A program made the position numbers and the translations under genes. Below are positions 1 to 64,000 of a stretch of 64,000 nucleotides of DNA, piece by piece (the first letter of the stretch is position 1; every line of letters starts with the position of its first letter). The DNA is from Eledone cirrhosa (Eukaryota): positions 208,196,001 through 208,260,000 of the forward strand of contig OZ024740.1 in the NCBI GenBank assembly GCA_964016885.1. Reading direction: 5' to 3'. The notes beneath the pieces were generated by a model, which did no database searches, was not told the DNA's origin, and saw only the letters and a list, made by a program, of their open reading frames with translations.

Positions 1-571
1 CTTTTCAGTTGCTGCAAACATAGATTGAATTCAACGTTTAAATATAAATTTAAAATGTAATATATAACTCATTCTATTAAATATATTGAACCTATCGATA
101 AATCATTAGATTCCTTCATTTGACTGCTTAAAACTCTCATTATAAAATAAATTTTTTTCCTAGAAAGTTTTTCTAGATAAACATACTGAAGGCTCTTAAA
201 AGGGGAAAATATTTTCTTTAAAAGTTTCTCCTATTTTTGAAAGTTTCTCTTTCTTTCTCTTTTTCTTTGAAAATTTCTCATATGGTTATAAAAATTAAGT
301 TAAACATACTGAGAGTTAAATATTATATTATATATATAAAAAAATTAAAATTCATTTTTATACTGAATTTTTTAGACATATTCTTATTTTAAAATTATAT
401 CTTAAAATATTTTTTAATATTTTTTAAAATTATATTGCTTTAAAGTTATATTGCTTAAAATTATATGAATATATTTCCAAATCGTAATTCCTTTTAAAAC
501 TATAATTCATTTTTATTTTATATATTATGCACTTTAATTATACTATGTACTTTATATTTATCTCTTTATTT

Positions 572-646
<75 letters not shown>

Positions 647-1062
647 ATGCATGTCTACCGGTAGGTGTATATCTGTGTATGTGTATCTATGTAGGGGTTG
701 TGTATATGTATATATACATACAATTCGAATGCACTCTGTTATAAAGGATTTCTTACGGTTTATAATAAACAAACTTATATAATAACAGTCACAACTACAT
801 AACAGGTGGATTTATTAGATATAAAATTTATAAAATTTATAAAATTATAAGGTTTGTATAATCTTATATTTCCTTTATTATCTTAACATTTATAACATTT
901 AATATAAGTAAATAACTTAATTTCCTTCACGCTGTTTTGCTATTACATAGAAATGATTTTTCTCCGATTTTTTCTCCGATTTCTCCGAAAAATCTATAAG
1001 TTTAGAAAAATTCCTATATCTTAAACATAAAAAGTCCTTTATTGTATGTATATATGTATGTG

Positions 1063-1108
<46 letters not shown>

Positions 1109-1599
1109 CATATGTATATATATGAATATATTCTTTTAATAATATATAGTTTTAATAATATATAGATTTTAATAATATATAGATCTCAATTTTAATGTAT
1201 AGATCTCAATAATTTAATTGATAATTTAATTGATAAACTAAACATTTAATCATATTTAAACACTTGTTAAAATTCTCCAGTTTTTATTATTTATTTATTT
1301 TCTATGCACGCTTATTTACTTTTCCTAACTCATCCAATAAATATTTATTTTTTCACTTCATCTTAAAAGTTACGCTAATACAACAACCTATCACTTATGG
1401 CTTTCTCTTTCTCTTTCTCTTTCTCTTTCTCTTTCTCTTTCTCTTTTTCTCTTTTCTTTTTTCTTCTCTTTCTCTTTCTCTTTCTCTTTTTCTTGTTTTC
1501 TTATTTTCCACTTAGAGTTTGCTCTTTTTTCTCTTTTTTCTCTTTCTTTTCTTTCCCCCAACGGATTATTTTAAATCTACTGTGATTTAAACATATCCG

Positions 1600-1826
1600 G
1601 CACTAATTTGCATAATAGACTAAATAAATTTAATAACCCCACTATCCGGGAGCTTCCAACAGAAATGGTCGCATTCTTTAAGAGTATGTCAATATTTATT
1701 TATAAAACTGATCTATATTATATTTTATCTGATGAAAGCACACCATAATTTAACTTGGTGTCCTTGAAATATGTATAATGAAATAAATATGGTTTTATAA
1801 ATATAGTTTCCATTTGTTAATATATC

Positions 1827-1830
<4 letters not shown>
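1600..1830 (+). mobile_element. Solo PLE pLTR fragment with HHR-like motif (family of 39446-40729)
   Basis: CTGATGA 1729-1735, stem II aagcacacca/tggtgtcctt, GAAA 1766-1769. Homologous to 40590-40729 and ends in (TA)n. Stem I register is imperfect. Confidence 0.65.
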
Positions 1831-1889
<59 letters not shown>

Positions 1890-1922
1890 GTTCTTCATTT
1901 TGGCGTGAATTCCTTTTTCTTT

Positions 1923-1958
<36 letters not shown>

Positions 1959-2137
1959 TAATTTAATATATCTACTAACATAAGCGCACAGATGTACGCT
2001 AATGCCAGCAAATACACAGGTTATGTCATAGTACCTAGGTGGTTCAATGCAGGAGGATGCAGAACAATAATATAAAAGACGTAAAATAAGAAAATTTTTT
2101 TTAAAAATTTTAAAAAATTAACTTACTTAAATTTTCA

Positions 2138-2217
2138 CTCCAACTAATTAGTTTCTGCAATGGGATAAAGACAGTTACGTAATGAACTGTTGAGAATTTC
2201 ATTGCGTCATCAGGGAG
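2138..2217 (-). ncRNA. Type I hammerhead ribozyme
   Basis: Minus strand: ctcc CTGATGA c-gcaatg..(long insert)..cattgc-a GAAA ctaattag TT ggag. Palindromic stem III. Confidence 0.85.
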
Positions 2218-2692
2218 GTCTATTCTCAGCCAAGTCTCCAGGCAATGCGCGGACACTGGGGACTCATATAAAAATAATAATAATTCGGTAAATGGAACAG
2301 CTATCGAGGACTGGATTCCAGGCACTGAAAATTCTCACTGCCACCGGTCAAATGGCCGATTCTAAAGAATCAATCACGTGACACAGAGGCTAGTCAGTAG
2401 GAATGTGATGGTAAGATGACAGACGCCTACTAACACCCCACAAAAAAATTTTTTTAGTAGTGGTTTTGGCAGGTTTGCTCGACAAATCAGTGATTTGGAG
2501 ATAAATATAGATCATTTAATATATCTACTAACATAAGCGCACAGATGTACGCTAATGCCAGCAAATACACAGGTTATGTCATAGTACCTAGGTGGTTCAA
2601 TGCAGGAGGATGCAGAACAATAATATAAAAGACGTAAAATAAAAAGTTTTTAAAAAAATTTTAAAAAATTAACTTACTTACTTAAATTTTCA

Positions 2693-2772
2693 CTCCAACT
2701 AATTAGTTTCTGCAATGGGATAAAGACAGTTACGTAATGAACTGTTGAGAATTTCATTGCGTCATCAGGGAG
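2693..2772 (-). ncRNA. Type I hammerhead ribozyme (second tandem copy)
   Basis: Same motif as 2138-2217, 555 nt away. Confidence 0.85.
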
Positions 2773-3059
2773 GTCTATTCTCAGCCAAGTCTCCAGGCAA
2801 TGCGCGGACACTGGGGACTCATATAAAAATAATAATAATTCGGTAAATGGAACAGCTATCGAGGACTGGATTCCAGGCACTGAAAATTCTCACTGCCACC
2901 GGTCAAATGGCCGATTCTAAAGAATCAATCACGTGAAATTCTCAACAGTTCATTACGTAACTGTCTTTATCCCATTGCAGAAACTAATTAGTTGGAGTGA
3001 AAATTTAAGTAAGTAAGTTAATTTTTAAAAAATTTTTTTTTAAATTTTCTTATTTTACG

Positions 3060-3135
<76 letters not shown>

Positions 3136-3138
<3 letters not shown>

Positions 3139-3411
3139 TTAAAAATGTAAACTATCGCCGTATTTTGACTAAAGAAATTAAAGAAATTATTTAGCCTGAT
3201 AGTGGGCTTAAGAACCCTCGGAGAAATGGAAAAAGATGAGTATTGACGTACATGGGAGTCGAACGGATAACCAAAGATATGGGTTCGACTCCCATGTACG
3301 TCAATACTCATCTTTTTCCATTTCTCCGAGGGTTCTTAACCCCACTATCAGGCTAAATAATTTCTTTAATTTCTTTAGTCAAAATACGGCGATAGCTGAC
3401 ATTTCTAATAA
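3136..3411. repeat. Fold-back element (~128-bp arms, 18-nt loop) abutting (TA)n
   Basis: 3136-3264 is the near-perfect reverse complement of 3283-3411. Same family as 29087-29253. Confidence 0.85.
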
Positions 3412-3442
3412 TTTCAAACCCACTCGCTGTGTGTCTGTGTAT

Positions 3443-4322
3443 GAGAGATATATTTACACCTGTCTCTAACTAAAAACATAGCCAACTGTCTACAGTAAAC
3501 TAAATGTGTGCACTCTGAAAATTTGATTGCAGCTGCATAACTGCAATTCGCCAGATTCATTGAGTGAGTTAGACGCTGTATTTATACAAGCGATCTTCGT
3601 TACTTTTGTTATATTATACTCTCGGCTGCGCTGATTTGGAACTCCTGTATAAGGTTAGGCTTTTCAGTATTTCTTGTTTATGTTTCCTAAAATTACATTT
3701 TGAGTATTGAAAATTTGAGTTTGTATCACAAATCAGATTATATTTGCTTGTATATGTGAATATATGCATGAACCTCGTTATCTATGTATGCACATGTGCA
3801 TTAAGCCGGTTGAGTTCTTCATTTTCGTGTGAATTCCTTTTTCTTTTTAATTCAACTGCCAAAATCACGTGTTATGGTCTGCAAGAAATTCTTCCTCTTT
3901 TCATTAGAGGCAGAGTTGGGGCGTGCCGTGAACTGCTGTATAGCTTATCCAATAGTGAAGGCTGGCTCACACTGCACGGAACTATTACATAATATTGGGG
4001 AATCCTGCTGAAGACGTGTAACAGGTCCGATTGCATAAATATCCCCTGATTTGACGTGATTTTCTGAACATTGCAGAAGTAAAATCTTCATTTGTAAAGT
4101 TATATTATACAGAAACGTCGTCTAGGAGGGAGATATTTACATCTATCTCTAACTAAAAACACTAGCCAACTGTTTACAGTAAACTAGATGCGTGCACTCT
4201 GAACAGTTGATTGCAGCTGCATAACTGCAATTCGCCAGATTCATTGAGTGAGCTAGACGCTGGCCGGGGGGGGGGGGGGGTACGCTGTATTTATACCACC
4301 GATCTTCGTTACTTTTGTTATA
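3443..4322 (+). mobile_element. Non-coding ~690-bp unit with a ~180-bp terminal direct repeat and one HHR
   Basis: 3443-3613 is repeated at 4130-4322. The HHR lies immediately before the second repeat. Ends in (TA)n. Confidence 0.75.
4003..4127 (+). ncRNA. Type I hammerhead ribozyme with large stem II insert
   Basis: tcctg CTGAAGA(4008-4014) c-gtgtaa...ttatac-a GAAA(4112-4115) cgtcg TC tagga. Confidence 0.65.
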
Positions 4323-4535
4323 TATATATATATATACGTATGTATACGTACATACATATATGTATACAGACGTACAGTAGTATGTATATATACATACATG
4401 CACACATATATATATGTACGTATGGATTCACCAAACATTTATTATAATGCTCGGTGTGTTTGTAAACAAACATCCCATATTAAACCGTAGTTTCTAGCAA
4501 CCAGCGTTGCTCGCTTGTTCAACACTGACACAGGA

Positions 4536-4578
4536 ACGCTGTACTAGTTTCAAGCTTGTTAGCTATCGTCAGCAACGT
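4536..4578 (-). ncRNA. Minimal type I hammerhead ribozyme
   Basis: acgttg CTGACGA t-agct-aaca-agct-t GAAA ctag TA cagcgt. Palindromic ACTAGT stem III. Confidence 0.85.
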
Positions 4579-4817
4579 ATACCTTCCTGCCAGATAGTTG
4601 AACGTCCGACATATATGTATGTACGTATACATACTTATATTTAAGTAACAGCCGTACTAAGAGTGGGAAATGAAATTTCGTTTCATTTTTTTCGTTTATC
4701 GTTTTCGGTACACCCGGCCGATTAACCCACTCGATATGCAAATTGGGCTACTCAGCCGTTAATATGCATAAGGAAAGTATATACTTTCGAACGTTCAACT
4801 ATCTGGCAGGAAGGTAT

Positions 4818-4860
4818 ACGTTGTTGACGATAGCTAACAAGCTTGAAACTAGTACACCGT
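4818..4860 (+). ncRNA. Minimal hammerhead, mutated copy (C3U)
   Basis: acgttg TTGACGA tagctaacaagctt GAAA ctag TA caccgt. Confidence 0.7.
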
Positions 4861-5169
4861 TCCTTTGTCAGTGTTGAACAAACGAGCAACGATGGTTGCT
4901 AGTCACTACGGCTTAATACGGGATGTTTGTTTACAAACACACCGAGCATTATAATAAATGTTCGGTGAATCCATACGTACATATATATATGTGTGCATGT
5001 ATGTATATATATATATACATACTACTGTACGTCTGTATACATATATGTATGTGCGTATACATACTTATATTTAAGTAACAGCCGTACTAAGAGTGGGAAA
5101 TGAAATTTCGTTTCATTTTTTCCGTTTATATATATATATATACATATATACATATATATATATATATAT

Positions 5170-5410
5170 GCAAAAGGCTAATGGTAAATAGAAACAACAA
5201 AGCAAGCAACACAGTACAATGAATGAAGAAATATATTAGTTTAACGCTTGACACAAAAGGAAAAGAGTTTCGGACATTAATCCTTCATCAGAAGAAGATA
5301 GAATGATTGATAAAAGATGAAATCGAAAGATAGAGAGTGGGAAGCGGAAGAAACGGAAAAGTGTATATATAAGAAATAGCACATGTGGTCAATCAGCCAT
5401 TTTGGAAAAA
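5170..5410 (-). mobile_element. Solo pLTR-like fragment with degenerate HHR (5262-5296)
   Basis: Minus strand CTGATGA a-gga-ttaatg-tcc GAAA. Shares atatattagtttaacgcttga with 57160-57390 and, inverted, with 41040-41185. Confidence 0.65.
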
Positions 5411-5757
5411 GAATAAGTGTTTGTATATCGATCACTGAAAGATATGAAAATCTTGGTAGATACTTGTCAGATGAAACACCTTCAGTAATAATTAGTTAAG
5501 TGACTGACACTTATCCAATATATGGAATGTTGAAAATGTAGGCCAAACTGAACATCAAATACACAGTGAGGGGAATAAAAATAATCTTAATGGTCGACTA
5601 GGGTTATTTTCTCATAGCAGAGTTCTTATTGGAGTTCGATAAATGTAATTGCCATGTAGTATCGTAGATCGATAATCCCCCTCCCCCTACTCCTACTCCT
5701 CATCCTCATCATCATGAGGAGGAGAAGGATGACGATGATGATATTTGATGATGATAA

Positions 5758-5863
5758 TTGTTTCTACTTTTGGCACAAGGCCAGCAATTACCCAGTGCAT
5801 TACTGGTACTTTATTTTATCGACCTCGTAAGGATGAAAGGCAAAGTTAACCTCGGCGGGATTT
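5758..5863 (-). mobile_element. tRNA-derived SINE, 3' part
   Basis: Matches the full copy at 46582-46790. Confidence 0.85.
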
Positions 5864-8550
5864 GATGATGATGGTGGTGATGATGGTGATGGTGGTGGTG
5901 GTGGTGGTGGTGTTGGTGGTGTTGGTTGTTCTGTTGGTGTTGGTGGTGGTGGTGTTGGTGTTGGTGTTGGTGATGATGATGATAATGATATTGATTATGG
6001 TGATGATGGTCAAAGGTTGTGGTGGTGGTGGTGGTGATGGTGATGATGGTGGTGGTGGTTGTGGTGGTGGTGGTTGTGGTGGTGGTGGTGGTGGTAGTGG
6101 TGGTGCTGGTGCTGGTAGTGGTGGTGATGATGATGGTGGCGGTGGTGGTGGTGGTGATGGTGGTAGTGGTGATGCTGGTTGTGCTGGTGGTGGTGGTGGT
6201 GGTGGTGATGGTGGTGGTGGTGGTGGTGCTAGTGGTGGTGCTGGTTGTGCTGGTGGTGGTGGTGATGGTGGTGGTGGTGATGATGGTGGTGGTGGTGGTG
6301 GTGGTGGTGGTGGTGGTGGTGGTGGTGGTGGTGGTGGTGGTGGTGGTGGTGGTGTTGGTTGTGCTGGTGGTGGTGGTGATGGTGGTGGTGGTGATGATGG
6401 TGGTGGTGGTGGTGGTGGTGGTGGTGGTGGTGGTGGTGGTGGTGGTGGTGGTGGTGGTGGTGGTGGTGGTGGTGGTGATGATGCTAGTGGTAGTGGAAGT
6501 GGTGATAGTGCGGTGGTAGTGGTGGTGGTAGTGTCGATAGTGCGGTGGTAGTGGTGGTAGTGTGGTGGTAGTGGTGATAGTGCGGTGGTAGTGGTGGTAG
6601 TGGTGGTGGTAGTGGTGGTAGTAGTGGTGGTGGTAGTGGTGGTGGGAGTGGTGGTGGTAGTGGTGGTGGTAGTGGTGATGCTGGCGTCCGTGTACCACGC
6701 AACCAACAGGCTCCATTTCCCAACAACACTACAATATGTTTATGTAATTCATCATCCAAACCCCATCGCCACCACCAGACCAAGCCACCCCACCCAACCT
6801 CCAACCCCAACCCCCACCCGATCCTACCCCACTCTCGGTCGGAGTTTGAACACAAACTGAAATGAAAAGCAAGGAAAACATGTTTGGCGCCAAAGGTCCA
6901 GATATTTCTAGGGACTCCCATATGTTCACAGTTGATTCCAGAATTGACCTCACAAACAGTTCTTTTACCTTGGAATTACTGGAGTTGCTTTGTATTTACT
7001 GTTAGTAGTGGTAGGTGTGGGCACGGCGGGGGTGGCGATGTTGGTGGTGGCGATGGTACTGATGATGGTAGTGGTGTTGTTGGTGATGGCGATGGTGGTG
7101 ATGGTGGTGATGGTGGTGGTGGTGTTGTTGGTGATGGCGATGGTGGTGATGGTGGTAGTGGTGTTGTTGGTGATGGTGGTGATGAAGGGTGATGGCAGTG
7201 ATGATGATGATGGGCTGACGGCTAGGGATGATGGTAGTGATTTTGTTGGTGATGGTGATGGTAGTGATGATGATGATGGTGGTGATGGTCGGGATGATGG
7301 TGATGATGATGGTAGTGGTGTTGGCGGTGTTGGCGATGGTGGTGGTGATGGCTGGTGGTGGTGATGGTAGGGATGATGGTGGTGATAGTGGTGATGATGA
7401 TGGTAGTGGTGTTGGCGATGGTGGTGGTGATGGCTGGTGGTGGTGATGGTAGGGATGATGGTGGTGATAGTGGTGATGATGATGGTAGTGGTGTTGGCGG
7501 TGGTGGGGATGATGGCTGGTGGTGGTGATGGTAGGGATGATGGTGGTGATGGTGGTGATGATGATGGCAGTGGTGTTGGCGGTGGTGGCGATGATGGCTG
7601 GTGGCGGTGATGGTAGGGATGATGGTGGTGATGGTGGTGATGATGATGGCAGTGGTGTTGGCGGTGGTGGGGATGATGGCTGGTGGCGGTGATGGTAGGG
7701 ATGATGGTGGTGATGGTGGTGATGATGATGGCAGTGGTGTTGGCGGTGGTGGCGATGATGGCTGGTGGCGGTGATGGTAGGGATGATGGTGGTGATGGTG
7801 GTGATGATGATGATGATGACGGTAGTGGTGTTGTTGGTGATGGCGATGGTGGTGGCGATGGTGGTGATGATGATGATGATGGTGGTGATGGTAAGGGATG
7901 ATGGCAATGATGATGGTAGTGATGATTGTGGTGGCGATGGTGGTGATGATGATGATGGTGGTGATGGTAAGGGATGATGGCAATGATGATGGTAGTGATG
8001 ATTGTGGTGGCGATGGTGGTGATGATGATGATGGTGGTGATGGTAAGGGATGATGGCAATGATGATGGTAGTGATGATTGTGGTGGCGATGGTGGTGATG
8101 ATGATGATGGTGGTGATGGTAAGGGATGATGGCAATGATGATGGTAGTGATGATTGTGGTGGCGATGGTGGTGATGATAATGGTGGTGGTGGATAGTGGT
8201 GAAGGTGGTCATAGTAGTGATGGTGATGGTGGGCAGTAATAATGGAGTTGGTGATGGTGGGGATGGTAGTGATGGTGATGGCGGAGGTACTGACGGTGGT
8301 ATGATGATAGTGGTGTTTGGACGGTATTATTGGTTGCATTGTTGTTGATACTGTTATTGTAGATAGTGGTGATGATGGTGATGATGATGATGATGGTGAT
8401 GAGGAGGAGGAGGATGGGGGGATAAGAAGGATGAGAATCATCAACAACATCATCATCATATTCATCATCATCACCACCATCAACATCATCATCATCACCA
8501 CCATCAACATCATCACCATCATTATCACTATCATCTACATCATCACCATC
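5864..8550. repeat. (GGT/GAT/CAT)n low-complexity tract with 63-66-bp minisatellite subarrays
   Basis: Triplet-based repeats interrupted by unique sequence at 6680-7000. Overlapping poly-T/P/H/G/V ORFs are artefacts. Confidence 0.9.
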
Positions 8551-8589
<39 letters not shown>

Positions 8590-8831
8590 TTTTCTTTATT
8601 AACCACAAGGGTTCACATAAAGTAGACATTAAGGACAGTACAGGACAATACAGGACGGTACAAATGGGCATTTCTGCGTGTAAAAAAACAGAGGTTGAAA
8701 TAAAATAACAAAGAAAAATTCCCCAATAGGGGGGAGACTTCCAAGGGACATTTGTGGAGAAAGCCCATTAAAAGACCACAGTGGCCCTGACCACCAGGGC
8801 AAGTGCCCTCTCCCAGTTTTCCACCTTTAAT

Positions 8832-11800
8832 TTACAGACACATACTCAGAGAAGGCCCATTCATTCGGGCCATACTTGCTTCTCTCACCCATCTTTCAAC
8901 AAAATGCTGGGAAGAGAGCACTTCCCTCTCTACCCTGATTTTCCTTTTCAAATGAAATTTGAAAAAGTTAATCAGGGCATCACCGAAGAGGTAAGTGCTC
9001 GTCTTCAGCCCTTTCAAACGTGTCCACCATACTATCTCTTTCGCCATGGCCACCAGACAGATAAAAACTGCCTGCCCTTCCAGGCTAAAGGAAGGGGGCG
9101 GGGCAATCCTCACGATGGACTCAGCTGATAGCTGGATCCGTCCTACACGTGACAGCAGGTGTTCGACATAAACCCACAAGTCAGCAATGCTCGGACACTG
9201 GACGAGTGCGTGCAGGACGGTTTCGTCGCCCTGCGCGCATCTCGGACATGCCCGGCTGACGGCACCTCCATGCCTGTAGAGTTTATCCCGAACTGGCAAA
9301 GCTCCTCGGTAGCACTGCCAGGCCAGGGATTTCTGGAAGTTGTCCATAGGCCCCGGCCCGAAAGTCCTTCCGAAGAGATTGGCTAGTTGATTTTCGTCGA
9401 CGCCTAGAGTTTCTCCAAGTACGTCGTCGCTCTTCCCCTCCACTAATCCCCTATAGAACGCCAAGGTGGAGTTTCCACCGATCACATTGCCCGATTGGTC
9501 GAGGGCTGTGAGCGCCTGAAGACATTCCAGTCTCCAAGCGCTCCCTCTCGGTCTTCGCTTGACCCAGGACTGCAGCTCCGTCAAGGAGACGAGCTGGGGA
9601 AAAACGTGTCTTGCAAACGGCGACCACACCTGATCACCGTCGAGGAAGAGGTGGAGATGTCTGCGCATCATCAGCCACGGTATGCCCAGCCCTCCACGTA
9701 GCGGGTGTTGACAGCAGATGGACCGCCTGACCATCGGAGCGCGTCCCTTCCACAAGAAGCGAAAGAGCAAACGCTCCAGCGCAGTCAGGCGGGGCTTAGG
9801 ACAAGGAACGACGGTCAGGCGGTAGTAGATGACGGATGCGATGTACGCATTCGCCACCTCCGCTCGACCTTTCAGGGATAGCTTCCTCTCGGCCCATTTC
9901 TGCGTGAGAGAAGCCACCCTGCTCGTCACCTCGTCCCAGTTTTTGTCCGTCTGGAGGTCTGGACCGAACCAGACCCCTAGCAATTTAACCGGTCCGTCCG
10001 TCCAGCGCCCGACGACGCTGTTGGACGGCATGGACCTGCCTCTCCAGGTGCCGAGCTGCAGGCCCACTGACTTTTCCTGGTTGATCATTGCTCCTGTCAC
10101 CGCTTCGTATTCTCTTAGTGTAGTGCCGATCGCCTCGATGTGTTTGGCGTTCGACACCACTACGGTGACATCGTCGGCATATGCTGACACGGATCTTCCG
10201 CATCCTAGTTCGCGCGGGACCCCCCTCAACGTCTCCAGTTTGTGCAGTAATGGCTCGATAGTCAATACGTACAATAGGGACGAGAGGGGACATCCTTGGC
10301 GGACCGAGCGCATGATGTTGAACGGTTCCGAAAGGTGACCGTTCACTCTCACTACAGAGCAGATGTCGCTGTGCATGGCAGCGATCCAGCCTCTGAAGAC
10401 GGGCCCAAAGCCAGCCGCCCTCAGGACTGCCGTTAGGTAACGATGGTCGACCCTATCGAAGGCTTTCGACTGATCTAAATTGATCAAAGACCCACCCGTG
10501 CCAGGTTCCCTAGCTACCCTCTCTACGATGTATCGCATGAGGTGGAGGTTGTCGTGGATGGATCTGTCGGGAATGGCGCATGTCTGCGCCTCTCCCACCA
10601 GACCACCAACGACAAGCGCCAACCTCTTTGCTAGCACCTTGGCCAAAATCTTGAACTCTGTGTTTAGCAGAGTTATGGGCCTAAAATTATCTATGTTATC
10701 CCCCTTGTTCGGATCCTTTCTCAGCAGCGCCACCGCTCCTCGGCTCACAGAGCTGGGAATTCTCCCGTTCTGTTGCCAGTTGCAGTAGACGTCCGCCAAG
10801 AGGCCTCCGAACAAGTTTGGCATTTGTACGTAAAGTTTATAGGGCAGACCATCCAAACCAGGCGATTTACCCCTTGTGCAACTAGTCATTGCATCCCGTA
10901 CTTCAGCGGTTGTTATCGGCTTTTCGCAACACTCCGCCTCAGTGGCCGAAAGCCGCGGCAGTCCGTCGAGGTAGACACTAAAGTCCATCCCTCGATCCGG
11001 CCCGTCACTGCCCCCGAACAGTTGAGCGAAGTGTCGCTGAAAAGCTTCACACATTTGCCCGGGATCGAGTAGCATGCGCCCGTCGTGGTCCACCAAAGAC
11101 CGGATCGTGGCTTTGTTGCCACGACGCGCCTCCGCCACTCGGGCCCATTGAACGGCTTTCGTCCCCTCGTGTCTGAGAGCACGCACCCTAGCTCTGACAA
11201 CGCAGCCTTCGTGCTTTGCATTGAAGAATTGGTCAAGGGCCAATTTCGCCGCAAGTACGTCGGTCGCGATGCCTTTGCTAAGCGCCTCATCTAATTTTCT
11301 AACTAGTTCTCCCTCTGCTCTATTTTTCTCTATTGCTAAAGTCTTACTAAACCTAATGGACTCTATTCTAATTGCTCTTTTCAGAGCAAACCACCACTTG
11401 TTGTTGACGATGGCCCCCGTCAACGCCCGCTTAACTAGTTTGCTAATCCGGTCTCTGTAGGCCTTGCGCGCTGGTAAGGACGCGTTTAGCTTCCAGTAGC
11501 CGGGTCCTCGCCTATGAAGCCTATCTAAGTCAAGCACACAGATCACGAATGTGTGGTCCGTGTAGCTGACTATCTTGAATTGTGGACAGCCTATGCTAGA
11601 CCTATCTATTTCCCTACAAAATACTCTATCTAGATATGATCTGGATGACCCTATGCGATTTGTCCAAGTCCACATTGGTACATTCGGGAAATCCATTCGG
11701 TACCTGTCAGACAGTTCAAAACGTCTGAGCAGGTTGGTGAGACTCTTGCACCCTCCTTCCCTATCCACTAATCTCACACAATTCCAGCGTGCATCTAAGA

Positions 11801-12233
11801 TCCCGTTCCAGTCGCCCACTAACACTAAAGAGCGGGACGTTCCAAGAAAGGTCTCCAGACGCCGGAAGAAATCAGGCCGCCCTGCTCCTGTCGGGGCATA
11901 GACGGCCACTAACCTGAAAGCTTGCCCGTCTCCGCTGGTCACGTCCAGCACCACCAACTTACCTTCTGGGTCCAGGAAGATGGCCCGTATGGCAAGATCC
12001 AAACCTCTCCGAAAAAGCACAGCAACTCCTCCCCCCGATCCCGGACGGCTGGGAGATGTGTACACATTGTAGCCGCCGAAGATCGGTGCGAAAGCCTGTG
12101 CTTCGGAGATTCTGGTCTCGCTGATGGCCACTACATCTATGTTTAGTGATCTGAGGTCGTTGAGCAGGTGGCCCTGCTTCCATGACGACCCCAAGCCACG
12201 CGCATTTATGCTGCCTATTCTGAGTGAGGTCAT
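8832..12233 (-). CDS. LINE ORF2: APE endonuclease + reverse transcriptase + C-terminal Zn finger (1133 aa)
   Basis: APE motifs SINARG, ISET, VYAP, GDWN, YLDR, TDH. RT motifs PGLDG, FRPITLLN, DQSKAFDRVDH, VRQGCPLS, YADD. C-terminal CPRC..ETVLHALVQC. Confidence 0.97.
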   Translation of the reverse strand: MTSLRIGSINARGLGSSWKQGHLLNDLRSLNIDVVAISETRISEAQAFAPIFGGYNVYTSPSRPGSGGGVAVLFRRGLDLAIRAIFLDPEGKLVVLDVTSGDGQAFRLVAVYAPTGAGRPDFFRRLETFLGTSRSLVLVGDWNGILDARWNCVRLVDREGGCKSLTNLLRRFELSDRYRMDFPNVPMWTWTNRIGSSRSYLDRVFCREIDRSSIGCPQFKIVSYTDHTFVICVLDLDRLHRRGPGYWKLNASLPARKAYRDRISKLVKRALTGAIVNNKWWFALKRAIRIESIRFSKTLAIEKNRAEGELVRKLDEALSKGIATDVLAAKLALDQFFNAKHEGCVVRARVRALRHEGTKAVQWARVAEARRGNKATIRSLVDHDGRMLLDPGQMCEAFQRHFAQLFGGSDGPDRGMDFSVYLDGLPRLSATEAECCEKPITTAEVRDAMTSCTRGKSPGLDGLPYKLYVQMPNLFGGLLADVYCNWQQNGRIPSSVSRGAVALLRKDPNKGDNIDNFRPITLLNTEFKILAKVLAKRLALVVGGLVGEAQTCAIPDRSIHDNLHLMRYIVERVAREPGTGGSLINLDQSKAFDRVDHRYLTAVLRAAGFGPVFRGWIAAMHSDICSVVRVNGHLSEPFNIMRSVRQGCPLSSLLYVLTIEPLLHKLETLRGVPRELGCGRSVSAYADDVTVVVSNAKHIEAIGTTLREYEAVTGAMINQEKSVGLQLGTWRGRSMPSNSVVGRWTDGPVKLLGVWFGPDLQTDKNWDEVTSRVASLTQKWAERKLSLKGRAEVANAYIASVIYYRLTVVPCPKPRLTALERLLFRFLWKGRAPMVRRSICCQHPLRGGLGIPWLMMRRHLHLFLDGDQVWSPFARHVFPQLVSLTELQSWVKRRPRGSAWRLECLQALTALDQSGNVIGGNSTLAFYRGLVEGKSDDVLGETLGVDENQLANLFGRTFGPGPMDNFQKSLAWQCYRGALPVRDKLYRHGGAVSRACPRCAQGDETVLHALVQCPSIADLWVYVEHLLSRVGRIQLSAESIVRIAPPPSFSLEGQAVFICLVAMAKEIVWWTRLKGLKTSTYLFGDALINFFKFHLKRKIRVEREVLSSQHFVERWVREASMARMNGPSLSMCL

Positions 12234-12267
12234 GTTGAAAAGGAGTGGAAAAGATGGGAAAGACCAC

Positions 12268-14246
12268 TTACCTTACTTCTCGTAGGGGAAGGACGGCTTT
12301 TCCATCCTTTTCACTGCTTGTGGCCTCCTCAGGAAGGATGTCCTTATAAATCCTCCTGGAGAGTGCTTGTCGGAAGTCTCCGATGTCTTTGGGGAATTTT
12401 TGTTTTAGTGTCATGTACGTTTTCTGTGTGATGCGAGTGATTTGTATGTGTGGAGGTGGTGTGAATTTTGGGGTTGTTGTGTAGTCTTTTTCTGTGATGC
12501 TGGTGTTGTGTTGGATGTAGTGTAATAATTGCTTGTTGTTCAAATTTAATGCTGTGTAGTGTGTATCGTTTTGGTTGTTTTGTTTTGTTTGCGTTTGTTG
12601 TGGGTTTGTTTCTGTTTCGCATTTTGGTGACTTTTGTGGTGTAGGTGATGGTGGTGTTGGAGTTAATGATGGTGATGGTGTTGGTGTTTGGGTTGATGGG
12701 GTTGGTGATGCTGGTGTGGATGGTGGCATATCTGTCCTAACTTTTTTGTTTCTTAGTTTATTTGTTTCCCTCTGTATTTTGTTTTTGGAGAGGGAAGGAA
12801 GAGAATTTTTTCTTTTTTGGTTTCTTTTTTTTTCCGGATATCGTTTCCCACTCCTCGTCGTCACAATCTGTCTCCAGTTGTGATAGGCCGGGGAGTGGAA
12901 AATCCTCCACAGCCGTTAGTTTTGGTTGTGGTGTGGTGGATGGTGTAGGCGCTGGTGCTAGTTCTGACGCGTTGGGTGGTGGTGGTGTTGGTTTTGCTGG
13001 CGGTGGTAGTGGTGTTGGTTTTGCTACTGTTACTGGGGTTGTTGCTGTTATAGTTGCTTCTGTTGTTGCTGCTACAGTTGTTGCTGCCATCTCTGCTACT
13101 GGTGGTGTTGATGGTTGTGTCACTGGGGTGGGTAGGAGAGGTGGCCTCAACCTTTTAGCCTGAGGGCAGAAAGCCCTTAGGTGGGTTCCTTCACCACAAA
13201 CGACACACCTAGGTCTTCTGCCCTCGACAATTACCGTGAGGTGGCTGCCGTCAGTGAGGTCTATTACCTCTGGGATCTCCTCAATGCTTTTTTGGTCCGC
13301 TTGGATCAGGAGCTCCATCCCAGATCCGGACCAGTTTTCCTGCTTTTCTTTTGCTACTGCTATTATTTTCGTGTTGGCTTCGATGCCGGCGAGGACAGCC
13401 GCTATTAGCCAGGGAATTTCGATGGCCGGTGGAACGTGGGTCACCCTGATCTTTACGAGTCTCTGGCCACAATAGCTTGGGACGAGTGTGAGGTCGTCAC
13501 TTTTTAATGGGGCCATGGAGTGTTCTCTAGCCTCCTCTGGTGTTTCAAAGAACACATCCACGGTTCCATACTTTTTCCCACGTCTGATGTGGGTTTTTCT
13601 TGCCCACACATGTCCCAAAGCTTTTTGGATTTGGGACTCGGATGCCCGTTCCACTCGGCGCGATTTTACATTTATTGTTCTATACGACACGGTGCACAGG
13701 CGCCGATGCTCCATTTTATTAGGTGGGGGGTGAGGCTGACCCTGTACCCATCTTTCTTTACCATTTGTTTGGCATTTTCTAAATCTTCTTGAGTTACCGT
13801 GAACGCTTCGAATTGTTTTGCTACGATGGCGAAACTGAGGGTCGGTTTTATAATGTCATTGTTGTTGTTGTTGCTATCGTTAATATTAATTTTAGTTTCA
13901 GTTGTGGCGTTGGTGACGTCAGTCGTCTTTGGTGCGGAAGACTCCATTTTGCTTGATTTCATTTCGACATCACGAGTTAATTTATTTTTTTCTTCTTTTG
14001 TTTCTGTTGTCGCGGTGGTGGTGGGGGGGGGTTGTCGCGGTGGTGGTGGTGGTGGAGGCTTTAACACCTGCAGTCATTGGTAATGGCGGGAAATGAATGT
14101 CTGCCTGAGACAAATTTAAAATATTGCTACTGCTTATATTTTTTTTGTGTTGGCAAACGTAGTAACATTTACAATGGTGGTGACGGTGTGAGGTGTTATT
14201 TTGTGAGGAAGGCTTTCAGCTGCTTCGTGCAGAGGTGAATTAGCCA
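12268..14246 (-). CDS. LINE ORF1 (gag-like, CCHC knuckle), split by four 1-bp homopolymer indels
   Basis: Joins ORF pieces 13672-14067, 12758-13714 and 12268-12864. CVVCGEGTHLRAFC is CX2CX4HX4C. Candidate ATG at 14246. Confidence 0.8.
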
Positions 14247-14455
14247 TTTTTTTTCAAAGAAATTTTTGATAATAATAAAAGTTAAAATTTTGGGCACAAG
14301 GCCCCAATCTTTTTGGGTGTCCTTTTCGGAAAACAATGTATGTGTGCTTATAAACAGTTTACAATAAAATTTTCCATAAATGGCAATTTTTAAACAAACG
14401 GAAATAACAAACCTTTGCGGAGCTCACGATAATACGATATCCTACGTAGGTCGCC

Positions 14456-14495
<40 letters not shown>

Positions 14496-14499
<4 letters not shown>

Positions 14500-14692
14500 T
14501 AATCACCACCACCATCATCATCATCACCACCAACCATCATCATCATTATCCTCATCATCACCACCATCATCATCACTATCATCATCATCATATCACCATC
14601 ATCATCATCATCGTCATCATCATATCACCATCATCATCATCATCATCTTTATCACATCATCATCATCATCACCATCATCATCATCTTTATCA

Positions 14693-14730
<38 letters not shown>

Positions 14731-14760
14731 CCATCATCATCGTCATCGTCATCATAGTTC
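14496..14760. repeat. (CAT)n low-complexity tract
   Basis: Continues the (CAT)n tract found left of the LINE. Confidence 0.9.
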
Positions 14761-15041
14761 ATGATAGTGTCGCTGTAAAAATAACATCAGTCATGGTGTT
14801 GTTATTGTTATCGTTATTGCAGGTTTTGTCGACGCTGCCGTTTCAATGTTGATAGGGGAGGTAATACTGGTAACACTGCCGTTGTTGCTGTCACATAGTA
14901 ATGGTTGGTTTATTTGGGTTTTAGTAATGGATGTGTGGGGACACGGAAACAACAGTATCTACATATTGTTGTGATTCGGTTCTGAGATAACTGCCTCATA
15001 ATAGGTATATGTCTGGGAGTTTATAATGAAACACAGTTCCT

Positions 15042-15154
<113 letters not shown>

Positions 15155-15329
15155 CAACGTTAAGAAATGGGTTTTAAGAAAATAGAATACTTAAAGCTGA
15201 TGTTTCTAATTCTAGGCCACTTTAACCTAGTTTCGTTATATATAGGAGAATGAGATAGTTTTTACACATATGGTGTGTATTTTTGAATACACATTTCATG
15301 CTCATATTATTATTGTTGTTGCTTCTGTT

Positions 15330-15620
15330 GGTGTTTTGTTTTGTTTCGTTTCGTTTTGTTTTTGCTTCTGCTTGTGTTGTTCTTGTTACTGCTTCTTCTG
15401 TTGTTAATGGCTGTAATGTCGGCAGTCGGGGAGGTCCATGCTTTTGTCTTAGATCAAAGCAGAAGAACCTTATGTAGTTGGTGCTAACGTATATGTGGTA
15501 CCAGATCCTTCTACCATCCACCAAGCCATGTAGTTCAGTGTAATTTCGGAGATCTTTTTGGTTGGGGATCGTGTACAGAGTTTTTAATTGTACCTGTATC
15601 ATGAAATCTAGACTATTTTT
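15330..15620 (-). pseudogene. Degenerate ORF1 fragment of an older related Tx1-like LINE
   Basis: IQVQLKTLYTIPNQKDLRNYTELHGLVDGRR..YIRFFC..PPRLPT aligns with ORF1 IQADQKSIEEIPEVIDLTDGSHLTVIVEGRR..HLRAFC..PPLLPT. Confidence 0.7.
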
Positions 15621-15969
15621 TCTGGCGGTACCTCTTCATATCTAGGGTCAAGGATTGGTGTGGAGTAGGGTGTAATTAGATGCGCCGCAAAAAAGTAAAA
15701 ATCTATTTCAAAATGTAAAAAATACAGCTTGAAATTTAATATAAAGTTCATATGTTACTGTCAAAGTGGAAAATAACTAAACTATGAATGAAATATTGCC
15801 TACAAACCCCAAGTGCATTTGTCCTCATAAGGCTATATTTATTGACTAAAGGAAGAATTACAAATAAATTTTCTGTTGTTTTAGTTATTTATATTTCTAC
15901 TTAATGTTATACTAATGTGTATAAACATCACTTTTGAATAAATTTTCGGATTCAAGAACCTTCCTTCTC

Positions 15970-16380
15970 ATCCCACCCTCATATCAGAGGGTCGGGGGTC
16001 ATGGACTTTTGCCATTGCCGTACATTCTGTCAAACTTCTTCCTGTCCATTCTTTAATATCTGTCTATCTCCTTTTCTGCCGCTCCTAGCCCAGTATTCGT
16101 ACCTCAAGGTGGTGGGTAGTCAAATGTTGGGCCCTGATGACATGACTAAATTCTTCTAAATGAGTGTGGAGTAAAACATAAGTTTGGTAAGCACTTCTCT
16201 AGAACATATGCCACCAGTAACGAGATGTTTAATTCTGGAGTCACTTCCATCTTTGACACTCACCGGCCCATGGATATTATTCATATATGAATTCATATAA
16301 AATCATGATACAATTGACTGCCTCTGTACATGAGAGTCTGAAATGAATTGTACCTTTATCAAACCATTACTTGTGTTGTA
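15970..16380 (-). mobile_element. Decayed RTE-clade LINE 3' fragment
   Basis: Minus translation ..RQKRR*TDIKEWTGRSLTEC.. resembles the RTE C-terminal GR-x-x-R-W-D-IKEWTG motif. Confidence 0.55.
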
Positions 16381-16669
16381 CTACGAGGTTCGGCTGAAAA
16401 GTTCATAGACTGACCAAGATACTCTCATGGAATTACCAAATGGGGTTTATTTTTTAACATAGTCCCTAAAAGAAACAACGAGTTAAAATTAATGCATGCA
16501 AGATTTCACAGCCTGGGAACTGTTCAGACGACATGCAAATACACACACATATATTAACATACATACATATACATAAACACATGTACATATCCTTATACAT
16601 ATATACATATATAAATATATTATATATATATATATGTATATATATGTATATATATATATATATATATAA

Positions 16670-16702
<33 letters not shown>

Positions 16703-16730
16703 AGTGTATATATATATATATATATATATA

Positions 16731-16761
<31 letters not shown>

Positions 16762-17327
16762 ACGTACATATATAGATACATACATATATAAAACATGTGG
16801 GGAGAGAAAAGAGAGGAGAGATAGATGGCTAGATGCTGTGGAGAAAGATTGAGATAGAGAGGGAAAGATTGAGAGAGAGAGAAAGAGAGAAAGAGAGAGA
16901 TAGAGAGAGAGAGAAAAAAAAGAGAGAGAATGGTGATATTTATAGTAGTGGCTATTTACGTTTGGTCTATTTTTCAATATTTACATACGAGTAGTTATTC
17001 TGTAAGTATTGACAACGACGTCTGCCTGTTCATCAGTTTACACCTCCTTGGAGGCCTTTTAATTCGTGATGTGGTTGCTGATGTTTGTTATAGAGCTATT
17101 ATATCCCCGAGGATGAGGCTAGAAATACTGACACCACAGATTCCTTCACTTCTCTTAGGCTTTTACATTTAGCTAGGGAAGAATGCAATACTACGTAGAC
17201 ATTAGAGATTTGTTCGTACGGAGGCATGAAGACGTAAAGTGTATATGTATGTATGTATGTATCTATGTATCTATGTATCTCTGTATGTATGTATGTATCT
17301 ATGCATGTATGTATGTATGTATGTATG

Positions 17328-17358
<31 letters not shown>

Positions 17359-17374
17359 GTATGTATGTATGCAT

Positions 17375-17681
17375 TGTTCTTTTTGGTAAATATCATCTTG
17401 GTTAAGAGAGTGGGACTGGCTTTGTGCATTGCCTTTGCTCACTATAAAAGCTTCACGGCACAGGCATTGCTTTGTATCTGGAGATCTCTCTGCACTTGTC
17501 GTCACATGGTACCATGGGCCCTGCACTATGTGTCAATCATTGTCACAAGTGTAGTGTTTGTACCAGAGTTTTCAAGTCGCTGGCTGGACTAAAAAGTCAC
17601 ACTCGTTCAGCGCATCGGTAGGAGTTCTCCTACATGGATATAAGGTAGTGGTCGTACTCGAAAACGAGTTGGCAGCCACCA
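17375..17681 (+). mobile_element. RTE-clade LINE 3' end (C2H2 finger and tail)
   Basis: Encodes CSVCTRVFKSLAGLKSHTRSAHR*. 3' UTR hairpin ctcg-aaaa-cgag. Second copy at 57522-57826. Confidence 0.75.
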
Positions 17682-17989
17682 TGCATGTGTGTATGTATAT
17701 ATGTATGTGTGTATATATATGTATGTGTGTATATGTATGTGTGTATATACACACATACATATATACATACACACATGCATACATACTTACATACATACAT
17801 ACATGCACACATGCAAAATATGTAAGTATGTGTGTGTGTGTGTGTGTGTGTGTATAGTATGGGCGTGTGTGCGCATGTGTGTATATTTAAATATATATAT
17901 ATATGTATGTATTATCTGTGTGTCTCTGTGTGTATATATATATATGTGTGGGGGGGTGCGTGTGTGAGTGTGTGTGTGTGTGTAATAAA

Positions 17990-18313
17990 TGACTGATAGG
18001 TTTATAAAGCCGGTACAATGTGGTAGAAATACATAAAGGATGACAAATAAAACAAAGTAGTGTTCTACCTGGTATATTTTCAACATGATCGATGTCTTCT
18101 TCCCTAACTGGTTTACGTGTCTGAAATACGCATGCATTGAACCGTTATGGCAACCAATCTGCCTCGTGCATTTCTAATCTATTATTTACCTGTAGCTTTT
18201 TCTTGTTGATGATAATGGCGCCTTTGATTCTTAAATTTGCCACCTTTCTTTCCGTCACCTCTATGGTGAGTGTGTTTTTTTTATTGGCAGCTTGACCCTC
18301 CCAAAGTATAACA
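17990..18313 (+). mobile_element. PLE-like 3' terminus
   Basis: Ends TGACCCTCCCAAAGTATAACAA-(TA)n, identical to the terminus of the GIY-YIG element at 49781. Left boundary approximate. Confidence 0.55.
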
Positions 18314-18373
<60 letters not shown>

Positions 18374-18429
18374 CCGCGTATATATATATATATATATATA
18401 TATACGCGGGCGCGCACACGCATATAATA

Positions 18430-20455
18430 ATTATAATAATATTTATAATAATTAACTCCGTATTAGCACCACCAACTACACAAACGAATACCGGTGAACT
18501 GCACTACGTTGAGTACTCTCCATAATATTACACCAAGATTGACCATACGGAATGACCAATTCTATCCAGTGGTGAACCAACAAACCTAAATAATGCTCCA
18601 ATAATGTTGAGCACTTCCAGATGTTATATTGAACAGCGGCACTGACTTCAGTGTACAGCTATTGCCAGCATGGGATTAACTGATCTACTTACCATTCGGA
18701 TTTTGGTTGATCTGTGCTTTATCTACCGCCCACCCTATCCAATGCTGCTTCCTTGCCGGAAATATTCGGATTTCGACAAAATTCTACGTATTATACTTAA
18801 ACATGTATTGTATTGACTGAATTCTCTACTCTATACCTCAGGACATTTTTGCGACTCACACTGAATTCGGAGACCCGAACTTTACACTAGGTACCACCTG
18901 ATACCATTCCATCTCTTCCATCCTCTATATCTATGTGTACAACCTTTATTATCTTACTACAACTTGATCTATTTTGTATTTCCCCTTTCCTTTGATTCCT
19001 CCAATATGTTCTTATATATTTCCGTCTTACTACATCACTACCCTAGCTATGACGGCGTTTTATTTATGTTTTTTACTTTTTACTTTTTACTTTTTACTTT
19101 TTACTTTTTCCCTTATTAATGTATTTTTATTAATGTATTTTTTATTTATTTTTTATCTTTGTATTTTTATCTTTGTATCCTGCTTTTATTTATTTGTGAT
19201 TTTCTGTTTATTATTCCTTACTCAGGTCATTATGCACCATTCATAGCTCCTTACCCACCAAAGAACCACACTACTTATAACCCGGACTAACTGGGACTTA
19301 AAAATAAAAATAATTATAGTCTATTCGCACTTTTCATTGGGTTTTACCACTTTCGACTGATGTGGTGGATTTCCCGGCTGTGCGCCGGGTGCTCGGAAAG
19401 TTCAGCCTTCCTTGGGTGCTTGGAAAAATAAAGTTTACCCTCTTTCGGTAAACGAAACTACTCGGAGCGGATCGATTAGCCCCGGGGCCCGCCGCACCGC
19501 CTGTTTTGACCGCCACATTATACTCATACCTATAAACTCTAGGCTTAGGCATAACTGTTAGCTGTATCATGCCTCCCTCTGCTGGCACGTAAATAAACCC
19601 CTCCTGTGTGAATTAATATTATTCGTTTGGTATAGACGATGGCCTGTAGAAGCTGGTTGACTTCCCGCTAGCATACCCGGAGCCTATCGCAGCTATGTTC
19701 CTAAAGTACTCGGAAAAATTAATTTCCATTTATTTCGCTAGAAGATACCACTCGAAACTGGCTGACACGTGGTTAGGAGGTGCTGGCTGGGTTTTACAAT
19801 CGAAGGCTTTAATCTTTACTCTATATCCCACCTTGATAACTTATCGAGATTCCCTATAATACACTTAAACTTTTTCATATAAGACTCTCTCTGTAATTTC
19901 ATTAAATAAATCTCGCAACACAAACCTTTAATTTTCTATTAATTTTCTAATAATTTAATTTCATCCTATAACTCTTAACATAAGTTAACGTTCCAATTTT
20001 CTGTTCACACATTAGACCATACAGACACCCATATATATGCCTTTGTTAAAATATGGGTTCTTTGGAATAACATTTTTCGCGACCTCTTCTAGCATGACTG
20101 TAGTGTGACCCTTACGCTGACTTTTCTTCTTTCTTTCTTTCTTTCTTCTCATTTTTTATTCTCTGACGGAGAGGTGGTAGTACATTATAAGCCTTCGCCC
20201 CCTCACCAGATGGTCATTAGTAGACCGACTTGCCATCACTTGAGGGCGACTGACCGAGGGGAAAGCAGCTAGTTGGTCAGTCGTCCTCTCTGTTTCTGAT
20301 TTCGGACCCATGGTTTTTATATATTCCTTTGTTATAATTCGAATACCTGATGATATCACCGGATTCATACGGAACCCGGTCATTGAAATGAACATAGTAT
20401 AATAAAGTTTTCAAGGATTTACACCAGTCCAGCCTTCTGATATTTTATTTATAAT

Positions 20456-20457
<2 letters not shown>
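18430..20457 (+). mobile_element. ~2-kb non-coding HHR element, circularly permuted (family of 22720-25293)
   Basis: 18440-18590 and 20300-20457 match segments that are adjacent in 22720-23017. 19330-19530 resembles 23980-24170. Confidence 0.75.
20343..20400 (+). ncRNA. Type I hammerhead ribozyme
   Basis: atac CTGATGA t-atcaccggattc..gaacccggtcat-t GAAA tgaaca TA gtat. Confidence 0.8.
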
Positions 20458-20535
<78 letters not shown>

Positions 20536-20949
20536 GAGAGAGAGAGAGAATCAAATAAACGTTGACAAATACTATTTCGGATGAAGACATATCGACATTA
20601 ATAAACAAACAAATACAAATGAATTCAACCTGATATGGCGTCAGTCACAGACAGAGTAAAACTTTCTCTATCTCTATAGCGTGTTATCGCATTCACAACA
20701 TATTACATTTACCTTATGCGCGTATGCGTATGTGTATGCGTGTGTGTGTCTGTATTTACATCTATTTTATATATGTAATCATTGACCTTTAATCAAAACT
20801 GTGTGTAACTATATAGAATGTTATTGCATTAATAATATAGTATGAATACAACCGCAATCAAATATACTTCTTTGGTAGTATGTACAATGCTTTCACGAAA
20901 GGTTTTAGATGTTCACGCAATTTCCAGCAGACACAGACACCCTCTTGAC

Positions 20950-21740
20950 CCTTCCACTCTTAAACTAGCGAAACATCCAGAATATGGCAGCTGGAAAGAG
21001 AGAAGTCTGCACCAACACTGGGCTAGTACTTTCTTTATCGACCCAGAAAAGATGGAAAGGAAAGTGAACCTCGATGGGATTTGAACTCAGAAAGTAAAGA
21101 CCTGGAAAAAATATGCCAAGCTCTAACGGCTCTGCCACATCGACTGTCTTTATATATATAGTGCAAATCAGATATAAATACATATATGTGAGTATGATTG
21201 GGTGTGAGTGTTTGAATGAAATTTATATATACATATACAGTTTATGTTGTAGATGTGTAAACACGGGATTTCATACTAACATGTGTACGTGTTTTTAATT
21301 ACCCTTTGTTCGTAGTCCCCGGCTCCATTTTGTTAATTCTGTTATATTTTCTAATATTTTACAACTAGTGGGCGAAAGTATCTCTAGTTGCTCATATTTC
21401 ATTCCTGTTTTCCTGTACATAACTGGAAAATTTAATATTGTTAAACACATACACCTCTTAAGTCTCACTTCAGTTTTATTATTAGTCAGATAAGGTCGGT
21501 GGATTGGCAGTATCGATGGGGCATCGGACAACATGCTTTATAGCATAGAATTACGGCCCATTACGTTCTGAGTTCAAATCTCACCGAGGTTAGCTTTGGC
21601 TTTCACCCTTACGGGATCGTAGATTAGTAAAATCGTTACCTCATCGGACACACCTTTGCGGTATATGTTCCAGCTCTTTAAGTTCGAATCCTCACGAAGT
21701 TAACTTTACTTTTCATCCTTACGAGGTTAATAAAATATTG
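20950..21740. mobile_element. Cluster of decayed tRNA-SINE fragments
   Basis: 20950-21140 (-), 21497-21620 (+) and 21670-21735 (+) resemble the 46582 SINE. Confidence 0.65.
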
Positions 21741-22329
21741 TAGTAGTATTAATAGAAGTAGTTGTTGTTGCTGTTATTGTTGTTATTGCTGCTGTTGTTG
21801 TTGTTAAAATCGCGATTTTACAATTCCACTTCCTCATTTACCTCAAGTTACACGTTGCCGCTTTTTGACAAGATTCAAGATTTTATTACAATTTTTTTGC
21901 CATGAATTAGAAAGAAGAATTCTAAAACAACCATTGGATATTTACGATACTTCAAGGAATTTCCTCAAACGATAGAAGAACTTTAAAGATATTCGGCGAG
22001 TAATTGTATACAATATTGAGTATATTGGTAGATTAAAGTGTCGTAGTAAGAAGTTTGATGATGACATTATGACATGAACTGAAGAGATGAAGAGAAGAAA
22101 GAGTAAGGAGAGATGAAGAGAAAAAAGTCTAGGGAGAGTTAAGAAGCTTGTGGTGCACTGCAAGTTTGTCTGTTCTTCTGGAAACCATTTATTTAAAAGC
22201 AATTATATATCGTTTTATACGTGTGTATTTATATAATTGGAATAAGTAGTGTATATATATATACATGAAAAAATATATATTTATATATATTTATATCCCT
22301 ACATATGTACATATTTAAATATACATATA

Positions 22330-22439
<110 letters not shown>

Positions 22440-22602
22440 AATATGTTTATATGTAGGGGTATGAATATATATATAATATATAACGTTTTTAATTAAAACA
22501 TACAGTATATTGCCAAATGTACTATACATACATTCATATATATATAAATATATTTCTTTCGTGTACTGTGCAGTTTTGTTATCTTTGTTATTTCTGTTCA
22601 CC

Positions 22603-22723
<121 letters not shown>

Positions 22724-22914
22724 GGTTTGAGGTTCACCACTGTATAGAGCTGGTCTATTCCGAATGGTCAATCGTAATGCAATAATATAGAGAGTACTCA
22801 ACGTAAGGCAGTTCAACCGTCTTTGTTTTTGTAGTTGGTGGTGCTATTACGGAGTTAAATATTATAATGAAATGACAGGAGGCTGGATTTGTGTAAATCC
22901 TTGAAATGTTTATT

Positions 22915-22972
22915 ATACTATGATCATTTCAATGACCGGGTTCCGTATGAATCCAGTGATATCATCAGGTAT
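22915..22972 (-). ncRNA. Type I hammerhead ribozyme
   Basis: Reverse complement of 25181-25238. Confidence 0.82.
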
Positions 22973-25180
22973 TCGAAATATAATACGTGAATGTAATAGA
23001 TAAAATCCATGGGGCTGCAACTTGAACTATATTGTATTTCTCCTGTGTCTTGAACTCTCCATCTAATAGACAACGACTCTTGTTTGTTTATTTATATCTT
23101 TACATCTTTATTTGCTGTATTAATGCTTCTCCACGTATTCTACCTCTATACATCCATGTACTTTCTACTTCCCTTATTCGGACTTTTACTCGCGTGTACC
23201 CTTAGCACACGTCACTGGAATATCTCCCCCTGGGAACATAAATACCGCAACCTGAACTATATTGTATTTCTCCTGTGTCTTGAACTCTACATTTACTTGA
23301 CAACGACTATTGTTTGTTTATCTATATCTTCACATCTTTGTTTGCTGTATTAATGCCTTTCCACGTACTCTACCTCTATACATCCATGTACTTTTTACTT
23401 CCCTTATTCGGACTTTTACTCGCGTGCACCCTTAGCACACGACATAGGATTGCCCCCCCCCCCCCCCCCCACGGAACATAAATACTGCAACCTGAACTAT
23501 ATTGTAATTCTCCTATGTCTTGATTTCTCCATCTTACTCCAACACCACTCTTGTTGGTTTATTTAAATGTTTATACCTATATATTGATATGTTTATATAT
23601 TTATACCTCTGCTGTACCAATGGGCTCTTCCACGTATTCCACTTCTATGTATCCATGTATTTCTACTCCTCACATTGGGACATGTACCCATTAGCACACG
23701 ACACTAGAATGTCTCCTCCTGAGAACAAAAATTAAACATTACACGACTATATCCCGTACTCTACATCCCACTAGGATAAATTACAGATCTACATAATACA
23801 ATTAACGTTTCTTCATAAAAGATTCTATTTAATTAAACCCCGCAACCCAAAACCTCATAGAAGTTATTTGAATGTTTAATCTTCAATTTTCTGTTTGTTC
23901 AATTCTCAATCTTCTTACTCCTTAGTTTTATAATGTTATTCTGAATTCTTTCAACTTCATCCGATAGAGTTAAGCAAAATTCTAAAGTTCCAACTTTCTG
24001 TCGGACCGTTGGGTGGGTTTTAGCGGCTGCGCGACCAGCTCCCTGGCGAACGAGCTCACCTGGAGTGCTTGGAAAAATAAATTTCTCCTTCTTTCGGTAA
24101 ATGAAAATACTCGGCGTGGCTTAATTCGCCATGGGGCCCGGGGCGCGGCCGGTGTTTTAACCGCCACATAGTACCTTTAAATTACAGAACAAATCGGAAC
24201 TATTAGATATATCAACCTGAAAGTGTTAAACTGTTGAACTTTAAATTTTCTAACCTCTTTAATATGGAATATTGATTATTAATTTTTTAACTTCATCCTA
24301 TAAGTCTAAACATTGTAACACACTGACTCCCAATATATTCACCTCTGCTAAGATACGGGTCCCTGTGAAAATTTTCTCGCGCCACTCCTGGCCCGACTGG
24401 GGTGTGACATTAATATCGACCTTCCTTCCTCTCTCTTTCTATCTTCCTTCTTGTAGCCATCAACCATTACTCTTCTACTTCTCTAAGCAAAATTTTTAAG
24501 TTCCAACTTTCTGTCGGACTGTTGGGTGGATTTTAAATGGCGGCGCGACCAGCTCCCTGGCGAACGAGCTCACCTGGAGTGCTCGGAAAAATAAATTTCC
24601 CCTTCTTTCGGTAAATGAAAATACTCGGCGTAGCTTAATTCGCCATGGGGCCCGGGGCGCGGCCGGTGTTTTAACCGCCACATAGTACCTTTAAATTACA
24701 GAACAAATCGGAACTATTATATAATAAAATGTTAAACTGTTGAACTTTAAATTCTCTAACCTCTTTAATATTGAATATTGATTATTAATTTTTTTAACTT
24801 CATCCTAGAAGTCTAAACACTGTAACACACTGACTCCCAATATATTCACCTCTGCTAAGATGCGGGTCCCTGTGAAAATTTTCTCGCGCCACTCCTGGCC
24901 TGACTGTGGTCTGACATTAATATCGACCTCTCTTCCTCTTTCTTTCTATCTTCCTTCTTGTAGCCATCAACCCTTACTTTTCTACTTCTCTCTTCTCTTC
25001 CTTCTCTTCTCCCCTCTTCCTGTTCTCGTTTATCTAACCAGTAGTAGCATACTATAAACTTTAGCCACGTCACTCCAGGGCGACCGGCTGAAGTTGAAGG
25101 AACAGAATAGCGGTCGCCCTCGGGTCCTCGATTTTCAGCCCCATGGATTTTATCTATTACATTCACGTATTATATTTCGA

Positions 25181-25238
25181 ATACCTGATGATATCACTGG
25201 ATTCATACGGAACCCGGTCATTGAAATGATCATAGTAT
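25181..25238 (+). ncRNA. Type I hammerhead ribozyme
   Basis: atac CTGATGA stem II GAAA tgatca TA gtat. Palindromic ATGATCAT stem III. Confidence 0.82.
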
Positions 25239-25288
25239 AATAAACATTTCAAGGATTTACACAAATCCAGCCTCCTGTCATTTCATTA

Positions 25289-25347
<59 letters not shown>

Positions 25348-25404
25348 GTGTGTGTGTGTGTATATATATATATACCACATGCTACTGTAACTAATAATAA
25401 TAAT

Positions 25405-25790
25405 AATGTTTCTACTTTTGGCACAAGGCCAGCAATTACCCCAGTGTATTACTGGTACTTTATTTTATCGACCCCGTATGGATGAAAGGCAAAGTTAACC
25501 TCAGTGGGATTTGAACTCTGAACATGAAGGGCCGTAACTCTTTGCTGCAAAGCATGGTGTCTGTCCTTCTACCGATACTGCCAAATAATAATCATTTCTA
25601 CGATTGGCCAGCAATTTGGGGGAAGGGGAAAGGCGATTAAATCGACCCCAGTAAGGTACTGGTACTTTATTTTATCGACACCGTAAGGATGAAAGACAAA
25701 GCTAACTTCGACGGGATTTGAACTCAGAACGTAAAGAGACGTTACTCTGTGCCGTGAACCATGGTGTCTGACACTTTACCGATACAATGT
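25405..25790 (-). mobile_element. Two adjacent tRNA-derived SINEs
   Basis: Reverse-complement matches to the 46582 SINE. Confidence 0.85.
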
Positions 25791-26589
25791 TACTATCACG
25801 ACAGTCACTACTGCAACTGCCACCATCACCAGGATTACTTTATATTATTACTACTACTATTTAAAAATCAATAACGTTTTACTGAGAAATAAAGTCAATT
25901 TAATCGTACCTCTGTATGTCAATATTACTTCATTTCGGTTTAATAAAGACGAACTTAACTGAATTTGAAGGAAGAATGACAAAAAAGAGAGACGAAAGTC
26001 TTTTTAAGGCCTTGCACGTATTTTCCAGGTTCACACGCCATACAATCTAGAACCTTCAAAATAAGATTTTGACCACTTTATTCTAAGGTTTGTGATATAT
26101 TCATCTTTTAGTTTCCCAATGTACTGTGAGGGAGAAGTGGCGTTTTTTTTATTTTCTTCTTACAATATCCCATATTAAGAGAATGTGTATTATCCGTGTA
26201 TGGGCTTTAACAGATTCATTCAGTAAAGCTAGATACATCTATTTATTTTTACCAGCCCACTTCCCTTTCGCACAATATACCACCTCCTGACTGGTAGATT
26301 TGCCTTCAAATGAGTTAATGTTCACTCAGGAACATTGGGGTTACTTCTATGACTAAATACTGTTACTACACTTGTATGTCATTGTAAGAAGATTCTTGAA
26401 GTTGTTAGCACTATTGTAGAGCAGTTTTAGGGAGTTCATGTTAAATATCTGCCTTACATGGAAAATACCTCTATACAAAACTTTCAAAAATTGTTAATAT
26501 TTCCATCTCAGTACAAGCCCCAGTAGTAGTAGTAGTAGTAGTAGTAGGAGGAGGAGGAGGAGGAGGAGGAGGAGGAGGAGGAGGAGTAT

Positions 26590-26786
26590 TATTGGCAGTA
26601 TCGGTAGAGGGTCGGACTCCATGCTTTCCAGCATAGTTACGTCCCTTTACGATTTGAGTTCAAATCCCGCCGAGGTTAACTTTGCCTTTCATCCTTACGC
26701 GGTCGATAAAATAAAGTAGCAGTAATGCACTGGGTAATTGCTGGCCTTGTGCCTAAAGTAGAAACAATTATTATTATTATTATTAT

Positions 26787-26837
<51 letters not shown>

Positions 26838-26894
26838 CAGCAGCAGTAGTAGTAGTAGTTGCAGCAGCAGCAGCAACAGTAGTAGTAGTAGTAA

Positions 26895-26944
<50 letters not shown>

Positions 26945-26985
26945 ATAGTAGTAGTAGTAGTAGTACTAGTAGTAGTAGTAGTAGC
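26590..26985 (+). mobile_element. tRNA-derived SINE with an (ATT)n tail expanding into (AGT)n
   Basis: A box tggcagtatcgg, B box gagttcaaatcc, tail from 26767. Confidence 0.88.
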
Positions 26986-27611
26986 TAAATGAAGTATAAT
27001 AATAAAATATATATGAATAATATGTATAGATAGATAGTGTGTGTGTGTGTATGTATGTGTGTGTGTGTGTGAGAGAGAGAGTGTGTGTGTGAGTGTGTGT
27101 GTGTAAAGCGAGATATAATTGCTTTTATAGAAATGGTTTCCAAAATAGTAGACAGACTTGCAGTACCTTTTTTAGTCTAATAATCTCCAAATTTCATTTC
27201 ATTGCACACACGGCATATAAAGACACACAGACACACATAGACACACACACATATACTCACACACATATATATATATGTGTGTGACTGTGTGTGTGTGTGC
27301 ATGTGTGTATGTGTGTGTGTGTTCTTCTCTGTTTAATTTTCCAGTTCTCTTAATCTTTTCTCTATCGATCGCTAACTGCCTCATCTTATCTGTTACTGCT
27401 CTCTCTCTCTCTCTCTCTCACCTCTCTCTCTCTCCTTTCTCTCTCCCTCTCTCTCTCCTTCTTTCTCTCTCTCACTCTCAACTTAAACATCCACTCTCAC
27501 ACGTACTTACACCATTACATATGTGTGCGCAAGTGCGTTTATATATATATATATGCAAGTGCTTTTCTCTATACTGAAGAGATTTCATTTATATAGAGAT
27601 ACACACACAAA

Positions 27612-27689
<78 letters not shown>

Positions 27690-27702
27690 TACACACATAC
27701 AT

Positions 27703-27797
<95 letters not shown>

Positions 27798-28281
27798 TAT
27801 GTATACATATATGTAAGGATGAAAGTATAAGTATGTATGGATGTATGCATGCATGCGCGAATGCATGTATGTATGTATGTAGTATGTATGTATATATTTA
27901 TGCATGTATGAATATGCATGTATGTGTGTATATATGTATGTAAGTATATATGTATGTATATATGTATGTATGTGTATATATGAATGTATGTATGTATGTA
28001 TGTATGTATGTATATATGAATGTATGTATGCATGTATGTATATATGAATGTATGTATTTATATATGTATATATGTATATGTCATTTTGTACACAATTACA
28101 TATTTATGTATACACCATATCTTAATGGTATAAATAGTGCAGTAAAATAATTCCTTTGATCCGTGAGAAATCTTCTATTTTTTAACTTCTTTCTGTTCTT
28201 TACTTTTCCACTCAAATATATATAAACAAACCAACAAGAATACACACACACACACATATACACATACAGACAGACACACAG

Positions 28282-28352
<71 letters not shown>

Positions 28353-28430
28353 GGTGTATGTATATATTAGAATATGTATGTCTATAAACTTTATAAATTT
28401 ATGCAGGCATACTTGCCTACATGCATTCAT

Positions 28431-28484
<54 letters not shown>

Positions 28485-29041
28485 TACACAACAGAGGTAG
28501 AGAGACAGAGAGAGAGAGAGAGAGTTAAGATGGTGGCTGTAGAGGCGGGTTACGACAGCAGATATACAGACATGACATCACACTGATGGAACTAAGGAAG
28601 AATGAGAAAGCCATAAATGGTGTCAGAAGATGAACATCTTCACCACCACCACCACCACCACTAACAACAACAACAACAACAACAACATCACTATAGATTG
28701 TATTGTTCCTTTGTTTGTCCAGCTTACTAAATCAATCAGACAAACAAATAGGCTAAAACATATAATAAATATAACATTGGACAGCTAGAAGATCGCTAAA
28801 TAAAATATAGGAGACAGCTATATAGAACAGCTACAGTATATATATATCAGATATAGTATATAGAAGACAGACATATATAACAGATATAATATATATATAT
28901 ATATAAAATATAGAATATAGGAGACAGTTATATAGTACAGATATAGTATATAAATATATATATAATATAGAATATAGGAGACAGTTATATAGTACAGATA
29001 TATATATAAATATATATAGAATATAGAATATAGGAGACAGT

Positions 29042-29073
<32 letters not shown>

Positions 29074-29086
29074 CATATATATATAT

Positions 29087-29253
29087 CTTTCACCGTATTT
29101 TTGACTAAAGGAATTTTAGCTTGATAACGGGGTTTAGAACCCTCAGATAAATGGAAAAAGATGAGTATTGACGTACCATGACGTTCCATTTATCTGAGGG
29201 TTCTAAACCCCGTTATCAAGCTAAAATTCCTTTAGTCAAAAATACGGTGAAAG
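29087..29253. repeat. Perfect fold-back (~69-bp arms) abutting (TA)n, family of 3136-3411
   Basis: ctttcaccgtatttttgac...aaatggaa / ttccattt...gtcaaaaatacggtgaaag. Confidence 0.88.
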
Positions 29254-29344
29254 CTATATATTTTCTAATTTCAAACTCGCTCACTGTTTCAAAACATACT
29301 TACTTGCCATATATATATCAAATATAGAATATAGTTGTATATAA

Positions 29345-29680
29345 CAGATATAACTGAAGCACTCCGTCGGTTACGACGATGGGTGTTCAAATTGATCCGA
29401 TCGACGGAACTGCCTACTCGTGAAATTAACGTGCAAGTAGCTGAGCATTCCACATACGTGCGTAGCCTTAACGTAGTTCTCAGGCAGATTCGGCGTGGCA
29501 CAGAATATGACAAGGCTGGCCATTCGAGCTACAGATAGAACTCATTTTTGCCAGCTGAATGGACTGGAGCAACATGAAATAATGTGTCTTGCTTAAGGAC
29601 AAAACGTGCCGCTTGAATCGAACTCACGACCTTACGATTGTAAGTAAAATACCCAAACCACAGAGCCACTCGCCGTCACA
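29345..29680 (-). mobile_element. tRNA-derived CORE-type SINE
   Basis: Minus strand tRNA head with gagttcgattc, then tgtccttaagcaagacac core and a tail. Confidence 0.7.
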
Positions 29681-29924
29681 GAACAGATATAGGATACTGT
29701 TTTATATAACATATATAGAAGATAGGTTATATATAACTATATAGAATATAGTTATATAAAACAGATATAGACGACTATTATGTACAACATATGTAGAAGA
29801 CTGTAATATACCACAATATATTAAATAGTCAACAGGTATACAACAGACAAAGGAAACGTCAATAAAATAAATGCTTAAGTGTTAGAAACAACGAAGTAAA
29901 CAAAGAAATACAACCATCAAGAAT

Positions 29925-31100
29925 AATGGTTTCTAGTTTAGGCACAAGGCAAACAATTTTGAGGTGTAGGAGAAATCGATTAAATTGGCTCCAGTGCGTG
30001 ACTGGTACTTTTCCCGTAAGAATGAAAGGACCCAAGACATTGAGGACAATACAAGGGCTCTAAAGAATACAGACCCTGTCTTTACATCGAGTAAAGGAAA
30101 GAGGACATCAATAAAAGAAAAATAGTAGATATAACAATAATTGTTTCTACTTTTGGCACAAAATAATTGTTTCTACTAATAATTACCCAGCGCATTATTG
30201 GTACTTTATTTTATCGATCCCGTAAGGATGAAAGGCAAAGTCAACCTCGGCGGGATTTGAACTCAGATCTTAAAGGGACGTAACTCTATGCTTCAAATCT
30301 TGGCGTCCGACCTTCTACCGATACTGCCAGTCCACAACAATAATAATTGTTTCTACTTTTGGCACAAGGCCAGCAATTAACCAGTACATTACTGGTACTT
30401 TATTTTATCGACCCCGTAAGGATGAAAGGTAAAGTTAACCTCGGCGGGATTTGAACTCAGACCATAAAGGGGCGTAACTCTTTATGGTCTGAGTTCAAAT
30501 TATAATAAATAGTAATGATAACAATATAAAACAGTAAGAAATGTCAAATAGGACCTGGTTTCTAATAGGTGGGATAGAGCGTCTTAGATAGAGCCAAGGG
30601 TTACTCCATACAAAACACTGGAAGAATGTTTCACTTCACGAACATTGAATGTACCCTCTTCCGTTTTCTTTCCTACCGCTTAGAAAAGCAAACAACAACT
30701 ACAACAACAATAACAATAATAAAAATAACAACAATAAGAAGAAAAACCTAAACAACAACAATAACAATAATAAAAACAACAACAACAATAACAACATTAA
30801 CAACAACAACAACAACAACAATAACAACAACAATAACAATAATAAAAACAACTCAATAATAGCAACAACAATAAAATACTAGTAATAATAATTATTTCTG
30901 ATTTAGGCACAAAGCCAACAATTTTGGTGGGGGGGGGGGAATTCGAACCCAGTGCGTGACTGGTACTTTATTTTATCGACCCCGTAAGGATGAAAGGCAA
31001 AGTTAACCTCGGCGGGATTTTTCTCAGATCATAAAGGGCCGTAACTCTATGCTGCAAAGCATGGCGTCCGACCCTCTACCGATACTGCCAATCCACCGCC
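29925..31100 (-). mobile_element. Cluster of four tRNA-SINE copies with an (AAC/AAT)n tract
   Basis: Copies at ~29925-30030, 30140-30330, 30345-30500 and 30890-31100. Confidence 0.8.
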
Positions 31101-31482
31101 CTCGTTGTTGTTGTTTCTATTATTGTTGTTGTTGTTTCTGTCATTGCTGTTGTTGTTGTTGTTGTTGTTGTTGTCTCTGCCATTGCTGTTGCTGTTACCT
31201 TCTTCCCACTCTTGCTGTTACTGTCTTTGTATTTCCTCTTCTTAGGTTGGCTATTCTTGTTTTGTGTAGTTAATAATGTCCTTCTTCTTCTTCTTCTTCT
31301 TCTTCTTCTTCTTCTTCTTCTTCTTCTTCTGTTTCTTCTTCTTCTTCTTCTTCTTCTTCTTCTTCTTCTTCTTCTTCTTTTGCTTTTTCTTTTTCTTTTT
31401 CTTTTTCTTTTTCTTTTTCTTTTCGTTTTTCTTTTTCTTTTTCTTTTTCTTTTTCTTCTTCTTCTTCTTCTTCTTCTTCTTC

Positions 31483-31522
<40 letters not shown>

Positions 31523-31876
31523 GACGATGAGGATAATGATAACAACAGCAACAAATTTTTGCCAAGGACTTTCAGCTTTTTTTCTTCTAACGTTGGTGTG
31601 TCTTTTGTTAAAACATCTTTGAAACATTGGGTTTCTTTCATTAAACTTTTATATAAGAAATTCTACTTTCACTTTCACTTTCGATGTTTTATCTTTATGT
31701 CTTTTATTTCTTTCTTTCTTGTTTGAATTATTTTTTCTTTGGTTTTCTTCTGTAAAGAAATTTTATGTTTCTATTTTTTTTTCTTCTTATCTCATCGCTT
31801 TTCTTGTAGTTTATGCCACCGCTATTGGCGGTGTTGTTGTTGTTTCTGTTATTGCTGTTGTTGTTGTTTCTGTTAT

Positions 31877-31910
<34 letters not shown>

Positions 31911-32144
31911 GTTGTTTGTTATTGTTGTTGTTGTTGTTTCTGTTATTGCTGTTGTTGTTGTTGTCTTTGTTTCTGTTATTGCTGTTGTTGTTGTTGTTGT
32001 TGTCGTTGTTGTTGTTTCTGTTATTGCTGTTGTCGTTGTTGTCGTTGTTTCTCTTATTGCTGTTGTTGTCGTTGTTGTTGTCGTTGTTGTTGTTGTTTCT
32101 GTTATTGCTGTTGTTGTCGTTGTTGTTGTTGCTGTCGTTGTCGT

Positions 32145-32175
<31 letters not shown>

Positions 32176-33120
32176 TATGTTATTGTTGTTGTTGTTGTTT
32201 CTGTTATTATTGTTGTTGTTTCTTTTATTGTTGTTGTTGTTTCTGTTATTGCTGTCGTTGTCGTTGTTTCTGTTATTGCTGTCGTTGTTGTTGTTTCTGT
32301 TGTTGTTGTTGTTGTTTCTCCCATTGCTGTTGCTGTTACCTTCTTCCCACTCTTGCTGTTACTGTCTTTGTATTTCCTCTTCTTAGGTTGGCTATTCTTG
32401 TTTTGTGTAGTTAATATTGTCCTTCTTCTTCTTCTTCTTCTTCTTCTTCTTCTTCTTCTTCTTCTTCTTCTTCTTCTTCTTCTTCTTCTTCTTTTTCTTT
32501 TTCTTTTTCTTTTTCTTCTTCTTCTTCTTCTTCTTCTTTTTCTTCTCCATCTTTTTTTTCTTCTTCTTCTCAACTGCTGGTGCTGTTATTGTGTTCTTAA
32601 TGTTACAAGTCTTGTTGTTGATGTTGTGGCTTTTGTGTTATTGTTGTCGTCATTTGTCATGCTGTTTATGTTGCTGATGTTGTTGTTGTTGTTGTTGTTG
32701 TTGTTTGTCATCCTCTTTATGTTGCTGATGCTGTTGTTGTTGTTGTTGTTGTTGTTTGTCATCCTCTTTATGTTGCTGATGCTGTTGTTTGTTTGTATTG
32801 GTGTTTATGTTGCTGATGTTGTTGTTGTTTGTTTATCATGGTGTTTATGTTGTTGATGCTGTTGTTGTTGTTTATCGTGGTGTTTATGTTGTTGATGCTA
32901 TTGTTGTTGTTTATCGTGGTGTTTATGGTGCTGTTGTTGTTGTTGTTTATCATGGTGTTTATTGTGCTGTTGTTGTTGTTGTTGTTTATCATGGTGTTTA
33001 TTGTGCTGTTGTTGTTGCCGCTGTTTACCTTATTGTTTATGCTGCTGTTTTTGTTGGTCTTGCTCAATGTGTTGGTTATTTTGTAGTAGTTGTAGTAGTT
33101 GTTGTTGTTGTTGTTGTTTT
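31100..33120. repeat. (GTT)/(TTC) low-complexity region with an internal duplication
   Basis: 31120-31480 is duplicated at ~32260-32540. Confidence 0.85.
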
Positions 33121-33389
33121 ATCATTTACTTCAGTTCTTCAACCATTGTGCTGCCAGTTTATTTTCAGGCATTTACTGAATCAAAGGAAAAATTTATTAT
33201 CCAAACACTGAATAATTTTTTTGTTAGTTAGCAACCATTTAACAACTAACACATAGGAACGTAACTGCAACAATAGACTGCACCTCAACAACGATAGCAA
33301 CAACGATTGATGTAACAATGGTGGTGGTGATGATGATGGGGCAAGAAGTCATGGTAGTTGGTGCAATTATTGTCTTGATGATAATGGTG

Positions 33390-36300
33390 ATGGTAATGAT
33401 GATTGGTGTAGTAATGATGGTGATAGGTACTGTGGTAGAGGTGAAGGTGATGATGATGGTGATGGTGATGGTGATTGGTGTAGTAATGATGGTGATGGGT
33501 ACTGTGGTAGAGGTGAAGGTGATGATGATGGTGATGGTGATTGGTGTAGTAATGATGGTGATAGGTACTGTGGTAGAGGTGAAGGTGATGATGATGGTGA
33601 TGGTGATGGTGATTGGTGTAGTAATGATGGTGATAGGTACTGTGGTAGAGGTGAAGGTGATGATGATGGTGATGGTGATGGTGATTGGTGTAGTAATGAT
33701 GGTGATGGGTACTGTGGTAGAGGTGAAGGTGATGATGATGGTGATGGTGATGGTGATTGGTGTAGTAATGATGGTGATAGGTACTGTCGTAGAGGTGAAG
33801 GTGATGATGATGGTGATGGTAATGATGATTGGTGTAGTAATGATGGTGATAGGTACTGTGGTAGAGGTGAAGGTGATGATGATGGTGATGGTGATGGTGA
33901 TTGGTGTAGTAATGATGGTGATGGGTACTGTGGTAGAGGTGAAGGTGATGATGATGGTGATGGTGATTGGTGTAGTAATGATGGTGATAGGTACTGTGGT
34001 AGAGGTGAAGGTGATGATGATGGTGATGGTGATGGTGATTGGTGTAGTAATGATGGTGATAGGTACTGTGGTAGAGGTGAAGGTGATGATGATGGTGATG
34101 GTGATGGTGATTGGTGTAGTGGTAGAGGTGAAGGTGATGATGATGGTGATGATGATGATTGGTGTAGTAATGATGGTGATAGGTACTGTGGTAGAGGTGA
34201 AGGTGATGATGATGGTGATGGTGATGGTGATTGGTGTAATAATGATGGTGATAGGTACTGTGGTAGAGGTGAAGGTGATGATGATGGTGATGGTGATTGG
34301 TGTAGTAATGATGGTGATAGGTACTGTGGTAGAGGTGAAGGTGATGATGATGGTGATGGTGATGGTGATTGGTGTAGTAATGATGGTGATAGGTACTGTG
34401 GTAGAGGTGAAGGTGATGATGATGGTGATGGTGATGATGATTGGTGTAGTAATGATGGTGATGGGTACTGTGGTAGAGGTGAAGGTGATGATGATGGTGA
34501 TGGTGATGGTGATTGGTGTAGTAATGATGGTGATAGGTACTGTGGTAGAGGTGAAGGTGATGATGATGGTGATGGTGATGGTGATTGGTGTAGTAATGGT
34601 GGTGATAGGTACTGTGGTAGAGATGAAGGTGATGATGATGGTGATGGTGATGGTGATTGGTGTAGTGGTAGAGGTGAAGGTGATGATGATGGTGATGATG
34701 ATGATTGGTATAGTAATGATGGTGATTGGTGTAGTGGTAGAGGTGAAGGTGATGATGATGGTGATGGTGATGATTGGTGTAGTAATGATGGTGATAGGTA
34801 CTGTGGTAGAGGTGAAGGTGGTGATGATGGTGATGGTGATGGTGATTGGTGTAGTGGTAGAGGTGAAGGTGATGATGATGGTGATGATGGTGATTAGCGT
34901 AGTAATGATGGTGATGGTGATTGGTGTAGTAATGATGGTGATGGGTACTGTGGTAGAGGTGAAGGTGATGATGATGGTGATGGTGATGGTGATTGGTGTA
35001 GTAATGATGGTGATAGGTACTGTGGTAGAGGTGAAGGTGATGATGATGGTGATGGTGATGGTGATTGGTGTAGTAATGATGGTGATAGGTACTGTGGTAG
35101 AGGTGAAGGTGATGATGATGGTGATGGTGATTGGTGTAGTAATGATGGTGATAGGTACTGTGGTAGAGGTGAAGGTGATGATGATGGTGATGGTGATGGT
35201 GATTGGTGTAGTAATGATGGTGATAGGTACTGTGGTAGAGGTGAAGGTGATGATGATGGTGATGGTGATGGTGATTGGTGTAGTAATGGTGGTGATAGGT
35301 ACTGTGGTAGAGGTGAAGGTGGTGATGATGGTGATGGTGATGGTGATTGGTGTAGTAATGATGGTGATAGGTACTGTGGTAGAGGTGAAGGTGATGATGA
35401 TGGTGATGGTGATGGTGATTGGTGTAGTAATGATGGTGATAGGTACTGTGGTAGAGGTGAAGGTGATGATGATGGTGATGGTGATGGTGATTGGTGTAGT
35501 GGTAGAGGTGAAGGTGATGATGATGGTGATTGGTGTAGTAATGATGGTGATGGGTACTGTGGTAGAGGTGAAGGTGATGATGATGGTGATGGTGATGGTG
35601 ATTGGTGTAGTAATGATGGTGATAGGTACTGTGGTAGAGGTGAAGGTGATGATGATGGTGATGGTGATGGTGATTGGTGTAGTAATGATGGTGATAGGTA
35701 CTGTGGTAGAGGTGAAGGTGATGATGATGGTGATGGTGATGGTGATTGGTGTAGTAATAATGGTGATGGGTACTGTGGTAGAGGTGAAGGTGATGATGAT
35801 GGTGATGGTGATGGTGATTGGTGTAGTAATGATGGTGATAGGTACTGTGGTAGAGGTGAAGGTGATGATGATGGTGATGGTGATGGTGATTGGTGTAGTA
35901 ATGGTGGTGATAGGTACTGTGGTAGAGGTGAAGGTGATGATGATGGTGATGGTGATGGTGATTGGTGTAGTAATGGTGGTGATAGGTACTGTGGTAGAGG
36001 TGAAGGTGATGATGATGGTGATGGTGATGGTGATTGGTGTAGTGGTAGAGGTGAAGGTGATGATGATGGTGATGATGATGATTGGTGTAGTAATGATGGT
36101 GATAGGTACTGTGGTAGAGGTGAAGGTGATGATGATGGTGATGGTGATGGTGATTGGTGTAGTAATGATGGTGATAGGTACTGTGGTAGAGGTGAAGGTG
36201 ATGGTGATGGTGATGGTGATGGTGATTGGTGTAGTGGTAGAGGTGAAGGTGATGATGATGGTGATGATGATGATTGGTGTAGTAATGATGGTGATGGGTA

Positions 36301-36450
36301 CTGTGGTAGAGGTGATGGTGATGATGATGGTGATAGTAATGGTGATGGTGATAGGTGCTGTGGTCGTGATGATGATGGTGATGGTGATGGTGATGGTGAT
36401 GGTGATTGATGTATTAATGAATGGTGATAGGTGCTGTGGTAGAGGTGATG
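33390..36450. repeat. Minisatellite, main unit 72 bp (shorter variants)
   Basis: Unit attggtgtagtaatgatggtgataggtactgtggtagaggtgaaggtgatgatgatggtgatggtgatggtg, more than 40 copies. Confidence 0.95.
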
Positions 36451-36651
36451 GTGATGGCGATGATGATGGTGCTGGGTGTAGCGGTGTTGGTCTGTGCAGT
36501 AGTGATGATGATGGTGATGTTGAAATTTATTGGTGTTGTATTGAGGGTGATTGTGACTAGTGCTGTGATGATGGTGACGGGGGTACAGTAACGATGGTGT
36601 ATCTGATTGGAGCAGTGGTGACGGTGATGTAGATGGGGATGAATGCAATGG

Positions 36652-36692
<41 letters not shown>

Positions 36693-36782
36693 GGTGCAAT
36701 GTTAATGGTGATGTTGTTTGGTACAAAGGTGATGATAACATCAACAAATTTGAGGTTACAGTAATACAAAATTATAACTATT

Positions 36783-36935
36783 ATTGGCAGTATTGGTAGT
36801 TACGTCCCTTTACGATCTGAGTTCAAATCCCGCCGAGGTTAACTTTGCCTTTCATCCTTACGGGGTCGATAAAATAAAGTACCAGTAATATACTGGGATA
36901 GTTGCTGGCCTTGTGCCAAAAGTAGAAACAATTAT
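36783..36935 (+). mobile_element. tRNA-derived SINE (internally deleted)
   Basis: B box and 3' body match the 46582 copy. Confidence 0.85.
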
Positions 36936-37225
36936 AACAATAGTTACAAGATGACGTATATCAACAATTACAACAATACCAACAACAAAAATAAGTGCGA
37001 GGTATAATATTTTCAATGACTATTTGGAAAAGATGCTGAGTCCAAGGACATTATAGGCTCTCTGGATGGCTGAGAGTGTAGGATTAAATGTGAGCAAAGA
37101 GATATTCCTTGTTTTCGTTGCAGTCTAAAATGCTTACATGTACACCCTATTAATACGACCAAAACGACCAGAAGAAAATAAATCTTATTATTCCACAATG
37201 CTTCAAGCAAACTTCAATACTCTCT

Positions 37226-37282
<57 letters not shown>

Positions 37283-37380
37283 TGTATAGAAGGAGCTTCT
37301 ATACAATAAATATATTTTACTCTGCCATATATTGAGTACCTTACTTACTGTGGTTATCCCCAACTCAACCCGGGACCTAC

Positions 37381-37416
<36 letters not shown>

Positions 37417-37507
37417 CGAAGGAAATGTGGTAAGGAACCAAGTGGACCATAACGCACCAAAGTACTCAATACTTAGGGTAGTAGAGTGGGTAATATGAAC
37501 AAATAAG

Positions 37508-37601
37508 ACCCCGACGGCTGAGCTCAAGCCGTTTCGACGGCTAATTCTGGACTGAATGAAAATTTATTCTGGTATTTAAATAGCCGAGCTTGTCAAGGGG
37601 T
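37508..37601 (-). ncRNA. Type I hammerhead, U3-A8 variant
   Basis: Reverse complement of 39203-39296. Confidence 0.8.
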
Positions 37602-37995
37602 AATTCCATATATGGTCAAAGAGATAAACACCAGGATTGGTCACATCACAAGTTAGTAGTAAATCTGTGATGGCAAAGTGGTGGGGGAAGGGGTAGCTGA
37701 ACCTGCCGGTAGGAGAAAAAGGGAGAGGGGGTGGAGTAGACCCATTCAAGCGTTGGTAGTGCCGGCTACAGCTGGGTGTGAGGTCAAAGAGGATACTAGG
37801 GAGGGGGAGGGGGAGGAAGTCGAAACGGTAAGTAAGAACAATGAAGGGTAAAACTATGAAATGTACTGAGAGAGAGAAAAGAAAAAATAAGCAAGGTCTG
37901 GTTACTAAGACTTAAATCTCTCGTTATTGCTAGGCTAAAGAAATACATAAATAAATAAATGAACAAATAAGTGAATAAAAGAATAGATAAATAAA

Positions 37996-38046
<51 letters not shown>

Positions 38047-38396
38047 GAAGAATAAAAAATAAATAAAAATAAACTAGGTGGGACGGAAATAAAGGGACCC
38101 TTATACGAGGCGAGAAAAAGACGACGACAAAGAAAGGGAACTGTTCCCTTTCTTTGTCGTCGTCTTTTTCTCGCCCACCCGAGGTAGCCCCTCGGTCCCT
38201 TGTCGCTTCAGCACCTCCCCCCCTCCCCTATTCTATGATAGATTTGGCTGACTCCGCTTTTTATAGCAGAGGTGCTAGACTTCGGATACTTGCCCCCTTC
38301 TCCGACCGCTGTCGCTTTTCTCCGTGCCTTCTATATTTCTTAGTGGCATTTTTGCTTTAATTTTTCGTTTAACCAGTATTTCTTTCCTCTTTTTCC

Positions 38397-38428
<32 letters not shown>

Positions 38429-38775
38429 GGGGTTCTGTATTAATTTTCCGTTCCTTACCTTTACCTCGCACGATCTTTCATGTAGCCTGTATAAGACATT
38501 TTGTTTCGTTACCCTTAGAGTTAGCACGAGTATTTTTTTGCGGGACCCTGAATTATATTCTCGTACTAGTTTACCTTCTTGCTCTGGGTGGTTGCTAGCC
38601 CCGTGATCGGGGTAGAAACCTTTATTATTTCGTGGTAGTCTCTTTAGTATTTTGCCCCCCCCCCCCCCCCCCTTTGTTGACCCGTCACCGTACGATACAC
38701 GCACTTATACCTCGTATAAGGGTCCCTTTATTTCCGTCCCACCTAGTTTATTTTTATTTATTTTTTATTCTTCAT

Positions 38776-38806
<31 letters not shown>

Positions 38807-39202
38807 TTTATTTATCTATTCTTTTATTCACTTATTTGTGTTCATTTATTTATTTATGTATTTCTTTAGCCTAGCAATAGCGAGAGACTTAAGTCTTAGT
38901 AATCAGACCTTGCTTATTTTTTCTTTTCTCTCTCTCAGTACATTTCATAGTTTTACCCTTCATTGTTCTTACTTACCGTTTCGACTTCCTCCCCCTCCCC
39001 CTCCCCAGTATCCTCTTCGACCTCACACCCAGCTGTAGCCGGCACTACCAACGCTTGAATGGGTCTACTCCACCCCCTCTCCCTTTTTCTCCTACCGGCA
39101 GGTTCAGCTACCCCTTCCCCCACCACTTTGCCATCACAGATTTACTACTAACTTGTGATGTGACCAATCCTGGTGTTTATCTCTTTGACCATATATGGAA
39201 TT

Positions 39203-39296
39203 ACCCCTTGACAAGCTCGGCTATTTAAATACCAGAATAAATTTTCATTCAGTCCAGAATTAGCCGTCGAAACGGCTTGAGCTCAGCCGTCGGGGT
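39203..39296 (+). ncRNA. Type I hammerhead, U3-A8 variant with full stem III
   Basis: acccc TTGACAA g..cggcta...tagccg.c GAAA cggct-tgagctc-agccg TC ggggt. Confidence 0.8.
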
Positions 39297-39308
39297 CTTA
39301 TTTGTTCC

Positions 39309-39363
<55 letters not shown>

Positions 39364-39445
39364 AAAGTTTTATTTAAAATTGTTGGGTTACAACAAGTAA
39401 ATATTTTATAACTGATATAAAGCACTCGACAAGTTTTGGAGTAGA

Positions 39446-40729
39446 TATACGATATTAAACAAATGGAAAACTATATTTATAAAACCATATTTATTTCATT
39501 ATACATATTTCGGGGATACCATATTAAAAATATGGCATGCCTTCTTCAGATAAAATACAATATATAAACAGTTTTAATAAATAATTTTGACGTACCATAA
39601 ATATTGAGCAACCTTTATGTAAGAAGCCGGTTTGGTAGTGAGATGTTTATAAATATTTAGTGTTAAGCACAGTTAAAAAGACAGACGGAGAAAAAGAAGA
39701 AATGTATGTAAAGAAAAACAGAGAGAAATAGAGAGAGATAGGGGAGAGAGAAATAGTGAGGAGGTGAAAAAAGAGAAGCAGCTGAAGGCAACAGATGAAT
39801 AATAATAATTCATCATACAAATTGAGAGATTTAGGAGGGAGGGAGTACTGTAATTATTTAGTTATAGTGTTAAGGACAGTTAGGGAGGAGACGGAGAGAA
39901 ATAAAAAATGAAGAGAAAAACAGAGAGAGAGAAAGATAGAGGGTGGAGGGGGGAAAAAAAAGAAAGAGGTAGACCAAATAATAATAATTATATAGGGGGA
40001 GGTGCAAATTCAAGAGAGAAATAGGAGAGAAATAAGAGAGAAACTTGAGAGGCAAAGTTAAAACAACAGATACATAGATTTCATCATATATAAAGAGGGG
40101 AGGAGAAGAAAGAGCTATATCTAGAGAGAGGGATGATAGATTTACATCTTTACGTTATGTCCTATCAATTTTGAATTATCAATTCATATGAACTGGGTAA
40201 TATAATGTAAATATCAATATTCATGAATAATAACTGAATAAATTGCTCCTTAAATTAAGGGAATTTTGGATTTTTAATATAAAGAATATCTCCTCCACAC
40301 AGAGGTCACATGTCTCAGATGAGGAATATTAAAAGGAATCCCTCTTGAGACAATATTCCAAAACATCGAATACCCAACGTTATCATGTTTAAGTTGCCAG
40401 AGTAAGCCTGATAGTGAAGTTGAAGATTTTTTGTTTGGATCTATGAAAGAATTCTGTTTTTCTTTACATACATTTCTTCTTTTTCTCCGTCCTTTCTTTT
40501 TAACTATGCTTAACACTAAATATTTATAAACATCTCACTACCAAACCGGCTTCTTACATAACGGTTGCTCAATATTTAGGGTACGTCAAAATTATTTATA
40601 AAACTGTTTATATATTGTATTTTATCTGAAGAAGGCATGCCATATTTTTAATATGGTATCCCCGAAATATGTATAATGAAATAAATATGGTTTTATAAAT
40701 ATAGTTTCCATTTGTTTAATATCGTATAT
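39446..40729 (-). mobile_element. 5'-truncated Penelope-like element with inverted pLTR
   Basis: Arms 39446-39722 / 40453-40729, each with an HHR-like core (39495-39556 -, 40620-40680 +). Minus 40450-40230 encodes NSFIDPNKKSSTSLSGLLWQLK..W.IVSRGIPF / TCDLCVEE..LN.RS, a PLE GIY-YIG C-terminus. Confidence 0.8.
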
Positions 40730-41062
40730 ATATATATAATAAGGAGTTGACGGACCCAACATATATATATAGATATATATTGGGTCATCAAGTATGAAAT
40801 TTGTAAAAAAACAAAAAAAAACAAGTTTCTACAAGTTTCATACTTGACGACCCAATATATATAGGTTTATATTTATATTAATAGCGGTATATATGAAAGC
40901 ATATACTATATGTTTATTATCGCACCCCTATTATGCTAAACGCTAATCTTGCAATATATAATAAGAGATGTCAACATGAATGGACCTGTCATTTTTATCT
41001 AAAGACATTTTTTTCCAATTCCATCCCGCCCGTCCCCTCAATCTATCTTATTTCTCATTCTT

Positions 41063-41098
41063 TCTTCTGATGAAAGACTAGCGTCCGAAACGTTAAGA
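41063..41098 (+). ncRNA. Minimal type I hammerhead ribozyme in a solo pLTR
   Basis: tctt CTGATGA aagac-tagc-gtcc GAAA cg TT aaga. Confidence 0.75.
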
Positions 41099-41182
41099 CC
41101 CTCTTCCAGCTATATCAAGCGTTAACCTAATATATCCCTTCCATATACTGTACCGATTGTGTTGTTATTTCTGTTTACCTTT

Positions 41183-41235
<53 letters not shown>

Positions 41236-41425
41236 TTCGATCTGTTTGTATATATCGATGTTGAGATATTATTGTGGCCACATACATTTGGTCGTTTTAT
41301 TCTTGATGTCATAATTTATTAACCTTTTGTGTTTATTCTGGGTGAAAATGTATTAACTTTTCACACCATTTAGTGCTTTTGACTGCCCCAAACAATTCGA
41401 TTGGTATCTGGTATACTGTGATTAC

Positions 41426-41499
<74 letters not shown>

Positions 41500-41612
41500 A
41501 TAGGGGGGGGGTATACATATATACACGTATCTAATAAACTATTGGGGCGCTGGTTAATATGTAACACTATCAAACGCGAAAATAACTGCCACAGTTGATT
41601 GGTGTAAATAAC

Positions 41613-42375
41613 AGTTTAGAAAATTGGATAAAATAACCTTATTGGCTGAAGACGGTGGTCAGCAGCCGCTACGAAGAATCGAACTCTATATACCTCGAAT
41701 TCTGACCAAGTGCTCTCACCATTAAACTAAGCGACCTCTGAGATTAGGCTCCGTCTTAATTACATGGCTTAGTGGTTAGAGCATTGGGCTTGCAATAGTA
41801 AGGTTGTGAGTTCGATTCTCGGACTGGATGATGTGTTGTGTCCTTGAGCAAGACACTTTATTTCTCGTTGCTCCAGTTTACTCAGCTGTAGAAATGAGTT
41901 ACAATCTTGCTAAATCAATAGGTGACAGTAATACCAGCTGCACGTATCGAAAGACTGGTGTAGTGGTTCTGAGAACAATTCAGCTTTGCAGATGATCAAT
42001 GCAAATTGATAATGGAAAGGCGCCCCCGTTGAGTTAGAAGAGAACTATTGACCTTCAGGAGAAACAGTGGCCCCTGATTGTATTCAGCAACCGAAACAAA
42101 TATGAAGTACACCAAATACAATTCCCCTAGGAGTGGCCCTGGTTCTTCTTTTTACGAGTGTAAACTTGGCCAGATTAGATTAGATTAGATTAATTACATA
42201 GCTATATTGAGCAGCGTTCGATGTAAACAAACTTTTTTTGAAAGATTTAATGTAAGAATCCCAACCGCAGAAACTAATTGTGACAGCAATCGGAGATACG
42301 GTGCTTGATTCTTTGTAGTGGCTGCTGACCACCTTCTTTTGTCTATAAGGCTATTTTACCCGATTTTCTAAGTTA
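41613..42375. mobile_element. Element with ~70-bp degenerate terminal inverted repeats containing a SINE
   Basis: 41613-41683 resembles the reverse complement of 42304-42375. tRNA/CORE-type SINE at 41765-41905 (tggcttagtggttagagc, gagttcgattc). Confidence 0.55.
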
Positions 42376-42453
42376 TTATTTATAGCTATTGATTGTTATT
42401 TTATTCGTTTGGGATTGTTTTAAATAATATATATATGTATATATAAATCTGTG

Positions 42454-42523
<70 letters not shown>

Positions 42524-42877
42524 CACATATGTATGTATATACGTGTGTGTGTCACTCTCTCTATATATATGCGTGTGTATGTGTGTGTCGCTCTATATAT
42601 GTGTGTGTGTGTGTGTGTATGTATATGTGTGTAAGTGTGTATGTGTGTATGCATGTGAGTGTTATGAGTTATCCATTTATTTATGTATGCATTCATTTAC
42701 AGATGAATGCTATTAAATAAAGTTCTACTTTGACTTGGCGTTCTTCAGATGTTTCAATATAAATAATCTTTTCACTTAGAATCTCTAAACAATGGTTGCA
42801 CACATATTAAACATTCATATATATATATATTAATGTATATATATATCAAACATCACCACATTTAACTCCCTTCTCCC

Positions 42878-42916
<39 letters not shown>

Positions 42917-42959
42917 AAATTCTGCACACTCATTAAACATTCATATATATTAATGTATG

Positions 42960-43030
<71 letters not shown>

Positions 43031-45639
43031 ACATCATCATCATCATGGTAGTGGTGGTATTATTTTAATAATAACTTTGTTAAATCTGTTGTTGCCAGAG
43101 ACTAAACTAAGAATAATGAAATGTGAAATATTACGAGTTAACATTCGCAATAAATGAGTTTTTTTCAATTCGTTTGTTAAGACTTTTTGTAAATAGAAAT
43201 ATTTGCAAGCGGAAAAAGTTAAGTAGTTAAGAAAAAACAATGTTGTCTCTGATCGAGACGAAGCGAAAGTGTATTTGAATACATATAAAAATGAGAAACC
43301 TCATCGCTAAAACAGCCGTTAAAACAGCCAAGTGCTGTCAAAGACAGTGATAGCAAAAATGCTTCAGCGGCTAGTGGCCAACTGAGAAACAATCCACAAG
43401 GTGGATGACAGAAACTAAAGATTTTAGAATAACATCTCCAGGTTCTCTTTTCCAACTGTTCAAATGACTGGTGTAAAGAAAGAATGACATCAAAGAGGGA
43501 ACACGTTACATACAGAACAACACTAATATTTATAAATGCAAGATTAGAAAAATAGTGTTATCCTCTTGATAGTTTGAATGTTCGTTCTAAAGATGCTAAT
43601 AGTTTTATTACCCTGATAATTGAGCATATTTATCACAAGATCTTGAATAAAAATAGCGTTACGATAAGGGTTGGATTTAGACCTTGGCGGCCCCCCGGGG
43701 AACTTCATGCTTCGGGGGCCCCTCATGCACAAATATTTAGAATATACAGCAAACCTCCCAATTTACATATCAAAGTTAGCTTGACGCAAGTAATTGGAAT
43801 TATAAAATTATACATACAGGTATTAAATTCAAAAATTCTAACCATCCTAAAATTAAAAAGCCCACCTGTGACAAATAAAATTACTACAACCGTCGCTGCT
43901 GAGGCCCTTAATTGCTGGTTACGATGTGCTACAGTTGCACCGAAACATTCGCTGCGTCCAAAACAGAAGAAACCTTTGCAGTACGAACATATAAAATACC
44001 TATGAAATTGGAACAACCATAATATCTGCCCCTCAGCAGCATTATGTTACCATGGTCACTCTAGCAGATGCCAGTGTAGCAAAAGTCTATATAGAGCTTC
44101 CTGAAATTCATTTTAAAAAGATATTTCGTAAGATATAAATACTTTCAGATAATTAGAAAGACGACTTACCGCTTAACTATCGAAATATATCTGAAGTTTA
44201 AAGTGTGATAATATTAACAATAAAATCAATTGCTCAAATAGGAACACAAAACCCCTTATATTGATTTCAGAATATACATTCTGTCTTATAAAGAAGTACG
44301 ATATTCTTTTATAGTTTCTTGACACCATCATATGTTTTCACGGGTGACTACCTGGAAATACCGTGTTCTGTGCACAGAGAAAAAAATATCAATATTTGGT
44401 GTATTTTGTAACAGTTCTTTCGGCAACCGATCATTTCACGATATGTTGTTGGCTAATCATGTCTCTATGTATGTGCAGGGGCATTTTCTTTTATAATGTT
44501 ATGCTATTTCTTCCTGGTTTAAATTATATGCACAATTGTACCCATAAATCTTGGATTTAAGAGGTTTCAGCATTTTATAATATACAGAGTTTTGATAGAT
44601 ATATTCATGTTTAATATTATATAAATAGGCGAACACTTGCGTGTGCATGTGTGAGTGTGAGAGTGTGGGTGTGTCAGTGGGTGTGTGCGTGCGTGTGCAT
44701 GTGTGTGTGCGTGTGTATGTGTGTGTGAGGGTGTATGCGCATGTGTGTGTTTGTATGCATGTGTGTGTGCATGTGTGTGTCTGTTTGTGCAAAATCTGTA
44801 CTTCAACGATTGGAATTCACCAAAGGATTCACAACTGAAGGAGATGATTATCATCGAATTTTAATGAACAACCACAACCGTACCAACCAGCAGGACAAAA
44901 CAACGTAAGCCGATTTTCATTATGAAAAAATCTTTATTGATTCTTTTGTCAGTCATAACAGATTTCATTGAATTTATAGTATTACGTGTTCCTTACAATA
45001 TATGTATTTATGTATGTATTTATGTATGTATATATCTATGCATGAATGCATTTATGTATGTATTTATGTATGTATATATCTATGCATGTATGCATTTATG
45101 TATGTATTTATGTATGCATGTATGTATTTATGTATGTATGTATGCATTTATGTATGTATGTATGCATTTATGTATGCATTTATGTATGTATTTATGTATG
45201 CATTTATAGTATGTATGTATGTTTCTCTATCCGTGTGTGTGTGTGGGCGTGTGTGTAATTATACATATATATGGAAGTATTGTCATGCATGTATATGCGC
45301 ACTATGTATGCACTTATGTATATGTCTGTGTTTGTGTAAGTGTTTGTATTTGTGTTTGAGTTTGTAAACACTTACATTTATTGTCCATATGGAATACTGG
45401 CTTTATAATATATAAAGAAATATATTTATAATATATATAGAAATATAACATATTCAATATGTCTGCCATTGCATGAATCGTGAGAATTAATGAATCAGTT
45501 TCTGTAACATTGTAAACAGGAATGGTGTGAATTCATCTTGGGATTCCAGCAGGAATTTCTGTTACGTCTGCTACAGTCACCACTATCAGGAAGGTCGTAG
45601 AGGTTTGGACTGGAAATAAAGAAGAAGATCATATATATG

Positions 45640-45674
<35 letters not shown>

Positions 45675-46064
45675 TATAAAGTATGTCCATAGAATCATTT
45701 GACAATATATATACACTATTTCCTCTCCCAATTAGCATAATTAACCACACAAAAAATTAATTAGACCAGGCTATAAGATTAAAAGGCACCTGTGAAGAAA
45801 TAGTAGATAAATAAACGACAGCAATCTCTTCGCGACCAACCGCCATAGAATATTTACCCAACATTTCAACAGCACGTGGAAATCGATTAAATATACCGTC
45901 AACCATACACAATTAGGTATAAAATTAAAGTTAGAAGAACAAATGCATATACACATACCAGGATTACGTTTCTATCCTAGAGTTTCTTTCGCTTTTGGAA
46001 ATATCCTATTAAGGATAAAATCTCGAGCTTCGAACTCATCAGGAAACAAACTCATTTGGACAAA

Positions 46065-46100
<36 letters not shown>

Positions 46101-46119
46101 TTTGTCCAAATGAGTTATA

Positions 46120-46173
<54 letters not shown>

Positions 46174-46232
46174 TGTAAATATATATGCATATATATGTAT
46201 ATATATTTGTCTACACACACGCACACACACAC

Positions 46233-46264
<32 letters not shown>

Positions 46265-46581
46265 GGGGGAGAGAGAGACAGACAGAGAGAGAGGGGGAGA
46301 GAGAGATAAACAGTGGTGTACTCATGCGCAGAGATGCTATAAAATAGCTTATAAAATAGAGTGAAGACCCTTAGAAGGAAAAAGTTGTCATTGGTCGCAC
46401 GAAGAATCGAACCTCGTATCTCCCAGAAATCGATTACATATATAAGACCCCTTCGGTCACGAATGGCCATGGGTTTTGCACCTATAAGGTTGCCCTTCGA
46501 GGCACAAGCACAGGCAAGGTGTTTTTGTGAAGACCAGCAATCGCTAATATAAATATATATCATCCTTATTGTGGATATTAG

Positions 46582-46790
46582 GGCGGTGGATTGGCAGTAT
46601 CGGTAGAGGGTCGGACGCCATGCTTTGACGCATAGAGTTACGGCCCTTGCCATTCTGAGTTCAAATCCCGCCGAGGTTAACTTTGCCTTTCATCCTTACG
46701 GGGCCGATAAAATAAAGTACTAGTAATGCACTGAAGTAATTGCTGGCCTTGTGCCAAAAGTAGAAACATTATTATTATTATTATTATTGA
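46582..46790 (+). mobile_element. Full-length tRNA-derived SINE with (ATT)n tail
   Basis: A box tggcagtatcgg, B box gagttcaaatcc. More than 12 copies in the window. Confidence 0.9.
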
Positions 46791-47199
46791 TGATAATAAT
46801 GACGGCGACGGCGATCATGATGATGGTGATATAAATACTTTCATAATGGCGGATCGGATAACAATTCCAAAATAGTGTTTATTATTTTTAACTGTGTGTG
46901 AAAGGAAGAGGAAAAATACAAGTAAATATATCAATAATAACAAATAGATGGCGCTGACAACGTTTTATTTTGGTACAACACCATAAACAAGGCGAAACAG
47001 AGAAAACAGAAGATGAAGGATTTACACTTACAATTGTTTTAATCTTACACGGTTCCATTTCGCTGGTAATCCTTAACGTTCGAGGGTTCTGTATGTGATT
47101 CCATTGTTCCAAAGTCCGATGTCGGGGTTTCACTTTGCAGCCACTGGGAAAGAATCTGTGGCAGGCCTCGTAGGTTTTACTGTATAAGATATAGAATAA

Positions 47200-47622
47200 A
47201 TAATTGTTTCTACTTTAGGCACAAGGCCAGCAATTACCAAGTGCATTACTGGTACTTTATTTTATCGACGACCCCGTAAGGATGAAAGGCAAAGTCAACC
47301 TCGGCGGGATTTGAACTCAGATCATAAAGGGACGTAACTATGCTGGAAAGCATGGCGTCCCACCCTCTACCGATACTGCCAATCCACCGCCAGATATAGA
47401 ATAAATAATGGTTATTGATTTAGGCACAGGGTCTAAATCAGAGGAAAGGGAAAGTCAATTAAATCGACCCCAGTGCATGACTGGTTCTTTATTTTATCGA
47501 CCCCGTAATGATGGAAGGCAAAGCTAACCTCGGCGGGATTTAAACTCAGAGCGTAAAGGGCCGTATCTCTATGCCACAAAGAATGTTGTCTGACGCTCTA
47601 CAGATACTGCCCATCCACCGCC
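47200..47622 (-). mobile_element. Two tandem tRNA-SINE copies
   Basis: 47200-47391 and 47410-47622, flanked by the repeated motif agatatagaataaataat (TSD-like). Confidence 0.85.
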
Positions 47623-47699
47623 ATAAGATATAGAATAAATAATACAACCTATAAAACATTAGATTCTTACTAAATATCACGTTAGCTGGTTTAATACAT

Positions 47700-47945
47700 A
47701 CCTACATGAACGAACTGAACTGGCACTCCGCTCATGGGTTGACCACGAATACCGAATTAAAGATAGCGAATTTGGTTTTTCCTCCTACCTCCCATTCTTC
47801 TGATTATAGAATGCTGAAGCTGGCACCAGCTTCAGCAATTCTTGCACTTAATTCAGTCTCCTTCCTTCCATCACTTGTTAACGCGGCCCCAAGATACTTG
47901 AACGTCTCTACCTGCTTCAGTGGAACTCCATTTACATGACTAGTT
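47700..47945 (-). pseudogene. RTE-like RT thumb fragment
   Basis: VNGVPLKQVETFKYLGAALTSDGRKETELSARIAEA. Confidence 0.75.
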
Positions 47946-48257
47946 AAAATTATTGCTGTCTGGACAGCTGTTGTGTATGTGGAATACTTTTTCTAGACCT
48001 TTTGCCAATAAGAAACAACTACTTTGCGACGCTTATCAAGTCAAAGAACTGTAGAACTGAATCAATGGTCCTTGGGATTTCAGGTGTGTGGAAATGTCCA
48101 ATAGGAATTTGTTCCGATAAGGGTAATTAGAAATTGATCTGATCTTCTTCAAGTGGTTTCATTGGCGATTTCAATTTCTAGAAATGTTATGTGTTATATG
48201 TATGTATGTACAAAATGAAATTTTGGCTTAAGGTTATTTTATATATTATATATACAA

Positions 48258-48389
<132 letters not shown>

Positions 48390-48639
48390 CAATAATCAAA
48401 GTTCAGTTTAAATCATTTATTTGCTTACAATTGTTTCCTCCAAACCGAGGTTTGGATTCTTCGGAGCAACTATTTAGTGATCTATAACATACTTGACCTC
48501 CTTTTCAACACAAGAGAATATAAAAACATATGCATATATTGACCCACAGTGGGACGACATCCATCATAATGATATAGCATGGCAATTTACATATAAAGGT
48601 ATATAAAGGTATATAAAGGTATATAAATAGTATCCTTAA

Positions 48640-48674
<35 letters not shown>

Positions 48675-48682
48675 GCAAATAA

Positions 48683-49393
<711 letters not shown>

Positions 49394-49406
49394 TGAAATA
49401 CTCAAC

Positions 49407-49448
49407 ATTTGATAAGATGAATTTTACTAATACATCGAAACCGGTAAT
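49407..49448 (+). ncRNA. Minimal hammerhead, U3-A8 variant (stem I eroded)
   Basis: at TTGATAA gatg...catc GAAA ccgg TA at. Confidence 0.55.
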
Positions 49449-49647
49449 AGCTTATATACTTTATAAAACTCTTTTTTAAAAGATTGTCCCTCATTTTTTC
49501 ACTAATTTCACTTTGACGTATCAAAGAAAGGAAAAAAAAATGGAAAACAGACCCTAAAATATATTTTCCTTGCTATTTCCAGCTTTCCCCTTTTCTCTAT
49601 AACCACTGTACTGTTTTGTATAGAACCTTACTTCCATATTCTCATAT

Positions 49648-49785
<138 letters not shown>

Positions 49786-49943
49786 ATACTTTGGGAGGGT
49801 CATGTTGCCAATAAGAAACACACGCACCAGTTGCTTTCACTTCAATTTATTATATATTTATAAATTTATAAATTTACAAATTTACAAACTTATAAATTTC
49901 TGGTTGGTTGGTTGGTTCCACAACCAGATAGTTGTTTATATAT

Positions 49944-49988
49944 AGTCATAGTCCTTTCGTCACACACTCTGTGACCTCTTCAGTGACT
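49944..49988 (-). ncRNA. Type I hammerhead ribozyme in the PLE 3' pLTR
   Basis: agtca CTGAAGA g-gtcac-agagtgt-gtgac GAAA ggac TA tgact. Confidence 0.85.
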
Positions 49989-50283
49989 GGGGATTCCTTT
50001 CTTCGTTTCTGTGCCTTTCCTTTCTTCTATCCTACGCCATTTTGTTTCTGTGTGTGTGTTGTGTGCTCAGTTTGCGCATGCGCCACATCCGGGTGTCTGT
50101 GTGTGTTTGTGTTCATTTATCTATTTGTTTATTTATTTATTTATTTATTGTTGGTTGGTTGTTTGTTCTATGTGTGTGTGTGTTTTCATTTTGTCCTGTG
50201 TGTGTTTTCATTTTGTGTGTGTTTCCATTTTGTCCTTAATTTAAGTTGTTTGTTCTATGTGTGTGTGTGTTTTCATTTTGTCC

Positions 50284-50760
50284 TTAATTGTAAGTTGTGA
50301 TGTTGCTGTTCCACTCATATTTTCTATTTAATTTTGGTTTTAATTCTTTTATGCTTACTGCCTCTGTAATTTGCCTAAACATTGCGTCTTTTCTGTGTGT
50401 GGATTCTATTTTTATTTCTATGCTCTCTAATCTACCCCTGTGTTCTATCTTAGCATGTTGGTAGAGCACAGATGATTCTTTATTATCTTGGAGGTCTCGC
50501 CAGTGTTCATTTATTCGTTCCCCTATACTACGAGCTGTCTCACCTATGTACACTATATTTTTGTTTCTACATTGTCCTTCAGTACATCTTATGCTATACA
50601 CTACATTTCTAGTTTTACAGTTAATATGGGGGCTTATTTTACAGGTTATACATTTCTTATCTATACATGAGGGTCTTTGGAACGGGTATGTCTTGCTAAT
50701 AAGTGTTTTTACGGAGGTACCAGGTCTTTCTACTATCTTAATATTAAGATAGTAGAAAGA
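50284..50760 (-). pseudogene. PLE GIY-YIG endonuclease domain, 5'-truncated
   Basis: Cys-rich linker, VVY..C..YIGETAR..R..EH, RQITEAV.I..LNRKYEW. The first ~50 codons of the called ORF are read through the inverted arm. Confidence 0.9.
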
Positions 50761-50947
50761 CCTGGTACCAACCAACCAGAAATTTATAAGTTTGTAAATT
50801 TGTAAATTTATAAATTTATAAATATATAATAAATTGAAGTGAAAGCAAGTGGTGCGTGTGTTTCTTATTGGCAACATGACCCTCCCAAAGTATAACAATA
50901 TCGGTTTCAACACACGATTTCAGATAAAGAATCTTGCTAAACAAAAT

Positions 50948-51027
<80 letters not shown>

Positions 51028-51669
51028 GAGAAAACTCAACGCTTGAACAGCAGTTAAAACAGTGTGTTGCCGCAAAGAAGTGACTGGAAGGGTAGATAAA
51101 GAAAGGCAATGTACAAGACAGCTTTGCACACACATCTTCACCCTCACCAGCTCTCAAACCAGTAAAATGGTTTCGCACGATTTATTTAACGCAAAGAAGG
51201 TCTATGTACGTTGTCCAGAGCATCAATATCGGCTCCAAATTATTAATTTGGAAACCGATTCGGTAAAGGTAACTATAGTAAGTAAAGTCAATCGTTTAAA
51301 ATTTATTTTGAAACTTTTTCATTATTTGCTAAACCTGATTATATATGTTCTGGCTCGTTAATTTATTAACCTGCCATTGAATCACATTGGCATATGGTTG
51401 GACAATACATGTGTCCCTTAGCGCTTTGTGCGTGTAGGAACACATATCCTATTATTACTATACTCCTCTATGTTGAGAAAAAATTTGGTCGCTCCGACTG
51501 CTGCTAGTGATAGTGGTGACCGTTTGACCTATCTCACTCTGCCTCTATCTTTACTTCGGCCCTTGAAAAAAATTGATTCCACTTCATTTACTCTCATCTC
51601 GGGAACAGTTTTGGATAGCGCTAGTTCGTAATTTAAATTCAAGAATTTTATATTCTTCGAATGAAAAGA

Positions 51670-51753
51670 ACCTTCTGACGAGAATCTTTCTTTGCAACGA
51701 AGGCCGTATGATCTCCGTTTATTTTTGAGATTCGAAACCGATTCGGTAAAGGT
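51670..51753 (+). ncRNA. Type I hammerhead ribozyme
   Basis: acctt CTGACGA gaatct...agattc GAAA ccg-att-cgg TA aaggt. Predicted cleavage after 51748. Confidence 0.9.
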
Positions 51754-52152
51754 AACTATAGTAAGTAAAGTCAATCTTTTAAAATTTATTTTGAAACATT
51801 TTCATTATTTGCTAAACCTGATTATATATGTTCTGGCTCGTTAATTTATTAACCTGCCATTGAACCATATTGGCATATGGTTAGACAATACATGTGTCCC
51901 TTAGCGCTTTGTGCGTGTAGGAACACATATCCTATTATTACTATACTCCTCTATGTTGAGAAAAAATGTGGTCGTTCCGACTGCTGCTAGTGATAGTGGT
52001 GGCCGTTTGACCTATCTCCCTCTGCCTCTATCTTTACTTCGGCCCTTGAAAAAAATTGATTCCACTTCATTTACTCTCATCTCGGGAACAGTTTTGGATA
52101 GCGCTAGTACGTAATTTAAATTCAAGAATTTTATATTCTTCGAATGAAAAGA

Positions 52153-52236
52153 ACCTTCTGACGAGAATCTTTCTTTGCAACGAAGGCCGTATGGTCTCCG
52201 TTTATTTTTGAGATTCGAAACCGATTCGGTAAAGGT
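52153..52236 (+). ncRNA. Type I hammerhead ribozyme (second copy)
   Basis: Same motif, predicted cleavage after 52231. Confidence 0.9.
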
Positions 52237-52699
52237 AACTATAGTAAGTAAAGTCAATCTTTTAAAATTTATTTTGAAACTTTTTCATTATTTGCTAAAC
52301 CTGATTATATATGTTCTGGCTCGTTAATTTATTAACCTGCCATTGAACCACATTGGCATATGGTTGGACAATACATGTGTCCCTTAGCGCTTTGTGCGTG
52401 TAGGAACACATATCCTATTATTACTATACTCCTCTATGTTGAGAAAAAATGTGGTCGTTCCGACTGCTGCTAGTGATAGTGGTGGCCGTTTGACCTATCT
52501 CCCTCTGCCTCTATCTTTACTTCGGCCCTTGAAAAAAATTGATTCCACTTCATTTACTCTCATCTCGGGAACAGTTTTGGATAGCGCTAGTTCGTAATTT
52601 AAATTCAAGAATTTTATATTCTTCGAATGAAAAGAACCTTCTGACGAGAATCTTTCTTTGCAACGAAGGCCGTATGGTCTCCGTTTATTTTTGAAGGGA

Positions 52700-53146
52700 T
52701 CGTTACTTATTTCACACATCCGATCGTTTTCGGTACGCCGGGCCGACTAACTAACTCGATATGCAAATTAGGCCGCTCAGCCGTTAATATGCATAAGGAA
52801 AGTATATACTTTCAAACGTTCAATCAACTGACAGGAAGGTATACGGTGCTGACGATAGGTAATAAGCTAGAAACTAGTTCATCGTTCCTTTGTCAGTGTT
52901 GAACAAAAGGGCAACGATGGTTGCCGAGCACTGTACGGCTAATAATTCGGGCTGTTTTATTTACAAACAAATCGAGCATTATAATAAATGTTCGGTAAAC
53001 CCATACGTACATATATATATATATATGTGCATGTATGTATATACGTACTACTGTACGTCTGTACACATGTATGTATGTACGTATACATACTTATATTTAA
53101 GTATCAGCCGCACTAAGAGTGGGAAATGAAATATCATTTTTTCCAT
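52700..53146 (+). mobile_element. Monomer of the 4337-5129 family with HHR at 52843-52885
   Basis: acggtg CTGACGA tag..cta GAAA ctag TT catcgt. Homologous to 4698-5129 and ends in (TA)n. Confidence 0.85.
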
Positions 53147-53294
53147 TTATATATATATACATACATATATGTATGTATGTATGTATGATGTATGTATAAT
53201 GCATACACATCGTTTTGCACAATACCTTCTTATATTTCCGGAGCTGCAATTTGTCTTCAAAGGCATGTGAATGATAGCAAACACACAAATATAC

Positions 53295-53348
<54 letters not shown>

Positions 53349-53353
<5 letters not shown>

Positions 53354-56300
53354 CAAAATAACAAGAAAACCCAATCACCACCCAAACACCACACAACAAC
53401 CAACAACATCAAAAAAACAATACCTCCCCAGATACCAAATAAAGAAGGTATCACCTCGCCCCTACCTCCTACACCCACTACATAGCTACCACACGGATTC
53501 CCCTGCAACAAATATAGTAATAGAGAAACATCAGCTACAAGATAGACACTACAACTTCTCCCCCACCAGAAGATACCATAGAAACCCCCACCCTTACAAC
53601 CCCCTAACATCCCCACACAACAAACCTATAACCATCATTACTTTCAACATAGAACCCAAAATACACAACTACCACACATGCCACATAGGGCCTCACAACC
53701 ACACACCAACTATAAGGAAGCCCTAATCTACCCTCCTCCACTAACCACATCCTACAACAACACAAACAGGGAACAATACAACCACACGAGACACCCTAAC
53801 CACTACGACCACCATAATACACACCATACAACAACAGCAGGACTCAATATAACCACACGAGACAACCCTACTACAACTACCAACAAGTCTACACACCCTA
53901 CAACAACAACAGCCGGGCTCAATACAACCATACGATACAACCTAACTTCAACAACCACCACAACTGCACACCCTATAACAACGTCCATCAAATCTACACA
54001 CCCTACAACAACAGCAGGGCTCAATACAACCATAAGAGACATCCAAACTTCAACAACCACCACAACTTCCGTAGTCATTTTTTAGAAATAGCACACAGAC
54101 ACAGGGTAACGAGATAACACAAAACACACAGGAGACACCAAATGTAATAAAAATCGTTAATTTAACCCCTAAAGAATTAACAACAGACCAAATCAACATA
54201 CTCTCCAAAGGTCTGAAATTTATACCAGCTCCCCAACGACCAAACTACCCCGAAATGAAGGAGGATATTGCAGAATTCTGTAGAAAACTAAGACTCGGCG
54301 AGCAATTACACGACAAATACAATGAGGATGATTCAATAGCCAGAAATAGAAGCCACTGCATCCCACCAAAAGACAAGTACAAATTCCTCGATTAATTCTG
54401 CGAACGCATTACTAATTACCCATACCACCACCTACACAGACATAAACCAAAACCAAACCTAAGCCAAAAAGAATGGAATGGTCTTAACAGTCTAAAGAAC
54501 GACAAAACCCTAACAATAAAAGAGGCAGATAAAGGGAGTGCAGTAGTCCTTATGAAGACAGATTACTACACAACCCTAGTACTCTCAACACTAGAAAACG
54601 AAACATATTACGAAAAGGCCCAACACTACACACAACAGAAAATAATGAGAAACTTAAAATCCCTAACAACCCTTTACAAAGAAGGCCTTACCGACAAGGA
54701 ATACAACTACATCACCAATTTCAAAAGCAGAACTAGCCTTTTCTACGGCATCCCAAAGATACAAAAAGGCGAAGTAATAGGCAGGCCCTGCAAGGAAGCC
54801 ACAGACATTCACATCAATATACCCCCTCCTGATGACCTTAAATTAAGACCCATAATAGCAGGTACCTCATGTGAAACCCACCGCCTAAGCAACTTCCTAG
54901 ATATTCATCTTAAACCTTTCCTAAAACACATAAAAAGCTTCATAAGGAACGACCTGGACATGCTCAACTACCTCCCAACAACACTTAATAATGAACACAC
55001 CCTACGAGTAACCTTTGATGTAATCAATCTGTATTCCAATATCCCACACAACCTAGGTATAGAGGCAATACAATTCTGGCTTCAAAATTTCCCTAATGAA
55101 CTTCCACAGCGCATCCTTAAAGAATTTGTGATGGAGGGCCTCAAATCCATCTTGGAAAATAACTTCTTCGAATTCGATGCTAAATACTACAGGCAGAAAT
55201 CTGGGACTGCCATGAGCACGAAAATAGCGTCCTCACAACGTTGTCATGGTATATTTGGAAACTACTCTCTACCGAAAAGTTATAGACAAATACGGAAACC
55301 ACTTCTACCTACACATAGAAAAAAACTGGAAGAGATATCTGGACGACTTCTTCATCCTCTGGCATGAAAGTATAGAAAGACTGATTGAGATGGTCTCAAC
55401 ACAAACTTACAATTTACAATGGAATACAGCCCAGAACAACTCCCTTTCATTGACATCCTCATCAAGAAAACAAACAACAAAGTAGAAACAGACATATACT
55501 ATAAACCCACAGACTCCAAACAATATCTTCCATTTAACTCGTGCCACCCTCGCCATACCAAAATGGCAATTCCTTATAACCTAGACAGAAGGATCTGCAC
55601 AATAGCTTCAGATAAATACACATGCTACACACGACTAGAAGAATTAAAGAACACACTTATCAGCAAACTACCCACCATCCCTAATCAACAATGGATTCCA
55701 ACGTGCCATAAAACGCAACATCCAGCAACTCAGACACCCCAAACTCAGGAATGAACCGAAACAGAAAACTCTACCATACATCTCCACACACAGCCCCCTC
55801 AACAATGAGGCATTCGACACCATCCTCCAGAACATTACTTTACTAAAAAGAGACTCAAGAATGAATAAAATCCTCCAAACATCATAAAGAGTAAAAGACA
55901 ACCTAAAAACATCCTCACACAAGCCAAAATTCAACCAACCCTCACAATGAACCCTACAGTAAAAAAAATACAGAAGGCCCAACTGAGGTATATGCATAAA
56001 TCTAATAGAAGGTTCAACATTCCACTTTAAACAAGGACAACATTTCACAGCTAAATACAACTTTACATGTGCATCTGAAAACCTAATCTATGTTTTGACC
56101 TGCTCAGGTTGTCAAGAGCACTACATAGGACAGACAAAAAACAGCCTCCGACAACGTATGACTTGTCCATAGATCACAAATCAAAATACAGGAATACAGA
56201 AAGATTGCTTTTAGTGAACTTATCGCCAATTGTGCACCTAACCAATATCCAAACTTTAGAATTTTCCCCATTTACAAATTCATAGACAACGCTTCTTTCA

Positions 56301-56540
56301 TCCATCGTACTAATAAGGAAACGTACTTCATTTACAAATTCCAACCTCTACTTAATGGACTAAACTTCGGACTAAACTAAAACTGGAACGAACAATGAAC
56401 CATAGTGCAAAATGGCTACGTTCTCTAAAGAGTTACCTCCCTCACACCCTACCTAATCTTTTTTTTTATATAAATGAATTACCCCCCTCTTTCTCCTACC
56501 AGATCACCCTGAATTACCTCCCAACTGCATATTAATTCTC
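53349..56540 (+). mobile_element. Decayed Penelope-like retroelement (RT + C-terminal GIY-YIG)
   Basis: ILSKGLKF, IKEADKGSAVV, FYGIPKI, LRPII, TFDVINLYSNI, YRQKSGTAM, RYLDD, LPFIDI, DIYYKPT, SCHP, and LIYVLTCSGCQEHYIGQT at ~56080-56140. Multiple stops and frameshifts. Starts at (TA)n. Confidence 0.92.
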
Positions 56541-57078
56541 TAAATATTTCGTATCTCCAAAGAAATACAGTTTTAGGAAGCCGTTGCTACGCAAACACCG
56601 GGGGGGGGCTAACGCCCTCCGGTGATGTCCAGCAGAAGCAAGGGGGACAACCGGAGGGCGTTAGTCCCCCCCCCCCCTGTGTTTGCATAGCTACGGCTTC
56701 CTAAAACAGTATTTCTTTAGAGATACGAAATATTTATACATATTGTATAAAGCTATGCTTGAAGCGAAATCCTATTTCTTTTTTCTTATAAGTTGAGCCA
56801 ACTTATGCAGCTTCATATGCAAATGAGATTAATCACCTTATTTATACAGACGAGAAAAGTATATATTCTCAGCTGTCTTCTAGTCCAGCAGTCGCAAGTG
56901 GTGGGAGGGACCGTCCTGACGAAGGCCAGTTAAGCCTGAAATGCATAGACGGTTGTCCCCCTTGCTTCTGCTGGACATCACCGGAGGGTACGGCTTCCTA
57001 AAACTGTATTTCTTTGGAGATACGAAATACTTATACATATTGTATAAAGCTATGCTTGAAGCGAAATCCTATTTCTTT
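56540..57078 (+). mobile_element. pLTR-like module: inverted arm plus partial tandem ~330-bp unit with HHR
   Basis: 56540-56652 is inverted relative to 56650-56737 and 56949-57032. 56692-56782 is repeated at 56989-57078. Ends in (TA)n. Confidence 0.8.
56910..56953 (+). ncRNA. Minimal type I hammerhead ribozyme
   Basis: accgtc CTGACGA aggc-cagttaa-gcct GAAA tgca TA gacggt. Palindromic ATGCAT. Confidence 0.92.
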
Positions 57079-57096
57079 TATATATATATATATAAA

Positions 57097-57159
<63 letters not shown>

Positions 57160-57161
<2 letters not shown>

Positions 57162-57382
57162 TCAAAAAGTAAACGAAAACAAATCAAACAACACAGTGCA
57201 ATGAAAAAATATATTAGTTTAACGCTTGATATAGTAGGAAAAGTATCTTTACGTTTCGGACCCTAGTCCGTCATCTGAAGATAGAGGTGAGAAAACAAAA
57301 AAAAATGGAATAGAAAGACAGAGAGGAAGAAACGAAACAAGATTGGTGGGGAAACACACGAGTGTATTCAGTCAACCATTTT

Positions 57383-57390
<8 letters not shown>
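57160..57390 (-). mobile_element. Solo pLTR with mutated HHR (57245-57282, U4A)
   Basis: atctt CAGATGA c-ggac-tagg-gtcc GAAA cg TA aagat. (TA)n on both sides. Confidence 0.7.
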
Positions 57391-57418
<28 letters not shown>

Positions 57419-57521
57419 TATATATATATAGATATATATATATATATATATATATACATACATACATACATACATACATACATACATACATACATACATA
57501 CATACATACATACGTACGTAC

Positions 57522-57826
57522 GTGGTGGCTGCCAACTCGTTTTCGAGTACGGCCACTACTTTATATCCATGTAGGAGAACCCCTACCGATGCGCTGAACG
57601 AGTGTGACTTTTTAGTCCAGCCAGCGACTTGAAAACTCTGGTACAAACACTACACTTGTGACAATTATTGACACATAGAGCTGGGCCCATGGTACCATGT
57701 GACGACAAGTGCAGAGAGATCTCCAGATATAAAGCAATGCCTGTGTCGTGAAGCTTTTATAGTGAGCAAAGGCACTGCACAAAGCCAGTCCCACTCTCTT
57801 AACCAAGATGATATTTACCAAAAAGA
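57522..57826 (-). mobile_element. RTE-clade LINE 3' end with (TGTA)n tail
   Basis: Reverse-complement copy of 17375-17681. Confidence 0.78.
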
Positions 57827-58817
57827 AGAACAAGTCAACATCATTGGATACCATCAGGGTTGCAGATGTTATATCAGAGTTTTCCTTCTCCTAGAATTCT
57901 GCCTTGACAAAGGCTAAGGGGTCATCTCTCCCGGTGATTTTGGACAGGTTTTGACAGGTTTTGTTTTTAGTCCTGCAGGATGTCCAAAGTCACCCTCCTC
58001 ACCAAGAAACCTTGTTTGGGTTGCCAGTTTAGTCGCCAGCGACCTGACCATGGGACAGGTTGTACTGGAATACATGTTACCAGTAGCACCAACTAGTGAC
58101 CTGACATACATACATACATGCATGCATACATACATACATACATACATACATACATACATACATACATACATACATACATACATACATACACATGCAAGGA
58201 TCTTTTTTGTGAAAAACCAGCACTCACCCATGCATACCAATCTCCCTTCTCCGCGCCACCTATGCTGTCCAAGGGGAAGGCAAAGGCTGATACAGCTTGG
58301 CACTAGTGACGTCGCAACACATTTCTACATCTGAGCAAAAATAAAATGTTTCGTTCAAGGACATAACACACCACCTAGTTCTGGAATCGAAATCACGATT
58401 GTGTAGCCAACTCACTAACCACTGAGCCTCACGCCTTCACCTATATAAATAAATAAGTAGTAATCTATAGATAAATTTGAGCGACTTCCGTCCGCCACTC
58501 TGTGTGTGTGTGTTTGTGTGGATGCATGTGTGTGTAAAAGGAAGGCAAGGGATGGTGAAAAAAGTGTAGCAAAATAGCAGTCGGCGTTTCATTTGCTACG
58601 CTTCGTGTGAGTGTATGTGTATGAGCGTGGTTTGGTAAATGGAAAAAATATTATTAAATCACGACCCAAGATTGGTAACCTCGTCTGTACATCTTTTTAT
58701 ATTTCAGCCCTCTGGTGGTGAGGTCTTTAAGCTAACAGTAACAGCAATAAAACATCTTCACTCTTTACTAATGTGAACATCAACCCACGTTCAACTTTGG
58801 TTGTTTCTTAACTACTA

Positions 58818-58883
58818 CGGTGGTGGTGGTGGTGGTGGTGGTGGTGGTGGTGGTGGTGGTGGTGGTGGTGGTGGTGGTGGTGG

Positions 58884-58942
<59 letters not shown>

Positions 58943-58952
58943 GCTGTTGCTG

Positions 58953-58983
<31 letters not shown>

Positions 58984-59103
58984 CGCTGTTGTTGTTGCTG
59001 CTGTTGTTGCTGTTGCTGTTGTTTCTGCTGTCGCTGCTGTTGCTGCTGTTGCTGTTGTTGCTGGTGCTGCTGTTGTTGTTGCTGCTGTTGCTGTTGTTGC
59101 TGG

Positions 59104-59135
<32 letters not shown>

Positions 59136-59250
59136 TTGTTGTTGTTGTTACTACTCTTGCTTTTCTTATTGCTGCTGTTGCTGTTGTTATTGTTGTTGTT
59201 GCTACTATTACTGCTTTTGTTGTTGCTGCTATTGCTGCTGTTGCTGCTGT

Positions 59251-59282
<32 letters not shown>

Positions 59283-59484
59283 CTGTTGTTGTTGCTGCTA
59301 TTGCTGCTGTTGCTGCTGTTGTTGCTGTTGTTGTTGCTGCTGTGGCTGCTGTTGCTGCTGTTGTTGTTGCTACTGTTCCTGCTATTGCTGCTGTTGTTGT
59401 TGCTGCTATTGCTGCTGTTGTTGTTGCTGCTGCTGCTGTTGCTGCTGTTGCTGTTGTTGTTGTTGCTGCTGTTGCTGCTGCTGT

Positions 59485-59519
<35 letters not shown>

Positions 59520-59925
59520 CTGTTGTTGTTGTTATTGCTGCTGTTGCTGCTGTTGCTGTTGTTGTTATTGCTGCTATTGTTGCTGTTGTTGTTGCTGCTG
59601 TTGCTGCTGTTGCTGCTGTTGCTGCTGTTGCTGCTGTTGCTACTGTTGCTGCTATTGCTGCTGTTGTTATTGCTGCTATTGCTGCTGTTGTTGTTGCTGC
59701 TATTGCTGCTATTGCTGCTGTTGTTGTTGCTGCTATTGCTGCTATTGCTGCTGTTGTTGTTGCTGCTATTGCTGCTATTGCTGCTGTTGCTGCTGTTGCT
59801 ACTGTTGCTGCTGTTGCTACTGTTGCTGCTGTTGCTGCTGTTGTTATTGTTGCTATTGCTGTTGTTGCTACTGTTGCTACTGTTGCTGCAATTGCTGCTG
59901 TTGTTATTGTTGCAATTGGTGTTGT
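58818..59925. repeat. (GGT)n-(GTT)n-(GCT/GTT) compound triplet repeat
   Basis: Gives poly-C/V/L ORFs in all three frames. Confidence 0.95.
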
Positions 59926-60327
59926 TAATGTCTGTGTTTAATATTTATTATATATATTTCTGTCTATTTCTATGTGATATTCCACTATAAGACCTTGGCC
60001 TATTGGTCGGCATTAAAAGATCAATAAGCGGTTTTTTTTCCGATACCTTTCATGTATTTCAGCTTTTTCAGCTTCACCAGCAGAAACTTTTGTTGTTCTT
60101 TAATATCGATATCGATCTACATTTTTTCAATATACTTAGATTTTTTTTGTTATTATTATTACTTTATTTAATAAATAATAGAAATCATTGGCAGAATCTG
60201 CACAGAGTTCTGAGTTCAAATCAGGCCGAGGCTAGCTTTGCCTTTCATCTTTACGGGGTCGTTAACCTTAAGTATCAGTAATACCCTTTACCTTCCCCTC
60301 AAATTGTGGGCTTTGCGCCTAAATCAG

Positions 60328-60530
60328 AGGTGGATTGGCAGTATCGGTAGAGGGTCGGACGCCATGCTTTGACGCATAGAGTTATGGTCCTTGCCATTCT
60401 GAGTTCAAATCCCGCCGAGGTTAACTTTGCCTTTCATCCTCACGGGGTCGATGAAATAAAGTACCAGTAATGTACTGGATAATTGCTGGCCTTGTGCCAA
60501 AAGTAGAAACAATTATTATTATTATTATTA
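60328..60530 (+). mobile_element. tRNA-derived SINE, preceded by an older copy at 60185-60325
   Basis: Near-identical to 46582-46790. Confidence 0.9.
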
Positions 60531-60680
60531 TTGTTGTTGTTGTTGTTGCTGGTGGTGTTGTTAATGATGTTGTTACTGTTGTTGTTAATGATGTTGTTAC
60601 TGTTGTTGTTAATGATGTTGTTACTGAAATCACTATTAATATCATTACGGATATTATAAAAATAATATAAATAATATAAA

Positions 60681-60761
<81 letters not shown>

Positions 60762-60811
60762 TTGACTGACCAACGGTCAAAAATACGATACAACAGGAGG
60801 AACATAATAGT

Positions 60812-60852
60812 ACCACTGATGATGTTGGAGATGTGCAACGAAAGAACTTTGT
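60812..60852 (+). ncRNA. Hammerhead-like motif, weak stem I
   Basis: CTGATGA t-gttg-gagatgtg-caac GAAA gaac TT tg, in a short island between (TA)n tracts. Confidence 0.5.
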
Positions 60853-60853
60853 T

Positions 60854-60896
<43 letters not shown>

Positions 60897-61003
60897 CTGT
60901 ATTTTTGACCGTTGGTCAGTCAATGATAAACATTGAGGACCAAATGAATTAACTGTGGAGATATACAAGATAGAGAAGCGAAAACCAACCAAACAGTGAG
61001 TGT

Positions 61004-61500
61004 GGCAGTTTTTATCTGTCTGGTGGCCATGGCGAAAGAGATAGCATGGTGGACACGTTTGAAAGGGCTGAAGACGAGCACTTACCTCTTCGGTGATGCT
61101 CTGATTGCCTTTTTCAAATTTCATTTGAAAAGGAAAATCAGGGTAGAGAGGGAAGTGCTCTCTTCCCAGCATTTTGTTGAAAGATGGGTGAGAGAAGCAA
61201 GAATGGCCCGAGTGAATGGGCCTACTCTGAGTACGTATCTGTAAATTAAAGGTGGAAAACTGGGAGAGGGCACTTGCCTTGGTGGTCAGGGTCATTGTGG
61301 CCTTTTACTGGGCTTTCTCCACAAATGTCCCTCCGAAGACTCCCCCCTATTGGGGAATTTTTCATTGTTATTTTTTGTTACATCCTCTGTTTTTGTTCTT
61401 TACACGCAGAAATGCCCATTTGTACCGTCCTGTATTGTCCTGCACTGTCCTTAATGTCTACTTTATGTAAACCCTTGTGGTTAATAAATAAATCATTATT
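61004..61500 (+). mobile_element. 5'-truncated copy of the Tx1-like LINE
   Basis: Highly similar to the reverse complement of 8590-9072. Encodes the ORF2 C-terminus. AATAAA and a short ATTATT tail. Confidence 0.95.
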
Positions 61501-61540
61501 TCTGGCAATATTATTACAACAATATGACCCTCCCCAAGTA

Positions 61541-61570
<30 letters not shown>

Positions 61571-61572
<2 letters not shown>

Positions 61573-61767
61573 ACAAAGGAATTGTGGTAAGGAATCAGAT
61601 GGACAATAACGCACCAGAGTACTCAATACTTAGGGTAGTAGAGTGGGAAATTGGAAAAAGTATTACCCCGACGGCAGAGCTCAAGCCGTTTCGACGGCTA
61701 TTTCTGGACTCAGTCCAGAAATAGCCGTCGAAACGGCTTGAGCTCTGCCGTCGGGGTCATACTTTTT

Positions 61768-61770
<3 letters not shown>
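61571..61770. mobile_element. Mini fold-back of the 37413-39310 family
   Basis: Homologous to 37413-37553. Near-perfect palindrome centred at ~61710 containing only the HHR 3' half. (TA)n on both sides. Confidence 0.88.
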
Positions 61771-61831
<61 letters not shown>

Positions 61832-62183
61832 GTAATAATAAATAATAGATATTAAAAAATAAATGAATATATAATGAAATAATAAAACTAAAAAATCATC
61901 AGAATTATTATTGATGTTGTTGTTGTCCTTCTTTATTCTGTACACTCTTTTGTTTTCTTTTTGTTTTCTCCTTTCTGAGATATTATTTTAAGTAATCACG
62001 TGAACAAAGTCTAATGTGAGAGGGAGATGAAAGGGAGGTAACTGTGAGGGAGAGACGGTAGATTGTACGGAAGGGGTCCTCAGGAAGAGGGGGAGAGGGG
62101 GGAAGGTGGTATTTGTAATTATTTATAGTCACTGGTGATTAGATTAAAGAAGTGCCAATTTATTACATTTTCAGATTTTCAGA

Positions 62184-62219
<36 letters not shown>

Positions 62220-63182
62220 CTGTGTGTGTGTGTGTGCGTGTCTACCTCTGTGTGTATATACATACATAGGCATAGATATAGATATATACACACACAGACA
62301 TACATATATATAAATATATATATATATATTCAATAGTTGTCATGTGACTATAAAGACTAGAGAGACGATACACTGATTAAATTACTTTAGTGATTGCAGT
62401 CTTTGAATATTGGGATAGAGGGAGGGGGGGAGAAAGATGGACAGAGAGAGAGAGAGGGGGGTATATATATATATATGAAGACAGAAAGAGAGAGGCAAAC
62501 GGAGAGAGAGAAAAAAAGTGTGAGAGAAGGGGGGACAGAGAAAATGACAGAGACGTTGTGTGAGTGCACATATGTGTGTGTGTGTATATGTGCATGTGTA
62601 TGAGTGCATGTATATGTGTATGTATTTCTATGTGCATGCGTCTGCGTGTGTATAGATGTTTGTGTTCGTCAGTGTAGATTTGTATATATGTTTGTAGGTA
62701 GACATTAGTGTATGTATGTGTGTATAGATGTGTGTGTTCGTCAGTATAGATATGTGTGTATATATGTATGTAGGCATTAGTGTATGTATGTGTGTATTGA
62801 TGTGTGTGTTCGTCAGTATAGATATGTGTGTATATATGTATGTAAGCATTAGTGTATGTATGTGTATATAGAAGTTTGTGTTCGTCAGTATAGATATGTA
62901 TGTGTGTAGGCAGTTAGTGTATGTGTATATACAAAGGAGGTTTATATGAACGATACCAAAGAAAGTAGCCAATATTTGACCATATTTCTTTTGTGTTGAT
63001 TATTTTCTATTTTAATGTTTCGTATCGGGTCACTTATTTTACTTTGAAGATGGCCATGTATTTTGACTTTAATGCGTGCATATATATATATGCGCATTGA
63101 ATACTCCCATGATTAGTGGTCCCCCTGGTCTCAGCACCACATACTCTCTCTCTCACTCTCTCTCTCTGTATATATATATGTC

Positions 63183-63264
<82 letters not shown>

Positions 63265-63484
63265 GAGAGAGAAAGAGAATTCTATAAGTTGATAAAACAA
63301 CCGTAAGGCGTTCATATATTTTAAGCTCAAATGTGGTTTATTTTATATCCAGATTAACGAGAGATATTTCAGAGGTAAATCCAATTGGTATACTTCCGGT
63401 GATCTTAGATTTAAATCACAGAGCATATATTAACAAGAAATAAGTCACCAAGTTCAACAGTTAATACATTATTTATTTGATCTA

Positions 63485-63654
63485 CACGTGTTTCATTCCG
63501 TTTACAATATCCCAATAAAGAAATCGCCAGGATCAATATTATATATAACATATTAAAAAGTGTATTCTGTAACCACATGTTTGAGCCATAAATATGTTAT
63601 ATATATAATTGATCCTGGCGATTTCTTTATAAGGATAATTGAATGAAACGCGTG
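63485..63654. mobile_element. MITE-like inverted-repeat element
   Basis: ataaagaaatcgccaggatcaat / attgatcctggcgatttctttat arms. Confidence 0.6.
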
Positions 63655-63689
63655 GTGAACTTAGTGATTTATTTCTTTGTTGGACTTAC

Positions 63690-63915
63690 GATCATAATGT
63701 CGCGGGTTCGATCCCTGGGTTGCGTGTTGTGTTCTTGAGCAACACTTCATTTCCCGTTGCTCCAGTATACTCAGCTGAAAATGAGTACCAGCAATAGCTG
63801 GGGGTTTAACCCTGCGATGGACTGGCGTCCTGTCCAAGGGGAAGTCTTGTACTCTCAGTCGCTTCACGCCATGAAACCGGGATAAGCACCGGCCCAATGA
63901 GACTTCTGACTTAAG

Positions 63916-63920
<5 letters not shown>
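63690..63920 (+). mobile_element. tRNA-derived CORE-type SINE
   Basis: B box gggttcgatccc, core tgtgttcttgagcaacacttc. Confidence 0.7.

Positions 63921-64000
<80 letters not shown>

Follow-up and report, generated by a model that had tools for sequence, protein, structure and literature searches.

Non-LTR retrozymes of animals have been described as units of 150-450 bp, with a span of '150 to >1000 nt' allowed; the units studied in 2020 measured 170-400 nt, and PLEs were proposed in the same work as a 'strong candidate' for the mobiliser of retrozymes (Cervera and de la Pena 2020, PMC7229834). A recent preprint gives animal retrozyme consensus lengths of 51-972 bp with a mean of 650 in fish, links retrozymes to the pseudo-LTRs of PLEs and backs the PLE link by vertebrate distribution and phylogeny (Li et al. 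2026, 10.64898/2026.07.22.740005). In PLEs, the hammerhead (HHR) motifs combine a helix I of 4-5 bp with an extended helix II, one additional base following A9 and the pair G10.1-C11.1; their in vitro activity was reported to be low, dimers included (Cervera and de la Pena 2014, PMC4209133). In Octopus vulgaris, 30 recently active Penelope families are described in a report that makes no mention of ribozymes (PMC13282606), and no report of retrozymes in octopus or other cephalopods was found in the open-access literature.

The footprint described for PLE insertion comprises a partial tandem, an inverted 5'-truncated copy and a tail of 30-40 bp at one end; target-site duplications are concealed by the (TA)n bias of PLEs, and a CX4CXXC-type linker is tied to the Neptune PLEs (Craig et al., PMC8557442). 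The commonest form of Penelope combines a full-length downstream copy with a 5'-truncated upstream tandem copy, with inverted repeats flanking the whole (Schostak et al., PMC2377424). Both strands of AT-rich DNA serve as substrates for nicking and extension by a purified PLE protein, which initiates reverse transcription internally, at two positions 3' of the HHR, and uses uncleaved RNA, HHR cleavage not being needed for insertion (Frangieh et al., PMC11167929).

Here we describe a locus in a 64-kb stretch of DNA from Eledone cirrhosa (the window) that probably records the recent insertion of a non-autonomous, PLE-derived HHR element of the non-LTR retrozyme type, with a unit of about 555 nt. 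The surrounding region is animal-like DNA rich in microsatellites. The sense strand of the insertion is the minus strand, and its end points, which lie inside microsatellite, carry an uncertainty of a few bases. The locus is composed of the following features:

1925..1960, no strand: left flank, (TA)n followed by (GA)n microsatellite
1961..3066, minus strand: entire insert, consisting of 1.76 tandem units and a 3' piece inverted head to head
1961..2381, minus strand: downstream repeat copy
2138..2217, minus strand: type I HHR motif 2, first base after cleavage 2141
2142..2696, minus strand: predicted cleavage-to-cleavage monomer of 555 nt, 37% GC, non-coding
2382..2513, minus strand: single-occurrence segment of 132 nt that links both copies
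2514..2936, minus strand: upstream repeat copy, 5'-truncated at 2936
2693..2772, minus strand: type I HHR motif 1, identical to motif 2, first base after cleavage 2696
2934..3066, plus strand: inverted arm, a 5'-truncated copy of 2626-2756 with the 3' half of an HHR and about 71 nt
3065..3134, no strand: right flank, (TA)35 microsatellite

Self-alignment returned a direct repeat of 1945-2381 against 2498-2936 at 96.8% identity. Within the clean repeat (1961-2381 versus 2514-2936), mismatches occupy 9 of 425 aligned columns, and all nine are confined to the A/T tract 2089-2120. The main 3' end of the insertion (1961) is located 181 nt past the cleavage site, just beyond a long hairpin, and the second 3' end, that of the inverted arm, about 71 nt past it. 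The arm aligns as 2934-3069 against 2623-2756 at 94.9%; because it begins inside stem II, it holds only the 3' half of an HHR, and its junction displays a 3-nt microhomology at 2934-2936. Since the insertion ends within microsatellite, no target-site duplication is readable. Both insertion junctions show some homology to the target, which is weak evidence: the left flank matches the continuation of the unit at 11 of 16 bases, a level reached at 2 of 553 positions, for a length that was chosen after the fact and with a weaker match at other lengths. No such homology of the target to the initiation site was seen by Frangieh et al. (PMC11167929). The tandem at 1961-2936 is unlisted by TRF (period up to 1000, parameters of Li et al.), because the array has only 1.76 copies, and such a listing is an operational filter of the Li et al. 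pipeline, not a biological feature. As regards copy number, two core matches occur in the window. Directly to the right of the insertion lies a near-perfect fold-back element (3134-3410, MFE -206 kcal/mol), with diverged relatives at 29087-29287.

The HHR motifs define the unit. A preliminary description had placed two identical minus-strand HHRs 555 nt apart, and 2138-2217 and 2693-2772 are indeed identical 80-mers at this spacing. On the minus strand, each motif opens with a 4-bp stem I, CUGAUGA and one extra C, continues with a stem II of 6 bp around a 37-nt insert (a stem II region of 51 nt), and closes with one extra A, GAA, the 10-nt palindrome ACUAAUUAGU, a U at position 17 and stem I'. 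The parse confirms the palindromic stem III of the earlier account, and the stem II insert is present, its length being 37 nt instead of the roughly 40 nt given before; our descriptor also yields the same first bases after cleavage, 2141 and 2696. Helix I is the open helix, which assigns the motifs to type I, and helix III consists of 3 bp and a tetraloop within the 10-nt palindrome. The catalytic boxes are complete in both motifs of the consecutive units, and position 17 and the base of stem II are non-canonical. The cleavage triplet is GUU, and U17 can pair with A14, lengthening the palindrome to 12 nt; a U at position 17 slows HHR cleavage. In the G10.1-C11.1 register an added A precedes GAAA, the alternative reading being a C-A mismatch.

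Rfam covariance models at the gathering threshold returned no HHR in the 64-kb window, and at E<=10 they gave four weak matches, all unrelated to HHRs; the remaining 13 cores of the window were likewise missed, so that a hand-written HHR descriptor was needed. This descriptor returned 14 rows (13 distinct cores), whereas 100 block-shuffled windows gave 0.03 on average and never more than 1; a relaxed version added two further cores, for a total of 15.

In agreement with the preliminary description, the HHR-to-HHR unit is non-coding: the longest stop-free frame of the circular unit is 71 aa (41 aa from ATG). No long frame, and no RT plus GIY-YIG ORF, was found across the six frames of 1961-2936, and the element is not an autonomous PLE. 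The unit had also been regarded as unusually large for a metazoan retrozyme. This does not hold, since 555 nt falls within the published 51-972 bp (10.64898/2026.07.22.740005), and '150 to >1000 nt' is stated elsewhere (PMC7229834).

The insertion at 1961-3066 displays the features of PLE-type integration, namely a partial tandem, a 5'-truncated upstream copy, an adjacent inverted copy and a (TA)n target. The one-end extension is about 110 nt (181 versus 71 nt), as compared with the published 30-40 bp. The inverted arm had been noticed before and is present; what the preliminary description missed is that it belongs to the standard footprint of PLE insertion. What the sequence itself shows in favor of our preferred reading is the unit with its HHR, the absence of coding potential, the geometry of the insertion and, elsewhere in the window, a true tandem unit homologous to it. 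In such a model, a tandem source locus would give rise to a multi-unit transcript. Pol II would be the probable polymerase, as the five runs of at least 5 U in the 555-nt unit would stop Pol III; no Pol III A or B box, TATA or octamer was found in the unit, and no tRNA was found in the window. A PLE RT/GIY-YIG protein supplied in trans would bind a conserved segment 3' of the HHR and nick both strands of the (TA)n/(GA)n tract. cDNA synthesis would start internally at two sites, 181 and about 71 nt past the cleavage site. The resulting cDNAs, 976 nt and about 133 nt long and primed from opposite strands, would be joined head to head through the 3-nt microhomology. Two internal start sites, as reported for PLE protein (PMC11167929), would explain the one-end tail. 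A 555-nt monomer, whether linear or circular, might also arise. A circular template, as in the retrozyme model (PMC7229834), would lead to the same insertion as the multi-unit RNA, so that the locus does not discriminate between the two.

The same geometry recurs across the window, which contains 15 HHR cores at 11 loci. A head-to-head inverted 3' copy is present at six of the 11 loci (1961-3066 and those at 4329, 22721, 39361, 49782 and 56541), the other five being unrelated in sequence to 1961-3066. All nine HHR loci checked end at or beside (TA)n, and microsatellite is found at both ends in five of the six inverted-arm loci. A stem II region of 49-52 nt occurs in 3 of 11 motif types, and a non-Watson-Crick stem II base in 6 of 11. 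The recurrence bears on the possibility of a DNA-level duplication with fold-back inversion of one old HHR copy, or of an assembly error in microsatellite-rich sequence. Near-identical copies that differ only in homopolymer tracts, in a window dense in simple repeats, would be in keeping with such an event; the equal geometry at five HHR loci of unrelated sequence, the clean microhomology junctions, the different 3' ends on the arms and the fit to the published PLE footprint (PMC8557442, PMC2377424) argue against it, and we consider this origin very improbable.

Several of these loci carry structures of their own. A type I HHR at 1721-1785 (plus strand), 180 nt to the left of 1961-3066, belongs to an unrelated family common to 39361-40732, itself an inverted-arm HHR element. 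The HHR element at 22721-25295 has an inverted arm that encloses tandem repeats of 230 nt and about 510 nt without HHRs, with relatives at 20300-20455 and 18456-18592. Further HHR elements are located at 4329-5129, 52700-53150, 56541-57079 and 45967-46048; two of these four carry partial tandems of about 430 and 300-330 nt together with inverted arms, and one has a 49-nt stem II region that is non-homologous to the 555-nt unit. A large element at 37493-39311 has inverted arms of about 600 nt and related pieces at 61573-61772, and neither descriptor detected an HHR in it. In addition, the window contains an uninterrupted 1146-aa LINE frame at 8832-12272 (minus strand) with endonuclease, RT and zinc-binding domain, Tx1/L1-like by its named distant match, and a possible upstream ORF at 12758-13855 with a weak MBD match. 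A SINE-like repeat family of about 115-200 nt is dispersed at 5748-5862 and more than 10 other sites, and a frame at 48683-49396 (plus strand) matches the HTH of Mos1/mariner transposase.

A coding member of the putative mobilising class is also present in the window:

49782..50949, minus strand: 5'-truncated coding PLE with a GIY-YIG end, a CX4CXXC linker, an inverted arm and (TA)n on both sides

Its GIY-YIG frame is matched in Pfam at E 8e-5, and the GIY-YIG end of the ORF is 45-50% identical to four longer proteins, which shows that the mobilising class exists in this genome. The HHR of this element, at 49988-49944, is of the minimal type and lies about 300 nt past the stop; the inverted arm has an end that is about 48 nt longer, and the non-coding 3' end measures about 500 nt. 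A coding PLE with a non-coding 3' end of this length makes an ORF-less 555 nt compatible with a longer parent.

Alternatively, the insertion might stem from a template jump that linked two 3' ends, each 5'-truncated, of a longer and possibly autonomous PLE. The 555-nt spacing would then mark the point at which reverse transcription happened to stop, and no 555-nt family would exist. The locus has a single unit junction, so that 555 nt is a candidate repeat length. The upstream copy stops where the main 3' end of the insertion does, as a second initiation would give, and the non-coding 3' end of the local coding PLE is of similar length. Template-jump junctions probably occur in the window, since the jump-like tandem junction of element 4609-5129 is absent from its relative at 52700. 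The three copies at 1961-3066 differ in the A/T tract by 6-15 columns, which could mean different template RNAs; as a counterpoint, the differences are limited to this one slippage-prone tract, with none in the other approximately 390 columns. Published tandems, moreover, carry a full-length downstream copy (PMC2377424), the HHR of the coding PLE is of a different, minimal type, and the left flank resembles, weakly, the end of the once-only segment. Within the window, the closest relative of the unit is a true, non-coding tandem that resembles it in size and HHR type, although its significant homology ceases near the end of the copy, as the template jump would have it. Weighing these observations, we regard such an origin as unlikely, and favor insertion of a true non-autonomous unit. 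The relative and the shared segment are as follows:

51248..52694, plus strand: array of a related 483-nt HHR unit (3.0 tandem copies) in which two HHRs, at 51670 and 52153, are complete
2514..2696, minus strand: 183-nt post-HHR segment, homologous to the counterpart in the 483-nt unit

The 483-nt array is listed by TRF at 3.0 copies, its units differ among themselves at 4-12 positions, and it ends inside stem II, where the 52700 element starts. Its stem II region is 52 nt, versus 51 nt in the 555-nt unit, and its HHR is more canonical, with a GUA triplet, G10.1-C11.1 and an active fold that is the MFE fold; this array is a better retrozyme candidate than the insertion at 1961-3066. The global alignment score of the two units exceeds that of all 300 shuffles. 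Over the first 183 nt after cleavage, 123 of 161 aligned bases are identical, a level reached by none of 1000 shuffles, and past this point the similarity is non-significant, both for the once-only segment (430 of 1000 shuffles) and for all the remainder (178 of 1000). Post-HHR segments of seven other loci gave no significant match to the 555-nt unit (25-449 of 500). A DNA alignment of the 11 HHR regions was poor, yet it pointed to the 555/483 similarity; RNAalifold on three units relied on a poor alignment that was out of register at the HHR, and its pair counts were left unused. Folded separately as circles, the two units form a similar helix series. Homology of the 183-nt segment to a tandem 483-nt unit favors a true non-autonomous unit. 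The position of the segment roughly corresponds to that of the region for protein binding and initiation in the anole PLE (PMC11167929), and the segment may serve as a candidate signal for PLE protein.

We next consider the ribozyme, for which the folding figures are secondary-structure estimates without tertiary contacts. The MFE of the HHR motif is -14.7 kcal/mol and its active fold has -12.2 kcal/mol, under the threshold of -5 kcal/mol of Li et al. In the minimum-energy fold, which is inactive, the CUGAU core is paired with stem III. The active fold of the lone motif lies 3.0 kcal/mol above the free ensemble, as compared with 1.0 kcal/mol in the motif of the 483-nt unit and about 7 in two minimal motifs, and 3.1-3.6 kcal/mol above the ensemble in the nascent RNA. 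In the core dimer, a double hammerhead costs 5.7 kcal/mol versus 11.9 for two separate folds; in the 973-nt RNA this advantage is smaller (9.8 versus 11.7 kcal/mol). The motifs had been called intact, which is true of their catalytic boxes and less so of the GUU triplet, the irregular stem II base and the predicted inactive ground-state fold. Most likely, cleavage by the HHR is slow and proceeds either from a double hammerhead formed via the palindromic stem III or with the aid of a protein. In an RNA that reads through the inverted arm, a duplex of about 130 bp is predicted to cover the point at which HHR1 cleaves, and a fold with both HHRs active would cost 96-100 kcal/mol. The arm would, in these predictions, block the upstream HHR, so that a monomer from this locus would require a transcription start between 2933 and 2773.

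These results bear on whether 1961-3066 is an active retrozyme locus from which a 555-nt RNA is efficiently released and circularised, and whether it was inserted by rolling-circle reverse transcription of that circle, which is a sub-case of the favored explanation within the same class. Both catalytic cores are complete, the active fold in nascent RNA is merely 3.1-3.6 kcal/mol above the ensemble, and the copies are identical apart from one tract. Elsewhere, a U-U mismatch at the helix II base does not abolish cleavage by the axolotl HHR, and retrozyme circles are abundant in coral, mussel and axolotl (PMC7229834). By comparison, the GUU triplet, a U17-A14 pairing that can extend the palindrome to 12 nt, the sequestration of the CUGAU core and the arm duplex over HHR1 all speak against efficient release. 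In vitro cleavage was seen in only one of nine predicted Xenopus dimers, eight remaining uncleaved (Li et al. 2026, 10.64898/2026.07.22.740005), and the HHR of the anole PLE requires protein to cleave, with no RNA-seq reads that ended at its HHR site (PMC11167929). We judge an efficient circle-producing locus to be improbable. A 555-nt circle is a plausible product of the favored non-autonomous element, yet insertion does not require one. That the family to which the unit belongs makes a 555-nt circle in vivo is somewhat doubtful, and a circle from the 1961-3066 copy itself would be less likely than one from the family unless transcription starts within 2933-2773.

The predicted circular fold of the 555-nt unit is 68% paired and more stable than 30 of 30 shuffles (z -4.5). 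Among 48 low-repeat windows of this length (of 49 eligible), however, 7 show as large an excess, so that fold stability adds little, and the opposite strand of the circle also gives z -3.3. A helix across the cleavage/ligation site is found in both circular folds (555 and 483; P 0.91-0.94) and is non-significant: it also arises when the circle bodies are shuffled (33 of 120 and 26 of 120 circles), and shuffles equal its duplex energy in 86-195 of 1000 and 405-574 of 1000 cases. A long-range helix into the once-only segment, common to both units, is likewise non-significant (338 and 688 of 2000). The 183-nt segment also contains a prominent hairpin:

2520..2569, minus strand: 23-bp hairpin, 6 G-U versus 0 A-C pairs on the strand of the HHR, with a second copy at about 1967-2016

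In the 555-nt unit, G-U versus A-C pairs number 9 versus 2 over four hairpins, and in the 483-nt unit 2 versus 1. This excess is suggestive of RNA-level selection or A-to-I editing, with counts too small to support a claim; A-to-G is not predominant among the differences between the 483-nt units. A splice-donor-like hexamer occurs 13-16 nt past the cleavage site, at 2681-2676 and 2126-2121 (minus strand) and at 51761-51766 (plus strand), only in the 555- and 483-nt units, being absent from nine other post-HHR segments. Penelope carries an intron near its HHR, and the hexamer may be an intron remnant or a matter of chance.

In a broader and distinctly speculative model, the 555- and 483-nt units would form a retrozyme family of about 500 nt with a large hammerhead (a stem II of about 50 nt and a palindromic stem III of 10-12 nt) and a shared structured 183-nt domain that recruits PLE protein and sets the start of reverse transcription, while an internal strand, by pairing over the cleavage site, would keep the ends together for ligation and inactivate the ribozyme once the RNA is circular. 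If true, the locus would represent direct structural proof of retrozyme insertion by PLE machinery, and would provide a ready non-coding template for mapping the PLE cis signal. A 183-nt segment kept in two diverged units provides a testable candidate cis element.

In comparison with known systems, the best class match of 1961-3066, supported by its sequence features, is the metazoan non-LTR retrozyme, as the preliminary description had proposed. The element, a candidate retrozyme, appears to work like a non-LTR retrozyme and to have been inserted like a PLE. Like metazoan non-LTR retrozymes, it has type I HHRs in consecutive units, is non-coding and has a GC content below 50% (37% here). It differs from them in that 555 nt exceeds the 170-400 nt of the units studied in 2020 (PMC7229834), and in having only 1.76 units plus an inverted arm. 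Canonical animal type I HHRs have a stem II of about 4 bp and a stem III of 1-2 bp, whereas here a 51-nt region and a 10-nt palindrome are found.

With endonuclease-bearing PLEs (Penelope/Poseidon, Neptune), the insertion shares the partial tandem, the inverted 5'-truncated copy, the one-end extension, an HHR within the repeat and the (TA)n target; it is distinct from these in lacking an RT or GIY-YIG ORF and in its extension of about 110 nt versus 30-40 bp. Its HHR resembles those of PLEs in the 4-bp helix I, the long helix II and the extra base after A9 (PMC4209133), but unlike the minimal HHR of PLEs, in which helix III is absent or 1-2 bp, helix III here is not minimal, and an extra A precedes GAAA. 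Tandem genomic type I HHRs, with palindromic helices III able to form double hammerheads, are likewise present in newt satellite 2, schistosome SM-alpha and the W-element (PMC6765202, PMC8490949, PMC6155905). In contrast to the newt and schistosome repeats, the 555-nt unit has no Pol III A or B box and contains five U-runs, and 1961-3066 is a dispersed short insertion, not a long satellite. Plant LTR retrozymes also have a non-coding HHR-to-HHR unit of comparable size (600-1000 nt), whereas theirs are type III HHRs with LTRs, PBS/PPT and 4-bp TSDs, and the HHRs here are of type I. As class, size and PLE link are already in print, the element itself will be unsurprising to a specialist, and its value is that of a worked example in which a retrozyme-type unit bears the mechanical footprint of PLE insertion. 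Taken together, these comparisons place 1961-3066 in a known class, that of non-LTR retrozymes and non-autonomous PLE derivatives.

Follow-up and report, generated by a model that had tools for sequence, protein, structure and literature searches.

A dispersed tandem hammerhead element in Eledone cirrhosa as a putative new family of non-LTR retrozyme and non-autonomous PLE

Introduction

A tandem array of 483-nt units in a 64,000-nt stretch of contig OZ024740.1 from Eledone cirrhosa (hereafter the window) raises the question of what kind of element such units represent and how they came to lie in a 3.0-Gb, microsatellite-rich genome. A preliminary description, made from the letters of the window, had assigned the array to the non-LTR retrozymes that yield circular RNA. 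The reading favoured here, with reasonable confidence, is that the array represents a single insertion from a hammerhead family (family A) that is dispersed and non-coding, and that this family is mobilized in trans by a PLE, probably from a 483-nt circle. As judged from sequence, family A would be a new family of non-LTR retrozyme or non-autonomous PLE, with cleavage and circles as predictions.

Structure of the array and its ribozymes

The array occupies positions 51251 to 52694 of the forward strand and, by lag identity and the list of open reading frames, consists of 2.99 non-coding units of 483 bp. Identity at a lag of 483 is 98.4% within the array, against 25-30% at the other lags from 470 to 494, and the units differ from one another at 11 (units 1 and 2), 4 (units 2 and 3) and 7 (units 1 and 3) positions. 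The hammerhead GAAA stands at 51251, 51734 and 52217, the predicted GUA cleavage sites follow 51265, 51748 and 52231, and the array ends 5 nt before the position at which the next GAAA would stand. The earlier account of almost exactly three permuted, near-identical units, which start at a GAAA, stop 5 nt short of the next and carry predicted sites (the first in a half ribozyme) exactly 483 nt apart, was reproduced in all of these coordinates. A credible ORF is absent from the unit (the longest frame in the array is 90 aa from stop to stop, and the best tblastx match has an E value of 0.14), and no LTR pair surrounds an internal region. A scan of the unit for promoter motifs gave loose A/B-box and TATA-like matches, from which nothing is drawn.

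As in retrozymes, the tandem units are a few hundred bp long and carry type I hammerheads, here as two complete motifs and two halves. The complete motifs lie on the forward strand at 51670-51753 (core 51675-51681, GAAA at 51734, predicted cut after 51748) and 52153-52236 (core 52158-52164, GAAA at 52217, predicted cut after 52231). They are preceded by a 3' half at 51251-51270 (+), which comprises the GAAA, stem III, the GUA site after 51265 and the 3' strand of stem I and could be cleaved only in trans or as a dimer, and are followed by a 5' half at 52636-52694 (+), which has a core at 52641 and lacks the GAAA and stem III. Three units with hammerheads had been claimed, and this holds for the two complete motifs, the first site being a 3' half and the third core a 5' half. 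As only two ribozymes are complete, at most one monomer is predicted to be releasable in cis, namely the 483-nt RNA, linear or circular, that lies between them (51749-52231, +).

Stem I has 5 bp, stem II has six Watson-Crick pairs and one G-U pair, and stem III has 4 bp, including A15.1-U16.1, closed by the loop AUU; loop II is an extension of about 38 nt. A distal stem I for a loop 1-loop 2 contact was found neither by eye nor in the folds, and mussel retrozymes likewise lack most of the nucleotides that make this contact (PMC7229834). The hammerhead is the MFE fold in both complete 106-nt regions, as a marginal local fold (MFE frequency 1% and 7%, z 0.71 and -1.06), and a private G>A in hammerhead 1 weakens the loop-II hairpin. 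When one unit was base-shuffled 20,000 times, such a motif never appeared. Rfam gave no match at the gathering threshold, and the hammerhead was absent from the six weak matches at E<=10, a miss that is probably due to the long loop II. The ribozymes had been called canonical, a term that fits the core and sits less well with a loop II of about 38 nt, a distal stem I that was not seen and a motif to which Rfam is blind. Predicted circular monomers out-folded 40 of 40 shuffles (z -2.4 and -3.7), and stem I is predicted to be blocked inside the circular fold, which would protect the circle.

Distribution of the family and conservation of the ribozyme

With one unit as the query, 2,595 candidates were obtained in the genome, and the 40 that were scored gave 148 matches, with the full-length ones at 94-100% identity. 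Genome-wide, 259 exact occurrences of the 25-nt ribozyme strand were counted, against none for the control. Sister variants with 1-6 nt in loop III account for 2,717 occurrences and a loop-less palindromic variant for 556. Identity between the sister subfamilies and the window unit is about 70-90%, and loop III in these subfamilies is mostly palindromic, a likeness to dimer-acting ribozymes (PMC4209133). Genome-wide copy number had been named as a check and a single-locus duplication as the contrary result; what was found is a dispersed, multi-copy family. A literature search, in which subscription papers were mostly outside scope, returned no description of family A, and the supplements of PMC7229834 and 10.64898/2026.07.22.740005 may list relatives.

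Compensatory change was examined in an alignment of 24 hand-picked, related rows from across the subfamilies, in which the invariance of stem III was built in by the search patterns. Both sides had changed in 8 of the 20 stem pairs, and double-change cells numbered 52 against 15.3 in shuffles (0/500). Three measures were equalled in 0/500 shuffles, two count measures were not significant (32/500 and 428/500), and the signal vanished once the pairing partners were slid. The ribozyme structure would accordingly seem to have been kept through compensatory change across subfamilies. Together with the dispersal and the non-coding unit, these changes support the assignment to the non-LTR-retrozyme type.

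Longer arrays of relatives were observed at other loci. At L238 (G000:C1:82115500-82122000, positions 1241-5105), nine intact ribozymes stand at 483-nt spacing in units that are 99.8-100% alike between neighbours, 86% identical to the window unit and terminated by a normal +81 end (see below); this sister array is much younger than the window copy. L165 (G000:C1:176443000-176452999) carries an array from the loop-less palindromic subfamily, with about 19 units or more in tandem (~486 nt each; about 70% identical to the window unit), and at L166-L167 (G000:C3:88917000-88936000) a family A insertion has been multiplied at least eight times within a larger local duplication.

Insertion footprint

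The main diagnostic of the family, which the preliminary description had missed, is the footprint of its insertions. This was read from 127 segments at 86 loci, comprising the 26 best full-length matches (including the window copy) and 60 pattern loci, which came from the first 100 listed pattern matches, with 11 duplicate loci dropped. Because loci entered the set through an intact cut site or through a full unit, the crossing counts and the lack of ends at the cut site are both inflated. Counted from that site, the 3' ends lie at +77-84 in 79 of the 127 segments, at +187-197 in 33 and elsewhere in 15, so ends at +81 or +190/197 together account for 112. A TA tract adjoins the end in 110 segments. 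No segment ends at the cut site (0/127, among loci selected as above), and 31 cross it at least twice, up to four times, counts that the selection inflates. The 5' ends are scattered over positions 1-452 (86 loci), and an inverted arm is present in 34 of the 86 loci. Among the 33 head-to-head pairs, 23 join a short to a long end, two join short to short, none joins long to long and eight involve another end; the short and long combination thus makes up 23 of 25 two-armed insertions (p=8e-6 versus independent ends).

These properties can be set beside those of PLEs, for which a bias towards microsatellites has been described, together with partial tandems, 5' copies in inverted orientation and a tail restricted to one end (PMC8557442). 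A purified anole PLE cleaves both strands of AT-rich DNA and initiates within its RNA at two tail-defining sites, which lie 111-118 nt into an ORF that has the HHR cut at +26 (PMC11167929); by subtraction of these figures, it starts about 85-92 nt past the HHR cut, near the +81 of family A. The two preferred ends of family A, +81 and +190, are taken to be reverse-transcription start sites, and the 109 nt between them to be the equivalent of the PLE 'tail'. The family also has 5' truncation, partial tandems and an inverted 5' arm, and an AT-rich or microsatellite target. Fixed 3' ends, (TA)n targets, inverted arms and short/long pairing together constitute a PLE signature of the kind reported (PMC8557442, PMC11167929).

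The footprint also bears on the proposal that the units belong to a satellite or MITE at the DNA level, their hammerhead-like motif having arisen by chance. This would agree with the lack of an Rfam match and with the lack of A-to-I editing scars, no A>G excess having been found (43/7006, versus 64/9734 for T>C; p=0.77). It is nonetheless barely credible, in view of the empty set of 20,000 shuffles, the covariation and the polar ends, with 3' fixed and 5' variable, that retrotransposition gives.

Junctions and age of the window copy

Two internal 3' ends with a one-sided tail characterize family A and not the window copy. In the latter the usual ends are internal, at 51829 (+81) and 51938 (+190) on the forward strand, and recur at 51346/51455 and 52312/52421. 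The actual 3' end is at +463, and is followed by 28 nt of filler (52695-52722) and by one unit (~428 nt; 52723-53150, +) of family B, a further hammerhead element that is unrelated to family A and has a minimal ribozyme at 52843-52885. Over 23 nt, the filler matches PLE reverse-transcriptase DNA in antisense, with 2-3 mismatches, at three other places in the genome; it also repeats short local motifs, which explain it equally well, and the match is a weak hint. Family B is very abundant in the genome, and its unit in the window ends normally in (TA)n. Out of 288 positions, this unit departs from its own majority at 10, the figure for family A being about 6 in 483; this suggests, without being decisive, that family B is older than A or that the unit belongs to another subfamily. 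A second, two-armed family B copy, 84-88% identical to the unit beside the array, was observed at 4329-5134 of the window.

At the 5' junction, a 17-nt interrupted palindrome (51235-51251) is likely to be fold-back filler, and the 5' end of the array looks like an ordinary truncation beside it. The left flank (51023-51189) was considered as a part of family A and rejected, since it is a copy of a different and older repeat and bears an internal deletion. The near-integer length of the array had been read as a mark of rolling-circle origin. This was not upheld, as the 3' end at +463 abuts filler and family B and the ends of the family are at +81 or +190/197; the length is put down to chance, a truncation point and a secondary junction having happened to fall in this way (by a rough estimate, 13 in 483). 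In the loop-less subfamily (L091-L120), the 5' junction lies a few bases from the ribozyme GAAA in about six of 30 loci by eye, as in the window copy, and such junctions are a possible truncation hotspot. No TSD was seen at the window copy, and the (TA)n targets of the family hide TSDs.

The array had been put forward as the best candidate for an active system in the window. Substitutions number 8, 7 and 3 in the three units, the mean for the family being 6.5 (44 near-full units), and the window copy is of average age. Its private bases also include 50A, 120T, 135A and 361A. The rare bases 28C and 267T are common to all three units, and 220T>G is found in units 2 and 3 and is absent from unit 1, so that one round of local duplication is possible. 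An insertion of one or two units might thus have gained its third unit through unequal crossing-over or a local tandem duplication, which is compatible with the mechanism of the family; the length of the array would then be uninformative about RNA. The shared 220T>G favours such an event, as do the nested variants among adjacent units at another locus (L175) and the atypical ends of the window array. It is entertained as a tentative possibility: 220T>G is a single site, and one that recurs in five loci; moreover, unit 2 is no mosaic of units 1 and 3 and has four private changes, and 28C and 267T stand in all three units, as from one template. If transcribed, the window copy could yield one monomer, and hammerhead 1 carries the weakening change. 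The window locus itself is an average, damaged copy.

Candidate PLE partners

A search for GIY-YIG gave 10,597 candidates, among which 30 loci were examined. Three of these 30 (L045, L049 and L052) represent one PLE family with RT and GIY-YIG (RVT_1 at E 5e-6, below the curated cut-off; GIY-YIG at E 1e-8). Its pLTR has a hammerhead core of the U3-A8 variant, which is known from PLEs (PMC4209133), and the strand GAAACCGGUA/AAGG; the strand GAAACCG..GUA/AAGG is common to this PLE and family A. In copies of the PLE, the ends lie near +76 and +141 within (TA)n, and one case (L197) is a two-armed pair. Homology between its tail and that of family A was rejected as being at chance level, the alignments having been equalled by 252/300 and 231/300 shuffles. 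With the ribozyme strand and the end geometry alone in common, it is a plausible, not an identified, partner of family A. At L084 (1521-1800), a short end of family A is joined straight to a fragment of the pLTR of this PLE. A KKCGRS-like 17-mer common to the unit and to PLE coding DNA was also rejected, as the matching G is a minor variant, present in 4 of 64 other copies, and tblastx gave an E value of 0.95.

PLEs also lie near the array, and the units might be pseudo-LTRs of an autonomous one, such as the broken PLE at 54075-57100 (+), whose RT-like and GIY-YIG frames are in pieces and which ends in (TA)n. PLEs do bear hammerheads in their pLTRs (PMC4209133), and a PLE ORF on the same strand lies 1.4 kb downstream of the array. 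This reading is nevertheless very unlikely. The neighbouring PLE was rejected as the parent of the array because it is not similar to the unit and has a different minimal hammerhead of its own, at 56916. In family A, no RT and GIY-YIG ORF between pLTRs was found, no copy was seen to run on into an ORF in the 86 loci, where PLE protein matches lay in the flanks, and 110 of 127 segments end in TA tracts.

Two further elements of the window were observed. A 5'-truncated 3' fragment of a PLE (49778-50919; GIY-YIG PF01541, E 8e-5, at 50284-50919 on the minus strand) has 135-nt inverted arms (49778-49912 and 50767-50901) that lie between tracts of (TA)n, and it includes a long palindrome (about 50717-50770). 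A two-armed tandem element at 1944-3069, with a period of ~553 and ends in (TA)n, has an AT-rich tail hairpin in common with family A (~80% over 43-51 nt) and a minus-strand CUGAUGA..GAAA motif that could not be closed into a full hammerhead.

A model for mobilization

For family A, a PLE enzyme, an RNA intermediate and a circular template are postulated. In this model, the endonuclease of a PLE would open (TA)n with a nick. The reverse transcriptase of the PLE would begin within the RNA, at 81 or 190 nt downstream from the cut site of the ribozyme, and would continue through at least one ribozyme site, probably round a 483-nt circle made by the predicted self-cleavage and ligation. At the window locus, the normal 3' end would have been replaced by the filler and the family B unit, either in a later insertion or repair event or by a template jump.

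Given mobilization by a PLE, a circular template is somewhat favoured. It is supported by the repeated crossing of the cut site, by variants found on both arms, by the nine-ribozyme array at L238 and by the circular fold; it is weakened by the majority of unshared variants, the duplication at L175, the lack of an A>G excess, the use of uncut RNA by the anole PLE and the failure of eight of nine predicted Xenopus dimers to cleave. The variants in question are locus-private ones, of which 36 are shared within a locus and 307 are not; some are common to both arms (L005, L009, L018 and L195), and at L175 nested sharing among adjacent units points to local duplication.

The same PLE-driven family could instead have used uncut linear multimers from tandem source loci as the template, the ribozyme being slow or protein-dependent and circles having no part in insertion. 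For the anole PLE, the dominant substrate was unprocessed linear RNA and HHR cleavage was dispensable: HHR mutants left insertion unaffected, and RNA-seq ends were absent at the cut site (PMC11167929). The marginal local folding of the hammerhead and the existence of long, source-like arrays (L165 and L238) point the same way. Such a template is considered unlikely, as transcripts would have to stay uncut over up to nine intact, conserved ribozymes, as the stems in the family have been kept through compensatory change, and as coral, mussel and axolotl retrozymes accumulate as circles (PMC7229834).

The preferred model, with a PLE acting in trans and a probable circle, also has a more elaborate and distinctly doubtful form. 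In this, a dimeric PLE enzyme would roll, from both strands of a break in (TA)n, round an RNA circle made by the ribozyme, with two starts 109 nt apart, and the window locus would be a single chimeric event in which one family B unit was copied, a scrap of PLE RNA picked up and, after a jump, a family A circle traversed three times. If true, this would be template switching between two retrozyme circles; the 109-nt spacing is about three times the known PLE tail.

The mobilization of animal retrozymes by PLEs, with circles as the template, has been proposed without demonstration (PMC7229834, 10.64898/2026.07.22.740005, PMC4209133). Family A offers exact predicted starts (+81 and +190), sister arrays that are very young and, in the same genome, a candidate enzyme, which together open the PLE/circle step to the in vitro assay of PMC11167929.

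Comparison with known systems

The Chlamys non-autonomous PLEs, such as MRC1 (PMC8557442), resemble family A in their non-autonomy, head-to-tail insertions in multiple copies and pLTR-like structure. They differ in lacking canonical hammerheads and in having 3' sequence in common with an autonomous partner; for family A, common sequence with the candidate partner was not found beyond the ribozyme strand among the 30 of 10,597 GIY-YIG candidates examined.

Family A is like EN+ PLEs (PMC8557442, PMC11167929, PMC4209133, PMC3846280) in its partial tandems, 5' truncation and inverted 5' arm, in its two internal 3' ends with a one-sided tail and in its AT-rich or microsatellite targets. A helix II of 7 bp and a helix I of 5 bp are as in the minimal ribozymes of PLEs, and the palindromic loop III of the sister subfamilies is a further likeness. 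Unlike EN+ PLEs, family A is without an RT or GIY-YIG ORF, its tail is 109 nt as against 30-40 bp, and its stem III, at 4 bp, is longer than that of the minimal PLE ribozymes.

With the metazoan non-LTR retrozymes (PMC7229834; 10.64898/2026.07.22.740005), family A has in common tandem units that are non-coding and each carry a single type I hammerhead, a low GC content, dispersal, a self-paired predicted circle and co-existing PLEs. The unit of 483 nt is longer than the 170-400 nt of Cervera and de la Pena 2020 (PMC7229834) and falls within the 51-972 bp of the 2026 survey (10.64898/2026.07.22.740005), and the array fits the pattern of two consecutive complete motifs of Li, Clavereau and Pollet 2026 (10.64898/2026.07.22.740005). 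Eight of nine predicted Xenopus dimers failed to cleave in vitro (bioRxiv 2026.07.22.740005). Unlike metazoan retrozymes, family A has a long loop II and no evident loop 1-loop 2 contact, and stem I is predicted to be blocked in its circle, whereas most metazoan circles leave it free (PMC7229834). Fixed internal 3' ends and paired short and long arms are features of family A that the available text of these two accounts does not describe for retrozymes, and paired short/long ends in retrozymes were likewise absent from the literature searched, mostly without subscription papers. On its sequence, family A is well supported as a new family of a known kind; it has every retrozyme feature that could be decided from sequence and would work like a non-autonomous PLE.
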